DNA from: Cyanidioschyzon merolae | Taxonomy: Eukaryota | Assembly: GCA_000091205.1 (NCBI GenBank) | Contig: AP006497.2 | Reading direction: 5' to 3' (one strand) | Length of the DNA: 64,000 nucleotides | In this document: positions 1 through 64,000 of the stretch, piece by piece | Layout of the letters: each line of letters opens with the position of its first letter | How positions within the stretch are numbered: the stretch's first letter is position 1 | Translations under genes and position numbers: made by a program | The notes under the pieces: model-generated | The model's input: only the letters and a program-made list of their open reading frames with translations | What the model was told of the DNA's origin: nothing | Database searches by the model: none

Positions 1-41
1 ACTGTTGCCGCTGTCCCAGACGCTTGCACTCGATTCCAGCG

Positions 42-1262
42 TCACCACGATGTTGCTGTGGACTCGGCATTGCACCGAGTCTCGATATCGCTGGTGTCAG
101 TGTCCTGTGCATCATCATCGGTATCGATCCAGGGAAAGCGCAAAAGCGCGGCAATGCCGCCGATATCCGCCAACTGCTGGCCAGTCGCGTGTGCGCTACT
201 GAAGAGATGCACCTGGCCTCGGGCCGACTCCACCTGATCGACCAGGGCAACGAAGCGCTTCCTTTCTGACACCTCTCGATGGCGGAACAAGGCGTCCGTG
301 ATTAGGAGGTGCTCGACTGCACCCATTTGTGCGGCTCTCTCTACCTGGTCCGGGCCATAAAGCGCACGATCTGAATCCTGATGTATCTGCTCGTAAAAGG
401 TCTGTAGCAAACGCTGGTTCACAGCAGCCTTGGTGTCATTGATCAGGGTCATGGTCTCGGGCGAGGCGAGCACTTCATGAACGGCCTGCATGCGACCACT
501 GCCTGCCGCCACAGCGATGAACTGTCGCTTGTGTTCCAGAATAGACCGCAGGTCCCGTCGAGCGGCCTCGGCAAACAGGTACTGCAGGAACTGCTCCCGC
601 ACGTAACCCGGTGAAGCGATGACGACGCAACGCACTTGTTCTAAGTTTACCTGCTGGAGCAGTGCTCGCATTACTGCCTCGAAAAAGCGTTCCAGCGCTT
701 TATCTCGCACGCCGAAAGCGGTTGCGGCGCGCTGCAACTTGCTGGGAACGTGCTGCTGGATCCGCGCTCGAAGCAGCGTTGCAGTGCCGCTTACGAGACA
801 GAGGTGCGCGAGTCCTTCCTCCATGACGCAGATCGCGATGTCCGCGGACTTGCTGGGATCACAGGCGGTTTCCAAGGTTCGTAGGTGGACGCGGTCGAAC
901 TGCGACTTGATGAGATCGAACCGAAGCCCGGTCGTTATCTCGAGCGTGTGGTGCTGCTCTCGCTTCACATACTCGTTTTCGGACACGTTCTTGCCCTGGA
1001 TCCGGAGGGAAGGTGCCTCCGTGTCATAGTCAATTCGTTGTACCCGGATCGTCAGCACGAGTCGTACGCGTTCCGTGTGCCGAGCACTGGCGCGTTGCTC
1101 AGTCGCCCCCGCGAGAGCGACTTTTCGCCAGGTGGTTGTTCGCACCAAGTCGCCTTTGTCGATGAGGTTATAGGCGTGCCAGAGGTCCTCGCTGTTTTCT
1201 GGTAAGAGCGCAACTTCAAAGCGCTGATCTTTCAGGCTCACACTGCGTCGGAGGAGCTTCAT
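42..1262 (-). CDS. PELO: Pelota/Dom34 ribosome-rescue factor (eRF1-like).
   Basis: The translation aligns along its whole length with Pelota: an N-terminal MKLLRR..LLPE..EDLWH.YNL, then ..ACDP..AD.A.V.MQEGLAH.CLV.., ..RALERF.., ..VAS.PGFV.EQF.., and an acidic C-terminal tail. The ORF-track start at 1274 is TTG. The first in-frame ATG (MKLL...) is at 1262-1260. Confidence 0.85.
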   Translation of the reverse strand: MKLLRRSVSLKDQRFEVALLPENSEDLWHAYNLIDKGDLVRTTTWRKVALAGATEQRASARHTERVRLVLTIRVQRIDYDTEAPSLRIQGKNVSENEYVKREQHHTLEITTGLRFDLIKSQFDRVHLRTLETACDPSKSADIAICVMEEGLAHLCLVSGTATLLRARIQQHVPSKLQRAATAFGVRDKALERFFEAVMRALLQQVNLEQVRCVVIASPGYVREQFLQYLFAEAARRDLRSILEHKRQFIAVAAGSGRMQAVHEVLASPETMTLINDTKAAVNQRLLQTFYEQIHQDSDRALYGPDQVERAAQMGAVEHLLITDALFRHREVSERKRFVALVDQVESARGQVHLFSSAHATGQQLADIGGIAALLRFPWIDTDDDAQDTDTSDIETRCNAESTATSW

Positions 1263-2593
1263 ACGACGCTGCAACGGGTGTCAACAACGCCAGCGTCAAC
1301 CGCTTGATGGATACCTCGGGCTGTGCTTAAGTTCGCTGTAAACGCGGAACGAGAATGCTTCGTCAAGCGGAAATATCTGCAGGACGTTCGAACCCGATTC
1401 TATAGATCGGGTGGGTGACGCTCTTGATAAAGAGACACCAAGAGCCGGCTTCGTATGTGTAGGTAGACTGGTTACCTGGTTGCATGGAAGCACGGATTTG
1501 GTAAACACGCTTACTCGTAGCAGCGATGGCTCGGTTTTGTGTGGTATGTTCAGCTGCGCGCCTCATATGGAACACTTGTGAACAACAACTGGGGCAATAG
1601 AAACGCTGCGGAGACGCAAACCTTAGAGCGGACACGGTTGGTGGACTTCCCGCACAGCTGCACGCACGACTTGACGTTTGTGTCGAGCTTGCTATCCGCG
1701 AACGAGCTTGTTTACACGGTCAAAGGACTCATCGGGGTCGACAAACGTCCGACTACCCGGTTACTCTATCGAGTTTGCGAATATGCGTTCCAGAGCGCTA
1801 CGTTATGCTGCGAAAAGCCGCGTGTCACAGCACGAAGCGCTGCTCAGGGCACAGGTAGCTCGCTGCCGCGAGCGTATCGGTTCACGACTCGCTGGAAATC
1901 CCGTTCTAATGCAAGTGGTTAGCTTCTTGGCGAGTCGCGGAGCTGCAGCGGTAACGCTGTTTGCTCCGTACGCAGACTCCGTGGCGTCCGCGCAGGCTCT
2001 CCGACCCGAACGCTGAAACCAGTACCCGTCAGGAAGCCTGCTGCATAGATGGATATGAATCGGCATGGTTACCTCGAGGGCAAGGCTACATGCTGATTGA
2101 TACAATACGTTTGCTCGACGGACTCGAGCTTGCCATTGAATTCGTTATGACACTAGGCTCGTAACAGCTGCAACGAAATCACGAGTTTGCCCCAAGGTGC
2201 AGCAGCAGCAGCAGCGCTCACCCGGGTGCAGACGCGGGCTTGTTTCCGCGCGGCACCCGCGGTACGCTCGACGTCCATATGTTCCCTGAATCGATCAAGC
2301 CTAGCTTTCAGAGGACAAGGAATGGACAGGAGCAGGTAGACCGTGAAAGCATCCACAGAAGAATCGAAATCGCTTCGCTGGAAATCGGTTCTATTTGCAT
2401 GCATGCGAGTGTTTGTTTCGATGATTCATCGAGCGTAGATTGTAAGAAACAGCGAGCGAGTCGCATTTCGCGCGAGCAACTGTCCTGAGCTGGCGATACG
2501 CACGATCCTTGCCTTCATCAGTCAACATGGAAGCGGACTTTTAGGATGATCGCACAAGCACGGTATCGGTGGCGAGCGAATGATCGTGATGCC

Positions 2594-4306
2594 TCACGAA
2601 TCGCATAATCCGCACGCTTCAAGGAACTGTTCAGGGTGCTCCAGAAACGGTACATGGCCACATGCCGGAATCACCCGGAAACTGACCTGATGCTCCCGAG
2701 GCGCTGCCTTGTCCATCACTTGATATGCTCGCTCAAGTTCATGCACGCTGATCAGCGAGTCCGTGGCTCCAGCAACGATGCGGATTCGGCCATTCACACA
2801 ACATGGGAGTTGCTCGAGAATAGACCCGCCAGTAGTCTCACCATCTGAGGCCAGCGGGTGCACGCAACGCGCTGTGCGTTTCTTATGCGATACGGTTACG
2901 AGCGCTGCGAACGCCAGATCAGCACTTTGTCCGCCACGACGTGTTGCCAAAGCGTACGTGTAGCGGCGGAGGTACCGCGAGCGAAATCCCAAATCGCGTC
3001 CGGGCCATCGCAGCCGGAATGCTAGATAGCCAAGCACTCCGGCGTTTCGCATGATCATTTGCGGCGTGAGCTGGAAGTACACCGCTCGTTTGTAGCTTTG
3101 CTTGGACCAGATGCCTGCGGGCGTCACGAGCACGAGGTTCTGGACCAGCCCATTCGATGCTTCGACGGTGTAGCGGCTGGCAACGTAGGCGCCGAGCGAA
3201 TGGGCAACAATGTCGATACGTTTCCCGTTTTTGCGACACCAGCTTTCGATGCCGGAACTGTACAGAAATTCAGAGATGCCACGAATCATAAAATGGACAG
3301 CTACTTGGGCCCTCGCTGCGGTGTCCCTCGGGGCACGTCCTGTCGTGTATGGCGGTCGAGACGAGCGCCCCCATCCGAGCATATCGATGGCGTAAACGAC
3401 ATAGCGCCCGGTAGCGGCGAAATCCGCGAGAACGTGTCGGAAGTAAGCAGAAGACATGGAGTGTCCATGAATGAGCAGCAGAGGCCTCAATTGAGGATTT
3501 GTCCCCGAAAACATGTCCTGCTCGTTGCCGGCCACCAGCACGTGCACAAAGGGCAAGGCCGCAGCTGGCGACCGGTTACCGCTTTCGGGGACTTGGGAGG
3601 ATGTGTCGCTTGAAACGCTCGACATGGGTGTCCGCTCGAATGACTCACTATCGGCTACATCCGTTAAAGGAGACAAGTAATCATCTACGCTGAGTGGCGC
3701 CTTCAGTCTCGAAACGCTCATCTCAGAAGACCATTCAGGGAGCGCTTCAGAGCTGACAGAGCTCAGCGAAGGACAACGCCGAAGTATGGGATCTATCGCT
3801 TGAAGTGCTCCACTTTCCGCCTGTTCGACGGGAATATCATCGAAATTGAGTTTTCGCTCGAGCCGTTCCGTACTGGTGCTCGCAACAGCTGCGCACCGGG
3901 TCGCTGCCGTCGGGCCGGACTGCTCCCAGCGCGCGAGCGTGACGCGCCGTGCAGTGACCACCTCGGTATTGGCCTGTTGGGGGCTCGTTCCTCGTCGCCA
4001 TGAATTTCGGAGGGAGCGAATGCGCTCGTATGACAGCTCATCGCTCCCAGCAGGCGGTGCATGGGAGCTTGAGCACGCGCCCTGGTATTCACGACGCAAG
4101 CAGAGCCCCACTTCTGCGAGCACTTTTTCCTCCAGAGCGTCAAGATCCCGCTCAACCACCGGTGGTCGCGTACCCAGTAGGCGAGATAAACACTTTTGCG
4201 CCTCCAGGCTTATGAAAAAAAAGGTTATAACTCGTAACATGGCAGTGCACGTGGAAGCAGCACCAACTCGCGCACTGCACATGCATGGAGCCGCAGCTGC
4301 CGCCAT
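2594..4306 (-). CDS. Alpha/beta-hydrolase fold protein of the ABHD4/5 (CGI-58) type, with a roughly 250 aa low-complexity N-terminal extension.
   Basis: The fold markers are IHGH...Y.IDMLGWGRSSRP, a nucleophile-elbow HSLGAY, and a C-terminal ACGHVPFLEHPEQF, which is the ABHD4/5 architecture. The ORF begins with a real ATG at 4306. Confidence 0.65.
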   Translation of the reverse strand: MAAAAAPCMCSARVGAASTCTAMLRVITFFFISLEAQKCLSRLLGTRPPVVERDLDALEEKVLAEVGLCLRREYQGACSSSHAPPAGSDELSYERIRSLRNSWRRGTSPQQANTEVVTARRVTLARWEQSGPTAATRCAAVASTSTERLERKLNFDDIPVEQAESGALQAIDPILRRCPSLSSVSSEALPEWSSEMSVSRLKAPLSVDDYLSPLTDVADSESFERTPMSSVSSDTSSQVPESGNRSPAAALPFVHVLVAGNEQDMFSGTNPQLRPLLLIHGHSMSSAYFRHVLADFAATGRYVVYAIDMLGWGRSSRPPYTTGRAPRDTAARAQVAVHFMIRGISEFLYSSGIESWCRKNGKRIDIVAHSLGAYVASRYTVEASNGLVQNLVLVTPAGIWSKQSYKRAVYFQLTPQMIMRNAGVLGYLAFRLRWPGRDLGFRSRYLRRYTYALATRRGGQSADLAFAALVTVSHKKRTARCVHPLASDGETTGGSILEQLPCCVNGRIRIVAGATDSLISVHELERAYQVMDKAAPREHQVSFRVIPACGHVPFLEHPEQFLEACGLCDS

Positions 4307-4789
4307 GTCGCTACCCGCCCGGATCCGGTACCGATGCGGTGCGATGCGTTGCCGCGCGCGCGCGGGCGCTGCGGCGCGCCATCCGTTTGCGCTTACGATT
4401 ATAGAGTTTCACCTGAACTGTGTTCCACGTTCAGATCCGTGTCAACGAATGCCTGTTCGCGGTTTATTGCAGGTGCTTTCTACGTGCGTTGATTTTCAAA
4501 AATGCAATATTCAAAGGAAAAGTATGGACATGCAAGTCGGGATCATGGAGGTGAGATGTTGCCTGATTCGACAAAAAGAAACACGATAAGATTCCTCTTA
4601 TTGCCGAGTATCGGACGAAGAAACGCGAGTGACGAAGGCGAAGTGGAAGAAGCGTGTTGATAGGCGAGGAGAGCTGTTTGCCCGACGAGGCTGTGACGTG
4701 ACCTTGGTGGCACAGAGGGCACGAGTCCTTATGCACCCTTGCGTTGATGACTTGTACCAGAGACAATACACGCTGGGAGTTCATGAATC

Positions 4790-4930
4790 GAGACTTCAAC
4801 GCTGCGCCATTAAAAACAGACGATGTGCGGTGCTGAAGAGGCGACCCGCGTACCCGACGCGAGCCAACTTTGTGGGCCAGCCTCTCACACTCGATGTGTG
4901 CAACGATAAACTGAACTCACTAGTCCTGAA
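4790..4930 (+). mobile_element. Short, degraded relic of the TnpB/Fanzor-like element (copy C), covering the region just after RuvC-III.
   Basis: ORF 4629..5051 reads ...QRCAIKNRRCAVLKRRPAYPTRANFVGQPLTLDV.... This matches NAAVNVRRCAVLEKRPPEWTRENFVGQSLKVEL of copy A and KETRPPKLTRPHFLGQPLQVE of copy B. Confidence 0.3.
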
Positions 4931-5591
4931 GCTTTACGTATATCGGCGTTATACAGCAGTTCGCTACATGTCGGAAGCGTCGGATGCCACGTGGTTCCTA
5001 AATTCGCATGAAAGTTCACTACAGCAACGCCGTACCACACACCATGAGTGATGCTCGTCGTCTTTGCAAAGACGCTTCCGTGCATTGTCGCTGGTATAGG
5101 GGCAGTCAGCTTGTCAAATAGCGTCGTGCGGGTACCCTGAATCAACTGGAAACCAAGCATCCAATCGATTCAAGGTGTTTCTCAGTCACAGTTGGGCGTC
5201 AAGTTGTCCTGATCATGCAGCGACAGAGGCGGCAGCCGCTCAGCACCCCCTGAGTCGGAGTTCCACGTCTGCAATCCGCCATTGTGCTCGGCTGAAGAAG
5301 CGTATCGACAAACGTGCAACAGGCATGAGCCACAGATCGGCCGCTGAGCTACATGTATCCGGACGCTCGTTTCCGCCTGCAGAGCCATCACGTATGCGCA
5401 TGAGAAAGTTCGCACCCGATGCATACATCTCGAAGCAAACCGCATGCTGCCGGCTGTGGATAAAGTGCTCTATTCAACGGACAAGTCGAACGCGAACGCC
5501 CTCCAAGTGGCGGCACCACTGAATCGGACAATGTTTACAACCTGCCATGCCTTGCGGTATGCTGCTAACGCTCATTCCAGGCGCTCGAGGT

Positions 5592-6668
5592 CTAGTTCAA
5601 GGGTTTCGTCGCAAGCCACACCCGATGCCGCGGCGTATTGTTTTCGGTCTGCACGTCAGTGAATCCACTGATTGTCAGTAAACTGACCATATCGACGCGT
5701 TCATACTCAGAAAAATACGGTTCAGTGCTGCGGAATATGGCTGCTCCGACCGGGGGTATCGAACGGAACGCTTCGCTGTGCGGATCAGAATCCATCATCG
5801 CCAACATGCCTCCGGGGCGAAGCACTCGATACGCCTCTACCACGAGACGCTCGGTCGCTGCCATGGGCAGCTCATGTGTCACCAGGGAACATAACACGAG
5901 GTCCACCGAATCCGCTTTCTGAGGGAGGTTCTCGACCGCGGCGTGCTTAAAACGCACCTGAATCGATGACGGGTAGCTGCGCTCCTCTGCACGTAACTCG
6001 GCAACCGCAAGCATGAACGTCGATAAATCGATTCCTGTTATGTCGAGCGGGCGTTCCGGATACCGTGCTAGCCATGCATCGATGAAGCGCATCGTGCTGA
6101 GTCCAGTCGACGCACCCAGGTCGAGTGCTACCAGTGGACGTCCCATGGGCACGAGCAGCTGTTCCAGACGAGGCCAGACTCGGTCCAGGAAGGTGTCGCG
6201 TAGCAGGCGGTCACCTTGCGTGGGCGGTGCTTCCGGGAAAAGGCGTGCATGGACCGCCAGAGCCGACGACTCGACTTCCATGGCAGGAATCCAGCCAAGG
6301 TTCCCTTCCGGATACGTATGGAACGGTGCACGTACGTAGTAGTCTGGATATACGAGGTCGCGTTCGACAAGTCGCGCTCGTTTCTGTTCGAGGGTGTCCC
6401 ACTTGAGCCGCAGCTCACGAACGTTCTCTCGCCAGGGCACGCCGATCTCCTCCGCTCTCTTGACGACACCTGCACGGCCAATTCGCTTCAGTAACCAAGC
6501 AGTGGGCGGGAAAGCTAAAATCCCTTGTACTATCAGAGCCGGCAGTTTGCCCTCGGGGTTTCGCGTCACTGGAGTCGTCGCCGAAGCGTGAATCCATCGA
6601 CAAGCTCGGTATCGAGTGCACTTCTGAGACGGCAGTCTCACGCATGGAACAAAGTTTAACTGCGTCAT
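5592..6668 (-). CDS. Class I SAM-dependent methyltransferase (Methyltransf_11-like). The 5' end is uncertain.
   Basis: Methyltransferase motifs are present: motif I VALDLGASTG, post-I ITGIDLS, motif II ADSVDLVLCS, motif III LRPGGMLAMMD. An upstream conserved block DLVYPDYYVRAPFHTYPEGNLGW is also present. The first plausible in-frame ATG is MTQLNF at about 6668. The 637 aa ORF continues upstream through a transposon relic. Confidence 0.6.
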   Translation of the reverse strand: MTQLNFVPCVRLPSQKCTRYRACRWIHASATTPVTRNPEGKLPALIVQGILAFPPTAWLLKRIGRAGVVKRAEEIGVPWRENVRELRLKWDTLEQKRARLVERDLVYPDYYVRAPFHTYPEGNLGWIPAMEVESSALAVHARLFPEAPPTQGDRLLRDTFLDRVWPRLEQLLVPMGRPLVALDLGASTGLSTMRFIDAWLARYPERPLDITGIDLSTFMLAVAELRAEERSYPSSIQVRFKHAAVENLPQKADSVDLVLCSLVTHELPMAATERLVVEAYRVLRPGGMLAMMDSDPHSEAFRSIPPVGAAIFRSTEPYFSEYERVDMVSLLTISGFTDVQTENNTPRHRVWLATKPLN

Positions 6669-6689
6669 GAGGCTCGCTATCAAACGCCG

Positions 6690-7400
6690 TTCTAAAGTCG
6701 AACGACGTCGGACGTGTATCGTAGTGGCGGTGAACGTGCCTTCGACCAGAGGTCTTCGACTGTCGTGCAGACGCCTTCCGGTCTTTTCGGACCGGCCACC
6801 TACTCCTGATTCCAACTTTTTCTCATATAATTCCACTTTGAGCGATTGTCCAACAAAGTTCTCTCTTGTCCACTCTGGAGGTCTTTTCTCCAGCACCGCA
6901 CATCTCCTGACATTGACAGCAGCGTTGAAGTCTCGGTTGACGAATTCCATACGTTTCTTGCCGCCGTTGGTTGTGCTCACCAGCGCATGTAGTGCTCGAA
7001 CTTTCGTCCTGCTTCCCATTTGCTCTTCTGTCAAGACTCCGCACTTTTTTATATCGTCAGGACTGATCTGGCAATTTTCCATCTCGAGCGTCTGAAGTGT
7101 ACACCCCAGCTCGTGGTCTATGCAGGACGTCCGGAACTCGTCTATCGGGAATGTGACAAAACGCCTTGCGCACTCCTTGTACGCGCGTGTCGGTGAGGCT
7201 GGAGTGCACCCTGTTTTCGACGCCCAGCGCCCTGCTCCGTATGCTGGTACGAGCCTTTGACGCTTGTCCTCCTTGAGGGTGCTCAGCGCATGAAAAAAGT
7301 TCCCAAATGCACGCCATTCCGCACAGTACAAGTTCATACGCGGACGATGGCATGGACCTTGGCTTTTGCACGCTCTCTCCGCCACTGCTTCCATTGCCGC
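6690..7400 (-). mobile_element. Degraded TnpB/Fanzor-like (OMEGA-type) nuclease fragment covering RuvC-II, the zinc finger and RuvC-III (copy A).
   Basis: The translation reads ...RLVPAYGAGRWASKTG..P...AYKECARRFVTFPIDEFRTSCIDHELGC...C...C...KKRMEFVNRDFNAAVNVRR. This resembles TnpB blocks: (i/v)xxGxxxx...TSQxCsxCG and the RuvC-III signature DxNAAxNI. The DNA and its antisense ORF (6667..7095) align with copy B at 23420-24000. Confidence 0.5.
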
Positions 7401-9945
7401 TCTCTTAGCCCCGAGTGAACATGTGCCGGTCTCTCTTGTCCTTGCAGTTCCCGAGTCAGCAGTCGAGGGATGTCGATGGCAGCGTTCAAGTTCCGATTTC
7501 GCCACTTCCCGCCCTTGGTAACGCGTCCCGCGCGTAGGGCCAAGTTGCGGTCCGCACGTCGTTCCCCACGTTCATCTTCTGTGCACATACAGCTTCGGTG
7601 TGTCTTTCGCTGCGCTGACACCGGACTATGATCAGACGTTCGCATATTCGTCTGCCGCATCTCTCACGCGACCGAGCGCCGCCCTGTGGCATGCGAAGGC
7701 TTGCTTCAGCGCTCGATGCATGTCCGGGACTGGCGTAGAAGGCGCTCGTCGAATCCATTCTTTGTCTGCATACCGGATGCCGTGACGAACGATGACGGGC
7801 TGCTTCCGGGCGATTCCCTTTGCGAGTGCGCTGTATGGTGCAAAAGCAAGCATACGCTGTCCCGTTTGAGAAGGGATTCGTGGAATGCGATATTGGCCGT
7901 GGTGAAGCAGGCACCGGAACGATAACACTCATAGGAGAACCAGTCAAGTGATTTCGATCCGTCCACGCTGTTCTACAGCGAAGCGGCGATCCAGTCTGCA
8001 CCAGAGGCGATCGCTGCGACGACTATAGTCAGGGACTTCATTCCATGCAACCAGAAGAGGCGAGTGCATCTGGGCGCGAATCCCCGTGTAACGTACGATG
8101 CAGCTGTCGAATTCCCTGTCTCGCGGATGACCACAGGGACACAAGGATTTGTCTTTCGAAAGGATTCGATCATTTGATACGAGAAGCACGATGAGGCTTG
8201 GGCGTGAGCGTGTGAACACGTCGTCAAGGAGCGACGTCGGGCTCCGTGCCGCGCCAGTCCAGTGGCGAGCATTGCTGTGCCCACGGGTTGCCTTGAAACA
8301 GAAAGATCGAAAACATGAAGCATGCATGATTTGCGCATGCTGTACACAAGGAATGCGATAGCGGTAGAGGCTTGTGCCTACAAATTGGTTCATAAAATCG
8401 GCTATTTTACAAACCTTTGTTTGGCGGCGTCGAGAAGCATCTCGATCCCGGCGACGTATCGAGTTACAGGGGCAACGCGTCGAAAGTGGCACGCAGTAAC
8501 GCCGACCGGGAATCCGGAAACCGCGCATGAATTCCCAAGCCCTGATTGTTGCACTTTGAGTGTCTAGACCATATATCTAGGAAAATGCCGGGGAATAAAA
8601 TCGAAAGGCAGGGCCAGCGTGTGCAGTGCAGTATCCCATTCCAATCTAACGCTCGGCTAGCATAAACCGCTGTTCACGAAACGGCATCCATGCAATAAGA
8701 GGAGTCAGCGTACGCTCCGCAAGTCGAAATTGGACTGGGTATTCGGCAGCCTCGCAGGCGCGTTCATCGCTCTGGGCGACGAGTTCCAGAACTGGAGAAG
8801 TCTCTCTGCTCCTTCGGTGCCTCCGCGTGCAACCGAGACTTGGCCAAACAAGTGACAGGTAGCAGGCGCCCGTCACGCAATCCCCAGCATCTTCGACCGT
8901 ATCATCCGTACCGGGAATTCGGATGCTCAACACGGCCAGGCGACGATGCGCGTCCGTTTCGGAGCAGGCGAAGCGGTGCGCTCCAACGCCGGCACCCGTG
9001 GCGCCTCGCATCTCTTCGGCGAAGCGACTCGAACGCGTCAACCCCAAGATATTTCTCTAAGACTTGGCAAAGCTATTGAATTGCCGTGACGCACACAACG
9101 AAGCGCTACCCCGATTGCACCCTGCTTTTATGGTACACGGTCGATGCACCGAGCCAGATTGCCATCGGTAACCGGAAATGAAATCGATGCGCTCATCCAG
9201 ACGTTTTTGCGTATCTGAACCCTGGACCCGTATTCCCCGTAACACTGCACGCTTGATCGATCCCGCAACGCTCAGAGTGCAACGCCCATGGTACACGTCA
9301 AGCAGAGACAACACGATTTTCATCGATCCTTGGAGGCATTCGTTCAAGGCAGTTGCGTCATTTTGCATGCCGAGCGCTCGCTTGGCCGAGATCCGCGCAC
9401 CTCTGTGCGCGGCGTCCATGCGCCGGTACCCGTGTCCGTGCGCGGCTGAATGGCGCAGCGATCGCCGTCGCGCCGCCGCCACGCATCGCTGTCCGGTGTC
9501 GCATCCGTGATCGCGGCATCGCATCGGATGCGTGCAGCGCATGCACCCCGCGCGCCCAGCACGGATCGCGCAACCAAAGCATCGACGTCACGCGCCCTGA
9601 GCGCAGCGCCCGCGGACGCTTGAGGGCGTCGCGTGCATTCACGACGCTCGCGGGATCGGAATCTACTTCCGTGCATTTCGCAGCTTTGAGTAAACTTCAA
9701 GACACAGAAGCGCAGCTTATTTCGATCTCAAGTTTCATCTAGCGTTCGCTTACGTGTCGCAAAAGTGGAGAAAGCAATATGCTGGTTCTGCCTGCGCTCT
9801 GCAGCGTACCAGGCACCGCGTCACTCTGATCCGCAGTTGTTGACCTGCGCGCCCTCATCGACACACAGACGTGGTATCCAGGACGAAGCGCGTCCGCTGG
9901 TCTCGTTGTGATCCGGCAAATGCGCCCACGCCCGTGGCGCAAACA

Positions 9946-11106
9946 CTACATGGAACTTTTCTCTGGGTTGCTGCTGGCGTTCGTCTCGATTTTCTGAACG
10001 CGATCGCGGGCGTATTCGAGCATTCTGCGAGTGTACCTGGAAGCAAACACCTCAAAGTAATAGTTACTTCCGTTCCACACGACGATGAGACCGACAAATG
10101 CCAACACGATTTCGTGCATCCATTTGTAACGCCAGAACAGCGCCGTAGGCAAACAAGTCACCCCAGTGAAAATCAGCTGCCAAAAAGCGAGTGCCAAATT
10201 CTGGTATCGCTCGCCGAAGATATTCAGCATCCGGGAGACTGCCGAGCCCGAGTGACGTGTGAGCCATCGCAGGCTTGTGATCAATTCAGGGTTTCGATCG
10301 AGCTTTCGACGAGAGATAACCAGAATCTTTGCAAGATACAAGGTTTGCCAGATTAGAAAGATCACCAGCGGCACTGCCACCGTAAACGCGCGACGTCCTA
10401 ACGCGATACAGTCTGCTTCGTGGCTGCAGATACCGATCCGTCGCGAGATGATCAAGTCTGAATGCCAACGAGCATTGTACGTCACTAGTGGGGGAAATAT
10501 ATGGATAAATACGGACGTCATCTTATCGAGCGAATGAAAAACCAGCGCATTGCGCCACGCCACCATCGCCCAGAGCACCGGTCCGTTCGCCGAGGCAAAC
10601 AGGGCCACGAACATGACCTGTCGCCAGGCTTGCGTCCGCGGCCAGCCAAAATAGAAAGCTACCAGTAGTGCTTGCACAAAGTAACAATAGTCGTACATGA
10701 AATAATGCTGAGCAGACTTGCGGTATGAATAATAGCGGAGAATAAGCAGAGGCGTCAGCTGGTACAGATACCACTGCCATAGACGCGCCGGCTGGCGTAG
10801 AATAACGTATTCCGTGAAGAGCACGTTGAGCAGACCCAAGACAAACGAAAGTTTGTCTCGCAAACGAATGACCTCTGGAGTGCGAACGCGCCTTTCGATG
10901 GCTCGCCGCCGCTCCACGAGCCGATGTTTGGTGTTACGGATCTTGTCATCTAGATTAGCAAGGCTACCAAGTGTAAAAATATCGGACAAAGAAAGGCTGA
11001 GCAGGTCAGGCTCGTAGTACGCTTCCGAGTCGGGAAAAGCGGAGGAGTCCGTCTCGTCGAAGTGGTCAACGCTCGCACTGCCCAACGCACGCCCACCGTC
11101 GTCCAT
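9946..11106 (-). CDS. Polytopic membrane protein with about 8 TM helices. It is possibly DUF2838/GPC1-like, i.e. a glycerophosphocholine acyltransferase.
   Basis: Eight hydrophobic helices are visible. My recollection of a conserved block YF.YDYCYF.. and ..FHSLDK.TSVFIHIFPPLV.. is from memory, not a run search. The ORF begins with an ATG at 11106. Confidence 0.4.
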   Translation of the reverse strand: MDDGGRALGSASVDHFDETDSSAFPDSEAYYEPDLLSLSLSDIFTLGSLANLDDKIRNTKHRLVERRRAIERRVRTPEVIRLRDKLSFVLGLLNVLFTEYVILRQPARLWQWYLYQLTPLLILRYYSYRKSAQHYFMYDYCYFVQALLVAFYFGWPRTQAWRQVMFVALFASANGPVLWAMVAWRNALVFHSLDKMTSVFIHIFPPLVTYNARWHSDLIISRRIGICSHEADCIALGRRAFTVAVPLVIFLIWQTLYLAKILVISRRKLDRNPELITSLRWLTRHSGSAVSRMLNIFGERYQNLALAFWQLIFTGVTCLPTALFWRYKWMHEIVLAFVGLIVVWNGSNYYFEVFASRYTRRMLEYARDRVQKIETNASSNPEKSSM

Positions 11107-11454
11107 CTTTGTTCAATAGTTTTCGTGCCACTCGGTTCAGAACGGTTTCCTCGAACCGTTTCGAGAAACGCTTGACGCTGACACCACGACGAGAACGCTC
11201 TGAGCTGGTAACCCGCCCGCCGACCGAACGTTCGTCCTGACGCTGCGGCGCGCAGGCTGCGGGTGCCCGGTCGAGCAGTGGTGGTGGCGTCTGAAAATGC
11301 GCACGCGCGCGCGCTAACGCAATCTCCGGCATCGGCACCGACCGCACTAGATAGAACAAAGGACAGAGGCTATCCAGTAACTAGCAACGATATAAGGATT
11401 TATTTTCTCTTCTATGATTAATGTTAACATGACGGAAGGATTTCCGTATTGTCA

Positions 11455-12150
11455 AAAGTTTAGCTTCTAGGCGGAAGGTCCCGCGATCTGGACAAGTCTG
11501 TTAGGCTGATGCTTCATGCGCTCCCGCAATAGCTGTTGCTCTAGCGAGACCTGAGCAACTCGTCCGCAAACGCAGTTCATTCTGGGACTCAGAGCGGATA
11601 CACTGCGTTTCGATGTCGTCACGGTCGCAGTGGACTTCTTGTATATTGCTTCGCGCTGCAGCAGGCAATAGGTCCGTCTGCGCGATTGGCTCGTTCCCGG
11701 AATGCTCATGAATCCTGATTCCGTAGCAGGTGAATGTAGGCAAAAGGTCCGTCTGCGCGATTGGCTCGTTCCCGGAATGCTCATGAATCCTGATTCCGTA
11801 GCAAGTGAATGCAGGCAAAAGGTCCGTCTGCGCGATTGGCTCGTTCCCGGAATGCTCATGAATCCTGATTCCGTAGCAGGTGAACCACGCCTCGGGCCGG
11901 CACCCTTTGCAGTATGGCAAAAACGTCCTACCTCCGCGATGTATCGTCATCAGCGGTATGAGCGATAAAGCGGACGCTCACGACAGGTACTCGGCGCACG
12001 ATAGAACATACGAAACGACCAGCATATCCGTGAGGAAATATGGGTAAAGGAACTTGGAGCTAGGGTGCAGCACCATGACCAACGCTCTTCTGATTACCAT
12101 TATCCATCCGGCAACCTGTCATCCATGCTCCATGTCCACCGGTTTGTCAT
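11455..12150. repeat. Dispersed repeat, copy A (about 550 bp core), carrying an internal tandem expansion.
   Basis: It begins aggcggaaggtcccgcga... and is alignable along most of its length with 25975-26510. Antisense and sense ORFs in the two copies translate to similar peptides (MLMNPDSVAGE..PAPFAVWQKRPTSAMYRHQRY versus MLVNSDSVSGG..PAPFVVWQKRPVSVMHRHQRL). Confidence 0.6.
11671..11895. repeat. Tandem repeat of 75 bp x 3, nearly identical units, inside dispersed-repeat copy A.
   Basis: Units start at 11671, 11746 and 11821 with the sequence ggtccgtctgcgcgattggctcgttcccggaatgctcatgaatcctgattccgtagcaggtgaatgtaggcaaaa. Copy B (25975-26510) carries a single unit. Confidence 0.85.
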
Positions 12151-12409
12151 CGAGAGAGACGGAGAGAGACCGGATAGCGCCATCGATGCGCTATCGTCGA
12201 TCGCCGCCGCTGCCATCATCTGTTGAGGGTGCCTCCAGCCGCCAGCGCGCGCCCGGATCGCGGCGACCGCTCTGCGCATCCGTCGTCCAGAGGCACGGAG
12301 TTGTGAACCTGCCCCCAGACACGTACGCTGCACCGTGTACTGCCTTTGCAGGAGAGGCGCTCTCAAGTCTCCGCTATTCAGGTTCACTTCTGGCGCATCT
12401 TCTATCGGA

Positions 12410-12916
12410 ATGTTTGTTAGCGGAGCTTTTCAGGTTCCTCGGGAGAGACGCTGGGGTGCGGCTCGGGTTGCACGTCCTAGGCGTGCGCTCCGGCTACGGG
12501 ACGCGCAACGTCGTCACAGTGGCGTCTCGATTCTGGAGGCCAACGGCGAGAGCAAGGATGGCAAAGCAGGAGGCAAAGGTGGCGGCCTATTTGGAGGCCT
12601 TGGTAACCTCATGGATGCAATGAAAAAAGCACAAGAGTTCTCCAAATCGGCACAGGCGCTACAGGAAGAGCTGAAGAACACGGAAGTTGAAGCAACCTCG
12701 AGCGACGGTCGGGTTCGTGCAGTCGTTTCCGGACAGCAGGTGCCAATCCGAGTTGAGGTTTCTGATGAGCTCATCGCCGAGGGGAACCCAGCGGTCAGTG
12801 ACGCTGTCACGGAGGCAGTGCGCAACGCTCATGTGAAAAGCGCGGAGCTGATGCGACAACAGCTCGCGGACCTAACCCAGTCCTACGGGCTGCCGCAACC
12901 ACCGAAACAACCCTAG
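12410..12916 (+). CDS. YbaB/EbfC-family nucleoid-associated protein (DUF149), probably organelle-targeted.
   Basis: The core GGLFGGLGNLMDAMKKAQEFSKSAQALQEELKNTEVEATSSDGRVRAVVSGQQVPIRVEVSDELIAEGNPAVSDAVTEAVRNAHVKSAELMRQQLADLTQSYGLP is a good match to bacterial YbaB (GNLMKQAQQMQEKMQK.QEE...). It is preceded by an Arg-rich presequence. The ORF-track start at 12335 is GTG. The first ATG is at 12410, and an upstream exon is possible. Confidence 0.7.
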   Translation: MFVSGAFQVPRERRWGAARVARPRRALRLRDAQRRHSGVSILEANGESKDGKAGGKGGGLFGGLGNLMDAMKKAQEFSKSAQALQEELKNTEVEATSSDGRVRAVVSGQQVPIRVEVSDELIAEGNPAVSDAVTEAVRNAHVKSAELMRQQLADLTQSYGLPQPPKQP

Positions 12917-12968
12917 CGGAAAACTAGTGTCTTTAGTAGGGATAAAAACTGTCCAACGGAAAAACCAT

Positions 12969-14495
12969 TCAGATTTTCAGAAGGAGTCTGCGCCATGTAA
13001 TAAGGAACTGTGCATAGCTATGAAGGCCATTCGAGGCCGGCTGCTGTTGCTGCTGCTTCTGGGTGCTGTGACGCAGGCGATACCAGAGGCGCAAGGGCGC
13101 AAAGGCCCAGTGTGCAGCACCATGCGACGCAGTGTCCCCATAACTCGACACGAGATAGCCGTCCACGAGGAGCGTGCCTTCAAAAGTGAGCGGCGCGTAC
13201 GCGTTGGTGTCCACGTGCTCGGTAACTCGTACAATGGTGTCGGTGGATCCATCTTCATGGAGCAAGGCCATACCCGGAAACAGGTTGCGGGCTCGCGTGA
13301 ATCGTGGGCGTTCGTGCGCATCTCCCGGTTGGACGTACACTAAATGATCGGGTGTCATGTGCAAAACGCCACCGCTGCTGGTGTGCAGCGCGATATACTG
13401 GAACGGGCCTGCCGCAGTTTGTTTGTCCGCAAACGCGTACGCGGTCGTGAAGCGCTTCGTCCAGCCACCGCGATTGTTCGGGACTAATGTGGCAATACGC
13501 GTCCCGGGTTCGAGTGCGGATAGCGGCACCAGCGTGCCGTCTGCGCGCTCTACGGTGCTCTCAGCCGGAAAGCAGCCGATGAAGCTCTGCCCACCAGCCA
13601 AGGTCGAGGGACAACCAGAGAAGGACTCTAGTGCGACAAACTTTGCGCTTTCGTTGTATATCGGGGGTCCGAGCGTGATGGTGCTCCCCTGCTGCGGCCA
13701 GAAATCAAACGTCGCAGACGTCTCCACAGGTTCATACATGGGAATATTGGTTTCCATCGGGTTTGCCGGGCAATAAAAAGGTGCACTCATCCCCGTCTCT
13801 CGATAAAAATCCAAACACTCCTCACACACAGAATAGCTGAGCTCCATACCAACATTTTCAACGAAACGAACGTCAACGACAGACGCGCACGTTGGCTCCA
13901 TCCCGTTCACGAACCCGCCTTCGGGAACGATTACGACGCTTCCGGAGGGAACGACAAACACATACGCCACCCCGGCTTGCTGGCCCTTGATAAGCCCCAG
14001 CGGTATCGTGAGCGAGTCGGTCAGTGGCGGGTATGGTCCGCCACTGATGGAAGCGAGCTGCGTGCCATCCGTTTCACCAGTCAAGTATGCGGGGAAGAAG
14101 GCACCACCAAACGGATACGCAGCGACATCGGTTGCTCCTCGGTTTAGAACCACAGCCAGGCTCTCATTTTTCGGGTTCAGAAACTGCCAGTATACGATGC
14201 CCTCAGAACGCGAAATCCACGACCAACTCACCTCAACGCCCAGCGGGCTCGAGCAACTCTGTTGACTACGGACTCGCTCCAAGATACGTCCAACGGTTAG
14301 GGTACCCGCCGGTTTGGTACCTTTTGGGTAGTACAAGTGCCGCAACCTCGCCTGTTTCGAACGAGATATGTCGCTGAGCCCTAGCGTTTTCACAGGCAAA
14401 GCGTACGCCACGTAGCAGCATAATCCCACACTGCAAAAGAGCGCTAGCAACAAAATCCAGGAAAAGAGCACGCGACATCGTAGACTGTGGCCCAT
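12969..14495 (-). CDS. Secreted Hedgehog-type Hint-domain (Hog) protein, paralogue A.
   Basis: It has an N-terminal signal peptide (ATG at 14495) and an N-terminal domain of about 270 aa with NxS/T sites. The autoprocessing junction GCFPAESTV is present. The Hint core reads ...ALHTSSGG.LHMTPDHLVYV...YAPLTFEGTLLVDGYLVSSYG......AHWAFAPLRLWY and is closely similar to the Hedgehog C-terminal autoprocessing domain. Confidence 0.8.
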   Translation of the reverse strand: MGHSLRCRVLFSWILLLALFCSVGLCCYVAYALPVKTLGLSDISRSKQARLRHLYYPKGTKPAGTLTVGRILERVRSQQSCSSPLGVEVSWSWISRSEGIVYWQFLNPKNESLAVVLNRGATDVAAYPFGGAFFPAYLTGETDGTQLASISGGPYPPLTDSLTIPLGLIKGQQAGVAYVFVVPSGSVVIVPEGGFVNGMEPTCASVVDVRFVENVGMELSYSVCEECLDFYRETGMSAPFYCPANPMETNIPMYEPVETSATFDFWPQQGSTITLGPPIYNESAKFVALESFSGCPSTLAGGQSFIGCFPAESTVERADGTLVPLSALEPGTRIATLVPNNRGGWTKRFTTAYAFADKQTAAGPFQYIALHTSSGGVLHMTPDHLVYVQPGDAHERPRFTRARNLFPGMALLHEDGSTDTIVRVTEHVDTNAYAPLTFEGTLLVDGYLVSSYGDTASHGAAHWAFAPLRLWYRLRHSTQKQQQQQPASNGLHSYAQFLITWRRLLLKI

Positions 14496-14834
14496 GGCGG
14501 GCCACTGCTGCTCCCCGAGTGTGCAGGTCTAGCTCAAACCTCGCCACCTAGAACGTCGGGCATGAATACCCGCAACGGATGCGGCCATGTGCACTCAAGC
14601 ATCGATGCGATGCACCACGTGGCGATGTCCAAGTTCTGGAGTTCCCTGCAAGCGGCCACTCAACGGCCGCATCGCCGGTGCGTCGGAACTCGCAGCGCGT
14701 TCGATGCTTGCACGGCCAGCACCGTGGAGATTAAAATTCGTGGTACCTGCGAGTGCTGCCAGCACGTGGCATCTGGAGGTTCCCTGGTGTGACGTGCAGA
14801 TACAACATTCTCGGAATTGTTCCTGTAGGAAATC

Positions 14835-14968
14835 ATGCGACTCGCCATGAAATCCCTTACGACGCTGGTATTCGTCGTAGAGATCGTTGTTTGCCTCAGT
14901 GTATGGTCTGGGTTAGCCCTTCCGGTTTATCGTAGTGACCGCCCCCAGCTGGTGTTCGCAAAGCCGCC

Positions 14969-15000
<32 letters not shown>

Positions 15001-16427
15001 TCGCCGCCGGGGTGCGTCTCGAACGGGCACCGCTGCACCCTCTCGACCAGAGGGTTGTTCAAGAGGTTTCCGGTGCGCCGCTGGGACAGCCTTCACTGCG
15101 TACAAGCGGCACGAGTTGTACGAGCGGTGCAGGTGTGGAGGTTTCCTGGACATGGTTCAACCAGACCAGCGGTATCGTTGTATGGCAGTTCTACAATCCG
15201 ACTTCGAGTGAACGGGCAGTTGTTCTGAACCGCGGGGCGAAAGGCAACAATAGTATCATTGAATCGTACACCTTCGGCGGCGCCTATACATTCGCGTACC
15301 TCGGGAACGGGCTCGCCACGCTGGCCCCGGGGCCGTATCCGACGCTGGAAGCATCACCGAGCGTGTTGCCGGTCGCCATTATAGATAAGAGCGATCCGGA
15401 TATTGGCTTTCTCTTCACTATTCGTGCGGGTGGCACGGTAAGCGTCGAAGAGGGTGGCTTCGTGAACTTGGAACCGTTCTGTGACAGTGTACCTGACGTC
15501 TCGTTCGCGGAGAACGCCGACGTCAACATCACTTATGCAAAGAGTGTTATGTGTGAAGAATACTATTTTCAGGAAGGTAGTTCGAATGTTACGTGTTCTT
15601 CGAATCCTTTGGTGACGACTTGGCCTATTTATCAAGTGGCAAACGGTTCCGTGACGGGACAGAATTACATTATCATGGACTCTAATACACAGATCGAGTT
15701 TTTGAACGTATCAAACTCACAGGGTGGTTCATCGTCGGGATTCTCCTGCTTCCCGGGCGATGCAACCGTCACACTGTCCGATGGACAAGTCAAGCCCATT
15801 CACCAACTCAAGAAAGGCGATTGGATCTATACGCTTTCGTACGACGCCAAGGATCGCAAGTGGTCCCGTGTTTCGACGAGATTTCTCGGATTCCTCGATC
15901 ACAAACCTGCAGAGCGGACTGAATTCCTTCGGATTACGCTGCACGGGACGGATAGCGTTCTAGAGATTACACCGGATCACTTGTTGCCGGTAGTCGCAGC
16001 CGGTCCGTCCCCTGGTGAGCAACGTGAGCGCTATATGCCCGCTCGGCTGGTTGTGCCTGGCGCATTCCTCTTTCTGGAGACCGGTGAGCTTGCCCACGTA
16101 CGCAGCATGACATGGGTGCAACGGACGGGTGCCTTTGGACCGCTCACCGAGGCGGGAACCCTCCTAGTCGACGGGGTCCTCGTCTCGTGCTATGCGCACA
16201 CAGGGAGTCATGAAGCTGCGCATATGAGTATGTGGCCGTTGCGCGTTGGATCCCGTCTATCTCGCTGGCTGAACCCGGTGCATGCCCGTGTCCCAGGGAG
16301 CGCTTGCGCAAGTACTGGTATGCATCCGTATGCGCGTGTGCTGCTCGCTCTTCAGTACATGCTACGCATGTTCGAGCATCCGAGAAGCAAACAATACCTC
16401 CATAAGCATCAGCATATTTGGCTGTGA
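14835..16427 (+). CDS. Secreted Hedgehog-type Hint-domain (Hog) protein, paralogue B, with a polyQ tract.
   Basis: An ATG at 14835 is followed by a signal peptide and Q11. The N-terminal domain (GVEVSWTWFNQTSGIVVWQF.NP...AVVLNRGA...FGGA) is homologous to paralogue A. The junction FSCFPGDATV and the Hint core ...TEFLRITLHGT.SVLEITPDHLLPV...FGPLTEAGTLLVDGVLVSCYAHTGSHEAAHMSMWPLR are present. Confidence 0.8.
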
Positions 16428-19400
16428 AATTCTGCGCATAAGCGCTGCGGCGGGTCTGTGAATTCCGATACGAACAACCCCCTATACCTGTGTCAGCTTA
16501 AGAATGAACCATTGGAATGCTCGCCCTGTTCCTAGCGTGCGAATTTCTCCCGACCTTGTTTGTAGATGTACAGCCTCGCCGTTCGAAATGCGACAATGAG
16601 CGATGACGGATTCAAACGTAGTTGTAGGGTTCTCGATCGTCTTGTCAGTGTGGCTCGTTTCTCGCTTTGCCGCTAGAATTCGGTACGTTACCGGAATCTA
16701 GGTGATTCGCGATGCCATGGAACCAGGGCTCGTAAAATAATCGATATCGTTACGAAGTGCATATGTAGAATTTTTCACGCGTCCCTTTTCGGTACCTGCT
16801 ACATGTTAAAATCGCAAATTCTTCAAGTCCTCCATGTTTCTGTTTCGTGGCAATTCGTAGACGCAGCCATTCGCGTCGCTGGATCGAGGAAAAAAAACTG
16901 GACGCCGTCCACTGACGAATTCATCACAGGTTCATGGCTGGCGTTTACTGACTTTGTCACGTGAAAAATTCAAAGCAGCTCGAAGGACAACACTCTTGCT
17001 TGATTGTGGCTATCGAGAAAACGACATTCGACAGCAGCATGATACGTCAGCCAGGACACGCTTCTACTAGAGGCTCCCGTCTATTCTGTTACCACGGAAA
17101 AGGATTGTGGACTCGGGCTTGAGCCAGCGCAGTGATCGCTTCTAGGGAAGCGCCCGTCACCGCCTGGTCCGAACTGAGCATAGACGGATCGAAATTTCTC
17201 GACTTGATCTTGAGGATCGATTTTTTTCTGGGATTCGCTTCATCATGGACAAGTTCGCAGTGCACAAATCCTCTATCGAATGGGACGGCGTACGCTTGGA
17301 CATGCATCGGGCAGTGTACTCGCTGTGCGTATCGGCCAGAAGAAGGCCGGAATTATAGGGTACGGTCTCGGGCATGGAAACGAGCCACGGAAACGACGGG
17401 TGCGCTCTCTGAACCTGTAAAGGGTATGAAGTGAACGCTGAATGAGGCGTTCATGGTCAACAGGACAGCTCTCGGAGGATACGGTACCGTAGACATATGG
17501 GAATACCCGACCGCAGTGAGGTCGCACCGGTGCAAAGCGCACATCGCGACTGTATGCGAAGAAAATGCGACCGGCAAGCGAAGCATATGAACTGCATCTA
17601 CCGCCTATGCACGAAATGCGTCGCTAGCAGCCCGGAGCAGCAATATCGGCATTTGACTGCAGCAATCGACATGCTTCGACTGCTGAAAATGGAACTGGAG
17701 GGAAACGGGAGCAATGCATTCTTGAATCCGGAGATGCTTGTAAGGCAAAAGAAGCAACCACAGAAAAATCCGCAAAATCCAGTTTTCATGACAATCAGAT
17801 GTAATCCGAACGTCCTTATGTACGCCAGAGTTTGGTACTTGGTTCCTGTCCATCTCAGCCTGACATGAACGCCCATAAAGCATCCATAGAGTCGACATGA
17901 GCCAGGAAAAGAGCACATAGCGCGAACGCGCTGGCCTCGGGATGCGTCCGCCCAGGAGACTGCACGCGCTGTGTGGGCGGCCCCAGTTCGAACGCTTTGG
18001 TTCCCGGCTTGAAGCAGGTCGTGCATACGAGTTGCTCCATCTTTGAGGATACCATTCAAGTCACCCGCGGCTGTGATTCTTTATGATACCGTGGATCGCG
18101 TCTTCGGAATACCAGACAGGTTGCGCTGGTCCCATGTCCACAGGAAATATGGCTAGCTGTAGCATCCCTAGCGGGACGGCCGCCAGCATTGGAGCTGCAC
18201 CCAACAAATAGATGTACACGACGTGCATTTAGCTCCTAGTGCCAGGCACGTGAACGCATCCGCCAAGTATTCGCTCAAGGTGCCTTGCAGGTGCACGCGA
18301 TTACGGTGGAAAATCCGCGTACCTAAAAGCAAGCAAATGCCCCCAGAATGCAGCGTCTCTCGGAGCGTCTCTCTGCCGTTCAGGGATGTACCGGTACGCT
18401 GTCGCTCATTTCCTTGAATTTGACGATTCCGATATCGAGGAGAGCGCTCCTGTATTAGACGCTCGCAGCCCTATCCGATTTCGGAGCGAAACGGAACAGG
18501 AAAAGTCGAAGTTCCATCGGTAGGCAGCCACTCATCAAGATCATCCAATTACCCGTGAACGTCGACCTGGTCTCTGCACCAAGCGTACCCATGGTATTGC
18601 ACGACGTGACGAGCCTTGCGATCTATGCGTCCAGGTGGGCGACTCCGGGAACCCGGAACCAGCGTCCTGCGAACACTTCGTAGACGCGACGCCTCGACGG
18701 TGCCCAGTACTGGCGCGTTTTCGGAGGTGCGCAACTGCACAGTTGCATTGCACTGACTCTGGCTTCGCGTCGCATACGCGTTGTACGATTACTGAGCAGC
18801 GACACTCTCTATGCACGCGCTGGTGTTGCTCCCGATGTACGCACAACGTCCAACTTGGAACGGAACCGTCGCCGCAACACACGCCTAGATCCTGGTTCAG
18901 GAGGAGTAACCAATGGTGCTGCTTCGAGTTTTAGGACGGCATGAAAGAGAGCTCCGGCGTATCTTGAATTCAAGATTATCGCCAAGATCAGATTGCCGAG
19001 TTGTACGCCATTGCCCCGAGCCCTGTTTGGGTCTCGCTCACAACGGCCAGCATGTGCGCAAATAGAGTTGTTGCGTTCCCGATATTCGCTTCCGATAAGC
19101 TACGCACGATCTGTTGTTTCACGTCGAGCGTGGGCTGCAAGCACTTGAGCCAATCCCCTGCATGTATTTCGCTTGCCAGCGGCTGCAGGTTGTACGCTGC
19201 TCCGCACTGAGCGGTCGCAGCCTGCACTTGAGCCAATCTCCTGACACCATTCGAGGGAAGCAGCCGCAGCCGCAGCCGCAGCCACAGGCTCTTTGCGTGC
19301 TCGCTCTCCATTGCATTTTCGTACGTACGCTAGACAGACACAGACTCGATCATTGCGGGAAATGGATTTCCGCATGCACTCTGAAGCGCCATAGGCATCA

Positions 19401-20174
19401 AAAACATGTTCGACAAAAGCGACGTACGACTGAGAACCTTGTACATGTTCGCTTTCGTGCGACGAGCGTGCACAACACCTCGAGTCGGCGAGCGTCACGA
19501 CGACAGAGACCAGTCGGCAGCGGGTCAGTTGGCGTCAGACACTGCACGTTTGGACGCGTTTCCGAGGAGTTCAATTCTCGATCGAAACTGACTCTGGTAG
19601 GTGCTTTCGAGTTGCCGGCAAATTCACCGCTTCCGGGTAGAGTAAAGCTCGAGAACGCCTTCAGCGCAGTGCCAGTTCTGCCACACGCCACCTTCCCGGC
19701 TCCAGTGAGGTCTAGTTACAAACCGACGCTCCCCGATGCTCGACAGTAGTCTTCGACTCGACCAAGAGGAAACACGGAGAGGCGTCTACGTCACGGGAAT
19801 CAAGCGGCGATCCGGGAAAATGCAGCTCGTCAGGGGCTTTGCCACGCCCTCATCGCGCGAAAACGTCGTATGCTCCAGACGCAAGCGTTGTAACCGCGAG
19901 TGCATGCTGTCTTCGGAAGCGCCGATTGCTCTCCGAACCAAAACACCATCATGAGCAAGGATTCGAGCCCTCGCACCGGTCTCACGATCGCACGCGCTCG
20001 AGTCGAAGCATCGCTCGCCGTCATCGATACAGTTTCTCAAGCCGCAGCCGACAAAACTTCCTGTCCATCACCCGCATGATCCGGCTGCATGCTCGTCACA
20101 GGTTCATTGTCTACTCGTGGAAGAGCGCGCCCCCCGATACAACCGGTACGCGAATGGACAATGCTTCAGAGAGC

Positions 20175-20310
20175 GCATCCCTCATGACCGTCACACTCGG
20201 GCAGGTACCAAGAAGTGCTGCAGCGTAGAGCTGCTTAGCAACGCATCCCTCATGACCATCACACTCGGAAAGGTACCGAGAAGTGCTGCAACGTCGAGCT
20301 GCTTAGCAAC
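20175..20310. repeat. Tandem duplication of 2 x 68 bp.
   Basis: Unit 1 (from 20175) is gcatccctcatgaccgtcacactcgggcaggtaccaagaagtgctgcagcgtagagctgcttagcaac. Unit 2 (from 20243) is catccctcatgaccatcacactcggaaaggtaccgagaagtgctgcaacgtcgagctgcttagcaacg. Confidence 0.8.
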
Positions 20311-20516
20311 GAGCGCGTCGACCTAGATGCCACCGTGGCACCCCCAGTGCCGTCCAGTCTCCGTTGGCCAAGTGCAACGGCGGATGCGACGTCGCCACGA
20401 GTGCCCACGGCAGACCCGGTTTCCCAGAAGATCGCCCGAAGCTATCGGAGCAACCATGAGCTCCTCAGCGGGAACCCTCTTGCGGCGAGTGTTCCAACGC
20501 GGCCTTCACTGCGATC

Positions 20517-21197
20517 CTATGACTGGTCGTCTTCCGGAAAGTTTGTCTGGAGCGTTCTACCAGATTCAGTCGGTACGCGACGGCGACGTAACATGCCCCG
20601 GATGTTCGCCTCGCCAGTGCCCAAACAAACCGGACACACAAGGTTCCCCTTTCCGTCACACTGAGGACAGACCGTGCCTTTATACTGCGCTCGCTTGTCT
20701 TCAGCGAAGCCACCAGCCCGCCAGAAGCCCGTTCCACCACACATGTCACAGACGACACGCCCCTTGCCGCGACAGTTCGGACACGGACCCGTCGGTGGTG
20801 GCTCACGAGCGCGAGCGTCGGACACAGCCCCCAGCAGCCACTGTGTCATAAAAGCGGCTATGCCCACACCAACTTGTTTAATGAACGTTCGTCTCTTGGG
20901 ATCGTTTGGCTCCAGGGAAGCTCGTACCTCTTCCCGGTGTCGCGAGCGAAACACTGCGTTCACTCTGGGGACACTGCATCGGCACACGGGTCGCCGCTCG
21001 ACCCAGTGCCCGAACCAGCCGTCCGGTGCGAAAGCCAAAGGTTCCATGACCCTGTCGAATCTGCGTTCCTGACGAACGCCAAGCAGTCCAAGAGTGGAAC
21101 GCTCGTTCCAGACTCGGTCTCGAAGGGTCACGGGTATAGCGCGCCAGTCAGCAGTCGTTGGCCTTGCAGCGTTCACCATCATCATCATCATCATCAT
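20517..21197 (-). CDS. DnaJ-like CxxCxGxG zinc-finger protein with a twin-arginine motif, a candidate thylakoid-lumen protein of the PSA2/BSD2/LQY1 type.
   Basis: It has four C-x2-C-x-G-x-G units ([32 protein letters not shown]). Upstream is [16 protein letters not shown], which looks like an RRxFLK Tat motif followed by a hydrophobic segment. The ORF-track start at 21218 is GTG. The first ATG is the first of seven consecutive ATG codons (21197-21177). Confidence 0.5.
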
Positions 21198-21625
21198 GTC
21201 GATGCCGTGAGATGGCACCGGGCGCTGGGCCGCAGCACATGGTGCTACGTTCCTCCAATGTTCTTGGTTGCGTTCCAGCGGGGGCCAGGGTCGGGGTTAT
21301 TGTTCGCTTTCCATGATCACTTGGATGGTTTTCAGAAAACCAAAGCGTTTACTTGGAACACCGTGCGCAGGCGGGAGGCTTTTTACGGGGGCGGTGGTGC
21401 AGGATCCTCTCCATGAGTCGGGGCTCGCCAACTGCGCGATGCTAGGCGCTATCCGGGAGAGCGTGCATCGTTCGCTACGCTCTCGCCATGCTTCCTGATG
21501 CTATCTGCGCGAGTCCTTGCACAAGCTACTCCATCAAGTGCTGTCTTCAGCACCGGCAGTCGCTGTCACGTCGACGGCAATGCGTAGCGCCAGCATAGGG
21601 GAAAAAAGTACGCTCGAGTAGCGCT

Positions 21626-22996
21626 TTACGTTGTTTCTGATGAGCCGGTTGGTCCCTGCAGGAGAACATCTTCACCGAGGATGCGCAGACCTGGTACGCT
21701 CGGGGTGACTTCCGGTGCACTGCGACCCGGGCGCGTTTGCTGCTGGTCGAGAAACGCGTGCAGGGTGGAGAATCCAGCTCGTTCCTCTTGATACATTTGT
21801 TGCATTCGCTGTTGGAGCGCGTCTAGCTCCTGATCGATGATGCCGCTCTGCTGAACGGAGCTGTACGCGTCTGCAACTGTGGTTTGCGGGGTCTCCCGGC
21901 CGAACGAGTCGCTGGTGGTATTACTAACAGAGGCATTTTCCAATTGAGATGAATCGGGTTGTAAAAGCTCCAGCGGGTCCGTGTCGTGGATGTGCTGGCC
22001 AGAGATCGCACCCACCTGGCGCAGGTCAGGCACTGGCCGGTTCGAGAGATCTCCCTGATCGCTTAGATACGTCAGTGCTTGCGTCCATTCAGGACTGAGG
22101 GCTAAAAAGTCCAAACCAGCAGATGCTAGCTGGCTGTTCATTATCTCCACGGAAGAAAAGAGCCGGAGCATGAACCCTTGTAGGTTGTGGAGCTGTTCCT
22201 CCCGTTCAGATTCTCGCTGCTCACTTTCGACGAGTCGCTGTTCAAGGCGAGCATAAAGACGACGCAGTTCGCTAAGCTCTCGCAATAACAGGCTGTTGTC
22301 GCGGCGAAGACGAGCAGCCTCGTCCTCGAGCGAACCATACTTACCAATCTCGATTGTTCTGTTGCCCCGTCCGAAGATGCGACTCAACCATGGCGGTTTT
22401 CGCTGATTCCCTGAATCCGAAGTGTTGAAGGTTGCCAGATCCTCCTCGCCCAGCAGCTCAGATGCAGCCAACGGGACATTGATGTGCTGCTGAAGGTAGG
22501 CAGCGTTCGCGTCTAGCCGCGGTTTGGAGGCAACCCCTCCGGGCAGCATGCGCACACCCTGCACTGGCTTGAAGGCGCTGCCATGGTTCACCGAGCCCGA
22601 GGAGCCGCTCGTACCAGATGCTCCCAGTACCCTCTTCCGTCGCTCGGGCCGGTTCCGCTTGATCTGACTCAAAAGGTCCGGCCGGTCTCGTCGGAAGAAC
22701 TCGTGCTGGAACTCCCAGCGCTCGTGACTGATCTTGTGAAACCCGTACTGATTCAACTGTCTCACAAAAGACGACATGTTGCTGTGTTTGAAATAGGCAG
22801 GAAGCACTTTTTCGGTGAAGTCTCCGACCCGCCAGATAACGAAAGACTCCCCAGACTCTTCCCAACTGACAGTGTCCGCCGTCTCAGCATCCTGGACGAG
22901 ATCGTACACTTTTTGGATGAACACCGTGGTCTGAGGCTTATCCGTATCCATTTTTGAGTCAAAGCTTGGGTCCTGTGTGATGTCTGCAGCGCCCAT
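21626..22996 (-). CDS. HSF: Heat-shock transcription factor (HSF).
   Basis: The HSF-type DNA-binding domain is FIQKVYDLV...VSWEESGESFVIWRVGDFTEKVLPAYFKHSNMSSFVRQLNQYGFHKISHERWEFQHEFFRRDRPDLL. It is followed by a heptad-repeat coiled coil (..LRRDNSLLLRELSELRRLYARLEQRLVE..). The track start at 23047 is GTG. The first ATG is at 22996. Confidence 0.85.
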   Translation of the reverse strand: MGAADITQDPSFDSKMDTDKPQTTVFIQKVYDLVQDAETADTVSWEESGESFVIWRVGDFTEKVLPAYFKHSNMSSFVRQLNQYGFHKISHERWEFQHEFFRRDRPDLLSQIKRNRPERRKRVLGASGTSGSSGSVNHGSAFKPVQGVRMLPGGVASKPRLDANAAYLQQHINVPLAASELLGEEDLATFNTSDSGNQRKPPWLSRIFGRGNRTIEIGKYGSLEDEAARLRRDNSLLLRELSELRRLYARLEQRLVESEQRESEREEQLHNLQGFMLRLFSSVEIMNSQLASAGLDFLALSPEWTQALTYLSDQGDLSNRPVPDLRQVGAISGQHIHDTDPLELLQPDSSQLENASVSNTTSDSFGRETPQTTVADAYSSVQQSGIIDQELDALQQRMQQMYQEERAGFSTLHAFLDQQQTRPGRSAPEVTPSVPGLRILGEDVLLQGPTGSSETT

Positions 22997-23419
22997 GGCG
23001 AATACCAGCGCCGTGCACTCGGAAAAGCGAGCGCGAATACCAAGCACGCCACAAGGAGCGTTCTCAACAAAAGCGAGAGCCGCCTACCTCGACAACTACT
23101 TTCAGATAGATAGACAGACAGCCAAACACAGACAAACCTCCAAGTCGAGTCTTTCCCCGTACCGATATCGTGGCACCCGAGCAGAAAGCGCACCCTCGGG
23201 TAACTTGTCGTCTTCGTGCAAGCGAAGCAACACACTGTTCGTTCGGGCTGTTGCCCGCTGCATCAGGGAGCGCGTCGATCGATGCGCGATCACCGGCCGC
23301 ACCGGCACGCCAGTCAATCATCGATGAAAAGCTGCGTAACCCGTGCCCGCTGTGGTGGTGGTGGTGGTACCGAGCGACGCACCGCCGCCTCCGCCGCCAC
23401 ACTCTGTAGAATACGTATC

Positions 23420-24000
23420 CACCGAGCCGATCGGCGGACGCTTCGCCGGCTTTTCGGACCGGCAACCAACTACTCCTGCGTGCAACTTCAGGTCGTACTA
23501 TTCGACCTGGAGAGGTTGTCCCAGAAAGTGGGGTCGTGTCAGCTTCGGAGGTCTCGTCTCCTTCAGTGCACGTCTCCTAATATTGATTGCAGCGTTAAAG
23601 TTTCGGTTCACGAATTCCATACGTTTCTTGGCATTGGTTGGTATCACCGACGCAAGTAGACCTCGAACTCGCAACCTCCACGCCATCAGGTGCTCTGGCA
23701 GCGCTCCGTACTTTGCTATATCCTCAGGGCTCCGCTGGCACTTTTCCATCTCGGCACTCTGAAGTGTACACCTCAGCTCGTGGTGTAGATAGGAGTTTCG
23801 GTTCCCATCTATTGGCAACGTGACAAGACGGTGTGCGCACTCCTTGTACGTTCTTGTCGTTGGAGCGGGTGTACACACTTTTTTAGACGCCCGGCGCCCT
23901 GCGACGTATGATGTTACGAGCCTTTGGCTCCTGTCCTCATTGAGGGCGCTCAACTGGTTGAAAAAGTTGGCGAATGCACGCTTTTTTCCCACTGTACAAG
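23420..24000 (-). mobile_element. Degraded TnpB/Fanzor-like nuclease fragment (copy B) covering RuvC-II, the zinc finger and RuvC-III.
   Basis: ORF 23498..23992 reads ...RLVTSYVAGRRASKKVCTPAPTTRTYKECAHRLVTLPIDGNRNSYLHHELRC...KKRMEFVNRNFNAAINIRRRALKETRPP. The antisense ORF 23343..23762 parallels 6667..7095 of copy A. About 600 bp of DNA aligns with copy A. Confidence 0.5.
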
Positions 24001-24545
24001 CTCATACGCAAGCGATTCATCCGGGGCTTTGTATATTCTTTGCACAGCGCTTCCCAATGAGCAACGCGAACTTTTATGAACTCCCGAATGACCTGAAAGT
24101 CCGCTCCATGGCTCGTCACCTCGCTCATAGCTTCCAGATGCTCGTTCACTCCTTCATTTTACGTCTCAATTTTCTTCCTTGCATTCATTATTCCCGATTC
24201 TCGGTAATATCTAGCTTCTGAGAGCTTCAACAGAGGCATGTTTTCCTGGCGCAAGCCGCCGTCAATACCATCTTCCCCACGCTCGGATACCGCAATAGGT
24301 ATAATATTCATGTTCCCGGGGCCCGCGCCAACGACATAGTCCTTACCCTGCACCGCATGCGTCGCAGGATCCGCCTCCTTTTTTTTCATGCCTCGCCGAC
24401 GGCGAAGCATGAAGATGCAATGGGACGATCCACTTTCAAGCGCCGATCGTGTACACACACGGCTGCTCCATCGGCTTCGATCATCTCAGTAAATAACTTT
24501 TGTTTGCTCGTTTTCAGACGTTTGAAATCGAACATATTCACCCAA

Positions 24546-25358
24546 TTACGTCTCCCGGTTTTCGCCCGTAAACTCCTTGCTGCTTAGATCGAACTCCGGA
24601 TAGATCTCCTTCATTTTGCTGTAAAGTACGTAGGGGCCAACTGTCACAAAATGTGACTTGATGTTGCATAGCGGAACGACATTGAAGCGCTTACCCATTC
24701 GGGCAGCGTTCCGTTTCTCTGACTCTTCATTTTTCCCCTCACACGCTGCTCCATCTCCGCCTTGCGTTCGAGTTCTCGATTCAGGAATACGAAATAGTGC
24801 AGGATGAGCGGATAAAAACTTTTTTTCATCTCTGATACCTTTTCTGCTGGATTTGACAAGCCCCAAGACTACACAGTGCTCGTGAACAGCCATACGAATG
24901 ACAGAAGCTTCATTCTTGCCCCTGCGTGATGCCTTCTTGTCGACGAATTCGATCCCCTGTCCATTCTGGCGATCGTTCGTGATGCCACTGATGATGGCCC
25001 GTATCCCCTGGCGGGAGAGGCCCGGGCACAGTGTAAAAATAGCCCGTATGATGAAACGTTCGAGGTTCACGATCATATGGTTCTTCCGGTGCTTGAGGAA
25101 CTTGATTGCCCCGTAGGTGTAAATATCACCATCATCCCTGCATCGAGTACCGTCGAAGCGGAATTCGGCGTAATTCTCGTGGAGGGCGTGCACTCGCTCA
25201 TTTTTCGTCGACGTTTCCCCTGTGCCAACCATCAGGTGGCGAATAAACGTCTTGCTGAAAAATCCCCCCGGGACCTCGACCATTTTGATGCCCATCACGT
25301 CCCGAAACATCTTCTTCATCAAATACATAAGCCCTGACGGAGCCTTCATAATACTCAT
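24546..25358 (-). other. Unassigned 270 aa ORF inside an AT-rich island (about 24000-25800). It lies upstream of, and in the same orientation as, Fanzor-like copy B, and may be the N-terminal or other coding part of the same element.
   Basis: Its base composition differs sharply from the flanking DNA. It is a long ORF co-oriented with copy B. I recognise no motif with confidence. Confidence 0.25.
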
Positions 25359-25974
25359 GGAGTACGACTCGACACGGTTTCTGAGTGCATCTCACAACTT
25401 TCCCTTTTAGGGATCCTTGATATGCCGAAGAAGACGGGCTTTCACAACCATCTCGTCATAGTGCCGTCTCTCTTGCAGCCTCTGACGTCGGACTTCCCCC
25501 TTTTTGCTTTTCGTCCTCTCCTGTTCTTCTGTACTTGACACTGTTTCTTCTTGCAGCCGGCGACATGATGCCTCCATAATCCTCCATTTCCATTTCCATG
25601 ACTTGCACTTTTCATTTTTTTCAAAAAGAACACGCTTTGAAAGCCTCTGCTATAACTCACGAAAAATCACTGGAATACACTTACTTGAGGGTTGGAACAC
25701 AGTTGAGTTCAAAAACTCGACGTTGCTATGACTTCAACGTAAATCCATCCGGTAAGTTAGAGCAACACGCTGATGATCAGGATCGTGTTCCCCTTGAACG
25801 GCGGCGTACGCATGGTGTATCATACCTTCCAGATTTAGAGATGCGCCTATCGACAGCACTATGCGGAGCAAAGAACAAAGACTTACCACTAAATGGCGAC
25901 GATACATCGATGTCTTTCGCTCTCTACGATAAACGTGAAAAGGGGAAAATGTTTCTGACCTGTCGAAAGCGTAC

Positions 25975-26510
25975 CTTAAAGGCGGAAGGTCCCGCGAACC
26001 GCACGAATCTCCCAGGCTTGCGCCTCATGCGCCTCCCAGTGGCGGGTGCTAGAGTGAGATCAAAGCAAATCGTACGAAACGCAGTTTATTCTGGGACCAG
26101 GGGCGGGCGGCTTGCTTCTGGGCGTCGCCCTTGTCGTGGAGGACTCCCCGGAAATCGCTTCTCGTTGCCGCTGATAGGATGTCCGTCTGCGCAGTTTGCT
26201 AGTTCCCGACATGCTAGTGAATTCCGACTCCGTATCAGGTGGAGCATTCCTCGAGCCGGCACCTTTCGTAGTATGGCAAAAACGTCCTGTCTCCGTGATG
26301 CATCGGCATCAGCGGTTGAGGCGCTGTTGCGGATGCAGTAATGCAGGTAATCGGCACACGATAGAACGTACAAACCGACCAGCGTATCCGAAAGGAAGTA
26401 TAGGTCAAGGAACTTGAGGGTGAGGTGCAGCAGCATGATGGACGCTTTTCCAATTACCATTACCCATCGCGCAATAAGGGATCCATGGTCAATGCCAACG
26501 TTTTGTCATC
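25975..26510. repeat. Dispersed repeat, copy B, homologous to 11455-12150 but with a single 75 bp unit.
   Basis: It begins aggcggaaggtcccgcga.... Similarity to copy A continues through ...ggcaaaaacgtcct..tccg.gatg.atcg.catcagcgg... and ...ggaacttg.g...ggtgcagcagcatga...attaccatta.ccatc.... Confidence 0.6.
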
Positions 26511-27841
26511 GAAAAAATCTCCCAACTCAGCTCTGCATCATGCCGCCGCTGGAGCGCGCGCTCGATCCGCCACCACGCGATCGTACCGATGGCAGAAATG
26601 TCAGGCCTGGAACGGTGCTGCTGCTGCTGCTGCGTGATGCATTGGGCGCTGGAACTGCAAGCCGCTCACTTGCTACTGCCGCGCCATCTGGCATTTGGTC
26701 AGCTTACCATCACATCATCTCATACATCCGTAACTGTTTCACGCGCTTCTTGTCTACCAGTTTCGAAGAGCAGTCGTGCCCGTGATTCGCTCATTTCATC
26801 CTGGACGCATCCGTGTGAATCGTGCAGAGTCGACTCCTGCAAGTATGGGGTGCTCACGTCGAGGGCGCGGAGGTGCAGCGAGCGCGCAGTCGCATGTCCA
26901 GCGCCATGGGTTGCCGCCGAGCGACGTGACGTATCGTTCAGTGGCAATCAACATCATTGAACAAGTTGGCGACTGCACGCCTCTTGCCTCCATGTAACTG
27001 TTGCCGTCGGTGTCGCTAGCGCGATATTATGTACTCCTGCCAGATAACGTTCGCATGAGCGACGTTGGCGCTCACGCACTCTGGGAATGAAGTGCGTAAC
27101 GCTCGCTACACTGCTCCGTGCTGTGGTCAGCGCTTCGGAATGGGCCCCCAAACCGCCATTCCACTTATTGGCATGCCCGTTGGCGTCCATCACGCTGACT
27201 CCCCGATCGTACCATTTCGTGGAAAACTCGAACGGATTCATGCGCTTCCTGTTCAGCCATTTGACTTGTTTGTCTTGATCTAGAGGGACGTCGATGGCCG
27301 CAAAACCCTTCGACGGGGGTTGCGTGCGCTTTTCCTCGCCCATACGCGTCGCTTCATCGCCGTTCGCATGAACGGCACGGAAACAACACATCATGTGATT
27401 TGTTGCATAGTTTTTCGTTGAGAACGTATGTATTCGGATGGTGTGATGAGAAAGTAGCCCTTCAAACACCGTTTGAAAGCTCTATCTTTGCCGCAAAACC
27501 TTGCGGATATGGACGACGAGATGCATGGTCCATGCGCCTGCTGACCACAGCATCCAGGATATGTCTAATTAAGATCTAGCTTGTCGCAATCGAACAAGGA
27601 CATGTCGACATCTCATCGCGACTACGCTCCACGTATCTGAGCCGTCCTGTGCTCTTACGTATCTGCGAGAAAAACAAACAAAACCTAAAAGGGCTTGCCA
27701 GATCAGGTGTTCCTGAATTCACTGCTCTAATTATAACTATACTTGTTCTGGGAACGCCAGCTCCCAGTTGCCTGCGAAGCGAGCCTTCAGCTTCCGCGCT
27801 CGTCGACGCCACTCGGACTGCGCAGCTGCTCCAGTGGTCGT

Positions 27842-28510
27842 ATGCAACACGCCCTGAGCAAAGCCGGAAGACTTTTCCTCGCAGGTGCTGCGGGCGCTTT
27901 CGTACTGAGAAACCCAGTCCGCGCAGATTTGGTTGCCACTGTCGGGGAAATCTTGCCTGGCACCGAAAGCGTTCTCCGTGGTCACTTAAAGGAGCTTCAG
28001 AAAACCGAAGAGGGTCGCTCTATTTTAAAAGAGAGGCCACAGATCACCGCGGAGACTCTGGCAGCGGTTGCTCTGCTCCCGCCTGAGACCCTTGGAGGTG
28101 CGTACTATGCGTTCTTAAAAAAGCACAGTTTCAACTCAAGTGAGCGAGCAGAGGCTTCTTTCATCTCCGATCCCGATCTAGCTTACATAGTCCAGCGTTA
28201 CAGGGATATCCATGACATTTTCCACGTGGTAACGAACCTCACGCCCACGTTGACCGGAGAGGTGGCTCTAAAGTACTTTGAAGCGCTGCAAATGGGCTTG
28301 CCAATGGCCGTACTTGGAGCAACGTTCGGGACATTCCGTCTTACCGCGAGGCAGCGGGCGGCCCTGTTCCGGGACTATGTGCCTTGGGTCGAACGGAATG
28401 CTCGCTCATGTGAAAATCTCCTGGGAGTGTACTTCGAGCGGTACTGGCAAATGTCACTCACAGAGCTGAGGAAGAAACTCAGGCTCGAGCCTTTTCGGAA
28501 AGAGTTCTGA
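27842..28510 (+). CDS. COQ4: Ubiquinone biosynthesis protein COQ4.
   Basis: The C-terminal core IVQRYRDIHDIFHVVTNLTPTLTGEVALKYFEALQMGLPMAVLGATFG..RL......LFRDYVPWVERNARSCENLLGVYFERYW...L..LRKKL matches COQ4 (YV.QRYREVHD..H.L.G.PTN.LGEI..KWFE..QTGLPMC.L.A.FGP.RL). The track start at 27743 is TTG. The first ATG is at 27842. Confidence 0.85.
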   Translation: MQHALSKAGRLFLAGAAGAFVLRNPVRADLVATVGEILPGTESVLRGHLKELQKTEEGRSILKERPQITAETLAAVALLPPETLGGAYYAFLKKHSFNSSERAEASFISDPDLAYIVQRYRDIHDIFHVVTNLTPTLTGEVALKYFEALQMGLPMAVLGATFGTFRLTARQRAALFRDYVPWVERNARSCENLLGVYFERYWQMSLTELRKKLRLEPFRKEF

Positions 28511-29235
28511 TGGCTCGATTGCGTGATCCGGAGCGAAAAATACGGCTGGGCGAAACGCTCGAGGTATACAAGGCATTCCGGTATCTATGCTCAGTAATTT
28601 CGAATCATGCTTTACCATTGGTTTGCAGTAATTGCGCATGGAAATCGTTCTGGGATATAGATATAGACGACGCTCCGGCCTTTGTGGGATCGTCAAATGT
28701 ACCGTACCAGCAGCTTGCTCCAGGCCGGAATCAAAGGCGCTCTCACCTGGCCACCAGGTTCTCTCCATCGCAAGTCTTCAGCGTTTCAGCACAGCGCCCG
28801 CTCTGAGCAGTAAACGATTCACGCGAAACTTCGCTCGAAAAAAAATCGCCGGACGCTCCGGAAGCCCGACATTTTTCCGGACGTGGATCAAGGCGTTCAA
28901 GTTCCGATGGGGACCGTGTGCGGGCGCGCACGCTTGCTCGTGGAATCACTGCGTAGCAAGATGCTCTCCTTGGATTGTATCACCTGCCGACATTCGGTCA
29001 GCTTTCAGTATATCATCTCGTGCATTTGGCTCTGTTTCACGCGCTTCTTCGGCACCAGTACAGCGCGCTCCGGTACACGGGATGCATCATTGTAGTCCTG
29101 AACGCATCTATAGCAATCGCTCAGAGCCAATTGCTGCTTGCGTTGTGCGCCCTTGTCTCTATGTACGGCAGCGAGGACTCGTTTACCATGTACGGCGTTG
29201 GTGTAGCACGAGCGTACGCAGACGAGACACCGTAT

Positions 29236-31647
29236 CTACGATCTCTTCCGCGACTTGCGACCACGATTTCGTTTTTGCCGGAAGATTTTCGGACGCAACA
29301 TGGCCATGGGCTTCCGTTTCGCCTTCTCTGCATTTGAGAGACCGCCAACCTTCTTGTGATGTCGATGAGGATCTCCGGAGTAACGTGGTCGGTCAAGACG
29401 ACCACGCTGCACAGATGCGAGGCGCTCTTCCAGACTCCGACGCCGGCGCTTAAACGCGGATTCCAAGCGCTGGGGACTCGCCGGACAGAATGGCTCTTCA
29501 AAGCGCACAACAGCGCTCTGCATGAAGGCCGCATTGGCGAGCGCACGATCCTCTTTGGTGCTGCATGATCTCAGTGCTTCCCGATCCGTCATCGCAATAT
29601 TGCCACCATCTGCCTGGGGTATATCATCATCGTCATCATCGTCATCGTCTTCAGGCGAATGCGGCATACGAGCATGCGGCAGGGTTCCACAAGGATCCAT
29701 CAGCGCGGTGTTGCGCGCTTCTGCATCCGCTGGACTCCTGCCGTCCGCCGACTGAACACCTACTGCAGTTTCTAACGATGCTGGCGGCAGCGTATGCCCC
29801 ATCGGATACAAGCTGCAGCGATCAGTCACAGGCGAAGACGACGACAAGGACAACCCATTCGTCTGCTCGGAAGAAGCCTCATCCGAAAATGCGTCACTTG
29901 CCAACGAATCTGGTGACATCGAGTCGTACTCCTGATCGCTTGTCGAGTCGTACTCGAGGTCTCCAGGTACACTCACATCTGCACGATGCTCTGAGCGTGC
30001 AGCATCCTTCAATTCCGTCCAGGACAACTCTGTGGCAGCATCACTGTCGTCTTCCGTGGCAACCACAGATGCAGTGCGATGCCGGCTATCTGCACTAGAC
30101 GCTGCATTCGCCGCTGCCACGGGCCGGCCCCGTTCGCGTCGAGGCAGCAACGCTGGCAACACCCGCCGATAGAGCTGGAGAACGCCACGAGCAGCCATCA
30201 TGATGCCCCGATCACGTGATTTTCGGTACTGCACCAGATCCTGGAGCAGAATCGAGTCCATGGCGTCTGGTACACGAGCACACAACTCCCGGATCGTATT
30301 CAAACCGATCGCAACGACTTCATCTGTACGACGATCGCTCACAAAGTAATGCGCCAGATGTCGGAGCAGGGGCGTAACCAGCTCGGCAGGCACATCCGCA
30401 TGTACTGCATCCACCAGCATCGCTAAAACACGCGTCACATGCTGCTGAGATGGCATCAGGTAACGCTGGAGTGCCGTATACAACAGGGGTACGCACTGGC
30501 GGCACGCGCCACTGCAGCGACAGGCCAACTGCAAGATCAACATTCTAAACTCAAATTTTTCCTGACGTGCTCCCAGTCGATGCAACAGACGCTCGATGAA
30601 ACGCTGCGGGTCGTACAACAGGGTCAGAGCAGGTGCATCGGACCCGGGATTCCCTCGTCGGGTATTCATCGGTGGGAATGAGGAAGCCCCCGGTGACGCC
30701 CCGTCCTCCGCGGTGTTGCGGAGCGCTCGTCGCAGTTCACGCTGAAAGCGTTGTTTCCGTCGACTTGATTTCTTCTGCGTCCGCTTGAAGCGTGTATTCA
30801 ACATCCGGAGCATACCGTCATCGGCGCTTGCTACGGACTTGCACGCTCGACTCTGAACTGCCTGTTGTTTCTCCGAGGGTGCCTCGTCGTCCGCCGATGT
30901 CGATTCCGCAGCGCTGTCGCTGTCGTCAGCACTGGATCGACCGGCTGCATCCGTCTCCAAAAGAAAGCGACAAGCCTGTGCTGCTACGCTAGTGTTCGAA
31001 TGAAAGCACGTATCTGCGACAAGCTGAATGAGTCTTGCGTCGGACTGCCACAGCCCAAGGCCATACGCTCGATAAAAGAGACGCAAGAGCGATTTTGCCA
31101 TCGATGCATCTGCCTCCGGTAGCACCCGTTGACAGACCTGTAAAAGTCTAGTCTTGATTTTCTCATGCAATGGACGCTGGTTACGCTGCGACCGTCGCAG
31201 CTCCGCGAGAACTTGCCCAAGCACAAGTCGCCGAAGTGTCTTGTCTTGGAAGCGCAGTAAGGCCACGTAGAGGTCGACTGCCGCCGTAGCCGTCAGAAAT
31301 GTTTCACCTTTTCGGTTTCGAAACCGGGTGACTGCTTGCACCAGTTCATAGCGGAGCGCTGCATGAAGCGTCGCTGCCCGTTCCGTGAGGAACTGAACGA
31401 GAAACTCAGCAACCGCTCGACACGCGTTCGGGTACGCTCCCGCAACCGTGGCCAGGAAAGCGACCAACTTGGTGAAGCGATCATGGCGAGCGCCAGGCTC
31501 CAGGGCCACAAGTGCTGCAAGCGTTTCAAACTGTTGGCGTTGAGCTGTAAACACTTCCTGGTAGGCGGCCGGATCGGCTAGGCAGCGACTCGCCAACAGG
31601 CTGAGGTCGGTGGCGAGCACTCGCTCAGTTTGACGCTGTCGAGACAT
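29236..31647 (-). CDS. SDA1: SDA1 ribosome-biogenesis / pre-60S export factor.
   Basis: The N terminus LSLLASRCLADPAAYQEVFTAQRQQFETL resembles the SDA1 N terminus (LP.LQNLIKRDP.SY.EEF..Q...F). It is followed by a long helical middle region, an acidic stretch (D9), and a basic C-terminal SDA1 tail ...SNAEKAKRKPMAMLRPKIFRQKRNRGRKSRKRS. The track start at 31725 is GTG. The first ATG is at 31647. Confidence 0.8.
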   Translation of the reverse strand: MSRQRQTERVLATDLSLLASRCLADPAAYQEVFTAQRQQFETLAALVALEPGARHDRFTKLVAFLATVAGAYPNACRAVAEFLVQFLTERAATLHAALRYELVQAVTRFRNRKGETFLTATAAVDLYVALLRFQDKTLRRLVLGQVLAELRRSQRNQRPLHEKIKTRLLQVCQRVLPEADASMAKSLLRLFYRAYGLGLWQSDARLIQLVADTCFHSNTSVAAQACRFLLETDAAGRSSADDSDSAAESTSADDEAPSEKQQAVQSRACKSVASADDGMLRMLNTRFKRTQKKSSRRKQRFQRELRRALRNTAEDGASPGASSFPPMNTRRGNPGSDAPALTLLYDPQRFIERLLHRLGARQEKFEFRMLILQLACRCSGACRQCVPLLYTALQRYLMPSQQHVTRVLAMLVDAVHADVPAELVTPLLRHLAHYFVSDRRTDEVVAIGLNTIRELCARVPDAMDSILLQDLVQYRKSRDRGIMMAARGVLQLYRRVLPALLPRRERGRPVAAANAASSADSRHRTASVVATEDDSDAATELSWTELKDAARSEHRADVSVPGDLEYDSTSDQEYDSMSPDSLASDAFSDEASSEQTNGLSLSSSSPVTDRCSLYPMGHTLPPASLETAVGVQSADGRSPADAEARNTALMDPCGTLPHARMPHSPEDDDDDDDDDIPQADGGNIAMTDREALRSCSTKEDRALANAAFMQSAVVRFEEPFCPASPQRLESAFKRRRRSLEERLASVQRGRLDRPRYSGDPHRHHKKVGGLSNAEKAKRKPMAMLRPKIFRQKRNRGRKSRKRS

Positions 31648-32016
31648 GCAGTGCAACCTAGCTGAGCAAGGAGCTATACTCCCTCGACACGATCGGGTGT
31701 TCCAGTAGAAGCGTACCTTGAACACCAGGCACGACTCGGCGAGCGCTTCCGCCTAGCGCGCTGCTCAGAGAACGACACACGAGAGGCGTCGTCTGCGACT
31801 CGCTGATAGAGGCCACCCGCGGGACCTCCTTCAACTTTGTGGTTGAGTGCCTGCACAGTTATGATTGAATGGTGATAAACGTTATTTCAGTGCTAAAGTG
31901 TTAGTGTTCCGAGTGCACCCGCAACGAGCGCTGCGAACGTTTTACGAAAGCCAATACCTTGTATATCAACGAACGCTGCAGCTCCATCGACGAGGCGTGC
32001 AACGGGTATGCCAACA

Positions 32017-32053
32017 GTGGTGCTGGTGCTGGTGCTGGTGCTGGTGCTGGTGC
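32017..32053. repeat. Hexanucleotide microsatellite (tggtgc) x about 6 in the divergent SDA1 / ABCD intergenic region.
   Basis: Direct reading: tggtgctggtgctggtgctggtgctggtgctggtgc. Confidence 0.9.
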
Positions 32054-32149
32054 AACGGGACTGGAACGTCTAGGTTTCAGGGGACACGAATGCACGTTCA
32101 TTAAACGTCTGTCCTTCCTGAACCGGGATACACTGTGAAAGCAAAAGCC

Positions 32150-34281
32150 ATGTCGAGGACCACAAGGCGTTCCAATAGACGCAAGTCCGAAGCGACTGTG
32201 CGGATCGCGTCTCCGCAGTCGACCCTTGTCAGAAGCAGTGCCACACCGAGTACTGGAAGCGACACCCAGCCTGATCGACAACGTACGCCCTCCATAACCA
32301 GCGATCGTACGCAAGAGACGTGCAAGGAAGCAGCACGCCGCTCGCAGCAGTGGAGCGACCTGCTCAACGTCATCAGCCTCTGTCTGGCAAAGCGAACAGA
32401 CCGGGTGCTCTGCTTCCTGGCGCTCCCGTTGACAGTTGTCGTTTCGCTGTGGCTGTCGCATCGGCTCGTAGTGCAAACAGCGGTTCTTTCTGCGGTGCTT
32501 TGGTCTCGCGATGTACAACGCATGCAGGATGAGCTGCGGCATCTACTGGTGCTGTCGCTCTGCCTCAGCGTCTGGCGTATCCTTCGTGCTGCCTTGAACG
32601 AGTTTATCGCGATTCGCTGGCGTAGGGCGCTCTCAGAAAAGCTCCATAGCATCCTGGTTGCACCAGCGAGGATTACGGCGGAGGTGTCGCAGTCGTCGTC
32701 CGACGAGCACAGGGAAGCAACGCGTCCATTGACGACTGGGCTGCATCGGGGTCGCTTTCCGCTGATGAGGATTGCGTCGGAGCGAGCCTGCTGCCAATTG
32801 TACGAACAAGTAACCACATCGAGTCTTCGTATGCTCAGCGTGGACCTGATTTCCCTCGTATCCGGAGGTACAGGCGGCGCTGGCGGTCTCGTGGAGAATG
32901 CCGGCACCGTGTTCTGGCAGTTTGCACGGACGTATCAGCGTCTGCCGCTTCTACCGCTGCTGTTGGGTCTCGGATTCGTGCTCGGCTCCTATACGCTAAT
33001 CTGGTTACTAGCGTTTCGGGTAGAGCGCGTCAATGTTCAGCTGGATGCGGCGGAAACTGCCCTGCGAACAGAGTACATGACGCTGGTGGAGCAGGCGGAG
33101 ACACACGCCCTGCACAGCTGCGGCTGTGATGCGTTACTGGCCCTGGAAACGCATGTAGACGCGTGCTGCCGTGGGATGCGTCAACTTGGGCTGTCGCGTC
33201 TCCCTCTGGTTTTCATGCAACACATCACGGGGTACGGTAGTGCGTGGTTGGCGTACGCTGCCGCCGTTGTTGTCGTCTTGAAGCGCGCTTCCAGCGACAT
33301 CGACGAGCATGGGATCGCTTCGGGTGCTAAGGAGGAGCTCATGCGCTGGACCTCGCAGTTTATCGCGGAGCTTTTGCAGCTGCTGGGCTCGCTTGTCGGT
33401 CTTCTGCAGCTATGCACCGACATGCGCGCTCATGCTCTGCAGGCGAACCGGGTGCTTTCGCTCTGCCGCCTGGTGCACACGCGACGCGTCGCGTAGGAGG
33501 CAGCGCCCGGCCGACTCCCGAAGCTTCGCAATCCTACCTGCTTCGACTCGAGCACGTCCATCTGTCGATACCCGGAAGCGAACGGCTTCTCCTCAGAGAC
33601 CTGACTCTACATGTACATCGTGGTGAGCACACGCTCATCGAGGCACCGAGCGGTGCTGGCAAGAGCGCCTTGGTGCGAGCGCTCCGCGGTAACTGGTAGT
33701 TCCAAGTGACCGCTGATCAGCGCCCGTACTGTTTGCAGCTCCCTCGCAGTGCACTGTTCCTGAATGAGGCGTCAGGATTGCACCCCGATCGTGTCGCTTT
33801 TCGACGATCCGAATACCTGGGATACGGCTGTGCTGGAAACCTGGGCCAATGCCTGGCTGGGAGCCACACAGCACCAGCAGATCCGGAACCTATGTGGAAC
33901 GCGCTTGCACAACTGGGACTCGCAACCCAGCTCCGCTGCACCGGAGACCTGGAAAGCAACATCCATTGGCACCAGCAGTTATCACGAGTCGCACGGGTTC
34001 AGCTCAGCGTTGCTCGCGTGCTCTATCAACGACCCGCGCTCGTTGTCATGGATGATGCACTGCACGCTGTGTACAGCTGTAACAACAACAACAATGGCAT
34101 GTGTGATAATATCGAGGGCTCTGCGGACGACCTGGCTACGATGCTGCTTCGGGCCTGTTTCGCGCAGGGGATTACCGTGCTCTACCTCCGTCCTCCTGCA
34201 GACAATTGGATGTATTTATTTAAGCAGCATTCCATGATTGATGCTCGCGGAAGGTTACGGAAGCGTTGCCTGCCCGCATGA
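32150..34281 (+). CDS. ABCD-type (peroxisomal-like) ABC half-transporter, TMD then NBD. The reading frame is interrupted, so it needs introns or is a pseudogene.
   Basis: The TMD in frame 2 (to 33496) has ABCD-like blocks (ALNEFIAIRWRRALSEKLHS and EAA-like TALRTEYMTLVEQAETHALHSCG). The NBD in frame 1 starts with Walker A LIEAPSGAGKSALVRALRGNW. An in-frame TAG follows at 33697-33699. After it come a QRPY block, a degenerate signature LSRVARVQLSVARVL, and a Walker B VVMDDA where D replaces the catalytic E. Confidence 0.5.
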
Positions 34282-34893
34282 CTTGCGTGGACGCTTTCTC
34301 AGCATCTCGCGGCAGCTGCTGACAGGTGCCAGTATCGACACCAGTCGCATGCTCCGGACTCGAGACCGCCGTCCCTGAAATACACCAGAAAAAAATCGCT
34401 TCCCTTCCCGACAAGTGTAAAGCGTATACACACAAGGCGGTAGTTGATGCCTCGCATTCGACGATGGAACGGTTTACCCGGTGAGATGCCGCCTGATACA
34501 CCAGGAAGCGTCGTTTTCCTTCGGTGCGATGCAAGCAGCGCGCTGCTCTCGTTAAATAGAGCACGAAACCTCCAGAGTGCGCGCATCACCTAGGCGATAA
34601 CGTGGTCTTTTTGATCCAGGGATACGTGAAAACTGCCCTATTTGAGGTCCAGTTGCGACCTGCCCAGTTTCCAGTGCAGTGTGTAGGCTCGAACAACCAC
34701 TGTGGTGTTCCCGGCCGACTTTTCACTCAGGCCTTCCCGAATCTTCCATTCATATTCATCTATCATACCATTTTTGATCTGAAGGGAAGCACCCCCTGAT
34801 ATCCATTGCACAGCTCAAACCAATCTGCCGGATTCGGGGAAAGGTCATCGCTTCGTACCGGAGCGTTGCTATTGGAATACTGGCACCGCTTGG

Positions 34894-34924
34894 GGTGGTG
34901 GTGGTGGTGGTGGTGGTGGTGGTG
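34894..34924. repeat. (ggt) x about 10 microsatellite just 3' of the tRNase Z stop codon.
   Basis: Direct reading: ggtggtggtggtggtggtggtggtggtggt. Confidence 0.9.
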
Positions 34925-34925
34925 C

Positions 34926-37334
34926 TCAGCCCTCTGAACTCGCCAACTCAGCGTCTAATTCGGAATCAGCAATCTCCAGCGGCTCCTCGAACTCGGATGC
35001 AAACTCCGTCAGCAGCCTCTGCAGGAACAGGGACACAACGTCGCTGTTCGCGACTGCCGGCGGTGTCGTCGTCAGGGTCCTGCTTCCCGCCTGTTCGCCG
35101 TCCTTCGAAAACCAAGGCAGACGCATCAGGTCCCAGGCCAGGAGACAAGAATTCGCCTTCAACCGCTGCTGAGTCTCTGCACTCGATATCAGCGGCAGCT
35201 TTGGATAGCGCTGCGAAAAGTGGGTCAATACTGCTCGCTGTGGCTGCATGCTCTCAATGGTACCCAGAGCTTGGCCAATGGTAGAGTGCTTGCGCAACAA
35301 TGCTTCCGCTTCCTTGCCGTCCTCGAAGGTTGCTTCGTGAATCACTAGTGTCGCTCCTCGTGCAGCTGCAATGAGACCCGCATCATACGGCAGCGTATCC
35401 CCGGAATAGACGAGCTTCCACGAAGCAGCAGCTGCAGCGTTATCGCTACTCCGCGCCGTACTTGGTGCGCTTGTTGGCACAGGAAGCGCTTGCTGCTCCT
35501 TAGAGCCGTTCTGATCCCAACCGGCTGCAAGCGCGCTCTCCAAGACCAGACCGTACGCCTCAGGGCAGTGATCCACCGGCAGCGTCCTCAGATGGATACC
35601 CAGCGTCTGTGGGAAATACTCACTCAATGGAGACGTATCCGATTGCAGCAACGCAGCATTATCCAGAAAAATGTACGACATGGGCTCGAGCTCCGCCAAT
35701 GCCTCCAGCCAACGTCCCAGCAGTCGTGGTCCGAGCACCATCAGCGGCATCATCGCTGTTCCGAGTCGCTCAGATTGCGGAAGTTCCCTCGCTAGTCGCG
35801 TCCGTAACGCGACCAACGAACCAACGCCCAGATGATGATCGGCATGCATATGAGATATCCATATGCAACGCACGCGGTGCAACAGCATCGCCTTGGCAGT
35901 ATCAAGCCCGACAGCTCGAACCAGTTGACCAAAAGTGCCTTCACCGGCGTCAAGGAAGAGTGCATGATCCACGAGATCCACGAGAATCGCGCTCACATTA
36001 CGATATCGACTGGGAAGTGCGCTGCCGGTTCCCAGAAACAACACGGAATACGTCTTGGAATCGTTGTTGCTTGACGTTCGCTTGAGGGTATCCGGCTCTC
36101 GGGGAACGTTCAACCTCGACCATCCATGGTTTGCAGCAGCGTGCGATTCGGGTAACGCCCAACCAAGTGTTGTTCGCGGGGCAGCGTTGAAACGCAGGAG
36201 CGGCTGCGCAAGCTGCCATGTCGCAGGCAGTGCCGACGTAGTACGGGCTCGTGGATCCGCTGGGGCCGTCCACGGCTCGAGAAACCAGTTCCAGTCTACG
36301 AATTTGAGTCGTTCGAGCATTGCCGCTTGGCCCCGGAAGGTGATACGCTGGTTACTGAACGATTCACAGGCCACTGAGTGGTACGCGTCCGCACCGAACA
36401 CGTCCAGAGCCCACTCCTGATATTGAGGATCGCTGAACACTTCCGCACAGAGGAAATGAAAGACGCATACTGGTCGTTTTTGTCTGTGCGTTGGCGTCGA
36501 TGCAGCAAGCCGCTGAAACCATTGCTTGAGACGTTGACGACCGCTGGGTGCCTGCATCTGTGATACCAGGTCCGGGGAGGAGGCACAGAGCATCACGAGG
36601 AGTGGTCCCGGACTCGAAGGTTCCATAACGTCAGTTGGATGCACTGTTCGGCGGGTTCCATCAGGTTGCTCCACTTCAATGGACTCGCCTCTCTGAAGTC
36701 GACCGTAGAGCGGCCCCCGAGGAATCCCCAAGGCTGCTGCACGCTCGGTCACAAAACGACCCTTCTGGTCAGCGACGCGTACTGCATATGTTACGAAAAT
36801 TCGCTCAGCGACTTCGTTCTTCGACGACGAGGATAGGGCTTCCGGAACCTCCTCATCTCGTCGTTCCCCGCAGTGTCGTTTCACTTGATCCTTTTGGGTG
36901 GCCAGTGAGCGCTGCAGCTGTTCATCGACAAGCCAAGGCAACGCATACACGGCAAACAAGGGATTCTGAACGAGCGGATCTGAAGGCTCGTCCTCGCCCA
37001 GTTCGTGAACATGCAGCGGATACTGGGGTCTACTGGCAAAGCGCTTCGCCGTGGAGAGGGTTTTCTCTAGTCCCCGCGGTGCGAACATCGTCAACCCTGC
37101 ATGCCCGGCATCCGCCAGGGAAAGCATCAGACCCAGGAATCCGGCGCAGGTGTCGGCATCCAGTCTACTGAGAAAAACATGGGACAGTTTTCCCAATCGC
37201 ACTTTATACTCAATGCAGAGTCGCTGGGTGCCTTCGCTGCAGTTAAAGAGCAGCCGACGCTCTTCCGAGTGGAATACCACCGACGCTGCCGCATCAGCAG
37301 CACCGTTCCCGAGCCACTCTGCAAACGCTCGCAT
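34926..37334 (-). CDS. ELAC2: tRNase Z, long form (ELAC2-like tRNA 3' endonuclease).
   Basis: The N-terminal pseudo-MBL half is ..LLFNCSEGTQRLC... The C-terminal metallo-beta-lactamase half carries the HxHxDH motif ISHMHADHHLG and the tRNase Z hallmark VLTHFSQRYPKLP. The track start at 37343 is TTG. The first ATG is at 37334. Confidence 0.85.
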   Translation of the reverse strand: MRAFAEWLGNGAADAAASVVFHSEERRLLFNCSEGTQRLCIEYKVRLGKLSHVFLSRLDADTCAGFLGLMLSLADAGHAGLTMFAPRGLEKTLSTAKRFASRPQYPLHVHELGEDEPSDPLVQNPLFAVYALPWLVDEQLQRSLATQKDQVKRHCGERRDEEVPEALSSSSKNEVAERIFVTYAVRVADQKGRFVTERAAALGIPRGPLYGRLQRGESIEVEQPDGTRRTVHPTDVMEPSSPGPLLVMLCASSPDLVSQMQAPSGRQRLKQWFQRLAASTPTHRQKRPVCVFHFLCAEVFSDPQYQEWALDVFGADAYHSVACESFSNQRITFRGQAAMLERLKFVDWNWFLEPWTAPADPRARTTSALPATWQLAQPLLRFNAAPRTTLGWALPESHAAANHGWSRLNVPREPDTLKRTSSNNDSKTYSVLFLGTGSALPSRYRNVSAILVDLVDHALFLDAGEGTFGQLVRAVGLDTAKAMLLHRVRCIWISHMHADHHLGVGSLVALRTRLARELPQSERLGTAMMPLMVLGPRLLGRWLEALAELEPMSYIFLDNAALLQSDTSPLSEYFPQTLGIHLRTLPVDHCPEAYGLVLESALAAGWDQNGSKEQQALPVPTSAPSTARSSDNAAAAASWKLVYSGDTLPYDAGLIAAARGATLVIHEATFEDGKEAEALLRKHSTIGQALGTIESMQPQRAVLTHFSQRYPKLPLISSAETQQRLKANSCLLAWDLMRLPWFSKDGEQAGSRTLTTTPPAVANSDVVSLFLQRLLTEFASEFEEPLEIADSELDAELASSEG

Positions 37335-37876
37335 CAAGAACAAGAGCTACCAACCGTTTCCAACGCGGACACTCACAGCACGCGTCCCGGAGAGTCGCTG
37401 CTGGCTCGGGTAGCGGTAGCCGCGTTAGACGCTAGTCCTGGTATGTCACCAGGCGAAGGTATCGCCGCAAAAAAAAACAACGTGCTACGCAGTCCACACA
37501 CCGTGTACTGTGAGCGCGGTTTGGGTGCTGGTCACTGTAAGGCGCGAAAATCCGGAGACTCGAGGAGCTGCTCCACAACCGCTAAACGAATGAGTACAGG
37601 GTGCGCCTCGTTGACAGCTGAGCCTTTCACCAAAGGCGCCCGCGTTCAAGCGACGTCCGGCGAGAGCGTTGTACACTTCCAGACAGAAACACCGTTCACT
37701 CGGCACTGTCGTCTGCACTTGCAATCCGGTCTAAAAGCGTCCCCGACTAACCAGAACCCTAACAAGAGACGCTGAGTGTGCCGGCAACGACGCCTTGCTG
37801 ACGACGTAGAGCCGTTGTATCGCCGCCGGCGTCCGCATTATAGGCGACGGACGTCGCAGCGATAGCCCTTAAGAGA

Positions 37877-38576
37877 CGTGATAAGAGGAAGGAGGTTACT
37901 TTCCCGACGGGGTATCCAAGTGAGGCCTGTTTGGGTACTGTGCCGGTTCATTGGACTCGATCAAGCATCGTGATAAGAGGAAGGAGGTTACTTTCCCGAC
38001 GGGGTATCCAAGTGAGGCTTGTTTGGGTACTGTACGTGTTCATTGGACTCGATCAAGCATCGTGATACGAGTGAGGAGGTTACTTTCCCGACGGGGTATC
38101 CAAGTGAGGCTTGTTTGGGTACTGTGCCGGTTCATTGGACTCGATCAAGCATCGTGATACGAGTGAGGAGGTTACTTTCCCGACGGGGTATCCAAGTGAG
38201 GCTTGTTTGGGTACTGTACGTGTTCATTGGACTCGATCAAGCATCGTGATAAGAGGAAGGAGGTTACTTTCCCGACGGGGTATCCAAGTGAGGCTTGTTT
38301 GGGTACTGTGCCGGTTCATTGGACTCGATCAAGCATCGTGATACGAGTGAGGAGGTTACTTTCCCGGCGGGGTATCCAAGTGAGGCTTGTTTGGGTACTG
38401 TACGTGTTCATTGGACTCGATCAAGCATCGTGATACGAGTGAGGAGGTTACTTTCCCGACGGGGTATCCAAGTGAGGCTTGTTTGGGTACTGTGCCGGTT
38501 CATTGGACTCGATCAAGCATCGTGATACGAGTGAGGAGGTTACTTTCCCGACGGGGTATCCAAGTGAGGCTTGTTC
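37877..38576. repeat. Minisatellite of 92 bp units x about 7.6, in two alternating unit variants, between tRNase Z and UTP10.
   Basis: Unit starts are at 37877, 37969, 38061, 38153, 38245, 38337, 38429 and 38521 (the last partial). The unit is cgtgata(a/c)gag(g/t)(a/g)aggaggttactttcccgacggggtatccaagtgaggcttgtttgggtactgt(gccg/acgt)gttcattggactcgatcaagcat. Confidence 0.9.
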
Positions 38577-38631
38577 AGGTGCCCTATCGATTATATCGTA
38601 TTCATCACGAATCTCTGCGGTCACTTGGAAC

Positions 38632-41600
38632 ATGAGTCGGCTGCAGGAACAACTACGAATCATTCGCGAACGAGAAGAGGCACATCGCATCCTCGGAGCG
38701 AGTCGCTGTACGGTGCTGTTTCCTGACGAAACTATTGCCTCCCGAGTCTCCTGGTCCGAGTTGGCTGCGCTCGCTCGCAATGGACTCGAACAGCTCATCA
38801 AGTTCGACCAGCGGTTTGCATCATTTCTCGACAGCGACCTGTTTCACCACCGCTACGTTATCGAGGGAGCGACAGCACTTCCAGCACTCGATCGCGGCCA
38901 AGAGTCAGCAGCAGCGAACGCGGAGACCCAACAGCTCATTCAACACTTCTGTTACCTCTTGGTGCCGTATTTTACCACGAGACCTGGACAAAAGTGCGTT
39001 GAATGGCTGCTTCGTGCGCACTCAGCAGGAGCACTGGACCCCGCGTCGCTGGTGGTCGCCGCCCTGCCCTATATTGGGACGGAGGCATTTGAGCGGCTCG
39101 TTGCGGCCTTGCACCTAGCGCAGCATGGTGTAGCAAAAGTGCGCTGGCACTGGCTAGAGCGAGTACACTCCTTGGACCACCTAGTAGAACAGAGCAGCGA
39201 ACTCAACTGGTTCGTGCCGTTTCTCCTGGACACCGCAGAAGCGCTCGTGCGTGCACGCGTTTCGGCCGAGGGCTGGCATCGACTGCTTCTCTGCTATGGC
39301 AGCACGCTGGTAGCCAAACATCCGCTACGAGCCGGAAGCGTCATTCGCTTGGTTACCTTGAGCCTATCTCGTGTTGGACAGGCAGCAGAGCGCGACAAGC
39401 ATCTGTGGCAAGCGTTCTGGTATGCTGCATTAGGGATGCTGGTCGCAGCCTATCGTGCCGTCGGTGCCGCAGTCCGCAGCGATGTATTTTCGGCGACTGT
39501 ACGAGCGCTGCTGCGACTTTATGTGCGCACGCGGACATGGTATTCCGGGGACCCAGCCTGGTGTCGAAGACTCACCCTTGTACTGGCCAACCTCTATGCC
39601 GGGTCTCCGCACCAGCCGTTTCCACATGAGTGCCTGGAGACGCTCTCCAGTTGCACAGATGAATGGTATAGGGTGCTGGGAGCCTTGGATGCGTCAGAAA
39701 CGGAGTCTTTGCGCACGGCTTACAGTTTAGCGCTGTTGGAATACTGCTGGCACCAGCAGGACGCTGATGATGATTGCTGGCACCAACTGGTTGCACGCTT
39801 GCCTCCATCCCCTTCGGGATGTAGCGCTTTGATCGGGCGCCTGTTGGAACTTTTCGACGCGACAGTGGCATCGGAGTCAGCTGATGCCACTAAGGTGCAT
39901 TCTGCAGCAGATGCGCAGATGATGCGGTCACAAAGGATGATGGACGCAAGCACTGAGACGCGGGCTTCACTATCTGCAGATCATGCGAATGCGAACTTGG
40001 AGACTCCTGGCTCTCCATGCAGCGCAACCGAGATGCAAGCTCCTGCTGAATGGCATGAAACAACGTCACATGGTCCGGAAGTGTTATTATCCAAGGTGTC
40101 GTGCAAGCGGGGAGGTCGCACCACGACCCATCCACCAAGTGATTCGGACGCTGATCGGGAACGCTTCCGGTCTGCAGCACCGACGACTGAAACGGCATCT
40201 TCGACGCTTGCAGCGACGCCTTCGGGGTCACTGGACGCCAAGCATAGAGCGCAGCCTGCTGGGATGCTCCCGGGGACGCGTGCACCATCAGCGTCTGCCC
40301 TGACGAGGGCAACGGTGGAGCCTGGAGACGCCTCAGCAGCCGACGCAGCATCCGGCGCAAGAGTCGTTTCCGCAGGCATCGGGGCGGAGGCGCCTCCAGA
40401 GGATACCTCTACTGCGCCGCACTCGCTTCGTCGTCGACAGGTACCCAGCGAGGTCGCAGCGCTCGATAGATCTCAACGCATATTGCGCCCGCTGGTAGCG
40501 CATGTCGATCCGGTTACGTTCTGGGAAGCGCTCTACGCTCATGAGCGTCGTTTTCGCGGCAGGGCCAGGTCGTGGACCCTGCTGTGCGAACGCTGCATTG
40601 CGGCGAGCAGCCCGCTTCGAAGCCTGCAGCATCCGGATCCCCGAGTGCGTACTCGGACCCTCCATGCGCTCAGCCAGGCGCCATCTGCAGTACAGGAGCA
40701 GGCGCTTCCCATCATCCTGGAGCTGCTCCAACAGCCGAACGGCTTCGAGGATGATGTGCAGCGAGCTCTCTGCGCACCTGATGACGCTACTTGTGGTGAC
40801 GTATTATGGTTGCGAGATCAACTGGTGCGGGTGGGTGCTCCAGCACTCGAATCCCTCCTACCGCGCGCGATGCTTCTGTATCTGCGCGCTGTAGGGGCGT
40901 GCCCTGTACGAGCGCTCGTGCGATGCTACCGACTGGCGAGTCGGTATCGCCACGGAATGAGTGCCTCGCCAAAGGAAGCCGATGAAATTCATAGCCGTGG
41001 ATTGGCCGAGGGCGTCATTGTCTGGGAGGCAGCGTTTGAACAACTCTGTGCACACTGGAAACTAGCCCCCGAGACGAATGCCGAGCGAGCTGCACGCCGG
41101 GCAGAGCCGGCTGAAATGTGGTTCAGGCGTCTAGGCGAACGCTTTGGACGCTCCAGAGGCGCCGAGGCTTTCACTGCGCTTCTGGAGCAGCTCGTCGACT
41201 TGACGATGAATGAGGATGAGAACGGCGTTACCGCATGTACTTTGCTACTCGAATGGCTTCGCACAGGCGCTGACTTGCTCGATGAGGTGACCATTTGGCG
41301 TTTCCTGGCGAGCATTGTGCATCGACTTGCCGCTGTCCATTGGCTAGCGCCCGTGTCGCGGATACTGCACACCCTCAACGATCGACTTGCACAGACAAAG
41401 CCGATCACGGATCCAATGTTGGTTATGCCTCATGTTCAGCGGATTCTAGAGGCGATTGCTTCGGTACTGGCTCGTGCGCCGCACCCGAGTGCCATCACCG
41501 TGCTGGCGGAAACGTTCATTTGGCTGGCGACGCAATCGAGTCCCATGGAATGCGAGGCGGTGTGCTATGCCCTGCAGCTTGACACTTACCGCGAACAAGT

Positions 41601-44600
41601 GCTCGAGTTTTTGGCCAACGCTGGTGTACAGGCGGCGCGCTGGCTCGCAGTCGGAGCGATTGAGCCGGTCGATGTGCCCGCTGCGCTCGCACTGCTGGAC
41701 ACGTGCTCTGCAAACCTGGGTGTCGCTGGTACAACTGCACTCTTGGAGCATTTATTCAGAGCCTGCGCAACGGATGCAACCTGGTCGGCCCAGTTGCGGC
41801 AACAAACGCGGCGCTTGCTGCACCAGATCGTGCACGAGCATCCCGAAAACGATCATCGAGAGCACCTCCTGGACCGCCACACTGCTCAACTGGTTGCGAC
41901 CTGTATACGACTACTGAAACCGCTCGACGATTCCGACTGGTGCGTGGTTGAACCGTTGTGGGCAGTATCCAAGGCGTCGACGGGTCTCGCAGTCATCCGA
42001 GCGCTCCTCGACGCCTTGCAGGAGCGGGCGACGGACGCAAGCATACCCCAAGCACCGTTGTCGCGCCCGCTTATCACAGCGCTGATCGCGGCCTGCCGCT
42101 GGCTCGCCACCGGACCAACGGAGCAGCCAGCGTTCACGCTCGTTGTACCACGCTCATGGTTAGTGGACCTGCTCCAAAGCAGTGCCTTCCACGCAGACAA
42201 CCAGAAGAGCTTGTGGTTACTGGAGGCTATCGACCTCGGACGTCTTGACTGGAAACCAGAGCCTCCTGCTGCATCCAATGAACACGTATCGACAACACCA
42301 ACAACAGCGACACGCTCCGATTCAGACCCATGGATGAGGTTCATTCAAGAACAGTTCGACCTGGCATGCAGCGGGACGCTCGATACGAATCGCCTCAGCT
42401 GTGTGCTGTGCGTGGCGCTCAGAGATGGAACAGCGCGTGCAGCGCTCCAAGCGCGCCACGTGGCAGCACTGCTGAACGCCAACAAAGCATCGACATGCAC
42501 GCATGTGCCGCAGGGTGATCACCAGCGATGGCGGCGACACGCAGCGCGCCTCCTGATCCAGTGCCTGCACGATGCGGGCACGCGTGGATCGGGGCTCCAC
42601 GGCGAGCTCCTGGAGGCGCTCCTGGGAGCTCTCTGCCAGCACCATGAATGGCTCCCTGCATCGGAACGGCCTGCGTATCGGGTGACGGTTGTCAGGGGCC
42701 TGGTGTGTTATGCGCAGAGCCTTCGGAGCGGGGACGCTGTGCACGCGATGTGGAACGTGGTATGCTTGACCGCGAGTCGCGATCTGCCTTTGGATGCAGT
42801 GCGCGATCTGTTTAGGGAGGTCATTGGGCAGGATGAGGCTGCGCTAGAGCCGGTGTTTCGGGCGCTTCGTGATGCGCGGCGCATACGCGCTGGTACGCTG
42901 GCGCCTGTGCACGCTCCGGGGGCAGCTCGGCGAGGCGATGCGACGCTGTCCGAGCATCGCTCGTCATTGTCGTCGTCGTCGTCGTCGTCGTCAACAACAA
43001 CAACAACAACAGCAACATCGCCGGTATCCGCAACTGCGATGGATCGCTTATGGCTACAGCTGTTGCAGGATGCGGCGGCTTGTGCGCCGAGGCACGTGCG
43101 CCGGCTGCTCTCGGAAGCGTCCGGGATTGCGCCGGCGGTACTCCAGCGTCTGCCTGAGTATCTGGATATGGGGCGCGTCTTCGGAAATGACAGCACCGAA
43201 GATATATTGAGCTTTTTAGAGACGCGGCATTTGCCAGTAGCGCTTGTGCAACACCTGGTGACGCAAGTATGGCCCTTGACGCGCATTCGTGAAGCGCTTG
43301 AGAAACGCGCACAGCCAGTCGTCATGGCGATTCTGGTGGAGCATCTGGTACGCGTGGCGCGGGCGGATGTACCGCGCAAACAGCATCACCAACGTCGGGA
43401 GCTGCAGGAGACGTTACGGGTGCTCGGCCGGCTCTTGCTGGAACAAAACGCTGATCCTGTGCTGGTGCGGCGCTGGCTCGAGCATCCGTATACGCGGACG
43501 CTGGGGCCGGGTATGTTGCCGCTGCTGGCCGCACATGCGGATCCTGTTTGTGTCGCATGCGCTGTTCGGACGTTTGGGCACAAAATGGTACCGCATTTGC
43601 CGCGCGTGTTGGCGCACTGGCCAGCACCGCCTGTTGTGCAAGCGCTCCTGGAGACGCTTCCCGAGTTCGTATCAGCGCCGTACATCCGCCAGCTTTGGGC
43701 GAGCATGTCGGAAAGCTTTCCCGACGATCGGGAGGCGGCAGCGATGCGTTCGCTGCTGGTTGAAGCGGCTCCACCGATGTCGATCCTGGAAGCGCTGAAA
43801 GCGGAAACGCAGCACCTGGCATGTTTGAGCGGCTGGAAAATGATGCACACGGAACCGTTCCAGAGTTTAACAGCGGCGCTTTCGAGCTGGGATTCAACTT
43901 TGGTCCAGCGCTCTTCCGAGCAAATTTTAGCTGTGATCTGGCGAGGTCTGGAAAGTCGTGAACGCATCATGATGAAAGCATTCTATGCAGGACGCGAAAC
44001 AGAGCCGTCCATAAGCGAGCAGCTCGAGCAGCTCGAGACGCATTGTATGGAAGCGTTGGTTACCATGGTGCTGGTGCTGCCACACCCGGCTTGTGGCGAG
44101 ATCCTCTACCGCAGCTTGCTCTGGTGCCAGTCGTTCGCAGCGGATGAGGACAGCGCGGGCGGAGATATCGCTAGCGAGCGCCCAGCGCGTCCGACAAAAC
44201 GACAACGAAGCAGCAGCAGCAGCAGCAGCAGCACTAGTAGTAGTAGTACTATCGGTAGTGACCCTGATGAAGCAGCACCTCTTGGAAGAGCGCACATGCG
44301 TCGCGCGTCTCATTGGCGACGCATCGTCTGGTTCAAACTTATAACAAAGTTCGCATCGCGTCTCGGTAGTCGCTTCCAGGAGTATGTCGAACTCGTCTGG
44401 GATACGATTGCGGAACACGCTCAGCTGGACGCGGCTGGTGCGGCGACACCAGACCCGACGCCCAGCGAGGCGGCTGAGGTACGAGTTGCAGCGCTCGAGA
44501 CGCTTGCGGTGTGCCTCGAAGCAGCGACACCATCGTGTGCGCAACTATCGAGCTCGCAATGCGAAACATGTCTGGATATCCTCGCCCAGTGGCTGTCCGA

Positions 44601-45012
44601 GGCGCACATGGCATCGCCGGTGGCAGCCACTGCCCTAGAGCGTCTGGTAGCGGCGCTGGCGCGCAGCGGCCTGTCCCAGCGAGTCACAACAGTGTCGACG
44701 ACGTCCGGCACGTCTTCGCCGCTGGTGCGCCTCGGACGTCTCATTCTGGTCATGCCTGAGGTTCGTCGAGTGCCGGCTTCGTCGGCAGCGGCAGCCTTGC
44801 GCTTACGGGTGCGCCTGGTGCGCGTCCTCATCGAAACGCTGGACGAGGCGTATCTGCCGCCGCTGCTGCCGCGAACCCTATCGTGGCTCGCCGAAGTGCT
44901 CGATAACCCCGACAGTGCCGTTGAAGAGATGGCACGAGATATTGCAAACCGCCTGAGTCGAATTTCGGGCGAAGATATCTTGACGCAGTTGCGCGAAACG
45001 CCAGCGATTTAG
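38632..45012 (+). CDS. UTP10: UTP10/HEATR1 (U3 snoRNP / SSU-processome HEAT-repeat protein).
   Basis: It is about 2125 aa of Leu/Ala-rich HEAT-like repeats. The N terminus MSRLQEQLRII resembles HEATR1 M.SLAQQL..L. The C terminus LPPLLPRTLSWLAEVLDNPDSAVEEMARDIANRLSRISGEDILTQL resembles the HEATR1/BP28CT terminal HEAT repeat. The ORF-track start at 38479 is TTG, inside the minisatellite. The first ATG is at 38632. Confidence 0.75.
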   Translation: MSRLQEQLRIIREREEAHRILGASRCTVLFPDETIASRVSWSELAALARNGLEQLIKFDQRFASFLDSDLFHHRYVIEGATALPALDRGQESAAANAETQQLIQHFCYLLVPYFTTRPGQKCVEWLLRAHSAGALDPASLVVAALPYIGTEAFERLVAALHLAQHGVAKVRWHWLERVHSLDHLVEQSSELNWFVPFLLDTAEALVRARVSAEGWHRLLLCYGSTLVAKHPLRAGSVIRLVTLSLSRVGQAAERDKHLWQAFWYAALGMLVAAYRAVGAAVRSDVFSATVRALLRLYVRTRTWYSGDPAWCRRLTLVLANLYAGSPHQPFPHECLETLSSCTDEWYRVLGALDASETESLRTAYSLALLEYCWHQQDADDDCWHQLVARLPPSPSGCSALIGRLLELFDATVASESADATKVHSAADAQMMRSQRMMDASTETRASLSADHANANLETPGSPCSATEMQAPAEWHETTSHGPEVLLSKVSCKRGGRTTTHPPSDSDADRERFRSAAPTTETASSTLAATPSGSLDAKHRAQPAGMLPGTRAPSASALTRATVEPGDASAADAASGARVVSAGIGAEAPPEDTSTAPHSLRRRQVPSEVAALDRSQRILRPLVAHVDPVTFWEALYAHERRFRGRARSWTLLCERCIAASSPLRSLQHPDPRVRTRTLHALSQAPSAVQEQALPIILELLQQPNGFEDDVQRALCAPDDATCGDVLWLRDQLVRVGAPALESLLPRAMLLYLRAVGACPVRALVRCYRLASRYRHGMSASPKEADEIHSRGLAEGVIVWEAAFEQLCAHWKLAPETNAERAARRAEPAEMWFRRLGERFGRSRGAEAFTALLEQLVDLTMNEDENGVTACTLLLEWLRTGADLLDEVTIWRFLASIVHRLAAVHWLAPVSRILHTLNDRLAQTKPITDPMLVMPHVQRILEAIASVLARAPHPSAITVLAETFIWLATQSSPMECEAVCYALQLDTYREQVLEFLANAGVQAARWLAVGAIEPVDVPAALALLDTCSANLGVAGTTALLEHLFRACATDATWSAQLRQQTRRLLHQIVHEHPENDHREHLLDRHTAQLVATCIRLLKPLDDSDWCVVEPLWAVSKASTGLAVIRALLDALQERATDASIPQAPLSRPLITALIAACRWLATGPTEQPAFTLVVPRSWLVDLLQSSAFHADNQKSLWLLEAIDLGRLDWKPEPPAASNEHVSTTPTTATRSDSDPWMRFIQEQFDLACSGTLDTNRLSCVLCVALRDGTARAALQARHVAALLNANKASTCTHVPQGDHQRWRRHAARLLIQCLHDAGTRGSGLHGELLEALLGALCQHHEWLPASERPAYRVTVVRGLVCYAQSLRSGDAVHAMWNVVCLTASRDLPLDAVRDLFREVIGQDEAALEPVFRALRDARRIRAGTLAPVHAPGAARRGDATLSEHRSSLSSSSSSSSTTTTTTATSPVSATAMDRLWLQLLQDAAACAPRHVRRLLSEASGIAPAVLQRLPEYLDMGRVFGNDSTEDILSFLETRHLPVALVQHLVTQVWPLTRIREALEKRAQPVVMAILVEHLVRVARADVPRKQHHQRRELQETLRVLGRLLLEQNADPVLVRRWLEHPYTRTLGPGMLPLLAAHADPVCVACAVRTFGHKMVPHLPRVLAHWPAPPVVQALLETLPEFVSAPYIRQLWASMSESFPDDREAAAMRSLLVEAAPPMSILEALKAETQHLACLSGWKMMHTEPFQSLTAALSSWDSTLVQRSSEQILAVIWRGLESRERIMMKAFYAGRETEPSISEQLEQLETHCMEALVTMVLVLPHPACGEILYRSLLWCQSFAADEDSAGGDIASERPARPTKRQRSSSSSSSSTSSSSTIGSDPDEAAPLGRAHMRRASHWRRIVWFKLITKFASRLGSRFQEYVELVWDTIAEHAQLDAAGAATPDPTPSEAAEVRVAALETLAVCLEAATPSCAQLSSSQCETCLDILAQWLSEAHMASPVAATALERLVAALARSGLSQRVTTVSTTSGTSSPLVRLGRLILVMPEVRRVPASSAAAALRLRVRLVRVLIETLDEAYLPPLLPRTLSWLAEVLDNPDSAVEEMARDIANRLSRISGEDILTQLRETPAI

Positions 45013-45188
45013 GTCTCGAAACGCGACGAGTACCGGTGAGCCGACGATGAAGTGGAAAACGCATGATGCTTCTGCGTGATCGACGGTTGCCAGGTACCGA
45101 TGCTATACGACGTGTACCCAGACACAAGTAGTGCATCCAGTGTTGTCGAGTTCAGCGCCGGCTGTGGCTCGCGAGCACCTCGGCTGTA

Positions 45189-46055
45189 TTAGACACGCGC
45201 GAGCATCCACGGGTTTGCACCAGCACCAGCATCCGCGTATATGTCTTCATGAATGCCGCCAATGGCGAGTCGCCACGCCTCCAACAGAAGCGTCACCAGC
45301 ATGGCAGCGGCGAGCGCATCCAACGCCACCTGGCTGAGCGTCCAACGCGTGGCAGATGCAGGCCGCTTCTTCCCCTGTGCCGGTCGACGGTATTCGTCGA
45401 AGCGCACCGCCGGCACCTCATCCTCGTCTATTCGATAGTACATCGGAAATGAGACGACAAAGTAAAGTCCGTAGAATGCGGATCCGATCCATACCATACG
45501 CCTCCAGTCTCGGAAACGGTAATGCGGAAACGCGGCAATGGTGACGGTTTCCGCGAAAGCGGTGCCGTACGCGAGCACCAACACGACCAGGACTCGCTGA
45601 AGACGCGTCCAGCGCTGCGATCCGAGCCTCAGCACCAACGTCACAAGCGTATGGTACATGCAAAAGTACGGCTGTGTGGCTAGATAACAGGGTATGGGTA
45701 CGTCATTGAGCCGCCAGCTTGGAAAGGTGTACTCGGCGCCGAGCAACCGGTAGAAATAGTGCGTCCATAAATAGTTCCCGATGAATCCGAAGACCCCGTT
45801 CCAGACGTTCGCTTTGAAGATGAAGCGCTCCTGCCAGGGCAAGGTGCGGTCGGGTGTTCCCGGGAACAGCACCGGCGGCAGCACGCACACCAGCGCCATA
45901 GCCAGTGACACGAGTGCGTAACCGAGTGCGTCTAGTCGCTGGTACCAGCCGGTGGCAACGACCGCACCTAGCAAAAAGCCGACGGCAACCGGGCAAACGA
46001 GCAGGAGATAGCGTTCGGCCCAGGCCTTGGACGGGTTCCGTGCCCAGACAGGCAT
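45189..46055 (-). CDS. CPI1: Cycloeucalenol cycloisomerase, a sterol-biosynthesis enzyme of cycloartenol-pathway lineages.
   Basis: There is strong colinear similarity to plant CPI1: NPSKAWAERYLLLV.P..., TGWYQ..D.L.Y.L..L..ALP....P.L.FPG..DR..PW.ERF..KANVW..VF.F.GNY.WTHYFY..LGA.YTFPSW..N.VP...YL.T...F..YH......LR......., FP.Y.F.D...M...GS..YG.YF.VSFPM..R.DE. The track start at 46157 is TTG. The first ATG (MPVWARNPSKAW) is at 46055. Confidence 0.85.
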   Translation of the reverse strand: MPVWARNPSKAWAERYLLLVCPVAVGFLLGAVVATGWYQRLDALGYALVSLAMALVCVLPPVLFPGTPDRTLPWQERFIFKANVWNGVFGFIGNYLWTHYFYRLLGAEYTFPSWRLNDVPIPCYLATQPYFCMYHTLVTLVLRLGSQRWTRLQRVLVVLVLAYGTAFAETVTIAAFPHYRFRDWRRMVWIGSAFYGLYFVVSFPMYYRIDEDEVPAVRFDEYRRPAQGKKRPASATRWTLSQVALDALAAAMLVTLLLEAWRLAIGGIHEDIYADAGAGANPWMLARV

Positions 46056-48176
46056 CCGGACGTTGAACGACTGTTGGTGCTGGTCGTAGACAACGAACGT
46101 CGTGCTGCTGCTGCTGTTGTTGTTGTTGTTGCGGACGTTTGTTCGCTGCAAGGACAATGCATTGCAGGGATTGGATAGATGGACGGATGGATGAAGGGTT
46201 TCATAGGATCCATCGATGCCCGTGAACTAGTGTACGCTGGATCATTTGTGGATGCTCTTGATAGACCCCGGGTATTGATTCACTTGGTTAGAGGTCGATT
46301 GCCGAGTCATCGATGGAGATCGAGCACCACTCAGAACCTCTGTTGGTGTCGGTTCCGCGAGCTCACCCTGTATACCACGTTTCGCTAGCATATGCACTGA
46401 CAACACGGTGCTCTCGGAGTGCATATGAAACCGCTGACGCCTGGTTCCTGCTCTGAGCCGTCCATATCGTCGCTTCGCTATGGGACGAACGCGGAGTCGA
46501 TATCGACCCAGCGGGACGTTGCCTGGGGTGTCTGCGCCTCGGTCGCTGCTGCTCGCAGTGCAGTGCTCGTAGCGCTCGTACGGCAGTACGTCTGGGACGG
46601 GTTACGTTCGTGCGTGGCGCAGACGTGGTATCGGTGCTCGTGTGTGTGTATGACGGTGAAAAGAACGCGCTTGACGTCCAGATGGTGCTTTACAGTGCAT
46701 GACGCCAGGAGGTACGCTCGATGCTCCTGAGGTCGTCGCGCCAACCGACGCAGGATTACCGACTCGGTTCATGGAGTGTCCGGCTGGATGCGTACTCTGG
46801 AAGGAACAACACCCGAGTCAGAATGAAATGGAGCAGGTCCTCGAACGGGAGCGCAAACGCACATGTTTGAGCATCGTCTCGTTGTCCTGCATCGCGAACG
46901 TTTTCCGGCTTTTCCCGGTACGGATTCATGCGTCTCTTGTCCCTTACTTCGGGGCGTCAACTACGCGAGCCCTCTCATGCCGCCAGCGCCGTTACCTGCA
47001 GTCGAAAGACGATCGTGGAAGCGTGATCCTTCCGATATTGCCGATTTTTCGGCTGCTGTGGACGCGTTTCATGCACAGGCGGAGTACCCGACCTGCGCTT
47101 TGCTGGTCATTTTCATCCTGATGAGTACCGCCTCGGTGCACGCTCTACAGTCGTCATCGTCGACTGTGGTCAGGTATTCCCGTAGTAGATCGATCAAACT
47201 GCCTCCGGAGAGCGCTCGTTTGGTTATTCGGCAGAGAGGCCCCTGACGCGTACGGTAAGCTCGCCTCGATGTGCGCTTTCGTCTCCGTGCCCAGTGCCGT
47301 ACGCTAGGATCACGGGCTTGTTCTGGGCAATGCCCTCAGCGAGCAGACGACGCACTGTAATCACACATGTGATCCCTGGGCCATTCGATAGAGGATTCTG
47401 CAGAACGCAATATCTTCCGTGATGCATCGTAGAGCGCAAGGAAAATCCAGGTCGCGGATGCAGTTGAGAAATGTCGATAACGTTGACGCTGGTGCCATGC
47501 AAACCAGTGATGCATTCGGCACATCCAAGTGACCGCCATCATGACTCACATCCGAATCCGATATACGTTTTCATTGAAAAAGAACAGGCATGAGCCTCCT
47601 GTACCCGAATCGGATGCTCTTGTCGTCGAGTCCCGTTTCGTCGATGACAGCCCAGAGAGGATGATGTATCTTTCTAACGGAATCAGTAGTTGGACAAGTT
47701 GCGTGATCTTGCTCTGAACCGCACCTGAAAAGGAATTCGTCAAGCGACGTTGTCGAAGAGCGTGCCGCGAAACCCAACCATCGAAACCTCGAAACATGCG
47801 TTATTCCAGCGTGCTCCAAGAAAAAGCACGGTATAGATTCTGGAGTAGTAGATATGATTTGGATCATGATATTCGTGGGTTCACGAACGACATTTCGAAG
47901 GTGTTCGGTGCTGCGATGATTCCGGTGACGTGACGAGTTCCGGTGCCAATGAGTCCACGGAGATACATCTGAGGTTCGATCAAGAACCATGAAACGAAAT
48001 ATGCGTCTGGAACACCACATACCTATACTTTGATTGTCTAGGTTTTCATACAAAATTTTGCAAAGAGGAGCAAGATCGAACCATGCTGTTTCCTTTTTGT
48101 CATCTGCGACGGTGGTACTCCTGCTCTGCATTGTTGTGATCGTTGTTGTCGACATCGACGGCGACAAGTTGCTTGT

Positions 48177-51100
48177 TTACGCGTTGCGCTGGCGGTGCGC
48201 GCGCAAACGAGCCAGACGTTCACGTATCTGTTGAGTTTGCAGCGTAGGTGCACTGGTTGGTGGTGGTGGCGATGCTTCACTGCGTGGTGCTGCTGTTCCA
48301 GATGACGGAAGCGCTTCTAATGGAGTTGCAGGCGCGATAAGTGGAATCCGCTCCCAGTCTGTGTCCTGACGAGCCAACGCGTCCACAAGGCGAACGAGGA
48401 AAGGCTGCACAGCTACGGGAACGAGTCGCAAGTGACTGCGAACGGTGTCGATACCGCAGTGGTGGCAGAGTGCGCGAACCAAAAGACGGGCTTCGTCGCA
48501 GGTCTGTTGCACCCGATCTGCCGGCAAAGTGGCACACATCGTAAACAGTACGTGCAGTTCGTAGAGAAGCAGGTCCAAGTGTGTTTCCAGTAAAGGCGAG
48601 GTCGCACCAGTGACAGTTTTTTCAGTATTCGGGCCACTTGTGAGCACCTGGTTGCAAAGGCGATGTAAACACTTTTGCAGCATGACGATGCGGCTGGGCG
48701 TGGTTTCTTTCGAGGACGTTGGCGCTTGTGACACGGGCACTGTCTGGACGGAGCGCACCGCCGCACGAAGCGCCCGAACCAGCGCTCTGCTTAATACAAG
48801 CACGGGCGCGTGCTCCAGCGTCTTCAGCATGAGCAAGTTGTAGGCGCGGAGTAGCTGGGGTCCCTCAGGATACGCGGGTACTCGATGATCAAGAAGGCGA
48901 TCACAGACTTCAGTGATGAGTAGCTCCAGCGCCGCGAGAGAGAGCAGGCAAGCGAGTTCTCGTTTCATGATCAAGTGCATGAGCGCGTTGAGTAAGTACT
49001 TGACGATGCGCATTCCAGCAGCGTCGACTGGCGATGCCTCGGCTGCTGCAGCCAGCACCGACCGTATGCCTTGCGTCAGACCGAGGCACAGGTCTGCAGC
49101 GTGATGCTGGAGTGAGCGTTCCTGACCTGCTTTCATCATCGCTGAAAGCTCCTTGGCCGCCTGAATTCGTTCCTCTGCCGACGCTGACTCGCCGAGCAGC
49201 GTATGGCTGAGTCGTCGGACCTGCTGCTCGGCGGAATCCGCAGCAGCAGCAGCGCCAGAAGCAGCAGCACCAGAAGCAGCGACTGCTGTTGCGGTGACGC
49301 CTGCGCCAGCGGCGGGCACTGCGGTACGTCTCCAAAAACGACCTTCCGGGAGGCACGGGGTCGGTGCGATCGGCGGCTCGAAGCTGGTGTGCCTGTTTGC
49401 CGTCTCATCGAGACGGATGGCGCGCTCTGGGGGCAGCTGCAGGGACGGCACTGCAGACAGCGCTCGAGGCTCGCTCAATCCATCGATTGGTGGCTGCACG
49501 GGCCTCCGCCCGGTTGGCACCTGCGAGTCCAAGGCCGCTGTGCCCGTACCTACCACCACAGCGGTGTCTGCTTTGGCCCGAGCGAGCATCGCAGCAAATT
49601 GGGTATCACTGTGTTGCATGTCGGCGTCGAGTTGGAAGGCGTCCCTGCTGACCGGGACTGCTCCCAATGGGCTGCCATCACCAGCATTCAGGGTGTCTGC
49701 CTGCTCCGCATGCAAACGTCGCTCAGAGACATCGGATGCAGGTGTCTGCGGGGCCGATGCACCCCCCGGGGACGCCTGCGGAGACGACACAATGGAGCGA
49801 TTCGATCGTGCCGGTGACATGCTCCGAAACTTTTCAGTTCTGGTGAGAACGTCTTTGCGAACTTGTTCGTTGCTGATATCCCGAATTTGAGCTGCGATTG
49901 GAGCGTACCCAATGAGCCGAACGATAACTTCAACAAGTCGCTCTGCGAGCTGTCTCACGTGGCCATTTTTATCGCGAAAGCAGAGCAGGACCGGCTCCAG
50001 CACGAGGCGAGCTTCTGCCTCAGAGGGTGTTCTCTGCTCAGCGCCGCGAGACCAGCGTTCACATAGCCACTGCAGTGTCTCGAGACGAGCGGCGGGCAGC
50101 TCGAGGCTCAACGCTGCTGCGATGTAGCGCGCGAAGCTTGGCCTGCTATCTGTGTTATCACGTTCTACAGCAGGATACCACGCGCTCATGCACTGTAAAG
50201 CTGCCTCGCGTACCATTCTCTTGTTGTCGTTGACTCCATGCTGAATGACGGAACCCAGAAACAGGCGTAGAATCGAGTCATCCGCTCCGGGTAGTCGTTG
50301 CGTCTTCATACTTTCCACCGTTGCTTCGCCCAGGTGCGTGAGCACGTTCAGCGCGCATACCCCGAGGTTACGGTTTGTATCCGCAATGCGACTGGCTAGT
50401 GCTTTGAGTAGCTCAGGCGAGATGGTGCGAATATCCACCACAAGATCCGGCTCGGCGAGCTTTCGAAGTAAATCCTGGAGAGCCTCTTGGCGTAGTTTCC
50501 AGTTCGCGCTCTCCAGGTTTCGAAGCACGGGCTGGATCCGATCCAACACGAGCGTCCTTGTGGTGCCAGAGTGCCGTTCAGCGGGTGATGACCAAGCAGT
50601 CGAACCACAATTCGTTGGCATGCTGGACATGGTGCAGTTCGTGTAGCGCGACCCGCGTACCGACTTGAGCGGATTCTGCTCAGAACCTGCACCAGATTTT
50701 TCGACATCACCGCTCATGGGACCGTTGCAGTTCACCACTGATGGTGCGGCATTTTCCTGATCCAAATGTTCCAGTTGTGCCCGATAAGCGGCAGGAATAC
50801 CGAGTTCGACGAGTCCGCGCTGCATCTCAGTGCCATATTTGCTTCGTACAAGCGAAGCAATGACTCGCAAAACAACATCAGCACAAGCTGGTGGCTGCTC
50901 CGGAAGCAGCGGTCTGGTCATGTCGAGCACAGCTCCCATGGGCAACGAGTCCATTCCGAAACGCTCTACCAGCTGGTACTGAATGAATTCCAACGCCAAG
51001 ATTCGAGCACGTAAATCCGGAATATCCCTGCATACTCGTTCGAAACAGGCGAACACAAGAGCGGGCGTCCCCAAGCTCGCTAGTTCGAGTAGAAGCTGGG

Positions 51101-53330
51101 AGCACTCGGTCAGGCCGGGTGCCTGAATCAACAAATAGGCAATCGTTTCCGCAAGGGAAGCGACACGTGCAGTACGAAGACTTGTCTGCGGACACTGCGC
51201 AATCGTCGTATGTATTCGTTGCACGAGCGCTCGACATCGTCCAAGCGCTCCGTGATCATCGGATTCAACCGCTTGTTCCACGAGTTGCTCAAGCGCCTTG
51301 CATTCCTGTTCTAGGAGCGCCCCCGAGTATACACTTGAATGGTCCTCATCGTTCCCAGCTACGAGCATGTCCTTTGCGATCGGTGTTCTGCGGGATCCCG
51401 CGGCTGCGTCAGCCAGCACGATGCCTTCTCCATCCGATGCCTTGCGAAGCATTCGCTCAGGGCCCGCCCCAGCCGTTGACGCTATCCGTTCGTGAGCGTC
51501 ATGCGCTGCTGCTGCTCCTGCTGCTGCTGCTGCTGATACCGGAGCGTCCATCTTGCCAGGGCGTTTCGGCGGCACTGCAAAGGAGTCCTCGATGATACTA
51601 CTGGAGAGGTAAGATGCAGCATTCGGTTTTCGCCCGGGCTGCGCGCTAGACACTTGTTGTGCAGGAGATGCAGGTTTGGCACGCAGCTCTTTGCTTTCAT
51701 CTGCCACAATTTTCTGAATCTTGTCCAACTTGCTCTTCTCGAGACCTTCGATAAGCGACGAAACGGCGTTCGTGCCACATTGAACTTGCAATAGTGCGAC
51801 GCACTCGAGAGCTGCCTCCCGTACATCTGCAGCGGCATCAGCCGTGGTCTGCGCAAGCATCAGTTTGAGCTCGCGCAGCGCCGGACGCAAGTCTTGGGCG
51901 CTACATTGGCGAATGAGTCGGGAACACCATTGCAGTGCGATGGTGCGGCTCCCAGGCACTTTTGCAGTTGCAGCTTCTATGATTGCTGGAGTCACTTCGG
52001 AAAACTCAACAGCTCTGCTTGCTGCCAGAGCATCCAAAGCCGCGCGCAACGCCTCTACCAGAATGCGATTCTTCTCCTTGAGGCGACTCAGGGCTACGAT
52101 AGCGAGCATTTTGCCGTATGCACGGAAGTTCTTGTCCGACTTGGTCGCCAACTGAGCGATGACGCGTGCGGCCGCTGTTGCTACCGCAACATTCGCGTCT
52201 TTTCCGATCAGTCTCTGAATCTCTGCGGCTAACTGGCTTCCTCGAGTGGTGTCAATATGCGAGGCTGCCTGCAGCTTCTCCAAAAAGTTATCCAAAGCAC
52301 TCTTACGTACACTCCATTTTTGATGACCTAAAGCCTGAAAAAAGTCCAGTGTCTGTTGTGACTTACCTTCATCCTCTGCATCCACCCGAACCTGTACCGC
52401 GTCTACGAGGCTACCGATGCATACACCCGGATCAGCGTCCGCCCTACAGGCCAGAGAAGGGTCCCTTTCGGGTATCGCCTTGGTCGAAGCGCGAGGTGCA
52501 CCTGCGCTCTCCTCCCGCGGTTGCTGTGACCTGACTCTTTGCGTTCGTTCCAGGCGACGCGTTAGACGCGGCGGCTTTCGCTTCTGGCCTGGAACATGGG
52601 TGGCGTGCTCCGCTAGGTTCCGACAGGCCTCGGTGAGCTCCGCCTTCATGACTGGTTTGATGTCCACTTGCTTTAAGATGCGCTCTAGGAAGGATTGTCC
52701 CAGCCATGAGTAGATTTCAAGAAGCAGTGCTTTGCCGGCTGATCGAACTTCCTGATTGGAATGGTCGAGGAGCTTGTCGAGCCCTTTGCTTGCTGCGTTC
52801 GCAGAAATCGCAGCTTCGCCGTTGCTACCACAACCGAACTCCCTGATGCATGTCCGCAGGATATCAGCTGCTGCAGATACCACTTTTGGTAACCGGTTTT
52901 CATAGCCCACGTCGCAAAGAACGGTGACTAGGTCATCACCGGCATCGCAGGAAACGAGCCCCAAAGCAGCGTCAAGGGCTCTTGCTCGGTTCTGGGGCCG
53001 CCCCGCAAGGCACTTTTCGGCTATGCCTCGAGCAATAGCCGCAGCGGCACCGGTTTTCCGCAGTACCGCACTAGCAGTCGCGTCATCCGCACAAGCATCA
53101 CATAGTGCAACCACAGCATCAAGTGCAGCGAGTTGCACTGCTGCATTCGCATCCCGAACTGCCCCTGCAAGCAGGTTCGCATCAGAGGCACTCGGCGCCG
53201 TGCTACCGTTGGCAATCGCCTCTCGTACCTTTCGCAAGGCTGCCTCGCGAACACGCCAAAGTTTATGGCAAACCTGTTCAGGAATCGGGAGTTTCTTTGC
53301 TTCCTCTATCAGCTGATCTTCGTCAGTCAT
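48177..53330 (-). CDS. XMAP215/Dis1/MOR1-family TOG-domain microtubule polymerase.
   Basis: The N terminus MTDEDQLIEEAKKLPIPEQVCHKLWRVREAAL...VQLAALDAVVALCDAC parallels ch-TOG (LKLPVDQKCEHKLWKAR...VVQLKGLEAAL.YVENA). About 1715 aa of HEAT/TOG-like repeats follow. The track start at 53354 is TTG. The first ATG is at 53330. Confidence 0.85.
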   Translation of the reverse strand: MTDEDQLIEEAKKLPIPEQVCHKLWRVREAALRKVREAIANGSTAPSASDANLLAGAVRDANAAVQLAALDAVVALCDACADDATASAVLRKTGAAAAIARGIAEKCLAGRPQNRARALDAALGLVSCDAGDDLVTVLCDVGYENRLPKVVSAAADILRTCIREFGCGSNGEAAISANAASKGLDKLLDHSNQEVRSAGKALLLEIYSWLGQSFLERILKQVDIKPVMKAELTEACRNLAEHATHVPGQKRKPPRLTRRLERTQRVRSQQPREESAGAPRASTKAIPERDPSLACRADADPGVCIGSLVDAVQVRVDAEDEGKSQQTLDFFQALGHQKWSVRKSALDNFLEKLQAASHIDTTRGSQLAAEIQRLIGKDANVAVATAAARVIAQLATKSDKNFRAYGKMLAIVALSRLKEKNRILVEALRAALDALAASRAVEFSEVTPAIIEAATAKVPGSRTIALQWCSRLIRQCSAQDLRPALRELKLMLAQTTADAAADVREAALECVALLQVQCGTNAVSSLIEGLEKSKLDKIQKIVADESKELRAKPASPAQQVSSAQPGRKPNAASYLSSSIIEDSFAVPPKRPGKMDAPVSAAAAAGAAAAHDAHERIASTAGAGPERMLRKASDGEGIVLADAAAGSRRTPIAKDMLVAGNDEDHSSVYSGALLEQECKALEQLVEQAVESDDHGALGRCRALVQRIHTTIAQCPQTSLRTARVASLAETIAYLLIQAPGLTECSQLLLELASLGTPALVFACFERVCRDIPDLRARILALEFIQYQLVERFGMDSLPMGAVLDMTRPLLPEQPPACADVVLRVIASLVRSKYGTEMQRGLVELGIPAAYRAQLEHLDQENAAPSVVNCNGPMSGDVEKSGAGSEQNPLKSVRGSRYTNCTMSSMPTNCGSTAWSSPAERHSGTTRTLVLDRIQPVLRNLESANWKLRQEALQDLLRKLAEPDLVVDIRTISPELLKALASRIADTNRNLGVCALNVLTHLGEATVESMKTQRLPGADDSILRLFLGSVIQHGVNDNKRMVREAALQCMSAWYPAVERDNTDSRPSFARYIAAALSLELPAARLETLQWLCERWSRGAEQRTPSEAEARLVLEPVLLCFRDKNGHVRQLAERLVEVIVRLIGYAPIAAQIRDISNEQVRKDVLTRTEKFRSMSPARSNRSIVSSPQASPGGASAPQTPASDVSERRLHAEQADTLNAGDGSPLGAVPVSRDAFQLDADMQHSDTQFAAMLARAKADTAVVVGTGTAALDSQVPTGRRPVQPPIDGLSEPRALSAVPSLQLPPERAIRLDETANRHTSFEPPIAPTPCLPEGRFWRRTAVPAAGAGVTATAVAASGAAASGAAAAADSAEQQVRRLSHTLLGESASAEERIQAAKELSAMMKAGQERSLQHHAADLCLGLTQGIRSVLAAAAEASPVDAAGMRIVKYLLNALMHLIMKRELACLLSLAALELLITEVCDRLLDHRVPAYPEGPQLLRAYNLLMLKTLEHAPVLVLSRALVRALRAAVRSVQTVPVSQAPTSSKETTPSRIVMLQKCLHRLCNQVLTSGPNTEKTVTGATSPLLETHLDLLLYELHVLFTMCATLPADRVQQTCDEARLLVRALCHHCGIDTVRSHLRLVPVAVQPFLVRLVDALARQDTDWERIPLIAPATPLEALPSSGTAAPRSEASPPPPTSAPTLQTQQIRERLARLRAHRQRNA

Positions 53331-55043
53331 GACGACGAGACCCAGCTGCAGCAACAGCAGTAACTACAAAAGCTTGACGGCAGCGTTGCGCTTCGCGTGA
53401 TCAGCAACGAAGTCGCCACGGCAGAAAAATTCAAAATGGCGAGCGGGCTTTGGGCCGCCCTTTCATGAAGGCGCGCAGTGGCAGCAGCGAGGATGGCCCG
53501 CTGATGCTGTGGTCATATATGGATATAATGTACTAATTAGTACAGACTGCATCGGGTATCCCTAGACCCCCTGCTACGCAATCACGCAAATGCTTTGATC
53601 GCTTCGCAGTCCGGAAAAGTCAGGGCGCCACGTATACATCCATGTCTCGCGAATGATGCTCCTGGACAATTGATGAACGATAATGGTGTTTCAGCATTCG
53701 ATTCTACCGAATTTATGATCCAGATACGTTGATTCCATACGAGGGAAAAGCTGCTATCATGACTAAGCGCTGAGAGCTACGAGCGCGCTTTCTTGCCAAA
53801 AAGTTCCGTTTCATGTTCAGGCTGCATTCTTCAGCTCGGATTCCTGATGACGCAGGTATCCGTTCGATGGTAATGCCGTATGGTATCCCGTAAATGGCCT
53901 TTCTGGTCTGGGCCTCATGCGCAGGGCTCGGTACCCACCGATGATCGAGTCGCAGGTCACCCGATCCATTTTCTCGATAGCGGAAGGAGGAAGTGTTCGC
54001 GGCCTATATGCACGTACATCGACAGCGATGCCGCTGCTTCTTGAGCAGTTTCCTCTTGTATGGAGCATTTTAGCGCTTGTGTGTATGGACCGGAGCTCTC
54101 GAAAGTACGGAAATACTTCCCGAAAATTTGCGGCTTGTGGAACACATCCGGCTCGTGCACCATCGTTGACGTGCCCTGGTGCCGTAAGCGAGGCTTTAGT
54201 GCCGGTCCGGTGCGTTTCCGGGACCCTCCACGACAACGGAACTGTTCCCGTATATGTCCGTAAAACGCCATAGCCGTGAATGGAAGTGCTGTCTCTGACG
54301 TCTTTTATCTAGGTCTGCGGCGTACCGATGACGATCTTGACAGAATCCACAGGGATGAACGGTGCATCGTCGACACGGATTCTAGTTTGGTGCACGTGCA
54401 TGAGCAGGAACTAGGGATCGATGCACCGCATGATGCTCCAATTGGAAATGTTGTGTCCGACACTCCCTATGCATGCGTTTGAATGTGTCCAAATTCTAGA
54501 CGCTTATTGTCGATGACGATCACGTATCCATGGAAACCCGCCTAGATGCGCCTACCTTGCAGCATGAAATGCCCCGGCAACATTTTGCCTCGGTGCAATC
54601 CTAAAACCCATGCAGTTTTTTGGTCCTGACCCTGAAGCAAAGAACCTGCTCGGTAACGCTCCTGCAATAGACACATCTGACACGTTCCTCGCGTTTGCGC
54701 CATACGGAAATCCATCGATGCCAACTGAGACGCGATCCCCAGCTTCATCTATATCCATCCTTGGCAAAGTGCTGATCGGCTCCATAAATACTCGCACCGC
54801 GTCGAAAACTGCACCTGCCTGCTTAACGTCTCTATTTGTGGTCAGCTACTGTCATCCGTCTGCAGGAGCTTGCAGCGATGAACCGCACGGAAACGCAGCA
54901 GAGGCCGGTACGACCCGCCGCACGCGTCCAGGACGAACTGCACCAGCCGCATCGCGCGCTACGCGCCGTCGGTCTGCTGAAACTGCTCGTGCCGTGCAGC
55001 TTCTACACAGTCACGGGTTTGGTGTGCACTACGGCCTCCAGGT

Positions 55044-55862
55044 ATGGCCGGTGTTGGATCAGGTTATGATCTCACGACGACAACGTTTTCACCAGAGGGT
55101 CGCGTTTATCAAGTGGAGTATGCGACCAAGGCTGTTGAACAAAGTGGCACGGTGATCGGCATTCGCTGCGTGGACGGTGTGGTGCTCGCTGTCGAGAATC
55201 TGCGCGGTGTCAAACTATTACGTCCAGACTCGCTCCGCCGAATTTTCGCAGTGGATCGTCATATTGGCATAGCAGTTGCGGGTATCGGCCCTGATGGCCG
55301 GCACATGGTCGGCCGAGCGCGCAGCGAAGCACAGAACTACCGTTCCGTTTATGCGGAGGAAATTCCCCCGAGCCTGCTCGCAGAGCGTTTAGCGAGCTAT
55401 GCGCACGTGTACTCACTTTATTGGCACGTGCGGCCTTTTGGTTGCACCATCCTCATAGGCGGTTGGGATGCTTCTCAAGGACCCTGTCTATACGTTGTCG
55501 AGCCTGACGGTAGCGGATACAAATACCGGGCATATGCAAACGGCAAGGGTCGCACCGCAGTGCGCACAGCGCTGAATAAACTCAACTTTGAGCAGCTCAC
55601 TTGCACCTCAGCAGTTCAAGAGATAGCGCGTATGATTCATCAGTCTCGGGATATCGCTAAAGATAAACCGTACGAGCTAGAGATGGCTTGGATCAGCGAG
55701 GCCAGCGATCACAAGTTCGCTCGCGTCCCAGGGGCACTTGTCGTCAGTTCTCGACAAGCGGTTGAGGAGGAGCCTCAACAGATGGAGACCGGTGGAAGCA
55801 CTGCCTCGGCGGATAGAGGTGAAACCCCGTCAACATCAACACACATCATGGAAGAGAGCTAA
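55044..55862 (+). CDS. PSMA3: 20S proteasome alpha subunit type-3 (alpha7).
   Basis: MAGVGSGYDLTTTTFSPEGRVYQVEYATKAVEQSGTVIGIRCVDGVVLAVEN...RIFAVDRHIG.AVAG...D........R.EA.N.R......IP...LA.R.A.Y.H.Y.L...VRPFGC is nearly colinear with PSMA3 ([48 protein letters not shown]). The ORF begins with an ATG at 55044. Confidence 0.9.
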   Translation: MAGVGSGYDLTTTTFSPEGRVYQVEYATKAVEQSGTVIGIRCVDGVVLAVENLRGVKLLRPDSLRRIFAVDRHIGIAVAGIGPDGRHMVGRARSEAQNYRSVYAEEIPPSLLAERLASYAHVYSLYWHVRPFGCTILIGGWDASQGPCLYVVEPDGSGYKYRAYANGKGRTAVRTALNKLNFEQLTCTSAVQEIARMIHQSRDIAKDKPYELEMAWISEASDHKFARVPGALVVSSRQAVEEEPQQMETGGSTASADRGETPSTSTHIMEES

Positions 55863-58533
55863 ATGAATGTCGGTGTGATGCTGGTACTCGGTTTTGCTGA
55901 TGGCAGCAACGCCCTGGTGTTCGTATTCACCAGCTTGGTTCTTGGAGAGTGTCTCTGCGCTGTATCGAATGCTCTTCGGTTTTAGACTGGGCCGGGTGAC
56001 GCATTTTCAGCGTAAGCGCATGAAATGCTCGAAAATGTAGCTGTTGCCTTGTTTCTGCGTGACATGCTTCTCGAATTCCTGCACGGAGACTACTCTGTCC
56101 GTGACCATATTGACAGCGTTTCCTCGCTAGGATACTGTCAGGCACCAATTCGAGCGAAACAGTGCACGTCGAGAACCTCTGGCATCTCGGTTGTCCCTGG
56201 GGATTCCAGTGAGGATCGTTGCTTCCATGGAGAGGTCGTGTGGGTACATCAAGAAAATTCTTCCTATCAAGATGCCAGTTGCGTACTAGCTGGAGTTCAT
56301 GAAATTTAGTTCTTGAAAAAGGGCAACAACGTGCATGAAATGCGTTACCTACACGTCATTCGTTGCCCATGGCTTATTGTTGTCCATGCCCTGCTGCATG
56401 CGGGCACCGGAAGCGCTCTAGATCGGTTATCGGGGAGAACACGTCCTGGATCAGGGAGTGCTCCTCTGTGGATACGCGTCTCGCGCACTGGGCGGTAATC
56501 GCTTTCACCGGCATGCCATTTTTATGATCCCTCAATGGGTACCATGCGTGATGGCAAATTTTGCATGCCTGGAGCCCCGGTACATCCATCCGTTCTTTTC
56601 ACACGAGTTTCGCATCCGTGTCTTTGCCAGACAAAACACATGGCACATGGAACTCTTGACGCAATGTGGTTCTCTCTACCAAAACAGTCAGCTGGTATCC
56701 ATTGGCTGCGTGGATATCCCCGACCGACGAGCATACGTGCGCACCAGCGTCCGCTTCACGTGACGTGCACGCTGTCGAGGCCACTGCACGCCGCCTATTC
56801 TATGGCGTTGTTTTAGATGCTTTCTGCGTATTACAGGCAAATGCGCTTCAAGCAAATTGCGTTTAGATGAATTCTTGAGCAGCTCTGACAGTCTTCCGTT
56901 TCCGATGTATGCTAAAAAACGTGTCCAACTCGTGCCATACTTCAGAGTTGAAACACCATGGCTCAGGAGGCTCCGCAGCTGCCGTTTTCGTGTAGAGCCT
57001 CGTTCCAGAAAGGCCGTGCGCATGCATTATGGAGGCTTCACACCCGGCTGTTTCGTAGCAGCGTCGCTCACACAGAGCGCCTCGAACCGCCCTGCCTCGA
57101 CCCTATCCGCTGTGACACGGCTGACGCAGCCGTTCGCTCGCCGTCAAGCCGCGCTTCCTGTCACGAGTTTCGCATCCAGTCACCGCTTCTGCAACATGCG
57201 TGCGTCCGTTTGAAATGAAGTGAGTCTAAGGAAAGAACGTACGGAAAAATCTGTAGCGACAAGCCCTAGACATACTCTAACAGCTTGATCCATAAGTCGC
57301 GCGTGTTGCGAAACGTGCAGATAGCAACTCGGTAAATGCGTGTGCACGCACGCATCCGGTTCATCGCATCTGTGCTGAACTGACACAGCCGATTCCTTTA
57401 TATACTGATTTATGCAGGAAATAACTACTGCGCGCGTGGCCTAACACGCTGCGCCTCACGGCATGACACCGATGGGGGCGGTTGGGCCCGATGGAGAAGG
57501 CGTTGGACTTCGGCTTCAGTTTGGAATCCATCCAAAGATTGGGGGTTCAAGTCCCCCCGCGCGTGTTGTTTTGTACCGGATTCCACGGAGGTGATGGAAC
57601 GAGACGCACTGTCTGGACAACACTTATGCGGTGCTCAACACAACGGCTGAGTGATTCCCAGCACGAACGCGTACAGGTACCGCTGGTTGTGACCGAACGC
57701 TGTAGACTCGGGATCCGGGTTGTCCGTTGAACTGCCGGGATGCGCCTCGCGACAACGAGTCCCAAGTTTGGAAAACGTCCACGAATATCACTCGCTGTCG
57801 ATAGCGGCTTGCGAGTCGCTTCCGCTTGCCGAAGAAAGTACCGACACTGCACCAGTGACTTTCGCACCAGACTAGAGGTGCTCCAAAGGCGCTGCAGCCT
57901 AGTTTATGAGATGGTTATCCCTAGAAAATTGGGCAGAACCTGGAATCTCCCTGGACGTCACGGCGTTTGAGCATCGCATGCAGCTGATCACGTTTCACCG
58001 AGGCGTAACTGAGCGTACGCTCGAACTGGGAAACCAAAACGAAACGACGACTAAACTCGGATACGAAACGTTTTGGCAAAAGCGTGCCAGGCAAGCCGCC
58101 TCTCTATCCTACGAAACCAAACGCACACGACTGCTATTCTCGGACTCGGAATTTTTTCAGAAACGCGTACCGGACGATTACCCGCGTGCTCCGGGTCCAG
58201 GAAAAGTCACACACTCGTTGTTTCCGCGTTGCAGATTCCGCATCGATAGTCTCACCAGGGCACGGTTCCCTTCCGATGGGTATCGAAGCGATCATTCTTT
58301 GTGATCTGCGGTACGCTTACAAAGTCCGTGAATGCGCGGAGGAAGCACGTACAGCTTCTCGAGTTGATCAGCGGACGGCAGCGCCACACGCAAGCACATA
58401 CACACCGAGAGAGACACCATGGCGACAGCGTTCGCCATTTCGTCGTACCGTGCCACCACGTCGTCCAGTCGGACACGAGTCATTCATGTCCAGCGCATGT
58501 ATGCCGAGTCGATATCGAAGTATTTTCATCGCT

Positions 58534-60807
58534 TTAAGAAAGATGCACGTTTGCCTTAGTATCAATAGCCATGGCATCTGGTTCCGTTTCACCGTCTTCA
58601 TCAAGGTGAAATTCGAGCAGAATGTCGTCGGTTTGTGCCAACAGCTCATCCGTGACACGTAGATGGTCACGAGGTTGCTCCTCGGTGTGCGCTGCTGGTG
58701 ACTCTGACGCCATCGAATCTGGCTCGGGGATGATGATCCCCGTCGGCTGAACACGCGCGCGTTTTTCACGCTCTGCGGCTAGCAACTGCTCCAGACGAAT
58801 GACTACAAAATTCGGTACCTTCATGGCGGCTCCGACGTCGTTGGCTTGGCGCCAGTTCGAAATCGCAGCGATGTCGTCCTTCAGGCGTGCAACCAAAACA
58901 ACGAGGCGTTCGCGCAGGAATCTCGATTTGCTGGAACGCAGTAAGCGAATGAGCTGCTTCTGGATTGGGAAGGCCAACTCGGGAAACGCCGATTCTCGTA
59001 CGTAGAGCGTCAACCAATTCAAGAGCGAGTAGACAACTTCGTCTACAACAGCTTCACCGAAATTGCTGCTTTGAAGCACCGCATCCTGGATGCGAAGCAG
59101 ACGAGGCCAGTCGATGACGGGCACCTCGCGCCGGGCTGCGCCCTTTGTCGTTCGATCACATTCAACTTGGCCGAGCATTTCGAGCAAGGACGCGCAGAGT
59201 GGGACATAGCTATGCACCTCTCCAGCGAGACGAAGAAGCGCACGTATGCAGGCAAAGCGTGCCCCGAATAGGCGCGCGCTCCGCAGGCCGTCAATCAGAA
59301 TGAGCACGATTTGCAGGTACGGGAAGCGAAGCGATGCCAGTTGCTCGTGAACGGCAAGAACATGGGACCACCATTCAACAGCATGGATGAAGGACCAGTT
59401 CAGAATGGCCTCGCAATCGCAACCTCGACCAGATGACAGTGCTTTGCGCACCTGGAAACCCAGTTCCTGAACTTCACCGAATGCAACGCGGTAGGATGCA
59501 TCACCGGACTCGGCGAAAAGCTCCCGTGCGCTTTGTAGGCAGAAATCCATCGACGCTGCTGTTCGCGGATTCCGGCTCTTAAATGTTTGCGTGAACGTCC
59601 GATAGCATTCCCGCAGTACGACCTGTGCGATACACGGTTGAAGGTTGCCGAGCAAGGCGCGTAGCGTCGCATGCACCTGCGAGCGAATCATGATGAGCTC
59701 CTCAGGGCGAGCCCAGATGATAGTGAGATCGCGGATCAGGGTCTTGCTCCACTTGGGCAAGAGTGGTAGAAAATGTGCAAGCTTTTCAATTCGACGAATC
59801 AAGTAGCACTTGGTCAGTGGATCCCGAACCAGCGCGAACAAGGAAGAAAAGCACATTCCATATGAGAGCATGAGCCGCCGGTATCGCTGCCACTCTGGAT
59901 CGTTGGGATCCAGGTCACGCAGTTTGGCTCCCAGGTGGCGCTGCAGCACAGCGGGCACTGCTACAATAGCGAAGAGCATGACACGATGTCTTGCATCAGC
60001 ATCAGCAAACGATCCGATCCGCGCCTGGTCGCTGTTCCCAGCTGGTACATCCCGTTCACGCACCAGGTGAGAGAGCACGCTGACCAGCCTTCGCAAGGCG
60101 GCCATGCGTTTCGACGGGCGCATAAGTTCGCGGCGTATGCGCTGTATCCAGGATACGTCGAGGCGCAATCGTTTGGCGTCATGTCGCGTGGGACGTGTCG
60201 CAGACTGCTCTAGAGCATCGAGGCGATGCGCTTCGTATGTGTCGCTTGTGGCATGATCTGCAGGTCCCGATGCCGAGCTGGACGCGTCTGACGCTGCGCT
60301 CGCCTGGTCGGATTCGGCACTGCTGCTAGCGTTCCCATCGGCCACGGTTGCCTTGCTTGCCTCACTTTCGCCGAACCGCAACAGCGCATCGTCATGTGAT
60401 CGCAAATAGGCATAGAATTCAGGGTCCTGCTTCTGAAGGTTGACCAGCTCTTGCTGATGTGCCGCGACTGGATCCAAGTCCACGAGACTGGTTTCAGTCT
60501 CGTAGTCTTCAGAGAGTCCCGAAGTGCCCGAGGCATTTCTGGAGTTGTTGTTGCGTTGGCGAGCTGCCGGCGCTTCTAGAGCTCTTGTTGCACCAGCGAA
60601 GGCGCCACCATCGGCCGCAAGTCGGCGTCGTTTGTGGCCTGTGTGGTCTCGTTTTAACTCGCGCTTGCGTCGAGCGTCCAACGAGCCTTTTTGCGGTGCA
60701 TCCGAGGACAGCGTACGCTTGGAGGCTGAGTGGCGACGCTTCGGTTCCTGCCACGCCACACGTCCAGAGCGTTTATAGAGTTCTTGAGGAGGATGCTTCG
60801 ATCCCAT
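58534..60807 (-). CDS. NOC2: NOC2 (nucleolar complex protein 2, pre-60S biogenesis).
   Basis: It has a basic N terminus and an acidic stretch. The Noc2-domain C-terminal blocks are ...FPYLQIV..L....RSARLFGARF.C....L.L......Y.PL...LLE.L and SAFPELAFPIQKQLIRLLRSSKSRFLRERLVVLVARLKDDIAAISNWRQ. The track start at 60945 is GTG. The first ATG is at 60807. Confidence 0.75.
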   Translation of the reverse strand: MGSKHPPQELYKRSGRVAWQEPKRRHSASKRTLSSDAPQKGSLDARRKRELKRDHTGHKRRRLAADGGAFAGATRALEAPAARQRNNNSRNASGTSGLSEDYETETSLVDLDPVAAHQQELVNLQKQDPEFYAYLRSHDDALLRFGESEASKATVADGNASSSAESDQASAASDASSSASGPADHATSDTYEAHRLDALEQSATRPTRHDAKRLRLDVSWIQRIRRELMRPSKRMAALRRLVSVLSHLVRERDVPAGNSDQARIGSFADADARHRVMLFAIVAVPAVLQRHLGAKLRDLDPNDPEWQRYRRLMLSYGMCFSSLFALVRDPLTKCYLIRRIEKLAHFLPLLPKWSKTLIRDLTIIWARPEELIMIRSQVHATLRALLGNLQPCIAQVVLRECYRTFTQTFKSRNPRTAASMDFCLQSARELFAESGDASYRVAFGEVQELGFQVRKALSSGRGCDCEAILNWSFIHAVEWWSHVLAVHEQLASLRFPYLQIVLILIDGLRSARLFGARFACIRALLRLAGEVHSYVPLCASLLEMLGQVECDRTTKGAARREVPVIDWPRLLRIQDAVLQSSNFGEAVVDEVVYSLLNWLTLYVRESAFPELAFPIQKQLIRLLRSSKSRFLRERLVVLVARLKDDIAAISNWRQANDVGAAMKVPNFVVIRLEQLLAAEREKRARVQPTGIIIPEPDSMASESPAAHTEEQPRDHLRVTDELLAQTDDILLEFHLDEDGETEPDAMAIDTKANVHLS

Positions 60808-63218
60808 CGGCGAGCTTTCTCCTTCAAGTTTTAGAAGTGCAAGACAAAAATCTTGTTTGTGACGTCGTTTGATCCAACCTAGTGCACGGCGGGAGAAACA
60901 ATATTCCCTGTCACCCGAGCGGAGCTCCGCAGAAAACTGACTCACTTTGATCTGAGGCTAACAACGGTGCCTTGCCTACAGGTATAATCCGTGACCTGCG
61001 AGGTTCTCGCGAGAGCCTGATCGCGCCTGGTGACTCGATTCTCTTCGGGCCCTGGTGAGGCCGCCTCACAGACTCGCCGCGCTCACTGCTCCGGAGTGAT
61101 CAACGACGATGCGGTAAGACTCTTATGCGACTTCTTCAAACCGTACAGCACTCAATCCCTCTGAAAAATTATCGCACCAGAGCTGCAGCCCGTAGGAAAG
61201 CAACGTGGCGAGCACCGACCCTAAACGGCCAGGTCTAGCGAAAACACCGTGGTTTGCGGCGCTATGGCTTGGGCGCTTCCGCGTTCGGGTTTAGGCATTT
61301 CGCCGTTGTCGCTTCTGCGGAAGCGCTTTTGCCAAGCACCAATTGTTCCCGGGGAAACGCGCTAAGCGTTGCACTTGCCACGCCAGCTTCACTCGGGCGA
61401 GTACCTGGAATCGGAACACCAGTCACGTTGAGCACGGTCACAAACGAATACTGCAGGTAAAGACTTTGGGTTCTTTGCACAAGATTGCGTTGCTTGGGTC
61501 AGTCATGCGTCGCTGACGCCGTTCCTCCATAGACGCAGCAGTCGAGGCGTTTAGCCCAGTGCAGAGCAGCTCCCCAACGATCGAGAAACAAAACCTCTGT
61601 ACTTCTTCGCAGAAGAAGAAAAGCGCGCAATGTCCCGTTTCTGCTGTCGAAGGCGAGAGCTCGCACGCTCATATTGGGTTGCCCCGGCGAGCGTTCACGT
61701 GCTGCCATTAAGCGCTGGATGACCACACGGGGGTTCGTGCGTCGACGTACGGTTACGTCACAGGGCGAACATCCGTAGACGTCGTCTCTGATCCTTAGCA
61801 GAGCGGCTGGTATTTTAGAACTCGTTCACCACGATTGACATCTAGTAAGGATTCAACGGCTCACGTGTGTGGCTGGGATGCGTCCTGCGTGCTTCGGGCT
61901 AGCGCGAAGCCTACCATCCGCCTCAGCGTTTTGGAATCGCCGCTTGCTGCGACCTGTTTCCGAACGAATGAATCCGCGGCGACGTATCGCGACCGGGGTG
62001 TTTTCAGGTTACCAACGAGGAGCCGCAAGTAGCCAAAGATGGTATCATAGAGTGCGCTTCGGATGCCTGTGTATCGTCGAGCGCATCGGCGAACTGGCAC
62101 CGTTCTGCATTCAGGCTAATGCCGAGCTGCACATTCTCCGAGACCTTCAGGTCTACGTACCACGAGGTCTTGCGAACCACCAGGAATCCTCTTTCTCATC
62201 AGATGAACTCAACATGGACTTTGGCTTTAGCGATCGATCCATCTTATCCGGCGATGGCTCTTCGGCGAGCGGCACTGAGGTCCTCTCTTCGCGTGGTGTC
62301 AAGACGAAGAGTCCAACAAGCTGGCCAGGGGTTTCGGGACGATCCATGGCCCTTCATCTTAAGAGCGACTCGTCAGCGGCATTGCCATTCGAAAAGGGAG
62401 CGTGCGCTTTTGCCGAATGCTTGCGTACCTCTATCGAAGGTCTGTGTGCATGTGACGCAACCTCGCGGATCCGCCACAGCGCCACGACCCGATGCACTCA
62501 TGGAGTGATTTCTACTCGTACTTCCAGGCAAAAGTGCGGACAGGAACCCATGCGTCCCATTTTCTTGGCGATCATCCCATTCGGTGACCGTTACCACTCG
62601 GCTGAGAAAACCGGATGCGAGCACCAAAACCGCCTCCTATCGAGTGCATGAACAGATGTAAATGTGCGGATGACGTAGACCCCGCCCAAACAACCCATAC
62701 CATCGACAAGAGAACAGATATGAGGATGGTGAAACGCCCTATTCTGTGGAGAAGAACGGTGGTGGTCGCTTCCCTGGTTTCCGCGAGCGGTCGTGTCTCC
62801 GGGGGCATCCGCTGAGACGCGACAATCCTCCACTACGGAAAACAAAGCATTGGTGCCCCGGTGAATCGCGTGCGCCACAGCGCGCGTCATGAGCCGGTTC
62901 GATGTGCACACAGATCCCAAGTCTCCTTTTGATCCAATTTTACCCAGCAGGAGCGGTGGGTACTGCACCTCCCTATGCACATGGGTCCAGTTTCGTCATG
63001 CACTTTCAGGGCGGATAAGCAAAGCTCGCTTCCGTAGTCGCTCTGCGTTTGCTACGCTTCAGGTACAAGTAGCGTGCAAGCTGTCTGATCCCGTCATGTT
63101 TCTGGTGACAAAAAATTATCTAGCAGTACGCTTGTCGATCCGTGCAGAGGGAAACGCAGCGTTCACTCGAACGGTTTCGCAGAGAGGCAGGCTTCGAAGC
63201 GAACGTAACCGCTGGAGT

Positions 63219-63854
63219 ATGCACCACAGAGGCAGCGGCTTTGGGGCTAGGGCGCCAGTCACTGCAGACAGCTCCTCACGTAAAGAGCGAAACGTGCTGC
63301 GTTCTTTCGCCACTGCAGCGCTGGTAGCGCTGATGGCCGTTTCCAGTTTCAACTCGCCACTGAAACTTTACCGGCCGGCGTTCGCTGAGGAGGTTTTCAA
63401 GGTACCCGGAGGTGGTGCCTCTACTCTCGCAACAGGCACCTCAAAAATCGTCACAAGAGGCGTCAACTTGGAAGGAGCAAACTTTGCAAAGCAAGACTTA
63501 CACGGGGTCTCGTTTCAGCAGAGCATTGTGCGGGATGTCGACTTTTCCGGAAGCAACCTGCAGGATGCTTCGTTTTTTGATGCGGACTGTAGCGGAGCAA
63601 ACTTTCAGAATGCCAACCTCTCGCGAGCAAATCTGGAGCTCGCAAACTTACGCAAGGCGGATCTCAGAAACGCAATACTCACGAATGCCTATGTCGTTGG
63701 GCAGACCAAACTCGAAGGCATACAGATCGAGGGTTCCGACTGGACCGATGTTCTGCTTCGACCCGATCAACGACGGTTGCTATGTAAGCGAGCCTCCGGG
63801 GAGAACCCTGTGACACACATTGCGACCAAAGACTCGCTCGGTTGCGCGGATTAG
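63219..63854 (+). CDS. Pentapeptide-repeat protein with a lumenal-type targeting segment, resembling a thylakoid lumenal 15-17 kDa pentapeptide protein.
   Basis: It carries at least 8 consecutive A(D/N)LxG-type pentapeptides ([77 protein letters not shown]). They are preceded by the hydrophobic segment [15 protein letters not shown] and an A-x-A-like site (PAFAEE). The ORF-track start at 62889 (ATG) would give a presequence of about 170 aa. An internal ATG at 63219 is more plausible. Confidence 0.6.
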
Positions 63855-64000
63855 GTAGGTGCATGCTCTGGGGAGTGATTTGGAGTAGGTATGTGCCTTG
63901 TCGTCAACCAGACAATCCGACACCAGTCGGTTTAGAGCTGACGCAGAATGTTTTTGCAAATGTCGCTCGTCGGAATACTAGGAAAGTTGCCGGCGTTTCA

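Follow-up and report, generated by a model that had tools for sequence, protein, structure and literature searches.

Organization of the locus

The DNA analysed here, called the window throughout, is a stretch of 64,000 nucleotides from contig AP006497.2 of the red alga Cyanidioschyzon merolae. Three of the open reading frames (ORFs) flanking the region of interest are exact matches to proteins of C. merolae 10D (BAM81539.1, BAM81541.1 and BAM81542.1), and the window therefore derives from the genome in which the CMe-1A family of repeats was described. These neighbours are nuclear genes, which agrees with the eukaryotic nuclear setting that had been assigned to the locus from its sequence.

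A single minus-strand ORF of 637 amino acids extends from 7505 to 5592. Its downstream half matches the Pfam family Methyltransf_11 (E = 5e-16) and corresponds to a host gene. The upstream half carries a set of peptides that had earlier been read as the C-terminal remnant of a decayed TnpB- or Fanzor-type RNA-guided nuclease, and all of these peptides occur exactly as quoted in the minus-strand translation of 6600-7400. On the sequence comparisons described below, this segment, which we designate copy A, is almost certainly an old, 5ʹ-truncated and non-functional copy of CMe-1A, a Fanzor1-bearing repeat of C. merolae 10D. The reading as a decayed relic of this type is thus upheld, both by the identity of the fragment and by a clade profile whose matches to solved structures are Fanzor1 proteins exclusively. 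The features of copy A, of its surroundings and of related pieces elsewhere in the window are collected in Table 1.

Table 1. Positions of copy A, its component features and related elements in the window.
Feature	Position	Strand	Description or basis
Copy A	6673..7347	-	3ʹ-terminal ~670 bp of CMe-1A: last ~200 Fanzor1 codons plus non-coding right end
RuvC-II β-strand RLVPAYGAGRW	7224..7256	-	Gly at the canonical TnpB catalytic Glu position
PIDEFRTSC	7122..7148	-	Putative relocated (alternative) catalytic Glu, then TS motif; alignment of clade and solved Fanzor1
Degenerate TNB / zinc-ribbon segment	7005..7121	-	No C4 zinc finger; family consensus compared with solved Fanzor1
RuvC-III motif RMEFVNRDFNAAVNVRR	6903..6953	-	Catalytic Asp kept; translation and clade alignment
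Lost stop codon site	6735..6754	-	Consensus GACGTTTTGTCTAGGGCGCG, copy A GACCTCTGGTCGAAGGCACG; TAG to GAA context
Right-end tail	6683..6752	-	Candidate 3ʹ part of an fRNA/omegaRNA scaffold; 51-copy tail alignment
Stem GGC..GCC in tail	6726-6740	-	
Conserved CACTACGATACAC in tail	6714-6726	-	
Terminal hairpin GACGTCGTTCGA-CTTTA-GAACGGCGTT	6683-6709	-	
Host SAM-dependent methyltransferase gene	5595..6668	-	Outside the element; 358 aa from Met at 6668
Copy B	23434..26511	-	Near-full-length CMe-1A, last ~85 nt missing, at least 6 frame breaks
Solo 5ʹ module of CMe-1A (TE-N2_CMe-like element)	11339..12152	-	blastn to CMe-1A 1-655, 76-80%
Copy C	4456..4925	+	Heavily deleted CMe-1A, surviving as two scraps; blastn/HMM
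Further Fanzor1-like relic adjoining copy B	26743..27274	-	Very decayed; 28-34% amino acid identity to CMe-1 consensus

Relationship of copy A to the CMe-1A repeat

Alignment by blastn places positions 6714-7347 against 2504-3137 of the published CMe-1A consensus with 82.0% identity over 634 bp, and the whole of copy A is 80.4% identical (blastn) to a consensus derived from metagenomic copies. A hidden Markov model (HMM) of the family recovers copy A with E = 6e-109. Its protein relatives number 157 at E ≤ 1e-3, and 485 genomic relatives were found in metagenome contigs, which, together with the published family, bears out the suggestion that the locus belongs to a repetitive family. At the sequence level, the resemblance of copy A to these relatives is far above that expected by chance.

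Copy A comprises only the 3ʹ fifth of CMe-1A. Similarity to the element ends at 7347, and the adjoining 7348-8450 belongs to a different dispersed repeat. As the original prediction had held, no RuvC-I is found upstream of copy A, where similarity to CMe-1A has come to an end. Copy A also lacks the WED and REC regions, and therefore no nuclease can be encoded by it.

The CMe-1A family and its assignment to Fanzor1 have been known since 2013, from this same genome (Bao and Jurka 2013, Mob DNA 4:12; Repbase family). The published element and the copies in the window have the same 5ʹ terminus (CGATGACAAAACGTTTAC...), the same 734-aa ORF and the same 3ʹ end, and no essential difference separates them, with the copies being 81-82% identical to the 3169-bp consensus. 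CMe-1A is reported to be present in C. merolae in approximately 150 copies that are ~80% identical to their consensus, to be ~3 kb in length and to have no terminal inverted repeats (TIRs) (Bao and Jurka 2013, PMC3627910). The same study (PMC3627910) describes the 5ʹ 635 bp as a separate element, TE-N2_CMe, finds an intact Fanzor1 still encoded by some of the copies, and gives in its supplement a 3169-bp consensus together with the sequence of the 734-aa CMe-1 protein.

Lost stop codon and fusion to a methyltransferase gene

The stop codon that terminates the CMe-1A reading frame has been mutated in copy A, and the relic consequently reads through into the methyltransferase gene. In the reference annotation, an exact-sequence look-up identifies the product as BAM81538.1 / XP_005537574.1, a protein of 600 aa that begins at 7394 and takes in the entire relic. 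This fusion is a consequence of the mutated stop codon. The methyltransferase itself most likely starts at 6668, approximately 15 nt past the end of the element, and a 358-aa form is found among the gene calls, where the JGI name is that of a UbiE-type methylase. A plausible history is that copy A landed, or was truncated, ~15 nt upstream of the methyltransferase start codon, and that later loss of its stop codon would have created an artificial ORF of 600-637 aa.

It could be proposed instead that BAM81538.1 is a real 600-aa protein in which the Fanzor-derived part has been co-opted and now serves the methyltransferase as a domesticated N-terminal domain. The single uninterrupted ORF fits this proposal, as does the appearance of a 600-aa or 581-aa form in the reference annotation and in several metagenome gene calls. 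However, the 358-aa form is among those calls as well, the frame is open only through mutation of the element's own stop codon, and an unbroken frame of ~600 bp is not unusual for a relic of this kind, given that copy B carries roughly one break per 370 bp. More directly, an orthologous locus in a metagenome contig (L002), which is 99.3% identical at the nucleotide level, carries a TAC-to-TAG change at window position 7241, inside the relic. The same ortholog differs by six non-synonymous and two synonymous changes upstream of Met-280, as opposed to two and three, respectively, in the methyltransferase part. The stop codon within the relic of this ortholog marks the annotated fusion as an artefact. 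The idea of a genuine fusion protein was rejected on these grounds, and we consider domestication very improbable.

The intact element and its other remnants in the window

Coverage along a reference copy delimits a unit of ~3.2 kb with sharp ends, and many copies begin only at ~730. An independent majority consensus, for which 27 metagenome copies were used, recovers a nearly unbroken ORF of ~740 aa and is 92-94% identical to published CMe-1A. Longer protein relatives of copy A extend N-terminally into VVGADPGNTNIITIA, which resembles a RuvC-I strand. The consensus ORF begins with a basic N-terminus and a long N-terminal half, continues through acidic tandem repeats, and then presents in order GADPGN, RLVVAYGAGRW, VDEFRTSYTHHELGC, NRDFNAAINIRR and the stop codon. 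This is followed by a non-coding tail of ~125 nt with a hairpin at its end. No second ORF, and specifically no TnpA-like ORF, is present in the 3.2-kb unit.

CMe-1A is a non-autonomous repeat of ~3.17 kb whose only gene is that for the 734-aa Fanzor1 protein. An intact member encodes a basic N-terminus resembling a nuclear localization signal (NLS), a long half containing WED and REC, the acidic tandem repeat and a split RuvC domain, after which comes the ~125-nt right end. The split RuvC domain of such members combines an Asp in VVGADPGN, a Gly at the RuvC-II Glu position, a relocated Glu in VDEFRTS and an Asp in NRDFNAA.

Repeats shared by the 5ʹ and 3ʹ termini, whether direct or inverted, reached significance in one of five copies only, and junction alignments gave no evident target-site duplication. 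The conserved ends appear to extend somewhat beyond the published consensus, which suggests an additional ~12 nt at the 5ʹ side (a T-rich leader) and ~6-10 nt at the 3ʹ side (TTKDTGG). The many copies that start near 730, and the solo 5ʹ module in the window, agree with the published description of a separate 5ʹ element. When the metagenome consensus is mapped onto the window, this solo module covers 11421-12150.

Three related copies had been proposed to lie in the window, and each has been located within a CMe-1A remnant. The segment at 23420-24000 is the 3ʹ part of copy B, and that at 4790-4930 is one of the two scraps of copy C. Copy A matches 23434-24009 with 74% nucleotide identity over 579 bp, and its second match is the scrap near 4776-4887. 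Copy B as a whole corresponds to 1-3084 of the published consensus (81.3% over 3102 bp by blastn), and its HMM matches fall in pieces across shifting frames. All three catalytic residues have been lost in copy B, where the motifs read GAGPGN, DGNRNS and NRNFNAA, the first representing a D-to-G change at the RuvC-I Asp of the consensus GADPGN. The scraps of copy C correspond to consensus positions 843-934 (4456-4551) and ~2903-3019 (4738-4925). The more decayed relic beside copy B was recovered by tblastn (E = 7e-12) and by HMM (E = 8e-6 and 4e-3).

Assignment of the CMe-1 clade to Fanzor1

Standard profile searches do not by themselves connect this family with RNA-guided nucleases. Pfam searches of copy A returned no TnpB or Fanzor family even at E ≤ 1, and searches of copy B, of pieces from related loci and of long family members returned none at threshold, the only signals being sub-threshold ones to PF07282 (Cas12f1-like_TNB; E = 0.002-0.09 for intact relatives). 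Some members bear a precomputed PF26935 (DUF8286) tag, which was set aside, as it was absent from a separate Pfam run. When the C-terminal family alignment was used as a profile, no relevant match emerged among all PDB sequences, and a full-length profile made from the family only found no Fanzor or TnpB in the PDB. The 64-sequence family alignment holds little information, with its members being 60-90% identical, and the AlphaFold2 model obtained with it for the longest usable family member (P0127) was of too low a quality for interpretation (pLDDT 49, pTM 0.36).

A broader set of relatives gave a different result. When the family profile was searched against 1.84 billion representatives, 1675 relatives were recovered, including 316 at E ≤ 1e-30. 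Many of the 1675 are intact and 600-700 aa long. The CMe-1 profile reaches this wider clade at E = 1e-55 to 1e-173, and one relative (P0241) is 43% identical to CMe-1 over the full length. A clade profile built from 79 of the 1675 relatives was then searched against the PDB and, at E ≤ 10, matched exactly three distinct sequences, all of them solved Fanzor1 proteins: those of Parasitella parasitica (9cf0, E = 3.3e-21), Spizellomyces punctatus (8gkh, E = 8.8e-14) and Guillardia theta (9cer, E = 2.8e-9). The alignments are collinear across the WED strand FTGTIeTDGvsv, the RuvC-I DPG, DEFRT[ST] and NRD-NAA-N, and the solved proteins present the blocks F-TG-I-TDG, DPG, DE[FY]xT[ST] and NRD in the same order as the clade.

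Because the family-only profiles were negative, Fanzor1 membership of the CMe-1 clade rests on this transitive profile step plus the literature, which together argue for it at the sequence level. The original prediction had named the absence of any TnpB or Fanzor profile match as a result that would count against it. Such an absence is what Pfam and the family-only profile gave, and it is overturned by the transitive profile and by the match to CMe-1A.

Catalytic residues and loss of the zinc ribbon

The C-terminal motifs retained in copy A can be interpreted with these alignments. A Gly occupies the canonical RuvC-II Glu position (AYGAG) both in copy A and in the family consensus, and DEFRTS lies ~33 residues downstream in each. 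Replacement of this Glu by Gly or Pro, with an alternative Glu at a relocated position, is a known Fanzor trait described as a ‘rearranged catalytic site’ (PMC10530073). The PIDEFRTSC region of copy A aligns with LIDEFRTSS of the Parasitella Fanzor1 and LLDEYKTSS of the Spizellomyces Fanzor1. Near-invariant residues in the 79-sequence clade alignment are the Asp of DPG, the Glu of DEFRT (E592) and the Asp of NRD (D658). The last of these aligns with NRD of the solved Fanzor1 proteins and is present in copy A as NRDFNAAVNV, so that retention of the RuvC-III Asp, which had been predicted, is confirmed.

The predicted zinc finger fared differently. A start of the type TS-C-x-C had been proposed for copy A, whereas the family consensus at this site reads TSYTHHELGC, and the Cys directly after TS is a Y-to-C change private to copy A. 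The C4 zinc finger between the TS motif and RuvC-III, which formed part of the 2013 motif definition of Fanzor and TnpB, is absent from CMe-1 and from the 79-sequence clade. When TSYTHHELGC...EKC...RGLLALVSTT of the CMe-1 family consensus is set against TSSFCPKC...HGLLRCKNMSC of solved Fanzor1, the canonical Cys positions are occupied in the family by H, L, A and T. The CMe-1 clade thus differs from the solved Fanzor1 proteins (9CF0, 8GKH and 9CER) in its lack of the four TNB zinc-ribbon Cys residues, and CMe-1 differs further in its acidic tandem repeat before RuvC-I.

Fanzor2 proteins of IS607-like elements (e.g. mimivirus ApmFz2) are eukaryotic or viral TnpB homologues that have a relocated Glu in common with CMe-1 (PMC10530073). 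However, CMe-1 is accompanied by no serine recombinase and matches no Fanzor2 in the PDB, and its long N-terminal half is typical of Fanzor1.

A prokaryotic origin is less probable still than domestication. On that reading the relic would be a remnant of an IS200/IS605 TnpB and not of a eukaryotic Fanzor, having entered by contamination or by horizontal transfer in the recent past. CMe-1 resembles such proteins (e.g. that of ISDra2) in the superfamily-level architecture of its RuvC and TNB regions and in being transposon-borne. This core is common to Fanzor and TnpB, and the faint PF07282 signals might be cited in support. However, CMe-1 lacks the canonical RuvC-II Glu and an associated TnpA, its protein of ~734 aa is far longer, and it remains below threshold with the Pfam models OrfB_IS605 and Cas12f1-like_TNB. 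The clade profile matched neither TnpB nor Cas12 in the PDB, the genes that flank the relic are nuclear genes of C. merolae 10D, and copies of the family number in the hundreds across the alga and its relatives. Chance resemblance of the RuvC and TNB motifs, or derivation from an unrelated zinc-ribbon protein, is as improbable as a prokaryotic source: the negative Pfam and family-only searches and the non-conservation of the supposed zinc finger would suit it, but not the exclusive matches of the transitive profile to Fanzor1 (E as low as 3e-21, with collinear motifs) or the direct alignment with CMe-1A, the Fanzor1 consensus already in print.

A hairpin-ended 3ʹ tail as a candidate guide-RNA scaffold

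The guide RNA of prokaryotic TnpB is derived from the right end of its transposon, and the function of Fanzor proteins was established in 2023. In Fanzor1 systems, the region for the guide RNA follows the ORF on its 3ʹ side (PMC10530073). For copy A, the original prediction put such a region on the low-coordinate side, at about 6600-6800. The side is consistent with the conserved tail and its terminal hairpin, whereas the proposed extent is too generous: the tail covers ~6683-6752 and does not reach 6600, because the host methyltransferase gene occupies 6668 and downward.

Folding predictions point to local structure at the very end of the element. The mean minimum free energy (MFE) of the terminal ~35 nt over 51 copies is -11.5 kcal/mol, compared with -5.6 ± 3.3 kcal/mol for windows of the same length elsewhere in the element. 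The hairpin exists in two sequence variants that fold in different registers. The 3ʹ boundary of the tail is sharp across copies. A conserved RNA fold did not gain support from the remaining analyses: folds of the whole tail have z values of only -1.4 to -2.6, RNAalifold analysis of 32 tails yielded a weak consensus structure (-6.75 kcal/mol) with zero compensatory pairs, the tail is no more conserved than the ORF, and Rfam searches with the tail produced no match.

From its family membership, we infer that the CMe-1A tail could serve as an fRNA. Homology with biochemically characterised Fanzor1 enzymes predicts that transcription of an intact copy would run on through its 3ʹ tail. The Fanzor1 protein would bind the resulting fRNA (or omegaRNA), and the sequence just past the right end would supply the guide. 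This complex is then expected, by extension to CMe-1, to cut matching double-stranded DNA beside a short motif.

Implications

The discovery value of the locus is small because the 2013 publication already covered the element and its assignment to Fanzor1, along with its copy number, length and composite 5ʹ module. Two practical consequences concern annotation. The entry BAM81538.1 / XP_005537574.1 is chimeric, joining a transposon relic to a methyltransferase, and its start should be moved to the Met at window position 6668. In addition, standard Pfam scans miss the CMe-1 Fanzor1 clade completely, and algal Fanzor relics can therefore be expected to be under-annotated unless clade-specific profiles are used.

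The missing TNB zinc finger of the clade is of some interest for structure-function work on Fanzor proteins. It is conceivable, if on balance doubtful, that CMe-1 and its ~1,700 mostly environmental relatives constitute a zinc-finger-less Fanzor1 subfamily whose intact representatives in thermoacidophilic Cyanidiales remain active as RNA-guided nucleases, using the ~125-nt, hairpin-ended tail as a new fRNA scaffold. If so, the 3ʹ hairpin, together with the T-rich 5ʹ leader, would also hint at how this unclassified element is mobilised.

The Fanzor1 relic is fused to a methyltransferase in the reference annotation

The reference protein BAM81538.1 / XP_005537574.1 is a chimera between a relic of the Fanzor1 element CMe-1A and a methyltransferase. 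Residues 1 to ~240 of this protein correspond to the relic, which is joined to the methyltransferase by read-through via a mutated stop codon. Because the relic carries an internal stop codon in L002, the near-identical orthologous metagenome locus, the true start of the methyltransferase is probably the Met at 6668. The truncation point of this relic is abutted by a dispersed repeat distinct from CMe-1A, which shares 65-75% similarity with the 16.8-17.7 kb region of the window and with parts of at least 10 related loci.

Coordinates of annotated genes, relics and repeats
Feature	Location	Strand	Description
BAM81538.1 / XP_005537574.1	5595-7394	-	600 aa; annotated 'similar to bacterial putative methyl transferase'
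Dispersed repeat	7348-8450		Abuts truncated relic
Dispersed repeat	16818-17711	opposite to 7348-8450	
BAM81541.1	12969-14495	-	Annotated 'similar to hedgehog protein'
BAM81542.1	14835-16427	+	Annotated 'similar to hedgehog protein'
Copy B	23434-26511	-	Near-full-length CMe-1A
Fanzor1-like relic	26743-27274	-	28-34% aa identity to CMe-1
Insertion next to RF-1 gene	L001 6737-8059		RF-1 gene downstream of CMe-1A right end
Methyltransferase	6668		Downstream of CMe-1A right end

Decayed copies and their intact relatives

In copy B, none of the three RuvC catalytic residues survives: independent losses have changed D to G, E to G and D to N. This copy also carries at least six frame breaks and lacks the last ~85 nt of CMe-1A, including the terminal hairpin. 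Its 5' end is directly adjoined by a far more divergent Fanzor1-like relic, which may represent an older or second Fanzor family; a single family was given for C. merolae in 2013 (PMC3627910). Public metagenomes hold ~1675 relatives of the clade of CMe-1 (the protein encoded by CMe-1A), many of which are intact proteins of 600-700 aa. Collectively, these relatives lack the four zinc-ribbon Cys of TNB (alignment of 79 relatives; members P0241-P0374) and escape Pfam at its thresholds.

Element termini and insertion sites

Comparison of 5' junctions from six metagenome loci (L001, L052, L058, L060, L069 and L077) and window positions 26511-26525 suggested that conservation starts with a T-rich leader (GATTTTTYTTTC), ~12 nt before the first position of the published CMe-1A consensus. 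At the 3' side, conservation runs on for ~6-10 nt (TTKDTGG) beyond the published end, and therefore the published termini may be slightly short.

The two neighbouring, divergently oriented genes annotated as hedgehog-like adjoin an insertion resembling TE-N2_CMe, a separate element reported to equal the 5' 635 bp of CMe-1A.

In two independent insertions, the right end of CMe-1A lies immediately upstream of a host gene of the same orientation. Such positions may mean that CMe-1A inserts close to the 5' ends of genes in this compact genome, or that insertions there are tolerated.

Follow-up and report, generated by a model that had tools for sequence, protein, structure and literature searches.

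Knowledge of Hog proteins outside animals, red algae included, goes back to Burglin (2008) (PMC2362128). These non-Hedgehog (non-Hh) Hog proteins from red algae and protists, like the nematode warthog, groundhog and quahog proteins, run in the order signal peptide, lineage-specific cargo, (Gly/Ser)-Cys-Phe junction and Hint plus SRR/ARR, the same order as in the two proteins considered here, A and B, where the leader is a probable signal peptide; they also keep all Hint catalytic residues and have no Hedge (HhN) domain, like A and B. An earlier note on this DNA had seen in A and B a candidate extracellular signalling or adhesion system outside animals; with regard to Hog proteins outside animals, this was outdated (PMC2362128). 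That survey found no relatives of the regions upstream of Hog in Porphyra and did not extend to Cyanidioschyzon, whereas the A and B cargo has its relatives among proteins of archaeal viruses, archaea and bacteria. Animal Hedgehog (Drosophila Hh, human SHH; PDB 6td6, 7e2i, 1at0) has a homologous C-terminal autoprocessing domain (E 8e-17 to Hh), in which Cys1, Asp46, Thr69 and His72 and the SRR motifs are identical to those of A and B, but neither A nor B has a match to HhN (PF01085, E<=1), their cargo fold is unrelated and no Patched/Smoothened pathway is implied. A and B are Hog proteins, not bona fide Hedgehog.

Closer to hand, the subtelomeric kelch+Hog ('K+H') and Hog genes of Cyanidiales (Nozaki 2007; Cho 2023; orthogroup OG0000014, PMC13353863) share organism, annotation and Hog type with A and B, and their expression is mostly haploid-biased, like that of the A and B orthologues. 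In contrast to K+H, A and B fall in orthogroup OG0000012, lack a Thr/Pro/Ala-rich linker and have no Pfam match to a kelch domain, and the pair sits in a conserved syntenic block with housekeeping genes on both sides, not in a subtelomeric duplication. On the cargo side, the closest described proteins are those of phrog_6678 of Ligamenvirales (SIFV0066, SMR1 orf32 and SFV1 gp28, with homologues in AFV, SIRV4-11, SBFV, SBRV1 and SSRV2). Viral and archaeal members stand alone, measure ~200-270 aa, in most cases lack a signal peptide and often end in a short two-Cys helical tail; the algal cargo proteins, unlike these, are probably secretory, carry N-glycosylation sequons and, within Cyanidiales, are fused to Hog. 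The horizontally transferred genes of Cyanidiales (Rossoni 2019, PMC6629376) involve the same recipient lineage and the same donor pool of extremophilic prokaryotes in acidic hot springs; that work mentions neither viruses, Marsarchaeota nor hedgehog, and the piece in A and B is no metabolic or transport gene but a domain turned cargo of a eukaryote-specific autoprocessing module.

The window, a stretch of 64,000 nucleotides, comes from Cyanidioschyzon merolae 10D, and the pair corresponds to two proteins (the A sequence is identical to P0028) that are both annotated in databases as "similar to hedgehog protein":
12969-14495, minus strand: gene A, an open reading frame of 508 aa (BAM81541.1 / XP_005537577.1).
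14835-16427, plus strand: gene B, an open reading frame of 530 aa (BAM81542.1 / XP_005537578.1).
14496-14834, no strand: the intergenic spacer between divergent A and B, 339 bp (340 bp in Cyanidiococcus).

The earlier note had placed two ORFs head to head across 339 bp; both are intact, and each of these coordinates is exact. It had also called A and B paralogues with a mutually homologous N-terminal domain, and indeed their homology spans 443 aa, N-terminal part included (36% identity, E 6e-73), with 41% identity in the N-domain alone. From synteny with Cc. yangmingshanensis g1316-g1321, we infer that A is CMO184C and B is CMO185C. These two, with CMN299C and CMN300C, are the four C. merolae genes of OG0000012, which also includes the Hint-less G. 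partita g1435 (= P0053) (PMC13353863). A and B have been published as non-Hh Hog genes, annotated and discussed as such (PMC1955436, PMC9812998, PMC13353863). Their Hog nature and annotation, and the transcription, proteomic detection and haploid bias of their orthologues, are already known. There is nothing unusual in the Hog part, which has been catalogued before; what gives the pair its value is the cargo, whose assignment appears to be new, the literature found on these genes having left it without a family.

The cargo was delimited as follows:
13626-14276, minus strand: cargo domain of A, phrog_6678 family (aa 74-290; phrog_6678 E 1.6e-13).
15096-15704, plus strand: cargo domain of B, phrog_6678 family (aa 88-290, folded core 90-275; phrog_6678 E 8.5e-20).
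15705-15746, plus strand: end part of the flexible Ser/Gly-rich linker of B, up to the cleavage site (pLDDT < 50, aa 276-301).

The earlier note had given the cargo 250-270 aa and found it assignable to no family. The folded domain is shorter, about 190 aa (B 90-275) with disordered spacers on either side, and, as judged from profile matches and predicted structures, it is a member of phrog_6678, a family conserved far outside the A/B pair, with which it shares the fold over the whole domain. The phrog_6678 HMM matches Galdieria (5e-13 and 2e-22) and Cyanidium (7e-15) proteins in addition to A and B, and among viral proteins SIFV0066 (2e-116), SMR1 orf32 (5.5e-68) and SFV1 gp28 (5e-28). Searched by tblastn against virus genomes, the cargo matches hypothetical proteins of Rudiviridae and Lipothrixviridae, with B reaching SMR1 orf32 at E 2e-11. 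The AF2 model of the B cargo (pLDDT 91.6; ~190 aa, rich in beta-sandwich) superposes end to end on two viral proteins found by Foldseek in BFVD, from SFV1 (E 5e-12, TM 0.67/0.70) and SBRV1 (E 5e-10, TM 0.71/0.69), each over ~200 aligned columns and with predicted structures on both sides. A PDB search with the same model gave no match across the whole domain and none that was HhN-like. Across 46 diverse family sequences, four residues never change, namely Arg133, Tyr155, Glu206 and Gly208 in B numbering, which the viral proteins share, and W117, N121, Y145, F147, G148 and others are conserved at >=90%. The invariant Arg/Tyr/Glu, together with lectin-like or repeat-region fusions in other members, suggest that the cargo may be a ligand-binding surface module.

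The arrangement of the pair raises a separate question. An inverted tandem duplication, as proposed in the earlier note, has left no surviving trace at the DNA level: inverted pairing is confined to the CAG repeats and a single coding motif of 30 nt, and the duplication is ancient, since A-type and B-type orthologues separate in a neighbor-joining (NJ) tree with bootstraps of 200/200 and 193/200. It is possible, if somewhat doubtful, that the head-to-head layout is functional and that a bidirectional promoter co-regulates A and B as a unit. The length of the spacer is kept in Cyanidiococcus, which carries a syntenic A/B pair, and within it lies one conserved element:
14616-14645, no strand: non-coding island CACGTGGCGATGTCCAAGTTCTGGAGTTCC, a candidate shared cis-regulatory element, identical to Cyanidiococcus in 27 of 31 columns.

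The island occupies the same position in the two genera, 123 and 129 nt from the A ATG in C. merolae and Cyanidiococcus, respectively, amid flanking non-coding DNA that cannot be aligned; a downstream control region likewise gave no alignment between the two. Its significance is modest, the ungapped score being reached by 1 of 200 shuffles. The expression data point both ways. In Cyanidiococcus, g1318 rises from 12-15 TPM in diploids to 169-244 in haploids and g1319 from 0.1-0.4 to 383-472, and both are detected in the proteome, with a strong bias to wall-less haploid cells (PMC13353863). The orthologous pair is thus expressed, as transcript and protein, and the haploid bias of both genes fits co-regulation, but their fold changes are orders of magnitude apart, and in Cd. 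caldarium one gene of the pair is haploid-specific while the adjoining one is mildly diploid-biased (PMC13353863). Furthermore, in Cyanidium-type genomes the homologous pair lies head to tail (tandem) and the partner lacks Hint, which argues that the head-to-head orientation arose later and is peculiar to one lineage. Of the shared bidirectional promoter in the earlier note, then, a promoter common to A and B is still suggested by the conserved island of ~31 nt, but the orientation is not ancestral.

We consider it likely that A and B are ancient paralogous secreted non-Hh Hog proteins whose acquired cargo is cleaved, lipid-tethered and displayed on haploid cells. Each protein has a single hydrophobic segment by hydropathy, at residues ~1-35:
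14397-14495, minus strand: leader of A, a probable signal peptide or signal anchor (aa 1-33), the sole segment with KD19 > 1.6.
14835-14924, plus strand: predicted signal peptide of B (aa ~1-30), from hydropathy, a helix at 2-33 in the model and SignalP6 on the orthologue.

SignalP6 gives 'SP(Sec/SPI)' for the Cyanidiococcus B orthologue g1319; for A it makes the call in the Cyanidium orthologue but not in that of Cyanidiococcus (PMC13353863), so that the signal peptide of A is less certain than that of B. The hydrophobic stretch of A is long enough for a signal anchor. Both proteins contain NxS/T sequons, as the earlier note had observed, six in B and two in A.

The C-terminal halves carry the Hog module:
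13572-13574, minus strand: catalytic Cys308 of A, at a Gly-Cys-Phe-Pro junction (...SFIG|CFPAESTV), from alignment.
15747-15749, plus strand: catalytic Cys305 of B, at a Ser-Cys-Phe-Pro junction (...SGFS|CFPGDATV), from alignment.
12972-13574, minus strand: Hog module of A, Hint plus SRR/ARR (aa 308-508; PF01079 E 1.6e-32; Asp357, Thr381, His384).
15747-16424, plus strand: Hog module of B, Hint (aa 305-455) plus helical SRR/ARR (aa 457-529; PF01079 E 7.8e-40; Asp355, Thr379, His382).

The canonical Gly/Ser-Cys-Phe-Pro junction and full Hedgehog-type Hint described in the earlier note are present in both proteins and stand up to a Hog profile search. PF01079, which is Hedgehog-type, is the sole Pfam match above threshold in A and B, with 113.3 bits for A and 137.2 bits for B against a gathering score of 29.7, and its 213 positions are covered from 11 to 212 in A and from 9 to 211 in B. 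The nearest PDB sequences are Drosophila Hh (8e-17) and human SHH. A, B and their two Cyanidiococcus orthologues all keep Cys1, Asp46, Thr69 and His72 (Drosophila Hh-C numbering), and these four algal proteins have the SRR motifs AH..APLR and G.H.YA..L in common with Hh; in A, the SCYA motif has Ser at the position of its internal Cys. In the full-length model, Hint has a pLDDT of 77-95 apart from one 10-residue block at 64, and the SRR tail is helical with low confidence (pLDDT 44-63).

By the proposed mechanism, the leader would direct the precursor into the ER, as hydropathy and the SignalP calls on orthologues suggest. Given its conserved catalytic residues, Hint would then perform an N-to-S acyl shift at Gly307-Cys308 in A and Ser304-Cys305 in B. 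A nucleophile presented by the SRR/ARR helical tail, most likely a sterol, would resolve the thioester and free the cargo, lipidated at its newly made C-terminus, after a flexible linker of ~30 residues; this lipid transfer is drawn by analogy with Hedgehog. C. merolae has a predicted cycloartenol-type sterol pathway (PMC2817430). The cargo would finally be displayed on the outer plasma-membrane face of the wall-less haploid cell. An alternative role for Hog is that of a maturation or secretion device, which merely self-cleaves by hydrolysis or with a small nucleophile and leaves the cargo soluble and without lipid. Under that reading, the residue preceding the junction Cys, which differs between family members (G, S, H, V or T), and the low confidence of the SRR model would find a ready place, and Galdieria and Cyanidium-type loci make the same cargo domain without Hint, so that the cargo can function without Hog-dependent modification. 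We nevertheless judge it unlikely, because the SRR/ARR tail is kept with Hedgehog-like motifs in four algal proteins, the PF01079 match extends to the end of the profile and Asp46 is invariant. In Hedgehog, Asp46 is needed for sterol transfer, not for thioester formation (Hh-C).

The cargo was probably acquired horizontally and, in Cyanidiales, later fused to Hog. When 1.8 billion proteins are searched with a profile made of just A and B, 102 are retrieved at E<=1e-3, of which 35 reach E<=1e-10, and archaeal members score at best 1e-22. Two of these family hits, P0065 and P0172, have a eukaryote-like look. The domain stands alone in proteins of Marsarchaeota, Parvarchaeum and Thermoplasmataceae, frequently on virus- or mobile-element-like contigs, of one Paraburkholderia, and of the Rudiviridae and Lipothrixviridae that infect Sulfolobales; in Galdieria the homologues are secreted proteins without Hint. 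Among the 23 of 102 hits whose source was traced, the sole eukaryotes are Cyanidiophyceae; with just this fraction traced, other eukaryotes may carry the domain. The NJ tree, which is unrooted and distance-based, has several deep branches on the prokaryotic and viral side and essentially one cluster of algal sequences, although all-algal monophyly is recovered in 57/200 replicates and P0064, of unknown origin, interleaves with the algae. Most parsimoniously, a Cyanidiophyceae ancestor would have taken the domain from archaea of acid hot springs or from viruses of these archaea; the domain would then have been fitted for secretion, with a signal peptide, conserved cysteines and N-glycosylation sequons, and would have been fused to Hog in Cyanidiales and afterwards duplicated. 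Transfer in the opposite direction, with an old cyanidiophycean domain captured by archaeal viruses and archaea of the same springs, is quite improbable: the algae, archaea and viruses live in one habitat, capture of cellular genes by viruses does happen and the family tree is unrooted, but the deep branches are occupied by members of two virus families, of at least three archaeal lineages and of one bacterium, against essentially a single algal cluster, the traced eukaryotes are Cyanidiophyceae alone, and passage from a eukaryote to Sulfolobales viruses demands a cross-domain host jump. The viral members lack a signal peptide, and the listed virion proteins of SFV1 do not include gp28, so that no function can be transferred from them.

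A more specific version, in which an archaeal or viral domain was re-tooled for secretion, fused to Hog and lipid-anchored on gamete-competent haploids for recognition or adhesion (mating or contact) or as a coat, is tentative and on balance doubtful. If it were true, these would be the first Hog proteins with a cargo traceable to the archaeal virosphere, in a genetically tractable non-animal system for the role of Hog lipidation before Hedgehog signalling; homologous recombination is available in C. merolae. The assignment itself names and gives relatives to the N-terminal half of Hog proteins whose expression in a model alga is high and specific to wall-less haploids. It also ties a eukaryotic protein, probably displayed at the cell surface, to a family widespread in Rudiviridae, Lipothrixviridae and acidophilic archaea, so that work on the algal or the viral/archaeal side would inform the other, and it offers a clean case of a probably horizontally acquired domain joined to a eukaryote-specific autoprocessing/lipidation module. 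Since Galdieria and Cyanidium have the same domain without Hog, their comparison probes what Hog-dependent processing adds and bears on the ancestral role of Hog before Hedgehog, a long-standing question.

[quoted passage not shown] A and B are of the secreted Hog type, as the earlier note held, with Hint plus SRR.

Two glutamine tracts differ in detail from their first description. The tract of B is Q10, not Q11, and begins ~15 residues past the leader rather than right after it, with Q7/Q10 length polymorphism among environmental strains:
14970-14999, plus strand: Q10 tract of B (CAG x10; aa 46-55), within a disordered spacer (aa 28-89).

In A, the QKQQQQQ tract is not the end of the protein: it spans aa 479-485 in the SRR linker, and the 23 residues after it contain the conserved G-L-H-x-Y-A motif.

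Two genes transcribed away from each other lie where the earlier note had placed them, separated by a spacer of 339 bp:

12969-14495, minus strand: gene A, encoding a Hog protein of 508 aa
14835-16427, plus strand: gene B, encoding a Hog protein of 530 aa

The two proteins are mutually homologous, as had been claimed, and the N-terminal part is included: BLASTP gives 36% identity over 443 residues (E 6e-73), and the domains upstream of Hint (the cargo domain) are 41% identical when compared alone. There is no third copy in the 64-kb window. By cluster look-up, A is identical to BAM81541.1/XP_005537577.1 and B to BAM81542.1/XP_005537578.1 of Cyanidioschyzon merolae 10D, both annotated as 'similar to hedgehog protein', on a chromosome of 902,900 bp. 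The genes around the pair are eukaryotic housekeeping genes (eRF1-like, hydrolase, methyltransferase, DUF2838, YbaB, HSF, SDA1, tRNase Z and Noc2). The published order in Cyanidiococcus is CMO181C-like, CMO183C-like, CMO184C-like Hog, CMO185C-like Hog, CMO186C-like and HSF (CMO187C-like) (PMC13353863 supplementary tables). Since this order agrees with that of the window, we infer from synteny that A is CMO184C and B is CMO185C.

Both proteins carry the autoprocessing junction read from the sequence, SFIG|CFPAESTV in A (Cys308) and SGFS|CFPGDATV in B (Cys305), and the module that follows is matched by the Hedgehog-type Hint model PF01079 (A, E 1.6e-32, 113 bits; B, E 7.8e-40, 137 bits; threshold 29.7 bits). 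The matches run to position 211-212 of the 213 in the profile and thus include the C-terminal sterol/adduct-recognition region (SRR). The solved structures nearest in sequence are those of Drosophila Hedgehog (8e-17) and of human Sonic hedgehog. In an Hh-C alignment of A, B, their Cyanidiococcus orthologues and Drosophila Hh-C, Cys1, Asp46, Thr69 and His72 are invariant, as are the tail motifs AH..APLR and G.H.YA..L; the architecture and this conservation of catalytic and tail motifs are direct observations. The Hedge/HhN domain (PF01085) is absent from both proteins in a Pfam search. An intein reading fails on anatomy, as the ORFs end with the SRR tail, without a C-extein, and no intein family was matched; A and B are therefore Hog proteins.

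Seen as paired Hog paralogues outside animals, these genes are known from earlier work and carry an annotation. Hog proteins were described for red algae and many protists (Burglin 2008; PMC2362128), 'hedgehog protein' genes were mapped by Nozaki 2007, and subtelomeric kelch/trefoil/hint genes were described by Cho 2023. Hog-domain genes are among the H3K27me3 targets (Mikulski 2017), and the five gene IDs retrieved under that study's GO term for protein splicing do not include the A/B pair. Orthogroup OG0000012 comprises CMN299C, CMN300C, CMO184C and CMO185C, with two adjacent pairs each in Cyanidium and Cyanidiococcus and two genes in G. partita (PMC13353863). What we add to these known genes is the family assignment of the cargo, and, with it, a probable origin by horizontal transfer before the fusion to Hog; a literature search found none of the assignment to an archaeal-virus/archaeal family, the horizontal origin or the Hog fusion.

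The earlier note could not assign the cargo domain to any family, and Pfam, NCBIfam and PADLOC indeed hold no model for it. It is now assigned to phrog_6678 by a PHROGs search, by tblastn and by predicted structure. In PHROGs, phrog_6678 matches the B domain with E 8.5e-20 and the A domain with E 1.6e-13; scores are 5e-13 to 2e-22 for members from Galdieria and Cyanidium, and 1e-22 to 1e-30 for those from archaea. With the B domain as tblastn query against 50,697 virus genomes, matches are confined to archaeal filamentous viruses, namely Sulfolobales Mexican rudivirus 1 orf32 (E 2e-11, 83% coverage), SIFV0066 and five Betalipothrixvirus species, and a Marsarchaeota protein as query adds SFV1 gp28, SBFV1, SBFV3, SIRV4-11 and SSRV2. 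All of these viral matches are annotated as hypothetical. Furthermore, the N-terminal domain has end-to-end fold relatives: the AF2 model of the B domain (46-sequence alignment) is confident and mostly beta (pLDDT 91.6, pTM 0.87), and two proteins in a viral structure library match it from end to end (TM 0.67-0.71 over ~200 columns), one of Sulfolobus filamentous virus 1 (E 5e-12) and one of Sulfolobales Beppu rod-shaped virus 1 (E 5e-10), both uncharacterised.

The cargo is also conserved well beyond the pair. A profile built from the A and B domains only, was searched exhaustively against 1.84 billion representative proteins; 102 of them pass E<=1e-3, and 35 pass E<=1e-10. The top matches are Cyanidiales proteins with the same N-domain and Hint architecture, and the remainder are mostly free-standing proteins of 190-280 aa. 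Traced algal sources are Galdieria phlegrea, G. sulphuraria, G. partita and Cyanidium caldarium; the Galdieria homologues are without Hint, and g1435 of G. partita belongs to the published orthogroup of A and B. Traced prokaryotic sources are Candidatus Marsarchaeota group 2, Candidatus Parvarchaeum, a Thermoplasmataceae MAG and one Paraburkholderia. This search supersedes a word-indexed one in which a 222-aa N-domain query gave zero matches, a false negative because it missed a 98%-identical protein that the full-length query retrieved; null results of word-indexed searches with short domain queries should not be trusted. The homology of the cargo to the archaeal-virus/archaeal family is solid, and the distribution of the family is as observed. 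Arg133, Tyr155, Glu206 and Gly208 (B numbering) are invariant among 46 diverse family members, a pattern of sequence conservation that hints at a conserved binding or catalytic site.

How the domain came to the algae can be approached through its tree (neighbour joining, 71 sequences, 173 columns, 200 bootstraps). The branches around the algal sequences are archaeal and viral and lie deeper. Hog-linked domains of Cyanidiales form one clade in 137/200 replicates; strict algal monophyly is recovered in 57/200, with one sequence of unknown origin interleaved and all algal sequences otherwise clustering. Transfer was probably into the algae, followed by fusion to Hog. A syntenic head-to-head pair occurs in a related genome (L001-L003), with the gene order published for Cyanidiococcus, proteins ~51-55% identical to B and a spacer of 340 bp. 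A-type orthologues group in 200/200 replicates and B-type in 193/200, so the duplication is older than the split between Cyanidioschyzon and the related genome. At two further loci, L011, syntenic with the CMO locus, and L012, a CMN-type locus of Cyanidium caldarium, both genes lie on one strand, head to tail, and the upstream gene (L011 4603-5544, 313 aa; L012 4624-5640, 338 aa) encodes a phrog_6678-type cargo only, without Hint. This same-strand layout indicates that the divergent arrangement of two Hog genes is specific to Cyanidioschyzon and Cyanidiococcus. Of the inverted tandem duplication that had been proposed, the DNA retains nothing beyond CAG tracts and one coding motif.

Several details of protein layout needed correction. 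The cargo domain, put at about 250-270 aa, has a folded part of ~190 residues with disordered spacers on either side; the tract after the signal peptide of B is Q10, not Q11; and QKQQQQQ, said to end A, lies at residues 479-485 of 508. Each protein has one hydrophobic segment, at the extreme N-terminus. The AF2 model of full-length B, built on a shallow alignment (mean pLDDT 68), places an N-terminal helix at residues 2-33 and the cargo domain at 90-275, with disorder ahead of the cargo (28-89) and in the linker behind it (276-301). Hint (305-455) is beta-rich, at pLDDT 77-95 except for one block at 64, and is followed by a low-confidence helical tail. The CAG/polyQ tract of gene B (14970-14999) is polymorphic among environmental Cyanidioschyzon strains (P0010-P0023, members of its protein cluster), with Q7 (526 aa) or Q10 (529-530 aa) and one extra Pro in the reference strain; it behaves as a coding microsatellite within a disordered spacer.

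Expression of the orthologues is established from the literature. Hog gene expression is mostly haploid-biased, with proteome support (PMC13353863). In Cyanidiococcus, the A-type g1318 has 12-15 TPM in diploids vs 169-244 in haploids and a proteome signal classed 'n only', and the B-type g1319 has 0.1-0.4 TPM vs 383-472, with ~90-fold more protein in haploids (PMC13353863). Orthologues of A and B are thus expressed, translated and haploid-biased in the sister genus. In Cd. caldarium the Hint-less partner g378 is mildly diploid-biased and the Hog gene g377 ~100-fold haploid-biased (PMC13353863).

By analogy with Hedgehog, the precursor would enter the ER and undergo an N-to-S acyl shift at Cys308 (A) or Cys305 (B); the SRR tail would then hold a sterol that resolves the thioester, and the released cargo would be tethered to the membrane of the wall-less haploid cell. 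Sterols derived from cycloartenol are a predicted product of C. merolae (PMC2817430), so that a sterol nucleophile would be available in principle. The main rival is that hydrolysis frees the cargo as a soluble protein, without lipid. The Hint-less versions in Galdieria and Cyanidium indicate that the domain can work without Hog.

For the role of the cargo, a surface binding module is our reading, held with low confidence. Other family members (P0065/P0172, P0045, P0049, P0121, P0132 and P0069) have different architectures: in the eukaryote-like P0065 the domain comes with a stalk rich in Ser and Thr and one TM helix, in Galdieria proteins of 563-641 aa with C-terminal internal repeats, P0121 and P0132 carry Trp-rich and DUF346-like repeats, respectively, and P0069 has a signal peptide and a Cys-rich N-terminal region. 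These fusions suggest extracellular binding. An anti-defence (Acr-like) role was considered for the viral members owing to their positions near genome ends, and the accessions searched (including SMR1 orf32, SIFV0066 and SFV1 gp28) are absent from the ADG supplement of PMC11065993. The idea that the prokaryotic homologues are viral structural proteins was rejected: the virion proteins annotated for SFV1, VP1-8, do not include gp28, and the metagenomic contigs that carry the domain yielded no capsid hallmark. These contigs (24-47 kb, ORFan-rich, with Hjc, endonuclease VII, DNA methyltransferase, HNH endonuclease, ATPase, helicase and RHH proteins) look like viruses or mobile elements. The free-standing domain gene and a gene for a Holliday-junction-resolving nuclease share 4 bp on each of two prokaryotic contigs that are unrelated (L005 2012-2335; L006 7351-8004); the nuclease is Hjc, downstream, in L005 and endonuclease VII, upstream, in L006. 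This is a possible operon link.

In the spacer, an island at 14616-14645 that includes CACGTG has 27 identities over 31 columns between Cyanidioschyzon and Cyanidiococcus, at equal distance to the A start codon in both genera; its ungapped score is reached by 1/200 shuffles, and a control region downstream of B is not alignable between the two. Judged from this conservation, the island fits a candidate shared regulatory element. Scanning the spacer with sigma-70 promoter and terminator models, which do not apply to a eukaryote, gave no match.

Further features of the window are as follows:

11661-11884: tandem repeat of a 75-bp unit (3.0 copies, 96% identity), between the DUF2838 gene (9946-11106) and the YbaB gene
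12335-12916, plus strand: YbaB/EbfC-type nucleoid-associated protein (PF02575, E 1e-18)
16428-20500: ~4 kb 3' of gene B, without a long ORF
20174-20311: 68-bp repeat, two copies, downstream of gene B
20517-21218, minus strand: BSD2/DnaJ-zinc-finger-like ORF
24001-26000: low G+C, 0.487 vs ~0.56 elsewhere, GC skew strongly negative (-0.15)
24546-25358, minus strand: 270-aa ORF, overlapped by the low-G+C stretch
38479-45012, plus strand: very long ORF, 2177 aa
48177-53354, minus strand: very long ORF, 1725 aa

The ~4-kb stretch is odd for a gene-dense genome; it did not align with the corresponding Cyanidiococcus region, and Rfam and tRNA scans of the window, this stretch included, were empty. 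CMO186C should lie somewhere within it or correspond to the BSD2/DnaJ-zinc-finger-like ORF. Several overlapping ORFs that the 75-bp repeat creates, on either strand, are spurious and have a repeated peptide sequence. The YbaB/EbfC-type protein has an N-terminal extension of ~95 residues, which suggests organelle targeting, and the end of its ORF and the gene A stop codon are only 52 bp apart, which makes the two genes convergent with a very short common 3' region.

Follow-up and report, generated by a model that had tools for sequence, protein, structure and literature searches.

The analysed window, a 64,000-nucleotide stretch of the Cyanidioschyzon merolae genome, carries a degenerate repeat on the minus strand, flanked by two ordinary host genes, HSF and Coq4 (HSF_DNA-bind and Coq4 domains). 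The repeat is intergenic; its 3' end is followed after ~360 bp by the HSF ORF, which has the same orientation. An earlier note on this DNA had divided the locus into a Fanzor-like relic (copy B), an adjoining AT-rich island at 24000-25800, a 270-aa ORF inside the island and, as the next feature upstream, a copy of a dispersed repeat (repeat B). All of these were recovered. In a self-comparison of the window, copy B (23434-24009) aligned by blastn with a second relic, copy A (6767-7341), at 74.1% identity over 579 bp (E 3e-101), and 25851-26512 matched 11339-12153 at 69-78%; the 270-aa ORF is present and co-oriented with copy B. Their arrangement proved to be different from the one proposed: copy B, the AT-rich island, the 270-aa ORF and repeat B are contiguous parts of one repeat unit (Table 1).

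The unit was identified by comparison with the published CMe-1A consensus, for which both the nucleotide and protein sequences were taken from Bao and Jurka (2013; PMC3627910, supplementary file 2). Positions 1-3084 of the 3169-bp consensus matched window 26511-23434 (minus strand) at 81.3% over 3102 columns by blastn, and a global alignment extended the copy to about consensus position 3100-3110, or window ~23405. The 5' terminus of the element, CGATGACAAAACG, is located at 26511. The dispersed repeat is accordingly not a separate upstream feature but the element's own 5' 650 bp, and the element does not end at 25800 as had been supposed; we refer to this module as TE-N2_CMe on the basis of the published statement that the 5' 635 bp of CMe-1A are TE-N2_CMe (PMC3627910). 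The suggestion of a transposon remnant carrying a Fanzor (TnpB-like) gene holds, and the copy is colinear with the CMe-1A consensus from base 1 to ~3100. Since one published single-ORF consensus covers the whole 3.1 kb, a larger composite DNA transposon is not supported. An inverted-repeat search detected no terminal inverted repeats (TIRs) at the ends of the interval 23300-26620, in line with the published description of CMe-1A as an element without TIRs (PMC3627910), Pfam and NCBIfam scans found no transposase domain in any window ORF, and the whole window gave no matches to Rfam. The features at this locus are therefore almost certainly a single CMe-1A element, old, dead and 3'-truncated. 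The family has already been described (Bao and Jurka, 2013): its ~150 members in the genome each show ~80% identity to a consensus of ~3 kb (PMC3627910), and the divergence of the window copy matches that figure. Copies of TE-N2_CMe number ~70.

Table 1. Coordinates of the CMe-1A copy, its parts and related family fragments in the window.
Feature	Position	Strand	Details
CMe-1A copy, near-full-length, 3'-truncated, degenerate	23405..26511	-	blastn and global alignment to consensus
5' module (consensus 1-650), TE-N2_CMe; "dispersed repeat, copy B"	25856..26511	-	79.8% identity; GC 0.532
AT-rich 5' UTR (consensus 651-905)	25600..25855	-	GC 0.434 in copy, 0.435 in consensus
Fanzor1 (CMe-1) pseudogene	23404..25599	-	ATG at 25599-25597; consensus stop position ~23404
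270-aa ORF, CMe-1 residues 84-355, N-terminal (pre-RuvC) part	24546..25358	-	blastp 62.5%, E 4e-115
164-aa ORF ("copy B" proper), CMe-1 residues 542-705	23498..23992	-	blastp 71%, E 2e-78
RuvC-I catalytic codon, D to G	24321..24323	-	family GADPG, here GAGPG
RuvC-II catalytic codon, E to G	23804..23806	-	family VDEFRTS, here IDGNRNS
RuvC-III catalytic codon, D to N	23600..23602	-	family NRDFNAAINI, here NRNFNAAINI
Expected 3' terminus site (consensus ~3105-3169, two palindromes, ...GAACGGCG)	23340..23404	-	CCA/GGC-rich simple sequence instead
Copy A, 3' fragment of CMe-1A family (consensus 2504-3169)	6685..7347	-	82% identity to consensus
Solo TE-N2_CMe-like element (consensus 1-655); "dispersed repeat, copy A"	11339..12152	-	internal ~75-bp tandem expansion

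Downstream of the 5' UTR, remnants of the CMe-1 gene cover amino acids 1-725 in order, as a pseudogene. With the CMe-1 consensus protein as query, tblastn placed residues 22-551 at 25544-23961 (59% identity) and residues 542-725 at 23989-23438 (69%), and the conceptual translation of 686 aa matched 36 family proteins with E values from 2e-212 to 2e-88, the former for family member P0001 at 97% coverage. The decay of the N-terminal part of the gene noted earlier was borne out. The frame is disrupted by seven frameshifting indels at ~25553 (-8), 24859 (+1), 24747 (+2), 24547 (+1), 24409 (+1), 24386 (-2) and 23987 (+1), and is interrupted or shortened by four stops (25409-25407, 24548-24546, 24161-24159 and 23500-23498). 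The catalytic D...E...D triad of the RuvC domain, present in the CMe-1 family and in the consensus, has been replaced at all three positions, so that copy B derives from a Fanzor1 gene yet is not a functional Fanzor1. The 270-aa ORF, previously regarded as cargo of no known affinity, matches the N-terminal part of the same protein. It stays open only because the +1 indel at 24859 and the +2 indel at 24747 compensate each other; between them the ancestral frame is another one, reading ILHYFVFLNRELERKAEM, and the ORF is there partly out of frame. Judged from this alignment, the 270-aa ORF is not cargo but part of CMe-1 (734 aa), the only protein of the element. The 164-aa ORF, which contains KKRMEFVNRNFNAAINIRR, ends at a premature TAG located 29 codons ahead of the consensus stop.

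Similarity of copy B to the family is lost after consensus position ~3100. A multiple alignment of 3' ends showed that a complete terminus (...GTTCGACTTTCGAACGGCG), made up of two palindromes followed by GGCG, is common to ten other copies, with the flanking DNA beginning with TT in 7 of the 10; no similarity to this terminus was found at 23340..23404. By this comparison copy B is a truncated CMe-1A member that is without the last 65-85 bp. Copy A has an intact 3' terminus, ...GTTCGACTTTAGAACGGCG, ending at 6685. Inspection of the consensus by eye also revealed a 10-nt match resembling an asymmetric terminal inverted repeat (ATIR), in which the reverse complement of positions 5-14 recurs at ~3092-3101, ~70 bp from the end; the match exists at the consensus level and is not kept in individual copies. 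A 9-bp stem, CTTTCCCCC...GGGGGAAAG, can be read from the consensus near the end of the TE-N2 module. The idea that a single large element runs from copy A (6.7 kb) to repeat A (11.3 kb) was considered and rejected: a host gene for a DUF2838 membrane protein lies between the two, and the consensus accounts for each as a fragment of its own.

The base composition of the locus had been taken as a sign of a relatively recent insertion. The block at 24000-25800 does have the lowest GC in the window (0.488; window mean 0.561; SD of 1.8-kb tiles 0.024; z = -3.06), the twelve lowest 1.8-kb tiles (starts 23601-24701) all overlap the element, and the lowest tile outside it has a GC of 0.512. Low GC does therefore mark the foreign, transposable-element DNA, as had been proposed. 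The description "markedly" AT-rich was a little generous, as the drop amounts to 5-7 points and reaches 11-13 points only in its deepest part, 25600-25855 (GC 0.434). Segment by segment, the GC values of the copy (0.532, 0.434, 0.497 and 0.520) follow those of the consensus (0.555, 0.435, 0.520 and 0.524), which has an overall GC of 0.52 and a 5' UTR of about 0.43, and substitutions relative to the consensus comprise 250 from GC to AT and 200 from AT to GC. On this comparison the low GC is family composition plus mild GC-to-AT drift; being inherited from the family consensus, the dip is no indicator of recent insertion.

The age of the insertion was instead judged from divergence from the consensus alone, and a divergence of ~18% argues against a recent event. 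Identity to the consensus is similar in non-coding (0.80-0.81) and coding sequence (0.80-0.84), as expected under neutral decay. The frameshifts, stops, loss of the triad and 3' truncation also speak against recency, as does the finding that all environmental contigs covering the locus carry the insertion. The exact host proteins occur in metagenome contigs of hot-spring type. A presence/absence scan of a metagenome with the neighboring HSF protein returned four contigs, each with ~99% identity to the window. In three of them (L011, L012 and L013) one continuous alignment runs through the entire element, and the fourth (L010) begins inside the element, with the 3' part alone visible. No empty site was found among these four contigs, nor did the scan yield any distant orthologous locus.

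Assignment of the CMe-1 family to Fanzor1 required sensitive comparisons. The individual window ORFs matched nothing in Pfam or NCBIfam, and intact family members and ten distant relatives matched nothing in Pfam; the precomputed family label is PF26935 (DUF8286) only. A phmmer search of the conceptual protein against the PDB, and likewise a search with a shallow 14-sequence profile, returned a sole match by chance (yibL, E 0.74). Only with a deeper, 28-sequence family profile were Fanzor1 structures reached, namely those from Parasitella parasitica (PpFz, 9cf0, E 1.1e-19), Spizellomyces punctatus (SpuFz, 8gkh, E 1.5e-15) and Guillardia theta (GtFz, 9cer, E 7.3e-11), the profile matching both the N-terminal and the RuvC parts. 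An AF2 model of P0001, a homologue of the broken copy B, built from a diverse alignment had a pLDDT of 78 (pTM 0.74). In a Foldseek search of this model against the PDB, the top seven matches were Fanzor1 structures (E 1e-16 to 7e-14, TM normalized to the target up to 0.72), with the predicted fold matching SpuFz1, 9CF0 and 9CER over its full length (E ~1e-16, TM normalized to the target 0.70-0.72). Weaker matches were to Cas12f, other Cas12 proteins and Fanzor2, and P0037, a distant family relative, gave a sub-threshold match to the Pfam model Cas12f1-like_TNB. The profile matches and the predicted fold together show that the CMe-1 family protein is homologous over its full length, in structure and sequence, to experimentally characterized Fanzor1 nucleases.

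Residue-level comparison revealed both shared and divergent features. The motifs of SpuFz1 (from the element SPu-1; 8GKH, 9CEU-9CEZ), 9CF0 and 9CER recur in the CMe-1 family in the same order (RuvC-I GxDPG, RuvC-II DEfrTS and RuvC-III RDxNAAxNI), whereas sequence identity is only 12-14%. The Fanzor1 zinc-finger motif has been defined as [TS][TS]-x-x-[C4]-x(5,50)-RD (Bao and Jurka, PMC3627910), and SpuFz1 has a Cys4 zinc finger. In contrast, the CMe-1 consensus, known from sequence, has two His and two Cys without CxxC pairs between RuvC-II and RuvC-III (TSYTHHELGC...EKC), and the broader relatives in the 28-sequence set are also without CxxC. Because the canonical CxxC...CxxC zinc finger is replaced by HH..C..C, nuclease activity of intact copies is only putative. 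The CMe-1 family further differs from SpuFz1 in a disordered, variable 25-aa repeat linker ahead of RuvC-I. The elements differ as well: 33-bp TIRs and TA target-site duplications are found in SPu-1 and not in CMe-1A. With TnpB of IS200/IS605 and IS607, the omega-RNA-guided prokaryotic ancestor, CMe-1 shares the split-domain RuvC architecture, which the weaker fold matches support, but it is eukaryotic, has a much larger N-terminal region and no TnpA partner, and no direct HMM match of CMe-1 family proteins to the TnpB Pfam models was obtained. A parallel in element organization is offered by CRe-1/2/3, the Fanzor1 carried by non-autonomous Helitron2 elements of Chlamydomonas reinhardtii (Bao and Jurka, 2013), which are likewise Fanzor1-only, have no transposase of their own and no TIRs, and end in 3' palindromes. 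Unlike them, CMe-1A has only the 10-nt consensus-level match described above, and no RepHel partner is known.

Against this background the locus could be read in other ways. The proposal of a Fanzor C-terminal relic adjoining a separate, recent AT-rich island with unrelated cargo, the whole being what is left of a composite DNA transposon from one of the known superfamilies (Mariner, hAT, Helitron, etc.), drew on the GC discontinuity, which is present, and on the fact that Fanzor1 genes elsewhere ride in several transposon superfamilies (Bao and Jurka, 2013; PMC3627910). It is refuted by the consensus alignment and by the match of the 270-aa ORF to CMe-1: the supposed cargo is the Fanzor1 protein's own N-terminal half, the single-ORF consensus runs through the whole block, neither TIRs nor a transposase domain were found, and an 18% diverged copy with a broken frame is not recent. 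We regard this proposal as having next to no chance of being correct. Hardly more credible is a domesticated, catalytically dead Fanzor that binds DNA under RNA guidance, or an insertion with a regulatory role that drives the adjacent HSF gene. Substitution of all three catalytic residues would resemble dead-nuclease exaptations, the HSF ORF lies close by in the same orientation, and the insertion occurs wherever the environmental contigs cover the site; however, domestication is rejected: the frameshifts, together with several in-frame stops, leave no protein longer than 270 aa, that one itself partly outside the ancestral frame, and non-coding and coding parts have been eroded to a similar degree.

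A more serious alternative concerns the family as a whole. CMe-1A could consist of two separable modules, TE-N2_CMe (1-~650) and a ~2.5-kb Fanzor-only unit (~650-3169), with copy B arising by nested or adjacent insertion or by read-through capture through a rolling-circle or single-strand process of the Helitron2 or IS200-605 kind. Solo copies of TE-N2 stop at consensus ~655 (window 11339), and copies at three other loci (L001, L002/L004 and L005b) start at consensus 648-670 with unrelated DNA upstream; the palindromic 3' terminus with its GGCG end and TT flank, the 9-bp stem near the end of the TE-N2 module and the reverse-complement match at ~3092-3101 are also compatible with it. The modules are, however, joined exactly as in the consensus in three independent copies (window copy B, L005a and L015), and the short copies may simply have lost their 5' part or come from a subfamily whose 5' region differs, with L001 and L002 having a segment X upstream in common (90%). 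Individual copies do not preserve the putative asymmetric inverted repeat, the argument is built on a handful of termini, and Bao and Jurka saw the TE-N2 relation and assigned no class (PMC3627910). This two-part origin therefore appears unlikely, if worth keeping in mind. The related claim that CMe-1A as published is possibly chimeric, made up of two independently propagating modules, TE-N2_CMe and a ~2.5-kb Fanzor1-only unit which has the palindromic 3' termini and is also found without TE-N2, is somewhat more doubtful still. If true, either of two scenarios would be novel: the Fanzor unit may insert, or home by RNA guidance, specifically at the 3' end of TE-N2, or TE-N2 may have captured the Fanzor unit by read-through during a rolling-circle or single-strand process. 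Either would illustrate, in a red alga, the spread of a Fanzor1 gene that has no transposase.

Returning to the single-element reading, CMe-1A is a ~3.2-kb non-TIR transposable element family of C. merolae, laid out as a ~650-bp 5' module of the TE-N2_CMe kind, a ~255-bp AT-rich 5' UTR, a single 734-aa Fanzor1 gene (CMe-1) and a tail. In intact copies the 3' tail comprises ~60 bp with two palindromes, and this part is absent from the window copy. By analogy with SpuFz1 and other Fanzor1 proteins, intact family members may be RuvC DNA endonucleases guided by RNA (fRNA/omega-RNA), with the guide probably encoded by sequence that runs from the 3' end of the ORF into the right end of the element. 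In copy B the terminal ~65 nt of the element are absent. The 3' 230 nt are conserved, with palindromes, and RNAalifold on these regions of ten copies gave no covariation support for an RNA structure (covariation term +1.49, 3 of 51 pairs compensatory). Intact members might promote retention or spread of the element; transposition itself would be carried out by an activity supplied in trans, as proposed because the element is without a transposase. The window copy, which differs from the consensus in its missing 3' end, broken frame and lost D/E/D triad, is a pseudogene member of the CMe-1A family and not a variant of it. It is incapable of the nuclease and spread roles, no remaining role was seen, and it reads as intergenic transposable-element debris.

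For the annotation of C. merolae, the Fanzor relic B, the AT-rich island, the 270-aa ORF and the dispersed repeat B merge into one known repeat family, to which copy A and repeat A are assigned as well. This removes a spurious "novel cargo ORF" and is of little importance beyond annotation. The side results on the CMe-1 family are independent of the dead window copy, and the confident predicted fold, the non-canonical zinc-finger region, the 25-aa linker and the sharp palindromic 3' terminus may be useful for reconstructing an active red-algal Fanzor1.

By alignment, the 164-aa Fanzor-like ORF called copy B, the AT-rich island beside it (24000-25800) and the dispersed repeat upstream are one contiguous copy of CMe-1A, a transposable element family of C. 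merolae with a 3169-bp consensus that ~150 copies match at ~80% identity each (Bao and Jurka, 2013; PMC3627910). CMe-1A was published without TIRs, with TSDs undetermined and its class left open; it carries one Fanzor1 ORF of 734 aa, and it shares its 5′ 635 bp, at 95% identity, with TE-N2_CMe, a repeat with ~70 copies (Bao and Jurka, 2013; PMC3627910). Using consensus DNA and protein from the supplements of that paper, a single blastn match placed consensus 1-3084 on window 26511-23434 (81.3% over 3102 columns), and this colinearity unites what an earlier note had mistakenly read as a candidate remnant of a composite transposon. The features described there, namely two co-oriented ORFs and similarity between copies A and B of both the relic and the repeat, were all present (self-blastn of the window: 23434-24009 vs 6767-7341, 74% over 579 bp; 25851-26512 vs 11339-12153, 69-78% identity). 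The copy lies between an HSF gene and a Coq4 gene, and Rfam gave no hits over the whole window.

Coordinates of the CMe-1A copy, its lesions and related features (window positions unless a contig, consensus or protein is named)
Feature	Position	Strand	Remark
HSF gene	21626-23047	-	HSF_DNA-bind, E 6e-32
Coq4 gene	27743-28510	+	E 7e-68
164-aa ORF (copy B)	23498..23992	-	includes KKRMEFVNRNFNAAINIRR near end
270-aa ORF	24546..25358	-	strand shared with 164-aa ORF
Frameshifting indel	~25553	-	8-bp deletion
Frameshifting indel	24859	-	+1
Frameshifting indel	24747	-	+2
Frameshifting indel	24547	-	+1
Frameshifting indel	24409	-	+1
Frameshifting indel	24386	-	-2
Frameshifting indel	23987	-	+1
Stop codons	25409-25407, 24548-24546, 24161-24159, 23500-23498	-	
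RuvC catalytic codon	24323-24321	-	Asp→Gly
RuvC catalytic codon	23806-23804	-	Glu→Gly
RuvC catalytic codon	23602-23600	-	Asp→Asn
CCA/GGC-rich simple sequence replacing 3′ end	23340-23400	-	GGCGGCGGAGGCGGCGG … CCACCACCACCACCAC
Copy A	6685-7347	-	consensus 2504-3169; 6714-7347 by blastn, 6685 once terminus added
Dispersed repeat A	11339-12152	-	consensus 1-655 by blastn; solo TE-N2-like element
CMe-1A fragment	4456-4551	+	consensus 843-934
CMe-1A fragment	4776-4894	+	consensus 2903-3019
3′ terminus, copy A	6685-6750	-	example
3′ terminus, contigs	L014 1680-1737; L015 4180-4238		examples
TE-N2 upstream of consensus ~650	25856 (copy B); L005a; L015		
Unrelated shared segment upstream of consensus ~650	L001 9265-9675; L002 1-399		
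Acidic repeat	L001 11146-11450; consensus 2117-2196; P0001 ~376-471		

The 270-aa ORF had been proposed as cargo of its own. Three-frame translation of the minus strand between ~25650 and 23498 gave open segments that were consecutive and in order, with frame switches at few points. Spliced into a 686-aa conceptual protein, they matched 36 metagenome proteins (E 2e-212 to 2e-88), the best being the intact 752-aa homologue P0001 (49% identity, 97% of the query covered). Intact relatives, which bear the motifs VVGADPGNTNII, VDEFRTS and NRDFNAAINI, run uninterrupted across positions equivalent to both ORFs; the 270-aa ORF is therefore no independent cargo but the N-terminal half of copy B's gene. 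In blastp against CMe-1, the Fanzor1 protein of CMe-1A, it corresponds to residues 84-355 (62.5% identity, E 4e-115) and the 164-aa ORF to residues 542-705 (71%, E 2e-78), bearing out the original Fanzor call.

Neither Pfam nor NCBIfam recognized the CMe-1A family proteins, and shallow searches of PDB sequences returned nothing meaningful. An exhaustive HMMER search with a family profile recovered 2549 relatives at E ≤ 1e-3 (385 at E ≤ 1e-30), and an alignment of 28 diverse relatives (A2) kept GxDPG, VDEFRT and NRDxNAAxNI. The A2 profile matched the Fanzor1 structures of Parasitella (9cf0, E 1e-19), Spizellomyces (8gkh, E 1.5e-15) and Guillardia (9cer, E 7e-11), in alignments covering both RuvC and the N-terminal region. 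An AlphaFold2 model of P0001 built on A2 (pLDDT 78, pTM 0.74) fell below pLDDT 50 only in residues 376-471 (a 25-aa repeat linker), a loop at residues 191-208 and a few residues at the very N terminus. Its best seven Foldseek matches in the PDB were all Fanzor1 (E 1e-16 to 7e-14, target-normalised TM up to 0.72), followed by far weaker Cas12 and Fanzor2 hits. Profile and predicted structure thus support Fanzor1 membership independently of the 2013 paper.

Canonically, a CxxC...CxxC zinc finger separates RuvC-II from RuvC-III in TnpB and Fanzor proteins. In contrast, CMe-1 consensus residues ~606-625 (equivalent to window 23740-23800, minus strand) read TSYTHHELGC…EKC, two His and two Cys arranged HH..C..C, and CxxC is absent from the wider relatives in A2; the CMe-1 family may represent a zinc-finger-less or H2C2 subgroup of Fanzor1. 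Directly before RuvC-I, family members have a 75-bp/25-aa acidic repeat (…KHEE.KEADPATQEVQDNDFVV…) in 1-4 tandem copies, one in copy B, a linker that AlphaFold predicts to be disordered (pLDDT about 30).

Measured against consensus ORF 906-3110 (window 25599-~23404), copy B's gene is interrupted by frameshifts and stop codons, and the 270-aa ORF survives because the indels at 24859 and 24747 jointly restore frame. All three RuvC catalytic codons are substituted. Non-coding and coding parts are about equally close to the consensus (identity 0.80-0.81 and 0.80-0.84), as expected of neutral decay. The 3′ terminus of CMe-1A is sharp, conserved and common to ten other copies, consisting of a palindrome GCCGCCAC...TGGCGGC, a palindrome GTTCGA-CTT-TCGAAC and then GGCG, with the flank opening with TT in 7/10 copies; these features are single-strand-transposon-like or Helitron-like, though the element was published as unclassified. 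In copy B, similarity to CMe-1A is gone past consensus ~3100, where simple sequence begins; ~300 bp separate this simple sequence from the HSF ORF downstream of it. Lacking an intact ORF, catalytic residues and a 3′ terminus, copy B is, judged by its sequence, inert.

The AT-rich island had also been taken to suggest a relatively recent insertion. The dip itself is real: GC is 0.488 in 24000-25800, whereas the window as a whole averages 0.561 (z = -3.06), and the lowest twelve 1.8-kb tiles all overlap this region (lowest elsewhere 0.512), but the dip is moderate save at 25600-25855 (0.434). The consensus is itself low in GC (0.523; TE-N2 module 0.555, 5′ UTR 0.435, ORF 0.52), and copy B follows it by segment (0.532, 0.434 and 0.497/0.520) with mildly AT-biased substitutions (250 GC→AT vs 200 AT→GC). 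Since the low GC is inherited from the family, it is no indicator of recency. Among metagenome contigs sought with the neighbouring HSF protein, four carry a 100%-identical HSF and match the window at ~99% identity along 8-21 kb. The whole element lies inside one unbroken alignment in the three that span it (L011, L012 and L013), L010 begins within the element and covers its 3′ part alone, and no empty site was found among the four. With 18% divergence from the consensus and no empty site, recent insertion is not supported; the CMe-1A copy at 26511-~23404 is a decayed member of an already published family.

At least five CMe-1A family pieces occur in the 64-kb window, including two fragments (75-76% identity to the consensus) on the strand opposite to copies A and B. 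A 637-aa open frame (5592-7505, minus strand) spans copy A and, downstream of it, a host methyltransferase of class I (Methyltransf_11/25, E ~1e-16). The shared frame is probably an accident of ORF listing, the true start being an internal Met, and gene callers could mistake it for a Fanzor-methyltransferase fusion. The solo TE-N2-like element contains about three repeats of a ~75-bp unit (~11467-11859), and two environmental contigs 99% identical to the window (L007, L008) differ there by one 75-bp unit (blast overlap 147 vs 72 nt), so at population level this part acts as a variable-number tandem repeat.

The solo element ends at consensus ~655, and copies on L001, L002/L004 and L005 (L005b) start at consensus 648-670 with unrelated DNA upstream; in copy B, L005a and L015 the TE-N2 and Fanzor parts are joined as in the consensus. 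This suggests that the two modules are separable; across the few termini inspected, the pattern would fit capture or targeted insertion as well as truncation or subfamily variation. The L002 junction (3422) holds a 3-kb reverse-transcriptase-bearing insertion, and the two copies on L005 lie head-to-head, 23 bp apart (6893/6917).

In intact CMe-1A copies, as in published Fanzor1 work, a guide RNA would be transcribed over both the right end of the element and the ORF 3′ end, a step we infer, since a conserved-fold test, run on ten copies over their 3′ 230 nt, gave a covariation term of +1.49 and 3/51 compensatory pairs. By analogy with SpuFz1 bound to omega RNA and target DNA (PDB 8GKH), such copies would provide an RNA-guided RuvC endonuclease. 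An inverted-repeat search found no TIRs at the ends of the copy and the element has no transposase, so the mobility of CMe-1A must come from elsewhere.

Follow-up and report, generated by a model that had tools for sequence, protein, structure and literature searches.

Introduction

ABCD half-transporters, such as human ABCD4 (a lysosomal cobalamin transporter), the peroxisomal ABCD1-3 and plant ABCD1/CTS, carry a membrane domain (TMD) followed by a nucleotide-binding ATPase domain (NBD) in one polypeptide. Several ABC proteins, among them CFTR NBD1, TAP1 and Pdr5, have degenerate non-hydrolytic sites, each paired with a consensus site within a heterodimer or a full-size transporter. The bacterial, long-established SbmA/BacA proteins (PF05992) provide a precedent for an ABCD-type TMD fold that works without an ATPase domain. 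Finally, unitary pseudogenes with segregating disabling alleles are single-copy, syntenic genes that are intact in sister lineages and have accumulated a nonsense mutation and slippage indels in coexisting combinations of lesions, with a neutral downstream part.

Here, we describe an ABCD-like locus in the nuclear DNA of the red alga Cyanidioschyzon merolae 10D, found in a window of 64,000 nucleotides (the whole stretch of DNA that was analysed). The locus has the TMD-then-NBD order of ABCD half-transporters, but two stops and a frame shift interrupt it, and it is not assignable to a single ABCD subgroup. It is probably a lineage-specific (unitary) pseudogene, i.e., a decaying member of a cyanidiophyte-specific family of ABCD-like half-transporter genes that encode the TMD and the NBD in one ORF. 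It resembles the unitary pseudogenes described above in each of the listed respects; unlike in a typical unitary pseudogene, an upstream ORF of 448 codons is open in every sampled C. merolae-type haplotype.

The locus and its intact orthologues

On either side of the ABCD-like locus lie ORFs identical to SDA1 (BAM81546.1) and RNase Z (BAM81548.1) of C. merolae 10D. The same gene order, SDA1(-)/ABC(+)/RNase Z(-)/BP28CT(+), is found around an intact orthologue of 634 aa (P0002), and the gene is a single-copy one with conserved synteny. The main parts of the C. merolae gene are as follows.

32150-33493, + strand: TMD ORF of the ABCD-like gene, frame 2 (448 codons from the ATG at 32150, 453 from a GTG at 32135)
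33494-33496, + strand: TAG-1, in-frame stop closing the TMD frame in the TMD-NBD linker (12 of 12 haplotypes)
33500-33509, + strand: 10-bp unit GGCAGCGCCC, one copy in 10D
33511-34278, + strand: NBD remnant, frame 1 (46% identity to the orthologue NBD)
33697-33699, + strand: TAG-2, in-frame stop after LRGNW; a C/T polymorphism, aligned to Ser or Pro in orthologues
34279-34281, + strand: TGA, original stop of the ancestral full-length gene (direct reading)

The initial annotation, made from the DNA letters of the window, had described a TMD in frame 2 and an NBD in frame 1, both ABCD-like, and direct reading, translation and database comparison agree with it. When the two parts are joined, the conceptual protein matches P0002 with E=2.4e-141, which is homology far beyond chance, and it reaches 28.9 bits with Pfam ABC_tran (PF00005; cut-off, 25), confirming an NBD C-terminal to the TMD. 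The TMD follows an S/T/R-rich N-terminal extension of ~62 residues and is 49% identical to P0002 across its length. It is homologous to TMDs of the ABC_membrane_2 (PF06472) type, although the C. merolae TMD alone scores only 16.4 bits, under the 24.4 cut-off of this family: a profile built from the C. merolae TMD and those of three orthologues has only ABCD4 (2.8e-17) and plant ABCD1 as PDB matches.

The locus was compared with orthologues, as the initial annotation had proposed. In three related algae, Cyanidium caldarium and Cyanidiococcus yangmingshanensis among them, the gene is a single intact ORF. The intact relatives include P0002 (PF00005, 44.5 bits), KAK4530447.1 of Cyanidiococcus yangmingshanensis (594 aa) and KAK4534066.1 of Cyanidium caldarium (712 aa; PF06472 at 88.5 bits, together with PF00005); the full-length relative P0035 scores 88.5 bits with PF06472. 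The best PDB matches of the orthologue NBD are plant ABCD1 (5e-28) and human ABCD1, ABCD4 and ABCD3. The orthologues are colinear with the C. merolae locus across both lesions, and comparison of the predicted genes shows that the ancestral gene was a continuous single ORF, as it still is in the three algae. The orthologues are 45-50% identical in amino acid sequence, and synonymous sites are saturated between species.

Lesions in twelve haplotypes

The lesions were followed in 12 haplotypes, those of 10D and of eleven independent environmental assemblies (L005-L015) that are 98.3-99.5% identical. The frame shift and the TAG at 33697-33699 had been recognized by the initial annotation and both stand; the TAG at 33494-33496, which ends the TMD frame, had been missed, and the 10D allele therefore carries three lesions rather than two, namely TAG-1, a one-copy, frame-shifted allele of the 10-bp unit (-1 offset) and TAG-2. 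The change of frame between the TMD and the NBD, placed earlier near 33480-33540, is due to GGCAGCGCCC, the copy number of which varies: with two copies the NBD shares the frame of the TMD, and with one or three it does not. One copy is present in 7 haplotypes, two in 3 and three in 2. The TAG-2 site is likewise variable, being TAG in six haplotypes and CAG (Gln) in the other six.

TAG-1 is the sole lesion fixed in the sample; those on the NBD side are all polymorphic, and five combinations of lesions segregate. The haplotypes closest to an open gene are L007 and L014 (two copies, CAG), where a single frame consists of 453 codons, a TAG and 264 codons. No haplotype has an uninterrupted frame joining the TMD and the NBD, the number of haplotypes without TAG-1 being 0 of 12.

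Motifs of the NBD remnant

The correspondences between motifs given below rest on a HMMER alignment to the plant ABCD1 of the PDB; a human ABCD1 sequence in another alignment serves as an illustration only.

33643-33666, + strand: Walker A, APSGAGKS, within EAPSGAGKS (33640-33666); the first Gly is gone (orthologues, G(P/R)SG(S/A)GK)
33718-33729, + strand: QRPY, aligned to the unconserved AKGS/TKRS of orthologues; not homologous to the ABCD Q-loop, which it resembles by chance
33763-33777, + strand: NEASG, Q-loop-equivalent position; neither it nor any orthologue (PTEPH, GAEPD) has the Gln
33979-34005, + strand: LSRVARVQL, eroded ABC signature (orthologues, LSRAEQQRL or LSHGEQQLL)
34039-34056, + strand: LVVMDD, Walker B with Asp for the catalytic Glu (D-E kept in all three orthologues)
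34063-34113, + strand: 17-residue insertion HAVYSCNNNNNGMCDNI, just past Walker B and the D-loop; holds an (AAC)n run and is in no orthologue
34183-34197, + strand: YLRPP, H-loop-equivalent position; no His, likewise in orthologues (YLRPP, YMRPP, YLSEP)

Most of what had been said about these motifs is upheld by direct reading: the Walker A followed by LRGNW and a TAG, the degenerate signature, the Asp in Walker B and the missing H-loop His are all present as described. The exception is the QRPY that had been taken for a conserved block. This assignment was a misalignment, and the resemblance to the ABCD Q-loop is a matter of chance because the true Q-loop position, where PQRPY of ABCD1 aligns to PTEPH of the orthologue, is 15 codons further downstream.

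The degenerate motifs fall into two groups. The lack of the Q-loop Gln and of the H-loop His is a trait of the whole subfamily and not a peculiarity of the C. merolae copy: this is a small ABCD-like subfamily, to date seen only in cyanidiophytes, whose intact members differ from other ABCD half-transporters in already being without both residues. In the full catalytic set (GxxGxGK(S/T) in Walker A, Gln in the Q-loop, LSGGE/Q in the signature, hhhhDE in Walker B and His in the H-loop), the Q-loop and the H-loop are the only elements that the intact orthologues fail to provide. With Walker A, the signature and the D-E of Walker B kept, they resemble ABC proteins with degenerate sites. The changes in Walker A, the signature and Walker B, by contrast, are specific to C. 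merolae in the aligned sequences. Compared with ABCD proteins, the C. merolae gene has also lost the first Gly of Walker A, the E-Q-Q of the signature and the Glu of Walker B and has gained the 17-residue insertion, and it does not present the catalytic set. Walker A is itself polymorphic, with TLSGAGKS in four haplotypes alongside the APSG form, and 20 of the 74 NBD columns that are invariant in orthologues are lost in C. merolae, motif residues among them. The idea of a non-catalytic, degenerate NBD, put forward in the initial annotation, is half right: the Q-loop and H-loop losses are family traits, but the 10D NBD cannot be in the product. In this, the C. merolae NBD differs from CFTR, TAP1 and Pdr5: no part of it is translated together with the TMD.

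Relaxed selection on the NBD and the probable decay of the gene

Polymorphism in the NBD consists of 18 nonsynonymous and 0 synonymous changes. Seven of the 18 nonsynonymous variants affect columns invariant in the three orthologues, with 5.2 expected by chance. When the NBD and its neighbours are compared over the same six haplotypes, pN is 0.024 for the NBD and 0.003 for the neighbours, whose pS is 0.014-0.021. Purifying selection on the NBD is clearly relaxed: its variants strike conserved residues at a chance rate, and its pN is close to the pS of the neighbours. The complete lack of synonymous polymorphisms (P=0.006) departs from simple neutrality. Selection on another frame or strand was considered as the source of this pattern and rejected, as no frame gives more than 7 synonymous changes out of 17.

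The locus combines homology to an intact syntenic gene with disabling lesions that are real, being found in eleven independent assemblies. The pseudogene reading, one of three that the initial annotation had offered, is supported by the intact orthologues in three species, by the confirmation of the lesions in independent assemblies and by the neutral evolution of the NBD. The decay probably started with TAG-1 or with an earlier loss of ATPase function, either of which would have freed the NBD from selection. The NBD is now kept neither open nor in frame: the 10-bp unit has slipped to one, two or three copies, and CAG and TAG segregate at the second site. The same decay probably took the first Gly of Walker A, the E-Q-Q of the signature and the Glu of Walker B. 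Most likely, the TMD ORF has no function either, its open frame being what a recent inactivation would leave.

Alternative explanations

The gene may be truncated rather than dead. According to this explanation, TAG-1 yields a useful membrane protein predicted to consist of 448 aa of the TMD only. This protein could act as a secondary transporter that lacks an NBD, or it could pair with or inhibit another ABCD half-transporter, and the NBD alone would be a fossil. We regard this as unlikely, and its more specific form, in which the half-transporter has recently become an SbmA/BacA-like secondary transporter or a partner or modulator of another ABCD protein, with the fixed TAG-1 as the sign of that conversion, as rather improbable. 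C. merolae can conceivably still make a useful TMD-only product, and several observations count against the death of the whole locus: the TMD frame stays open throughout the 12 haplotypes, its lineage rate is not raised (22 lineage-specific amino acid changes in C. merolae vs 24 in the intact orthologue, with Cyanidium as the outgroup), and its ratio of synonymous to nonsynonymous polymorphisms, 9:14, differs from the 0:18 of the NBD (Fisher P=0.002). In the aligned TMD core, a single nonsynonymous polymorphism out of 12 falls on an orthologue-invariant column (2.1 expected), and TAG-1 is fixed whereas the NBD lesions are all polymorphic. In the same TMD, however, a pN of 0.010 exceeds that of the neighbours 3.5-fold (P=0.012), and its polymorphisms are spread evenly over the three codon positions ([9, 6, 8]) with no excess at the third. 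Its pN/pS of ~0.45-0.5 is neither significantly below 1 (P=0.07-0.12) nor different from the neighbours' synonymous/nonsynonymous split (P=0.2), and a frame of 448 codons staying open across ~1.7% diversity is expected by chance.

A truncated product would also have counterparts, as NBD-less relatives of the TMD fold are known: SbmA/BacA (PF05992) co-matches on relatives of the query, the bacterial ones of which carry PF06472 along with PF05992. The NBD loss in C. merolae differs from this precedent in being recent and caused by a stop codon. As for expression, a published ribosome profiling study reports no transcribed C. merolae gene that goes untranslated (PMC11808204), and the alga may be without NMD (bioRxiv 10.64898/2026.05.17.725761), both of which would favour a truncated protein. 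On the other side, the 90%-identity clusters of the TMD ORFs (P0001) and of the NBD-region ORFs (P0037) contain no NCBI C. merolae protein among their source-named members. Weighing these points, we prefer a pseudogene.

It is very unlikely that recoding, i.e., read-through of TAG-1 (and of TAG-2 in some strains) or frameshifting, still gives a full-length protein whose NBD is regulatory and non-catalytic. Only one read-through event would be required in L007 and L014, both stops are TAG, and the NBD of the whole subfamily is already degenerate at the Q-loop and the H-loop. Yet the required frame change is -1, 0 or +1 depending on the haplotype, and a programmed recoding signal is incompatible with a frame change that differs with the copy number of the 10-bp unit. 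Direct reading of 33470-33496 reveals no slippery X XXY YYZ heptamer ahead of TAG-1. Its context, TAG GAG G, is not known to promote read-through. The polymorphism of TAG-2 with CAG and the chance rate at which NBD variants strike invariant residues are further arguments against a maintained full-length protein.

Very small spliceosomal introns, also suggested by the initial annotation, could excise the stops and restore the frame, and GT..AG pairs of fitting phase do exist, namely a 54-nt gt..ag candidate at 33696-33749 and an 11-nt one, GTAGGAGGCAG, at 33493-33503. The 39 introns of C. merolae have a common GUAAGU, a near-invariant ACUAACC and a 3' AG (bioRxiv 10.64898/2026.05.17.725761). 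None of GTAAGT, GTAAG, ACTAACC and CTAAC occurs on the + strand of 32100-34400, and, since C. merolae-type splice signals are absent there, tiny introns are rejected. The orthologues moreover align gap-free across both candidates, and six haplotypes have CAG in place of TAG-2, so that splicing is hardly credible here.

That the apparent lesions stem from faulty sequencing or assembly of the 10D reference can be dismissed as a negligible prospect, no support for it having been found, given that TAG-1 is in all eleven environmental assemblies, that the one-copy allele and TAG-2 recur in the independent assemblies L005, L006, L012 and L013, and that the TAG at 33697-33699, where an error had been suspected, is in 6 of 12 independent assemblies.

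Implications

Gene decay of this type is ordinary in kind, and a specialist would find nothing unexpected in it, but it is well documented here: the gene is caught in the middle of its decay, with one nonsense codon fixed, while a 10-bp unit prone to slippage and another nonsense allele still segregate. For the annotation of the very small, intron-poor genome of this model alga, it follows that the locus should be modelled neither with introns nor as a working ABC transporter. The cyanidiophyte subfamily without the Q-loop and H-loop residues may be of interest to students of non-canonical ABC ATPases. Should the conversion to an NBD-less protein be true, the locus would capture, in a eukaryote, the emergence of an NBD-less relative of ABC exporters.

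Other observations at the locus

Rfam and tRNA scans of the entire window returned no matches. Chimeric queries assembled from the remaining ORFs of 31650-34925 had no database matches either, although the first of these queries was probably swamped by its GGGGS linkers and an AP repeat. A literature search by accession found no mention of BAM81547.1 / XP_005537583.1, the only reference protein numbered between the SDA1 and RNase Z neighbours. Metagenome gene calls of 341 aa and 129 aa, considered as possible further lesions, proved to be just alternative start choices of the gene callers.

The locus and its intact orthologues

The locus at 32150-34281 is probably a lineage-specific pseudogene, derived from an ABCD-like half-transporter gene of cyanidiophytes. 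The SDA1 and ribonuclease Z ORFs beside it, both identical to their C. merolae 10D counterparts, show that the window is nuclear DNA of this red alga. Direct reading and translation bear out the anatomy described in the initial annotation, i.e., a membrane domain (TMD) in frame 2, an ATPase domain (NBD) in frame 1 and a TAG following LRGNW. The TMD frame is itself closed by another in-frame TAG, and the lesions in strain 10D are therefore three: TAG-1, the frame shift and TAG-2.

Features of the locus and its neighbours
29239-31647, minus strand: SDA1, ORF identical to C. merolae 10D BAM81546.1 / XP_005537582.1
32150 (ATG; GTG at 32135) to TAG-1, plus strand, frame 2: TMD ORF (direct reading and translation)
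33494-6, plus strand: TAG-1, in-frame stop within the TMD-NBD linker, terminates the TMD frame
Ending at TGA 34279-81, plus strand, frame 1: NBD (direct reading and translation)
33697-9, plus strand: TAG-2, interrupts the NBD directly after LRGNW
34929-37334, minus strand: ribonuclease Z, ORF identical to C. merolae 10D BAM81548.1

Scored singly, the two pieces match Pfam weakly (ABC_membrane_2, 16.4 bits; ABC_tran, 20.9 bits), and the joined conceptual protein reaches 28.9 bits for ABC_tran, above the cut-off of 25. Searched against a database, the joined translation retrieved P0001, an environmental copy of the TMD ORF (99% identical), and P0002, a 634-aa protein encoded by a single ORF (E=2.4e-141, 45% identity, 91% coverage). 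Since the gene order around P0002, SDA1(-)/ABC(+)/RNase Z(-)/BP28CT(+), is the same as in the window (contigs of a relative, in GCA_041825655.1 and JGI samples), P0002 qualifies as the syntenic orthologue. P0002 then served as the query of an exhaustive HMMER search, which together with cluster look-ups extended the set to intact orthologues in Cyanidiococcus yangmingshanensis (KAK4530447.1, 594 aa) and Cyanidium caldarium (KAK4534066.1, 712 aa, 29% identity over the full length); the Cyanidium protein is above the Pfam threshold for PF06472 (88.5 bits) and PF00005. Further matches past these orthologues were generic ABCD proteins. The label "ABCD-like" was correct: in the PDB, P0002 is matched best by plant ABCD1/CTS (5e-28) and by human ABCD1, ABCD4 and ABCD3, and a profile built solely from the four cyanidiophyte TMDs matched ABCD4 (2.8e-17) and plant ABCD1 and no other PDB entries. 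The proteins appear to form a small, divergent ABCD-like subfamily, with members found, in the searches made here, in cyanidiophytes only.

The N-terminal ~62 residues of the TMD ORF (32150-32335) form a Ser/Thr/Arg-rich extension, which may be an organelle-targeting region. It is missing from the 634-aa P0002 model; N-terminal extensions are present in P0004 (725 aa, same gene) and in the Cyanidium protein. In one C. yangmingshanensis assembly the orthologue is represented by two gene models, P0184 (KAF6004159.1, 225 aa, with an altered C-terminus) and P0034 (KAF6004158.1, 345 aa), and in another by a single 594-aa ORF, P0183 (KAK4530447.1); the split is due either to faulty assembly or to a separate disruption confined to one strain. 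From the accession numbers of the two neighbours, one annotated C. merolae protein, BAM81547.1, is to be expected in the interval between them (31648-34925). In the 90%-identity clusters P0001 (TMD ORFs) and P0037 (NBD-region ORFs), none of the members with a source name is an NCBI C. merolae sequence.

Lesions segregating among haplotypes

Metagenome contigs were scanned for exact patterns and environmental gene calls were looked up, which yielded eleven independent contigs (L005-L015), 98.3-99.5% identical to window 32055-34400, which together with the window make 12 haplotypes. TAG-1 is present in 12/12 and, being the sole fixed lesion, is the oldest visible one. The unit GGCAGCGCCC at 33500-33509 occurs in one copy in seven haplotypes (10D among them), in two copies in three and in three copies in two. 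Only the two-copy state places the NBD in the TMD frame, and therefore the 10D "frame shift" is a 10-bp slippage deletion. At the TAG-2 site, six haplotypes have TAG and the other six CAG (Gln); each of these codons is seen with both the one-copy and the two-copy state, giving all four combinations. L007 and L014 read as 453 codons, TAG and 264 codons in one frame, so that TAG-1 is their sole lesion. The haplotype set reveals the ancestral gene layout and rules out the sequencing error contemplated for the TAG, the same stops being found in independent contigs.

The small introns offered as another explanation fare no better. The roughly 39 introns of C. merolae are marked by a conserved GUAAGU at the 5' site and by ACUAACC, almost without variation, at the branch site (bioRxiv 10.64898/2026.05.17.725761; also PMC4829280). 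GTAAGT, GTAAG, ACTAACC and CTAAC are all absent from the plus strand of the locus, the orthologue alignment is gap-free over both candidate introns, and the TAG-2 site is a sense codon in half of the haplotypes. A programmed frameshift is untenable because the frame offset varies between haplotypes; no slippery heptamer was found upstream of TAG-1.

State of the NBD motifs

The motif strings read initially (EAPSGAGKS, LSRVARVQL, LVVMDD, no H-loop His) were re-read as such; a non-catalytic NBD had been one of three readings offered for the locus. The three intact orthologues (P0002, P0034/P0183 and the Cyanidium protein P0035) have retained Walker A as G(P/R)SG(S/A)GK, a signature that can still be recognised (LSRAEQQRL or LSHGEQQLL) and the Walker B catalytic Glu (MDES or LDEA). 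The Q-loop Gln is absent from all three (PTEPH or GAEPD where ABCD1 has PQRPY), as is the H-loop His (YLRPP, YMRPP or YLSEP). These two "degeneracies" are family traits, and the ATPase site of the cyanidiophyte orthologues looks intrinsically non-canonical. The absence of both residues is thus common to intact proteins. In 10D the NBD is almost certainly part of no product. The first Gly of Walker A (APSG), the signature E-Q-Q (VARV) and the Walker B Glu (DD) were lost in C. merolae specifically, which also carries 17 inserted residues following Walker B (34063-34113) and has lost 20 of the 74 orthologue-invariant NBD columns. The "conserved QRPY" at 33718-33729 is a coincidence, since the true Q-loop position is NEASG (33763-33777); the orthologue residues aligned with QRPY are an unconserved AKGS/TKRS.

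Constraint on the two domains

Among the 12 haplotypes the NBD carries 18 nonsynonymous and no synonymous polymorphisms. Columns that do not vary among the three orthologues are hit by seven of these, versus a chance expectation of 5.2; the hits include L to P, W to C, Y to H and two sites within Walker A. With one common set of six haplotypes used throughout, pN is 0.024 in the NBD versus 0.003 in SDA1 and in RNase Z. The NBD is unconstrained, because its pN equals the synonymous diversity of the neighbours (0.014-0.021) and conserved columns are struck as often as by chance. Only 1/18 changes lies at a third codon position (33511-34278; P about 0.006-0.007), and simple neutrality predicts 4-5 synonymous changes versus the zero seen (P=0.006). 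No alternative frame or strand fits this pattern, at most 7/17 changes being synonymous in any. With Cyanidium as the outgroup, lineage-specific amino-acid changes number 22 in C. merolae versus 24 in P0002 for the TMD, and 27 versus 16 for the NBD, and the inactivation is therefore recent on the species-divergence scale.

The main rival, which we consider unlikely, is that TAG-1 left a TMD-only protein which the alga continues to make and use. In its favour, TAG-1 is fixed, every haplotype has an open TMD ORF and the polymorphism pattern differs between TMD and NBD (P=0.002); also consistent are the reported translation of transcribed C. merolae ORFs (PMC11808204) and the possible absence of NMD (bioRxiv 10.64898/2026.05.17.725761). 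However, TMD pN is raised to 0.010, 3.5 times that of the neighbours (P=0.012), and the changes are spread flatly over codon positions [9, 6, 8]. With 9 synonymous and 14 nonsynonymous polymorphisms, TMD pN/pS is about 0.45-0.5, not significantly below 1 (P=0.07-0.12), and the split does not differ significantly from that of the neighbours (P=0.2). The pseudogene reading, one of those offered initially, is the best explanation given intact syntenic orthologues, real lesions and an unconstrained NBD; the TMD may be functionless as well. The locus would then be a documented unitary pseudogene with lesions still segregating.

Other features of the window

The window has a G+C content of ~56%, intron-free long ORFs on both strands and microsatellites. 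The locus has a microsatellite on either side: (TGGTGC)6 (32018-32053), which precedes the ABC start codon by ~100 bp and differs in length among haplotypes, and (GGT)10 (34894-34924), immediately 3' of the RNase Z stop. Between the divergently oriented RNase Z (-) and a 2177-codon BP28CT/UTP10-like ORF (+), the intergenic DNA at 37877-38575 holds 7.6 tandem copies of a 92-bp repeat (95% matches); BLAST offsets against L009 suggest that the repeat's copy number varies among haplotypes. At 24001-26000, G+C drops to 0.487 versus ~0.56, with a strong negative GC skew of -0.15.

Follow-up and report, generated by a model that had tools for sequence, protein, structure and literature searches.

A 92-bp minisatellite of strain-variable unit composition separates the divergently oriented genes for tRNase Z and UTP10 in Cyanidioschyzon merolae

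The red alga Cyanidioschyzon merolae is a model organism whose completely sequenced genome is extremely simple and poor in repeats, and a conspicuous tandem array between two of its RNA-processing genes raises the question of what this repeat represents, how it arose and whether the neighboring genes make use of it. The array is part of a stretch of 64,000 nucleotides from contig AP006497.2, which was analyzed as a whole (the window) and encodes six proteins that are identical to BAM81539, 81541, 81542, 81548, 81552 and 81554 of C. merolae 10D. The 16.5-Mb genome has been described as very repeat-poor (PMC1955436), and the articles consulted on the repeats, the resequencing and the completed genome of C. 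merolae do not describe the array. Our literature search found no transcription start site data usable for the tRNase Z/UTP10 locus.

The two genes that enclose the array are oriented divergently with their starts facing away from each other, an arrangement that is conserved in three relatives. The tRNase Z gene (34926–37334, minus strand) encodes the long, ELAC2-type form of 802 aa; its product is identical to C. merolae 10D BAM81548.1, contains the Pfam domains Lactamase_B_4 and Lactamase_B_2 and matches ELAC2 in the PDB at 1e-62. On the other side, the UTP10/HEATR1 homologue (38632–45012, plus strand, 2126 aa) aligns with its residues 5–178 to residues 5–166 of human HEATR1 in the PDB search (E=3e-11) and exhibits a weak C-terminal match to BP28CT in Pfam, while a protein look-up found no record of the exact UTP10 protein. 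The colinearity of its N-terminus with HEATR1 from residue 5 and the lack of an in-frame ATG upstream of 38632 place the UTP10 start at this position. The gene identities proposed by an earlier sequence-only reading of this DNA are upheld by the Pfam and PDB matches, and its start codons at 37334 (minus) and 38632 (plus) as well as the gap of 56 bp between the array and the UTP10 ATG are correct.

The spacer between the two start codons measures 1297 bp, of which the array accounts for 699 bp, leaving about 600 bp without it. The unique part on the tRNase Z side comprises 542 bp (37335–37876) and is 98.7–99.4% identical in environmental strains, and a unique stretch of only 19 bp (38613–38631, plus strand; position and unit table) directly precedes the UTP10 start codon. 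The only two TATA tetramers of the whole spacer flank the array, and each is oriented towards its own gene: TATAAT is located on the minus strand (37837–37842) 34 bp to the left of the array, and the TATA-like TATAT on the plus strand (38592–38596) 16 bp to its right and 36 bp before the UTP10 ATG, which sets the two elements 750 bp apart. The designation as a “bidirectional promoter” is appropriate with respect to the divergent gene pair, but the ATG-to-ATG distance of 1297 bp exceeds the usual sense of the term, which is less than 1 kb.

Three minor observations pertain to the surroundings of the tRNase Z gene. The sense strand upstream of its ATG (37335–37837, minus strand) contains 501 nt without an ATG, compared with 6.5 expected (P=7.5e-4). 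Two other genes likewise have ATG-free leaders (488 and 337 nt; upstream of 60807 and 31647), which points to 5′ UTRs of considerable length or to a genome-wide scarcity of upstream ATGs in C. merolae. At the opposite end of the gene, a perfect (GGT)10 microsatellite (34894–34924) is separated by a single base from the stop codon of tRNase Z (34926–34928) and thus represents an (ACC)n tract at the very start of the tRNase Z 3′ UTR.

The structural organization of the array is very regular. TRF delimits it at positions 37877–38575 with a period of 92, 7.6 copies, 95% matches, 0% indels and a score of 1258, and the repeat search documents a constant head-to-tail spacing of 92 bp; according to both analyses and the unit table, it comprises seven complete units followed by 55 nt from the beginning of an eighth. 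An invariant 36-nt core occurs eight times in the array, compared with no occurrence in 100 shuffles. The array is characterized by a GC content of about 0.51 with a G-rich plus strand, and a centromere or AT-rich element was rejected on the basis of this composition; the repeat search found no inverted repeats in the array, terminal ones included. The earlier description of a “perfect” array with 7.6 copies of a 92-bp period at 37877–38576 is confirmed in position and period by TRF and the constant spacing, but the adjective holds only for the register, which is free of indels, and not for the sequence, as the units of 10D are 93–100% identical.

Nearly all differences between the units are confined to two patches (unit table), both of which are as previously described, including the alternatives gtgccggtt and gtacgtgtt that correspond to patch B. 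Patch A (unit positions 7–13) is either AAGAGGA (A1) or ACGAGTG (A2) with differences at positions 8, 12 and 13, and patch B (unit positions 66–69) is either GCCG (B1) or ACGT (B2) with differences at positions 66, 68 and 69. Private substitutions of the 10D array are C51 in u1 and G31 in u6. The order of the units in 10D is u1 A1B1 (with C51), u2 A1B2, u3 A2B1, u4 A2B2, u5 A1B1, u6 A2B2 (with G31), u7 A2B1 and u8 A2. Patch B accordingly follows a strict alternation (B1, B2, B1, B2, B1, B2, B1) that results in a 184-bp dimer; given four B1 and three B2 units, the probability that such an order arises by chance is 1/35. Patch A shows neither alternation (A1, A1, A2, A2, A1, A2, A2, A2) nor a 184-bp period, and the “alternating unit variants” of the sequence-only reading are hence restricted to patch B of 10D. 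All four combinations of the two patches are present, and each patch represents a set of three linked substitutions without intermediates, so that recurrent mutation does not account for the mixture and the units must have undergone exchange or conversion among themselves; the same conclusion had been drawn from the mixed combinations before and is sound.

In addition, together with the last bases of the unit before it, patch A2 makes up an interrupted inverted repeat of 9 bp (ACTCG ATCA [AGCATCG] TGAT a CGAGT), which is located at 38052–38073 and at the same place in every A2 unit, while A1 has two mismatches there. An origin of patch A by template switching, based on this 9-bp inverted repeat with the preceding ACTCGATCA, was considered and dropped, as only two of the three changes fit (p ~0.26).

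A comparison with metagenome and Logan contigs that encode an identical or 99.6%-identical tRNase Z allowed us to judge whether the array exists outside the reference. Four contigs end at or within the array: L006 terminates 10 nt before it, and L003, L013 and L005 terminate 7, 110 and 182 nt into it, respectively. Three further contigs (L010, L011 and L012) span it completely. The flanks of the environmental strains are 98.7–99.9% identical to those of the window, the left junction ...CCCTTAAGAGA followed by CGTG is present in every contig that reaches the array, the right junction GGCTTGTT followed by CAGGTGCCC is shared by all three spanning contigs, and these three, the sole contigs extending that far, agree with the window at 56 of 56 positions directly upstream of the UTP10 ATG. 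These shared junctions of independent contigs show that the array is real. Contig ends at or within a repeat are the expected behavior of short-read data and thus fit a genuine array; the repeated occurrence of two kinds of unit junction in 10D, B1–A2 with three and B2–A2 with two instances, explains why assemblies from 150-bp reads break here.

The idea that the array or its number of copies arose artificially in the assembly of the reference draws on the general proneness of tandem repeats to assembly errors and on the different copy numbers of short-read contigs. It conflicts with the recurrence of the units and the left junction in assemblies of at least six samples and of the right junction in three. 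Moreover, each pair of adjacent units in 10D has a distinct signature of A/B types and of the substitutions C51 in u1 and G31 in u6, so that reads of a few hundred bases should be uniquely placeable. The sequence-only reading had named an artefact, or the absence of the array from independent assemblies, as its refutation, and this fails with six other assemblies sharing the left and three of them also the right junction. As to the existence of the array, the artefact is already refuted, and overall we regard it as hardly credible.

The same contigs show that the unit composition is clearly polymorphic among strains. The array of L012 consists of A1′B1 and a partial A1 (1.6 copies), that of L010 of A1′B2, A1B1 and a partial A2 (2.6 copies), and that of L011 of A1′B1, A1B1, a 29-bp truncated unit, A1B1 and a partial A2 (3.9 copies); the incomplete arrays begin with A2B1, A2B2 in L005 and with A1B1, A2 in L013. 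The apparent copy numbers of 1.6, 2.6 and 3.9 compared with 7.6 in 10D are no more than a hint, since the contigs stem from short-read metagenomes and repeats of this kind may be collapsed by de Bruijn assemblers, but the length of the array is probably variable among natural populations as well. The polymorphism that the earlier reading proposed to look for between strains is thus established for unit composition and suggested for copy number. The truncated unit of L011, a contig from Yellowstone (8139–8167), is composed of CGTGATA and TTCATTGGACTCGATCAAGCAT with an internal deletion of 63 bp; it is a genuine variant with a deletion or else a chimera created during assembly.

The evolutionary age of the array was narrowed down by a comparison with three more distant cyanidiophytes, namely, L007, L008 (Cyanidiococcus yangmingshanensis, VWRR01000004.1) and L009, whose tRNase Z is 63%, 62% and 43% identical, respectively. 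All three relatives have UTP10 and tRNase Z as a divergent pair in conserved synteny with the surrounding genes, and the orthologous spacers have lengths of 656, 521 and 248 bp. None of these three spacers contains a tandem repeat, and blastn searches (word size 7) with the unit and the whole spacer retrieved only chance 11–15-mers and no ancestral single copy in L007–L009; a motif comparison of the three relatives revealed no pattern common to the orthologous spacers. The C. merolae spacer minus the array has a length of about 600 bp, which resembles the relatives without a repeat, and the array is thus a gain in the C. merolae lineage. As an aside, the tRNase Z orthologue of L008 (9303–11632) is annotated as two gene models, one of 172 aa that contains the N-terminal tRNase Z domain and another of 543 aa, which suggests a frameshift, an intron or a split of the annotation.

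A clue to the origin of the unit comes from the sequence on the right of the array. The 37 bp at 38576–38612, which include the TATAT at 38592–38596, match the tail of the unit in register at 19 of 37 positions, and this similarity, which represents one statistical test, has a permutation p of 3e-4 and a value of 7e-4 against all 37-mers of the window; the left flank matches the unit at 27 of 92 positions and thus at chance level. The in-register match of the tail indicates that the eighth unit is degenerate but of full length and extends to 19 bp upstream of the UTP10 ATG. Its earlier classification as partial has to be corrected accordingly. Such a diverged terminal unit is typical of an array margin that homogenization does not reach, and the unit was probably first duplicated from the proximal upstream sequence of UTP10.

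We therefore propose the following scenario, in which the UTP10-proximal origin, the mechanisms of exchange and the neutrality of the array are inferred. The array would have started with a tandem duplication of about 92 bp just upstream of the UTP10 start, and the eighth unit beside UTP10 would represent an old, diverged copy. Out-of-register exchange, either as unequal sister-chromatid exchange or as replication slippage, may then have caused growth, shrinkage and partial homogenization of the array, while short-tract gene conversion together with exchange would have shuffled the two patches into four combinations and left the 184-bp dimer of patch B in strain 10D. Mechanistically, the array multiplies whatever short elements its unit contains (a reverse CCAAT, an E2F-like TTTCCCG, GATA in A1 and the ACGT core in B2) and sets the starts of the two genes about 650 bp further apart than in the relatives. 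It would be selectively near-neutral, and if UTP10 transcription were affected at all, this would be a side effect depending on copy number rather than a maintained function. One observation runs counter to neutrality, namely, that all strains whose contigs span the array have retained both junctions and no fewer than 1.6 copies. Taken together, we consider it probable that the array is a lineage-specific, non-coding minisatellite of the VNTR type in the tRNase Z/UTP10 spacer, which is near-neutral and of UTP10-proximal origin.

Several alternative explanations have to be weighed against this minisatellite. The array is non-coding, because each of the six frames contains 6–9 stops with a longest open run of 77 codons, and the coding hypothesis was rejected for the same reason. 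This bears out the earlier assessment as non-coding and at the same time contradicts the accompanying statement that every unit is open by accident. The plus strand of the whole array is free of ATG, compared with two ATGs per unit on the minus strand, but its absence is not significant as a sign of a 5′ leader, since a shuffled unit is ATG-free in 16% of cases; it is at best weakly compatible with a location of the array in such a leader. A cluster of tandem small RNA genes of the snoRNA, tRNA or permuted-tRNA type, with one RNA per unit, would be in agreement with the unit size of 92 nt and the RNA-processing function of the neighboring genes, and the variable patches could in principle serve as guide segments. 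C. merolae is moreover known for unusual permuted tRNA genes (PMC3728597). However, Rfam searches retrieved no family inside the array at E<=10, the sole match being a chance-level miRNA at 37677–37750 outside of it, ARAGORN detected no tRNA in the window, and the folding energy of the unit is no better than that of shuffles on both strands and in two registers (z-scores −0.28 to −0.52). Furthermore, no C/D box pair (RUGAUGA ... CUGA) is discernible in the unit by reading, and the patches do not covary, as all four combinations occur. The small-RNA cluster is thus largely refuted and retains practically no probability. A dispersed satellite or mobile-element family with further genomic copies, which the sequence-only reading had suggested, is unsupported as well. 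A blastn search with word size 7 found no second copy of the unit in the 64-kb window, and an exact scan of JGI metagenome contigs with a 26-nt core yielded three matches, all of which represent the same locus in environmental C. merolae, although the same metagenomes provide contigs of 55–57 kb from the alga; one match originates from the dataset Ga0078972, a Yellowstone hot-spring metagenome (PMC8986864). The unit has no match in IMG/VR and the prokaryotic genome collection, and the array lacks terminal inverted repeats. As far as the window, the JGI metagenomes, IMG/VR and the prokaryotic genomes are concerned, the unit is confined to a single locus, and we give hardly any credence to a dispersed family.

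The remaining alternatives assign a function to the array. It must overlap the upstream control of UTP10, because its end is separated by 16 bp from the TATA-like TATAT and by 56 bp from the UTP10 start codon, and the motifs and TATA elements are compatible with a location in the shared upstream region of two core promoters. Pattern matching identified one reverse CCAAT and one E2F-like TTTCCCG as candidate sites in each unit, a full match to TTTSSCGS in unit 6 only, WGATAR exclusively in A1 units and an ACGT core exclusively in B2 units, all of which are short consensus matches of 5–7 nt without statistical weight. An upstream activating element that depends on copy number and drives or tunes UTP10, and perhaps tRNase Z, might thus be envisaged, in which case copy number and unit type would set the expression of genes for ribosome and tRNA biogenesis in each population. 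It would be in line with the proximity of the array to the UTP10 start, the probable derivation of its unit from UTP10-proximal sequence, the once-per-unit motifs of which the GATA and ACGT matches are switched on and off by the patches, the position between the only two TATA tetramers and the retention of the array in the six other C. merolae assemblies that reach it. On the other hand, the motifs are putative in C. merolae and devoid of statistical support, the orthologous spacers of the three relatives contain neither the repeat nor a common motif pattern, and apparent copy numbers from 1.6 to 7.6 give no sign of constraint; we regard the activating element, including its proposed influence on expression by population, as unlikely. 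Its most far-reaching version, a natural dosage dial for ribosome biogenesis in which the number and subtype of promoter-derived 92-bp modules, with CCAAT and E2F-like sites in each and GATA and ACGT sites that can be switched, would set the transcription of UTP10 and possibly tRNase Z, is quite improbable, but if true, hot-spring populations of C. merolae would differ in growth-related expression via the length of a minisatellite. Alternatively, the array could organize chromatin, with a 184-bp repeat that phases nucleosomes or insulates the two divergent promoters. The alternation of patch B over seven units of 10D is perfect, and nucleosome repeat lengths span a range that includes 184 bp. 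However, no alternation is found in environmental arrays (B1, B1, B1 in L011; B2, B1 in L010), patch A does not follow this period, the same gene pair of the relatives works with spacers of 248–656 bp and no repeat, and the amplification of a two-unit block explains the alternation equally well, which makes a role in chromatin organization very doubtful. The best reading of the array remains that of an ordinary lineage-specific promoter minisatellite.

This minisatellite has several counterparts in other systems. Minisatellites or VNTRs in the proximity of genes are exemplified by the 5′ VNTR of human INS and the upstream VNTR of MAOA. The C. merolae array corresponds to them as a non-coding head-to-tail array with a unit of tens of base pairs, within the range of about 10–100 bp for minisatellites, just upstream of a gene, and in its interspersed variant units, its species specificity and its strain-variable composition and probably copy number. 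In contrast to typical minisatellites, the array measures only 0.7 kb and has a unit (92 bp) near the upper limit of the size range. Its host differs from that of INS and MAOA as a unicellular alga in the haploid phase with a very repeat-poor genome of 16.5 Mb, and the array has no known association with a phenotype or with expression. A second parallel is provided by the unstable tandem repeats that Vinces et al. reportedly described in yeast promoters in Science in 2009. In the compact genome of C. merolae, the array likewise lies in the upstream region of a gene, UTP10, and ends 56 bp before its ATG, a strain-variable repeat number is suggested here, and the array could by analogy tune expression via factor sites or nucleosome occupancy; however, yeast promoter repeats are mostly short-unit and AT-rich, whereas the unit of C. 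merolae has 92 bp and 51% GC. The intergenic spacer of Xenopus rDNA contains promoter-derived enhancer repeats of 60/81 bp, and their homology to gene-start sequence recalls the single in-register match of 19/37 reported above. UTP10 is a protein-coding gene transcribed by Pol II, unlike the Xenopus rDNA, and an enhancer activity of the C. merolae repeats would be hypothetical. Finally, the strict alternation of the B1/B2 subtypes in 10D with its 184-bp super-unit resembles alpha-satellite dimers, from which it differs by comprising 3.5 super-units at a single euchromatic locus that is neither centromeric nor AT-rich, and by its absence in other strains.

The variability between strains and the breakage of short-read assemblies make the array usable for the discrimination of laboratory and environmental strains and call for caution in assembly and variant calling at the tRNase Z/UTP10 locus. 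Homologous recombination is efficient in C. merolae. If it is true that copy number affects the expression of UTP10, the evolvability of promoters by repeats would become open to study outside yeast.

The window contains further tandem repeats in spacers. A second minisatellite with 3.0 copies of 75 bp and 96% identity (11661–11884) is located 555 bp upstream of the ATG of the ORF at 9946–11106 (minus strand, BAM81539) and is present with 2.0 copies in two environmental contigs (L015, 1796–1944; L016, 1801–1950); many short-read contigs for the BAM81539 gene also break upstream of this gene. A third tandem duplication (68 bp, 2.0 copies, 91% identity, 20174–20311) is found in a region without a long ORF. 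Because another minisatellite of the window, that of 75 bp, varies in copies as well, spacer arrays look like a general mutational product, and they seem to represent a general mutational feature of C. merolae spacers rather than a device specific to this locus.

Two other features of the window are worth mentioning. The region 24000–26000, which overlaps the ORF at 24546–25358 (minus strand), exhibits the lowest GC content (0.45–0.51) and a strongly negative GC skew. Two divergent paralogous genes annotated as “similar to hedgehog protein” (Hint domain) are located at 12969–14495 (minus strand, BAM81541) and 14835–16427 (plus strand, BAM81542); the latter contains a (GCA)10 run at 14969–14998, and its environmental variants have a length of 526–529 aa compared with 530 aa.
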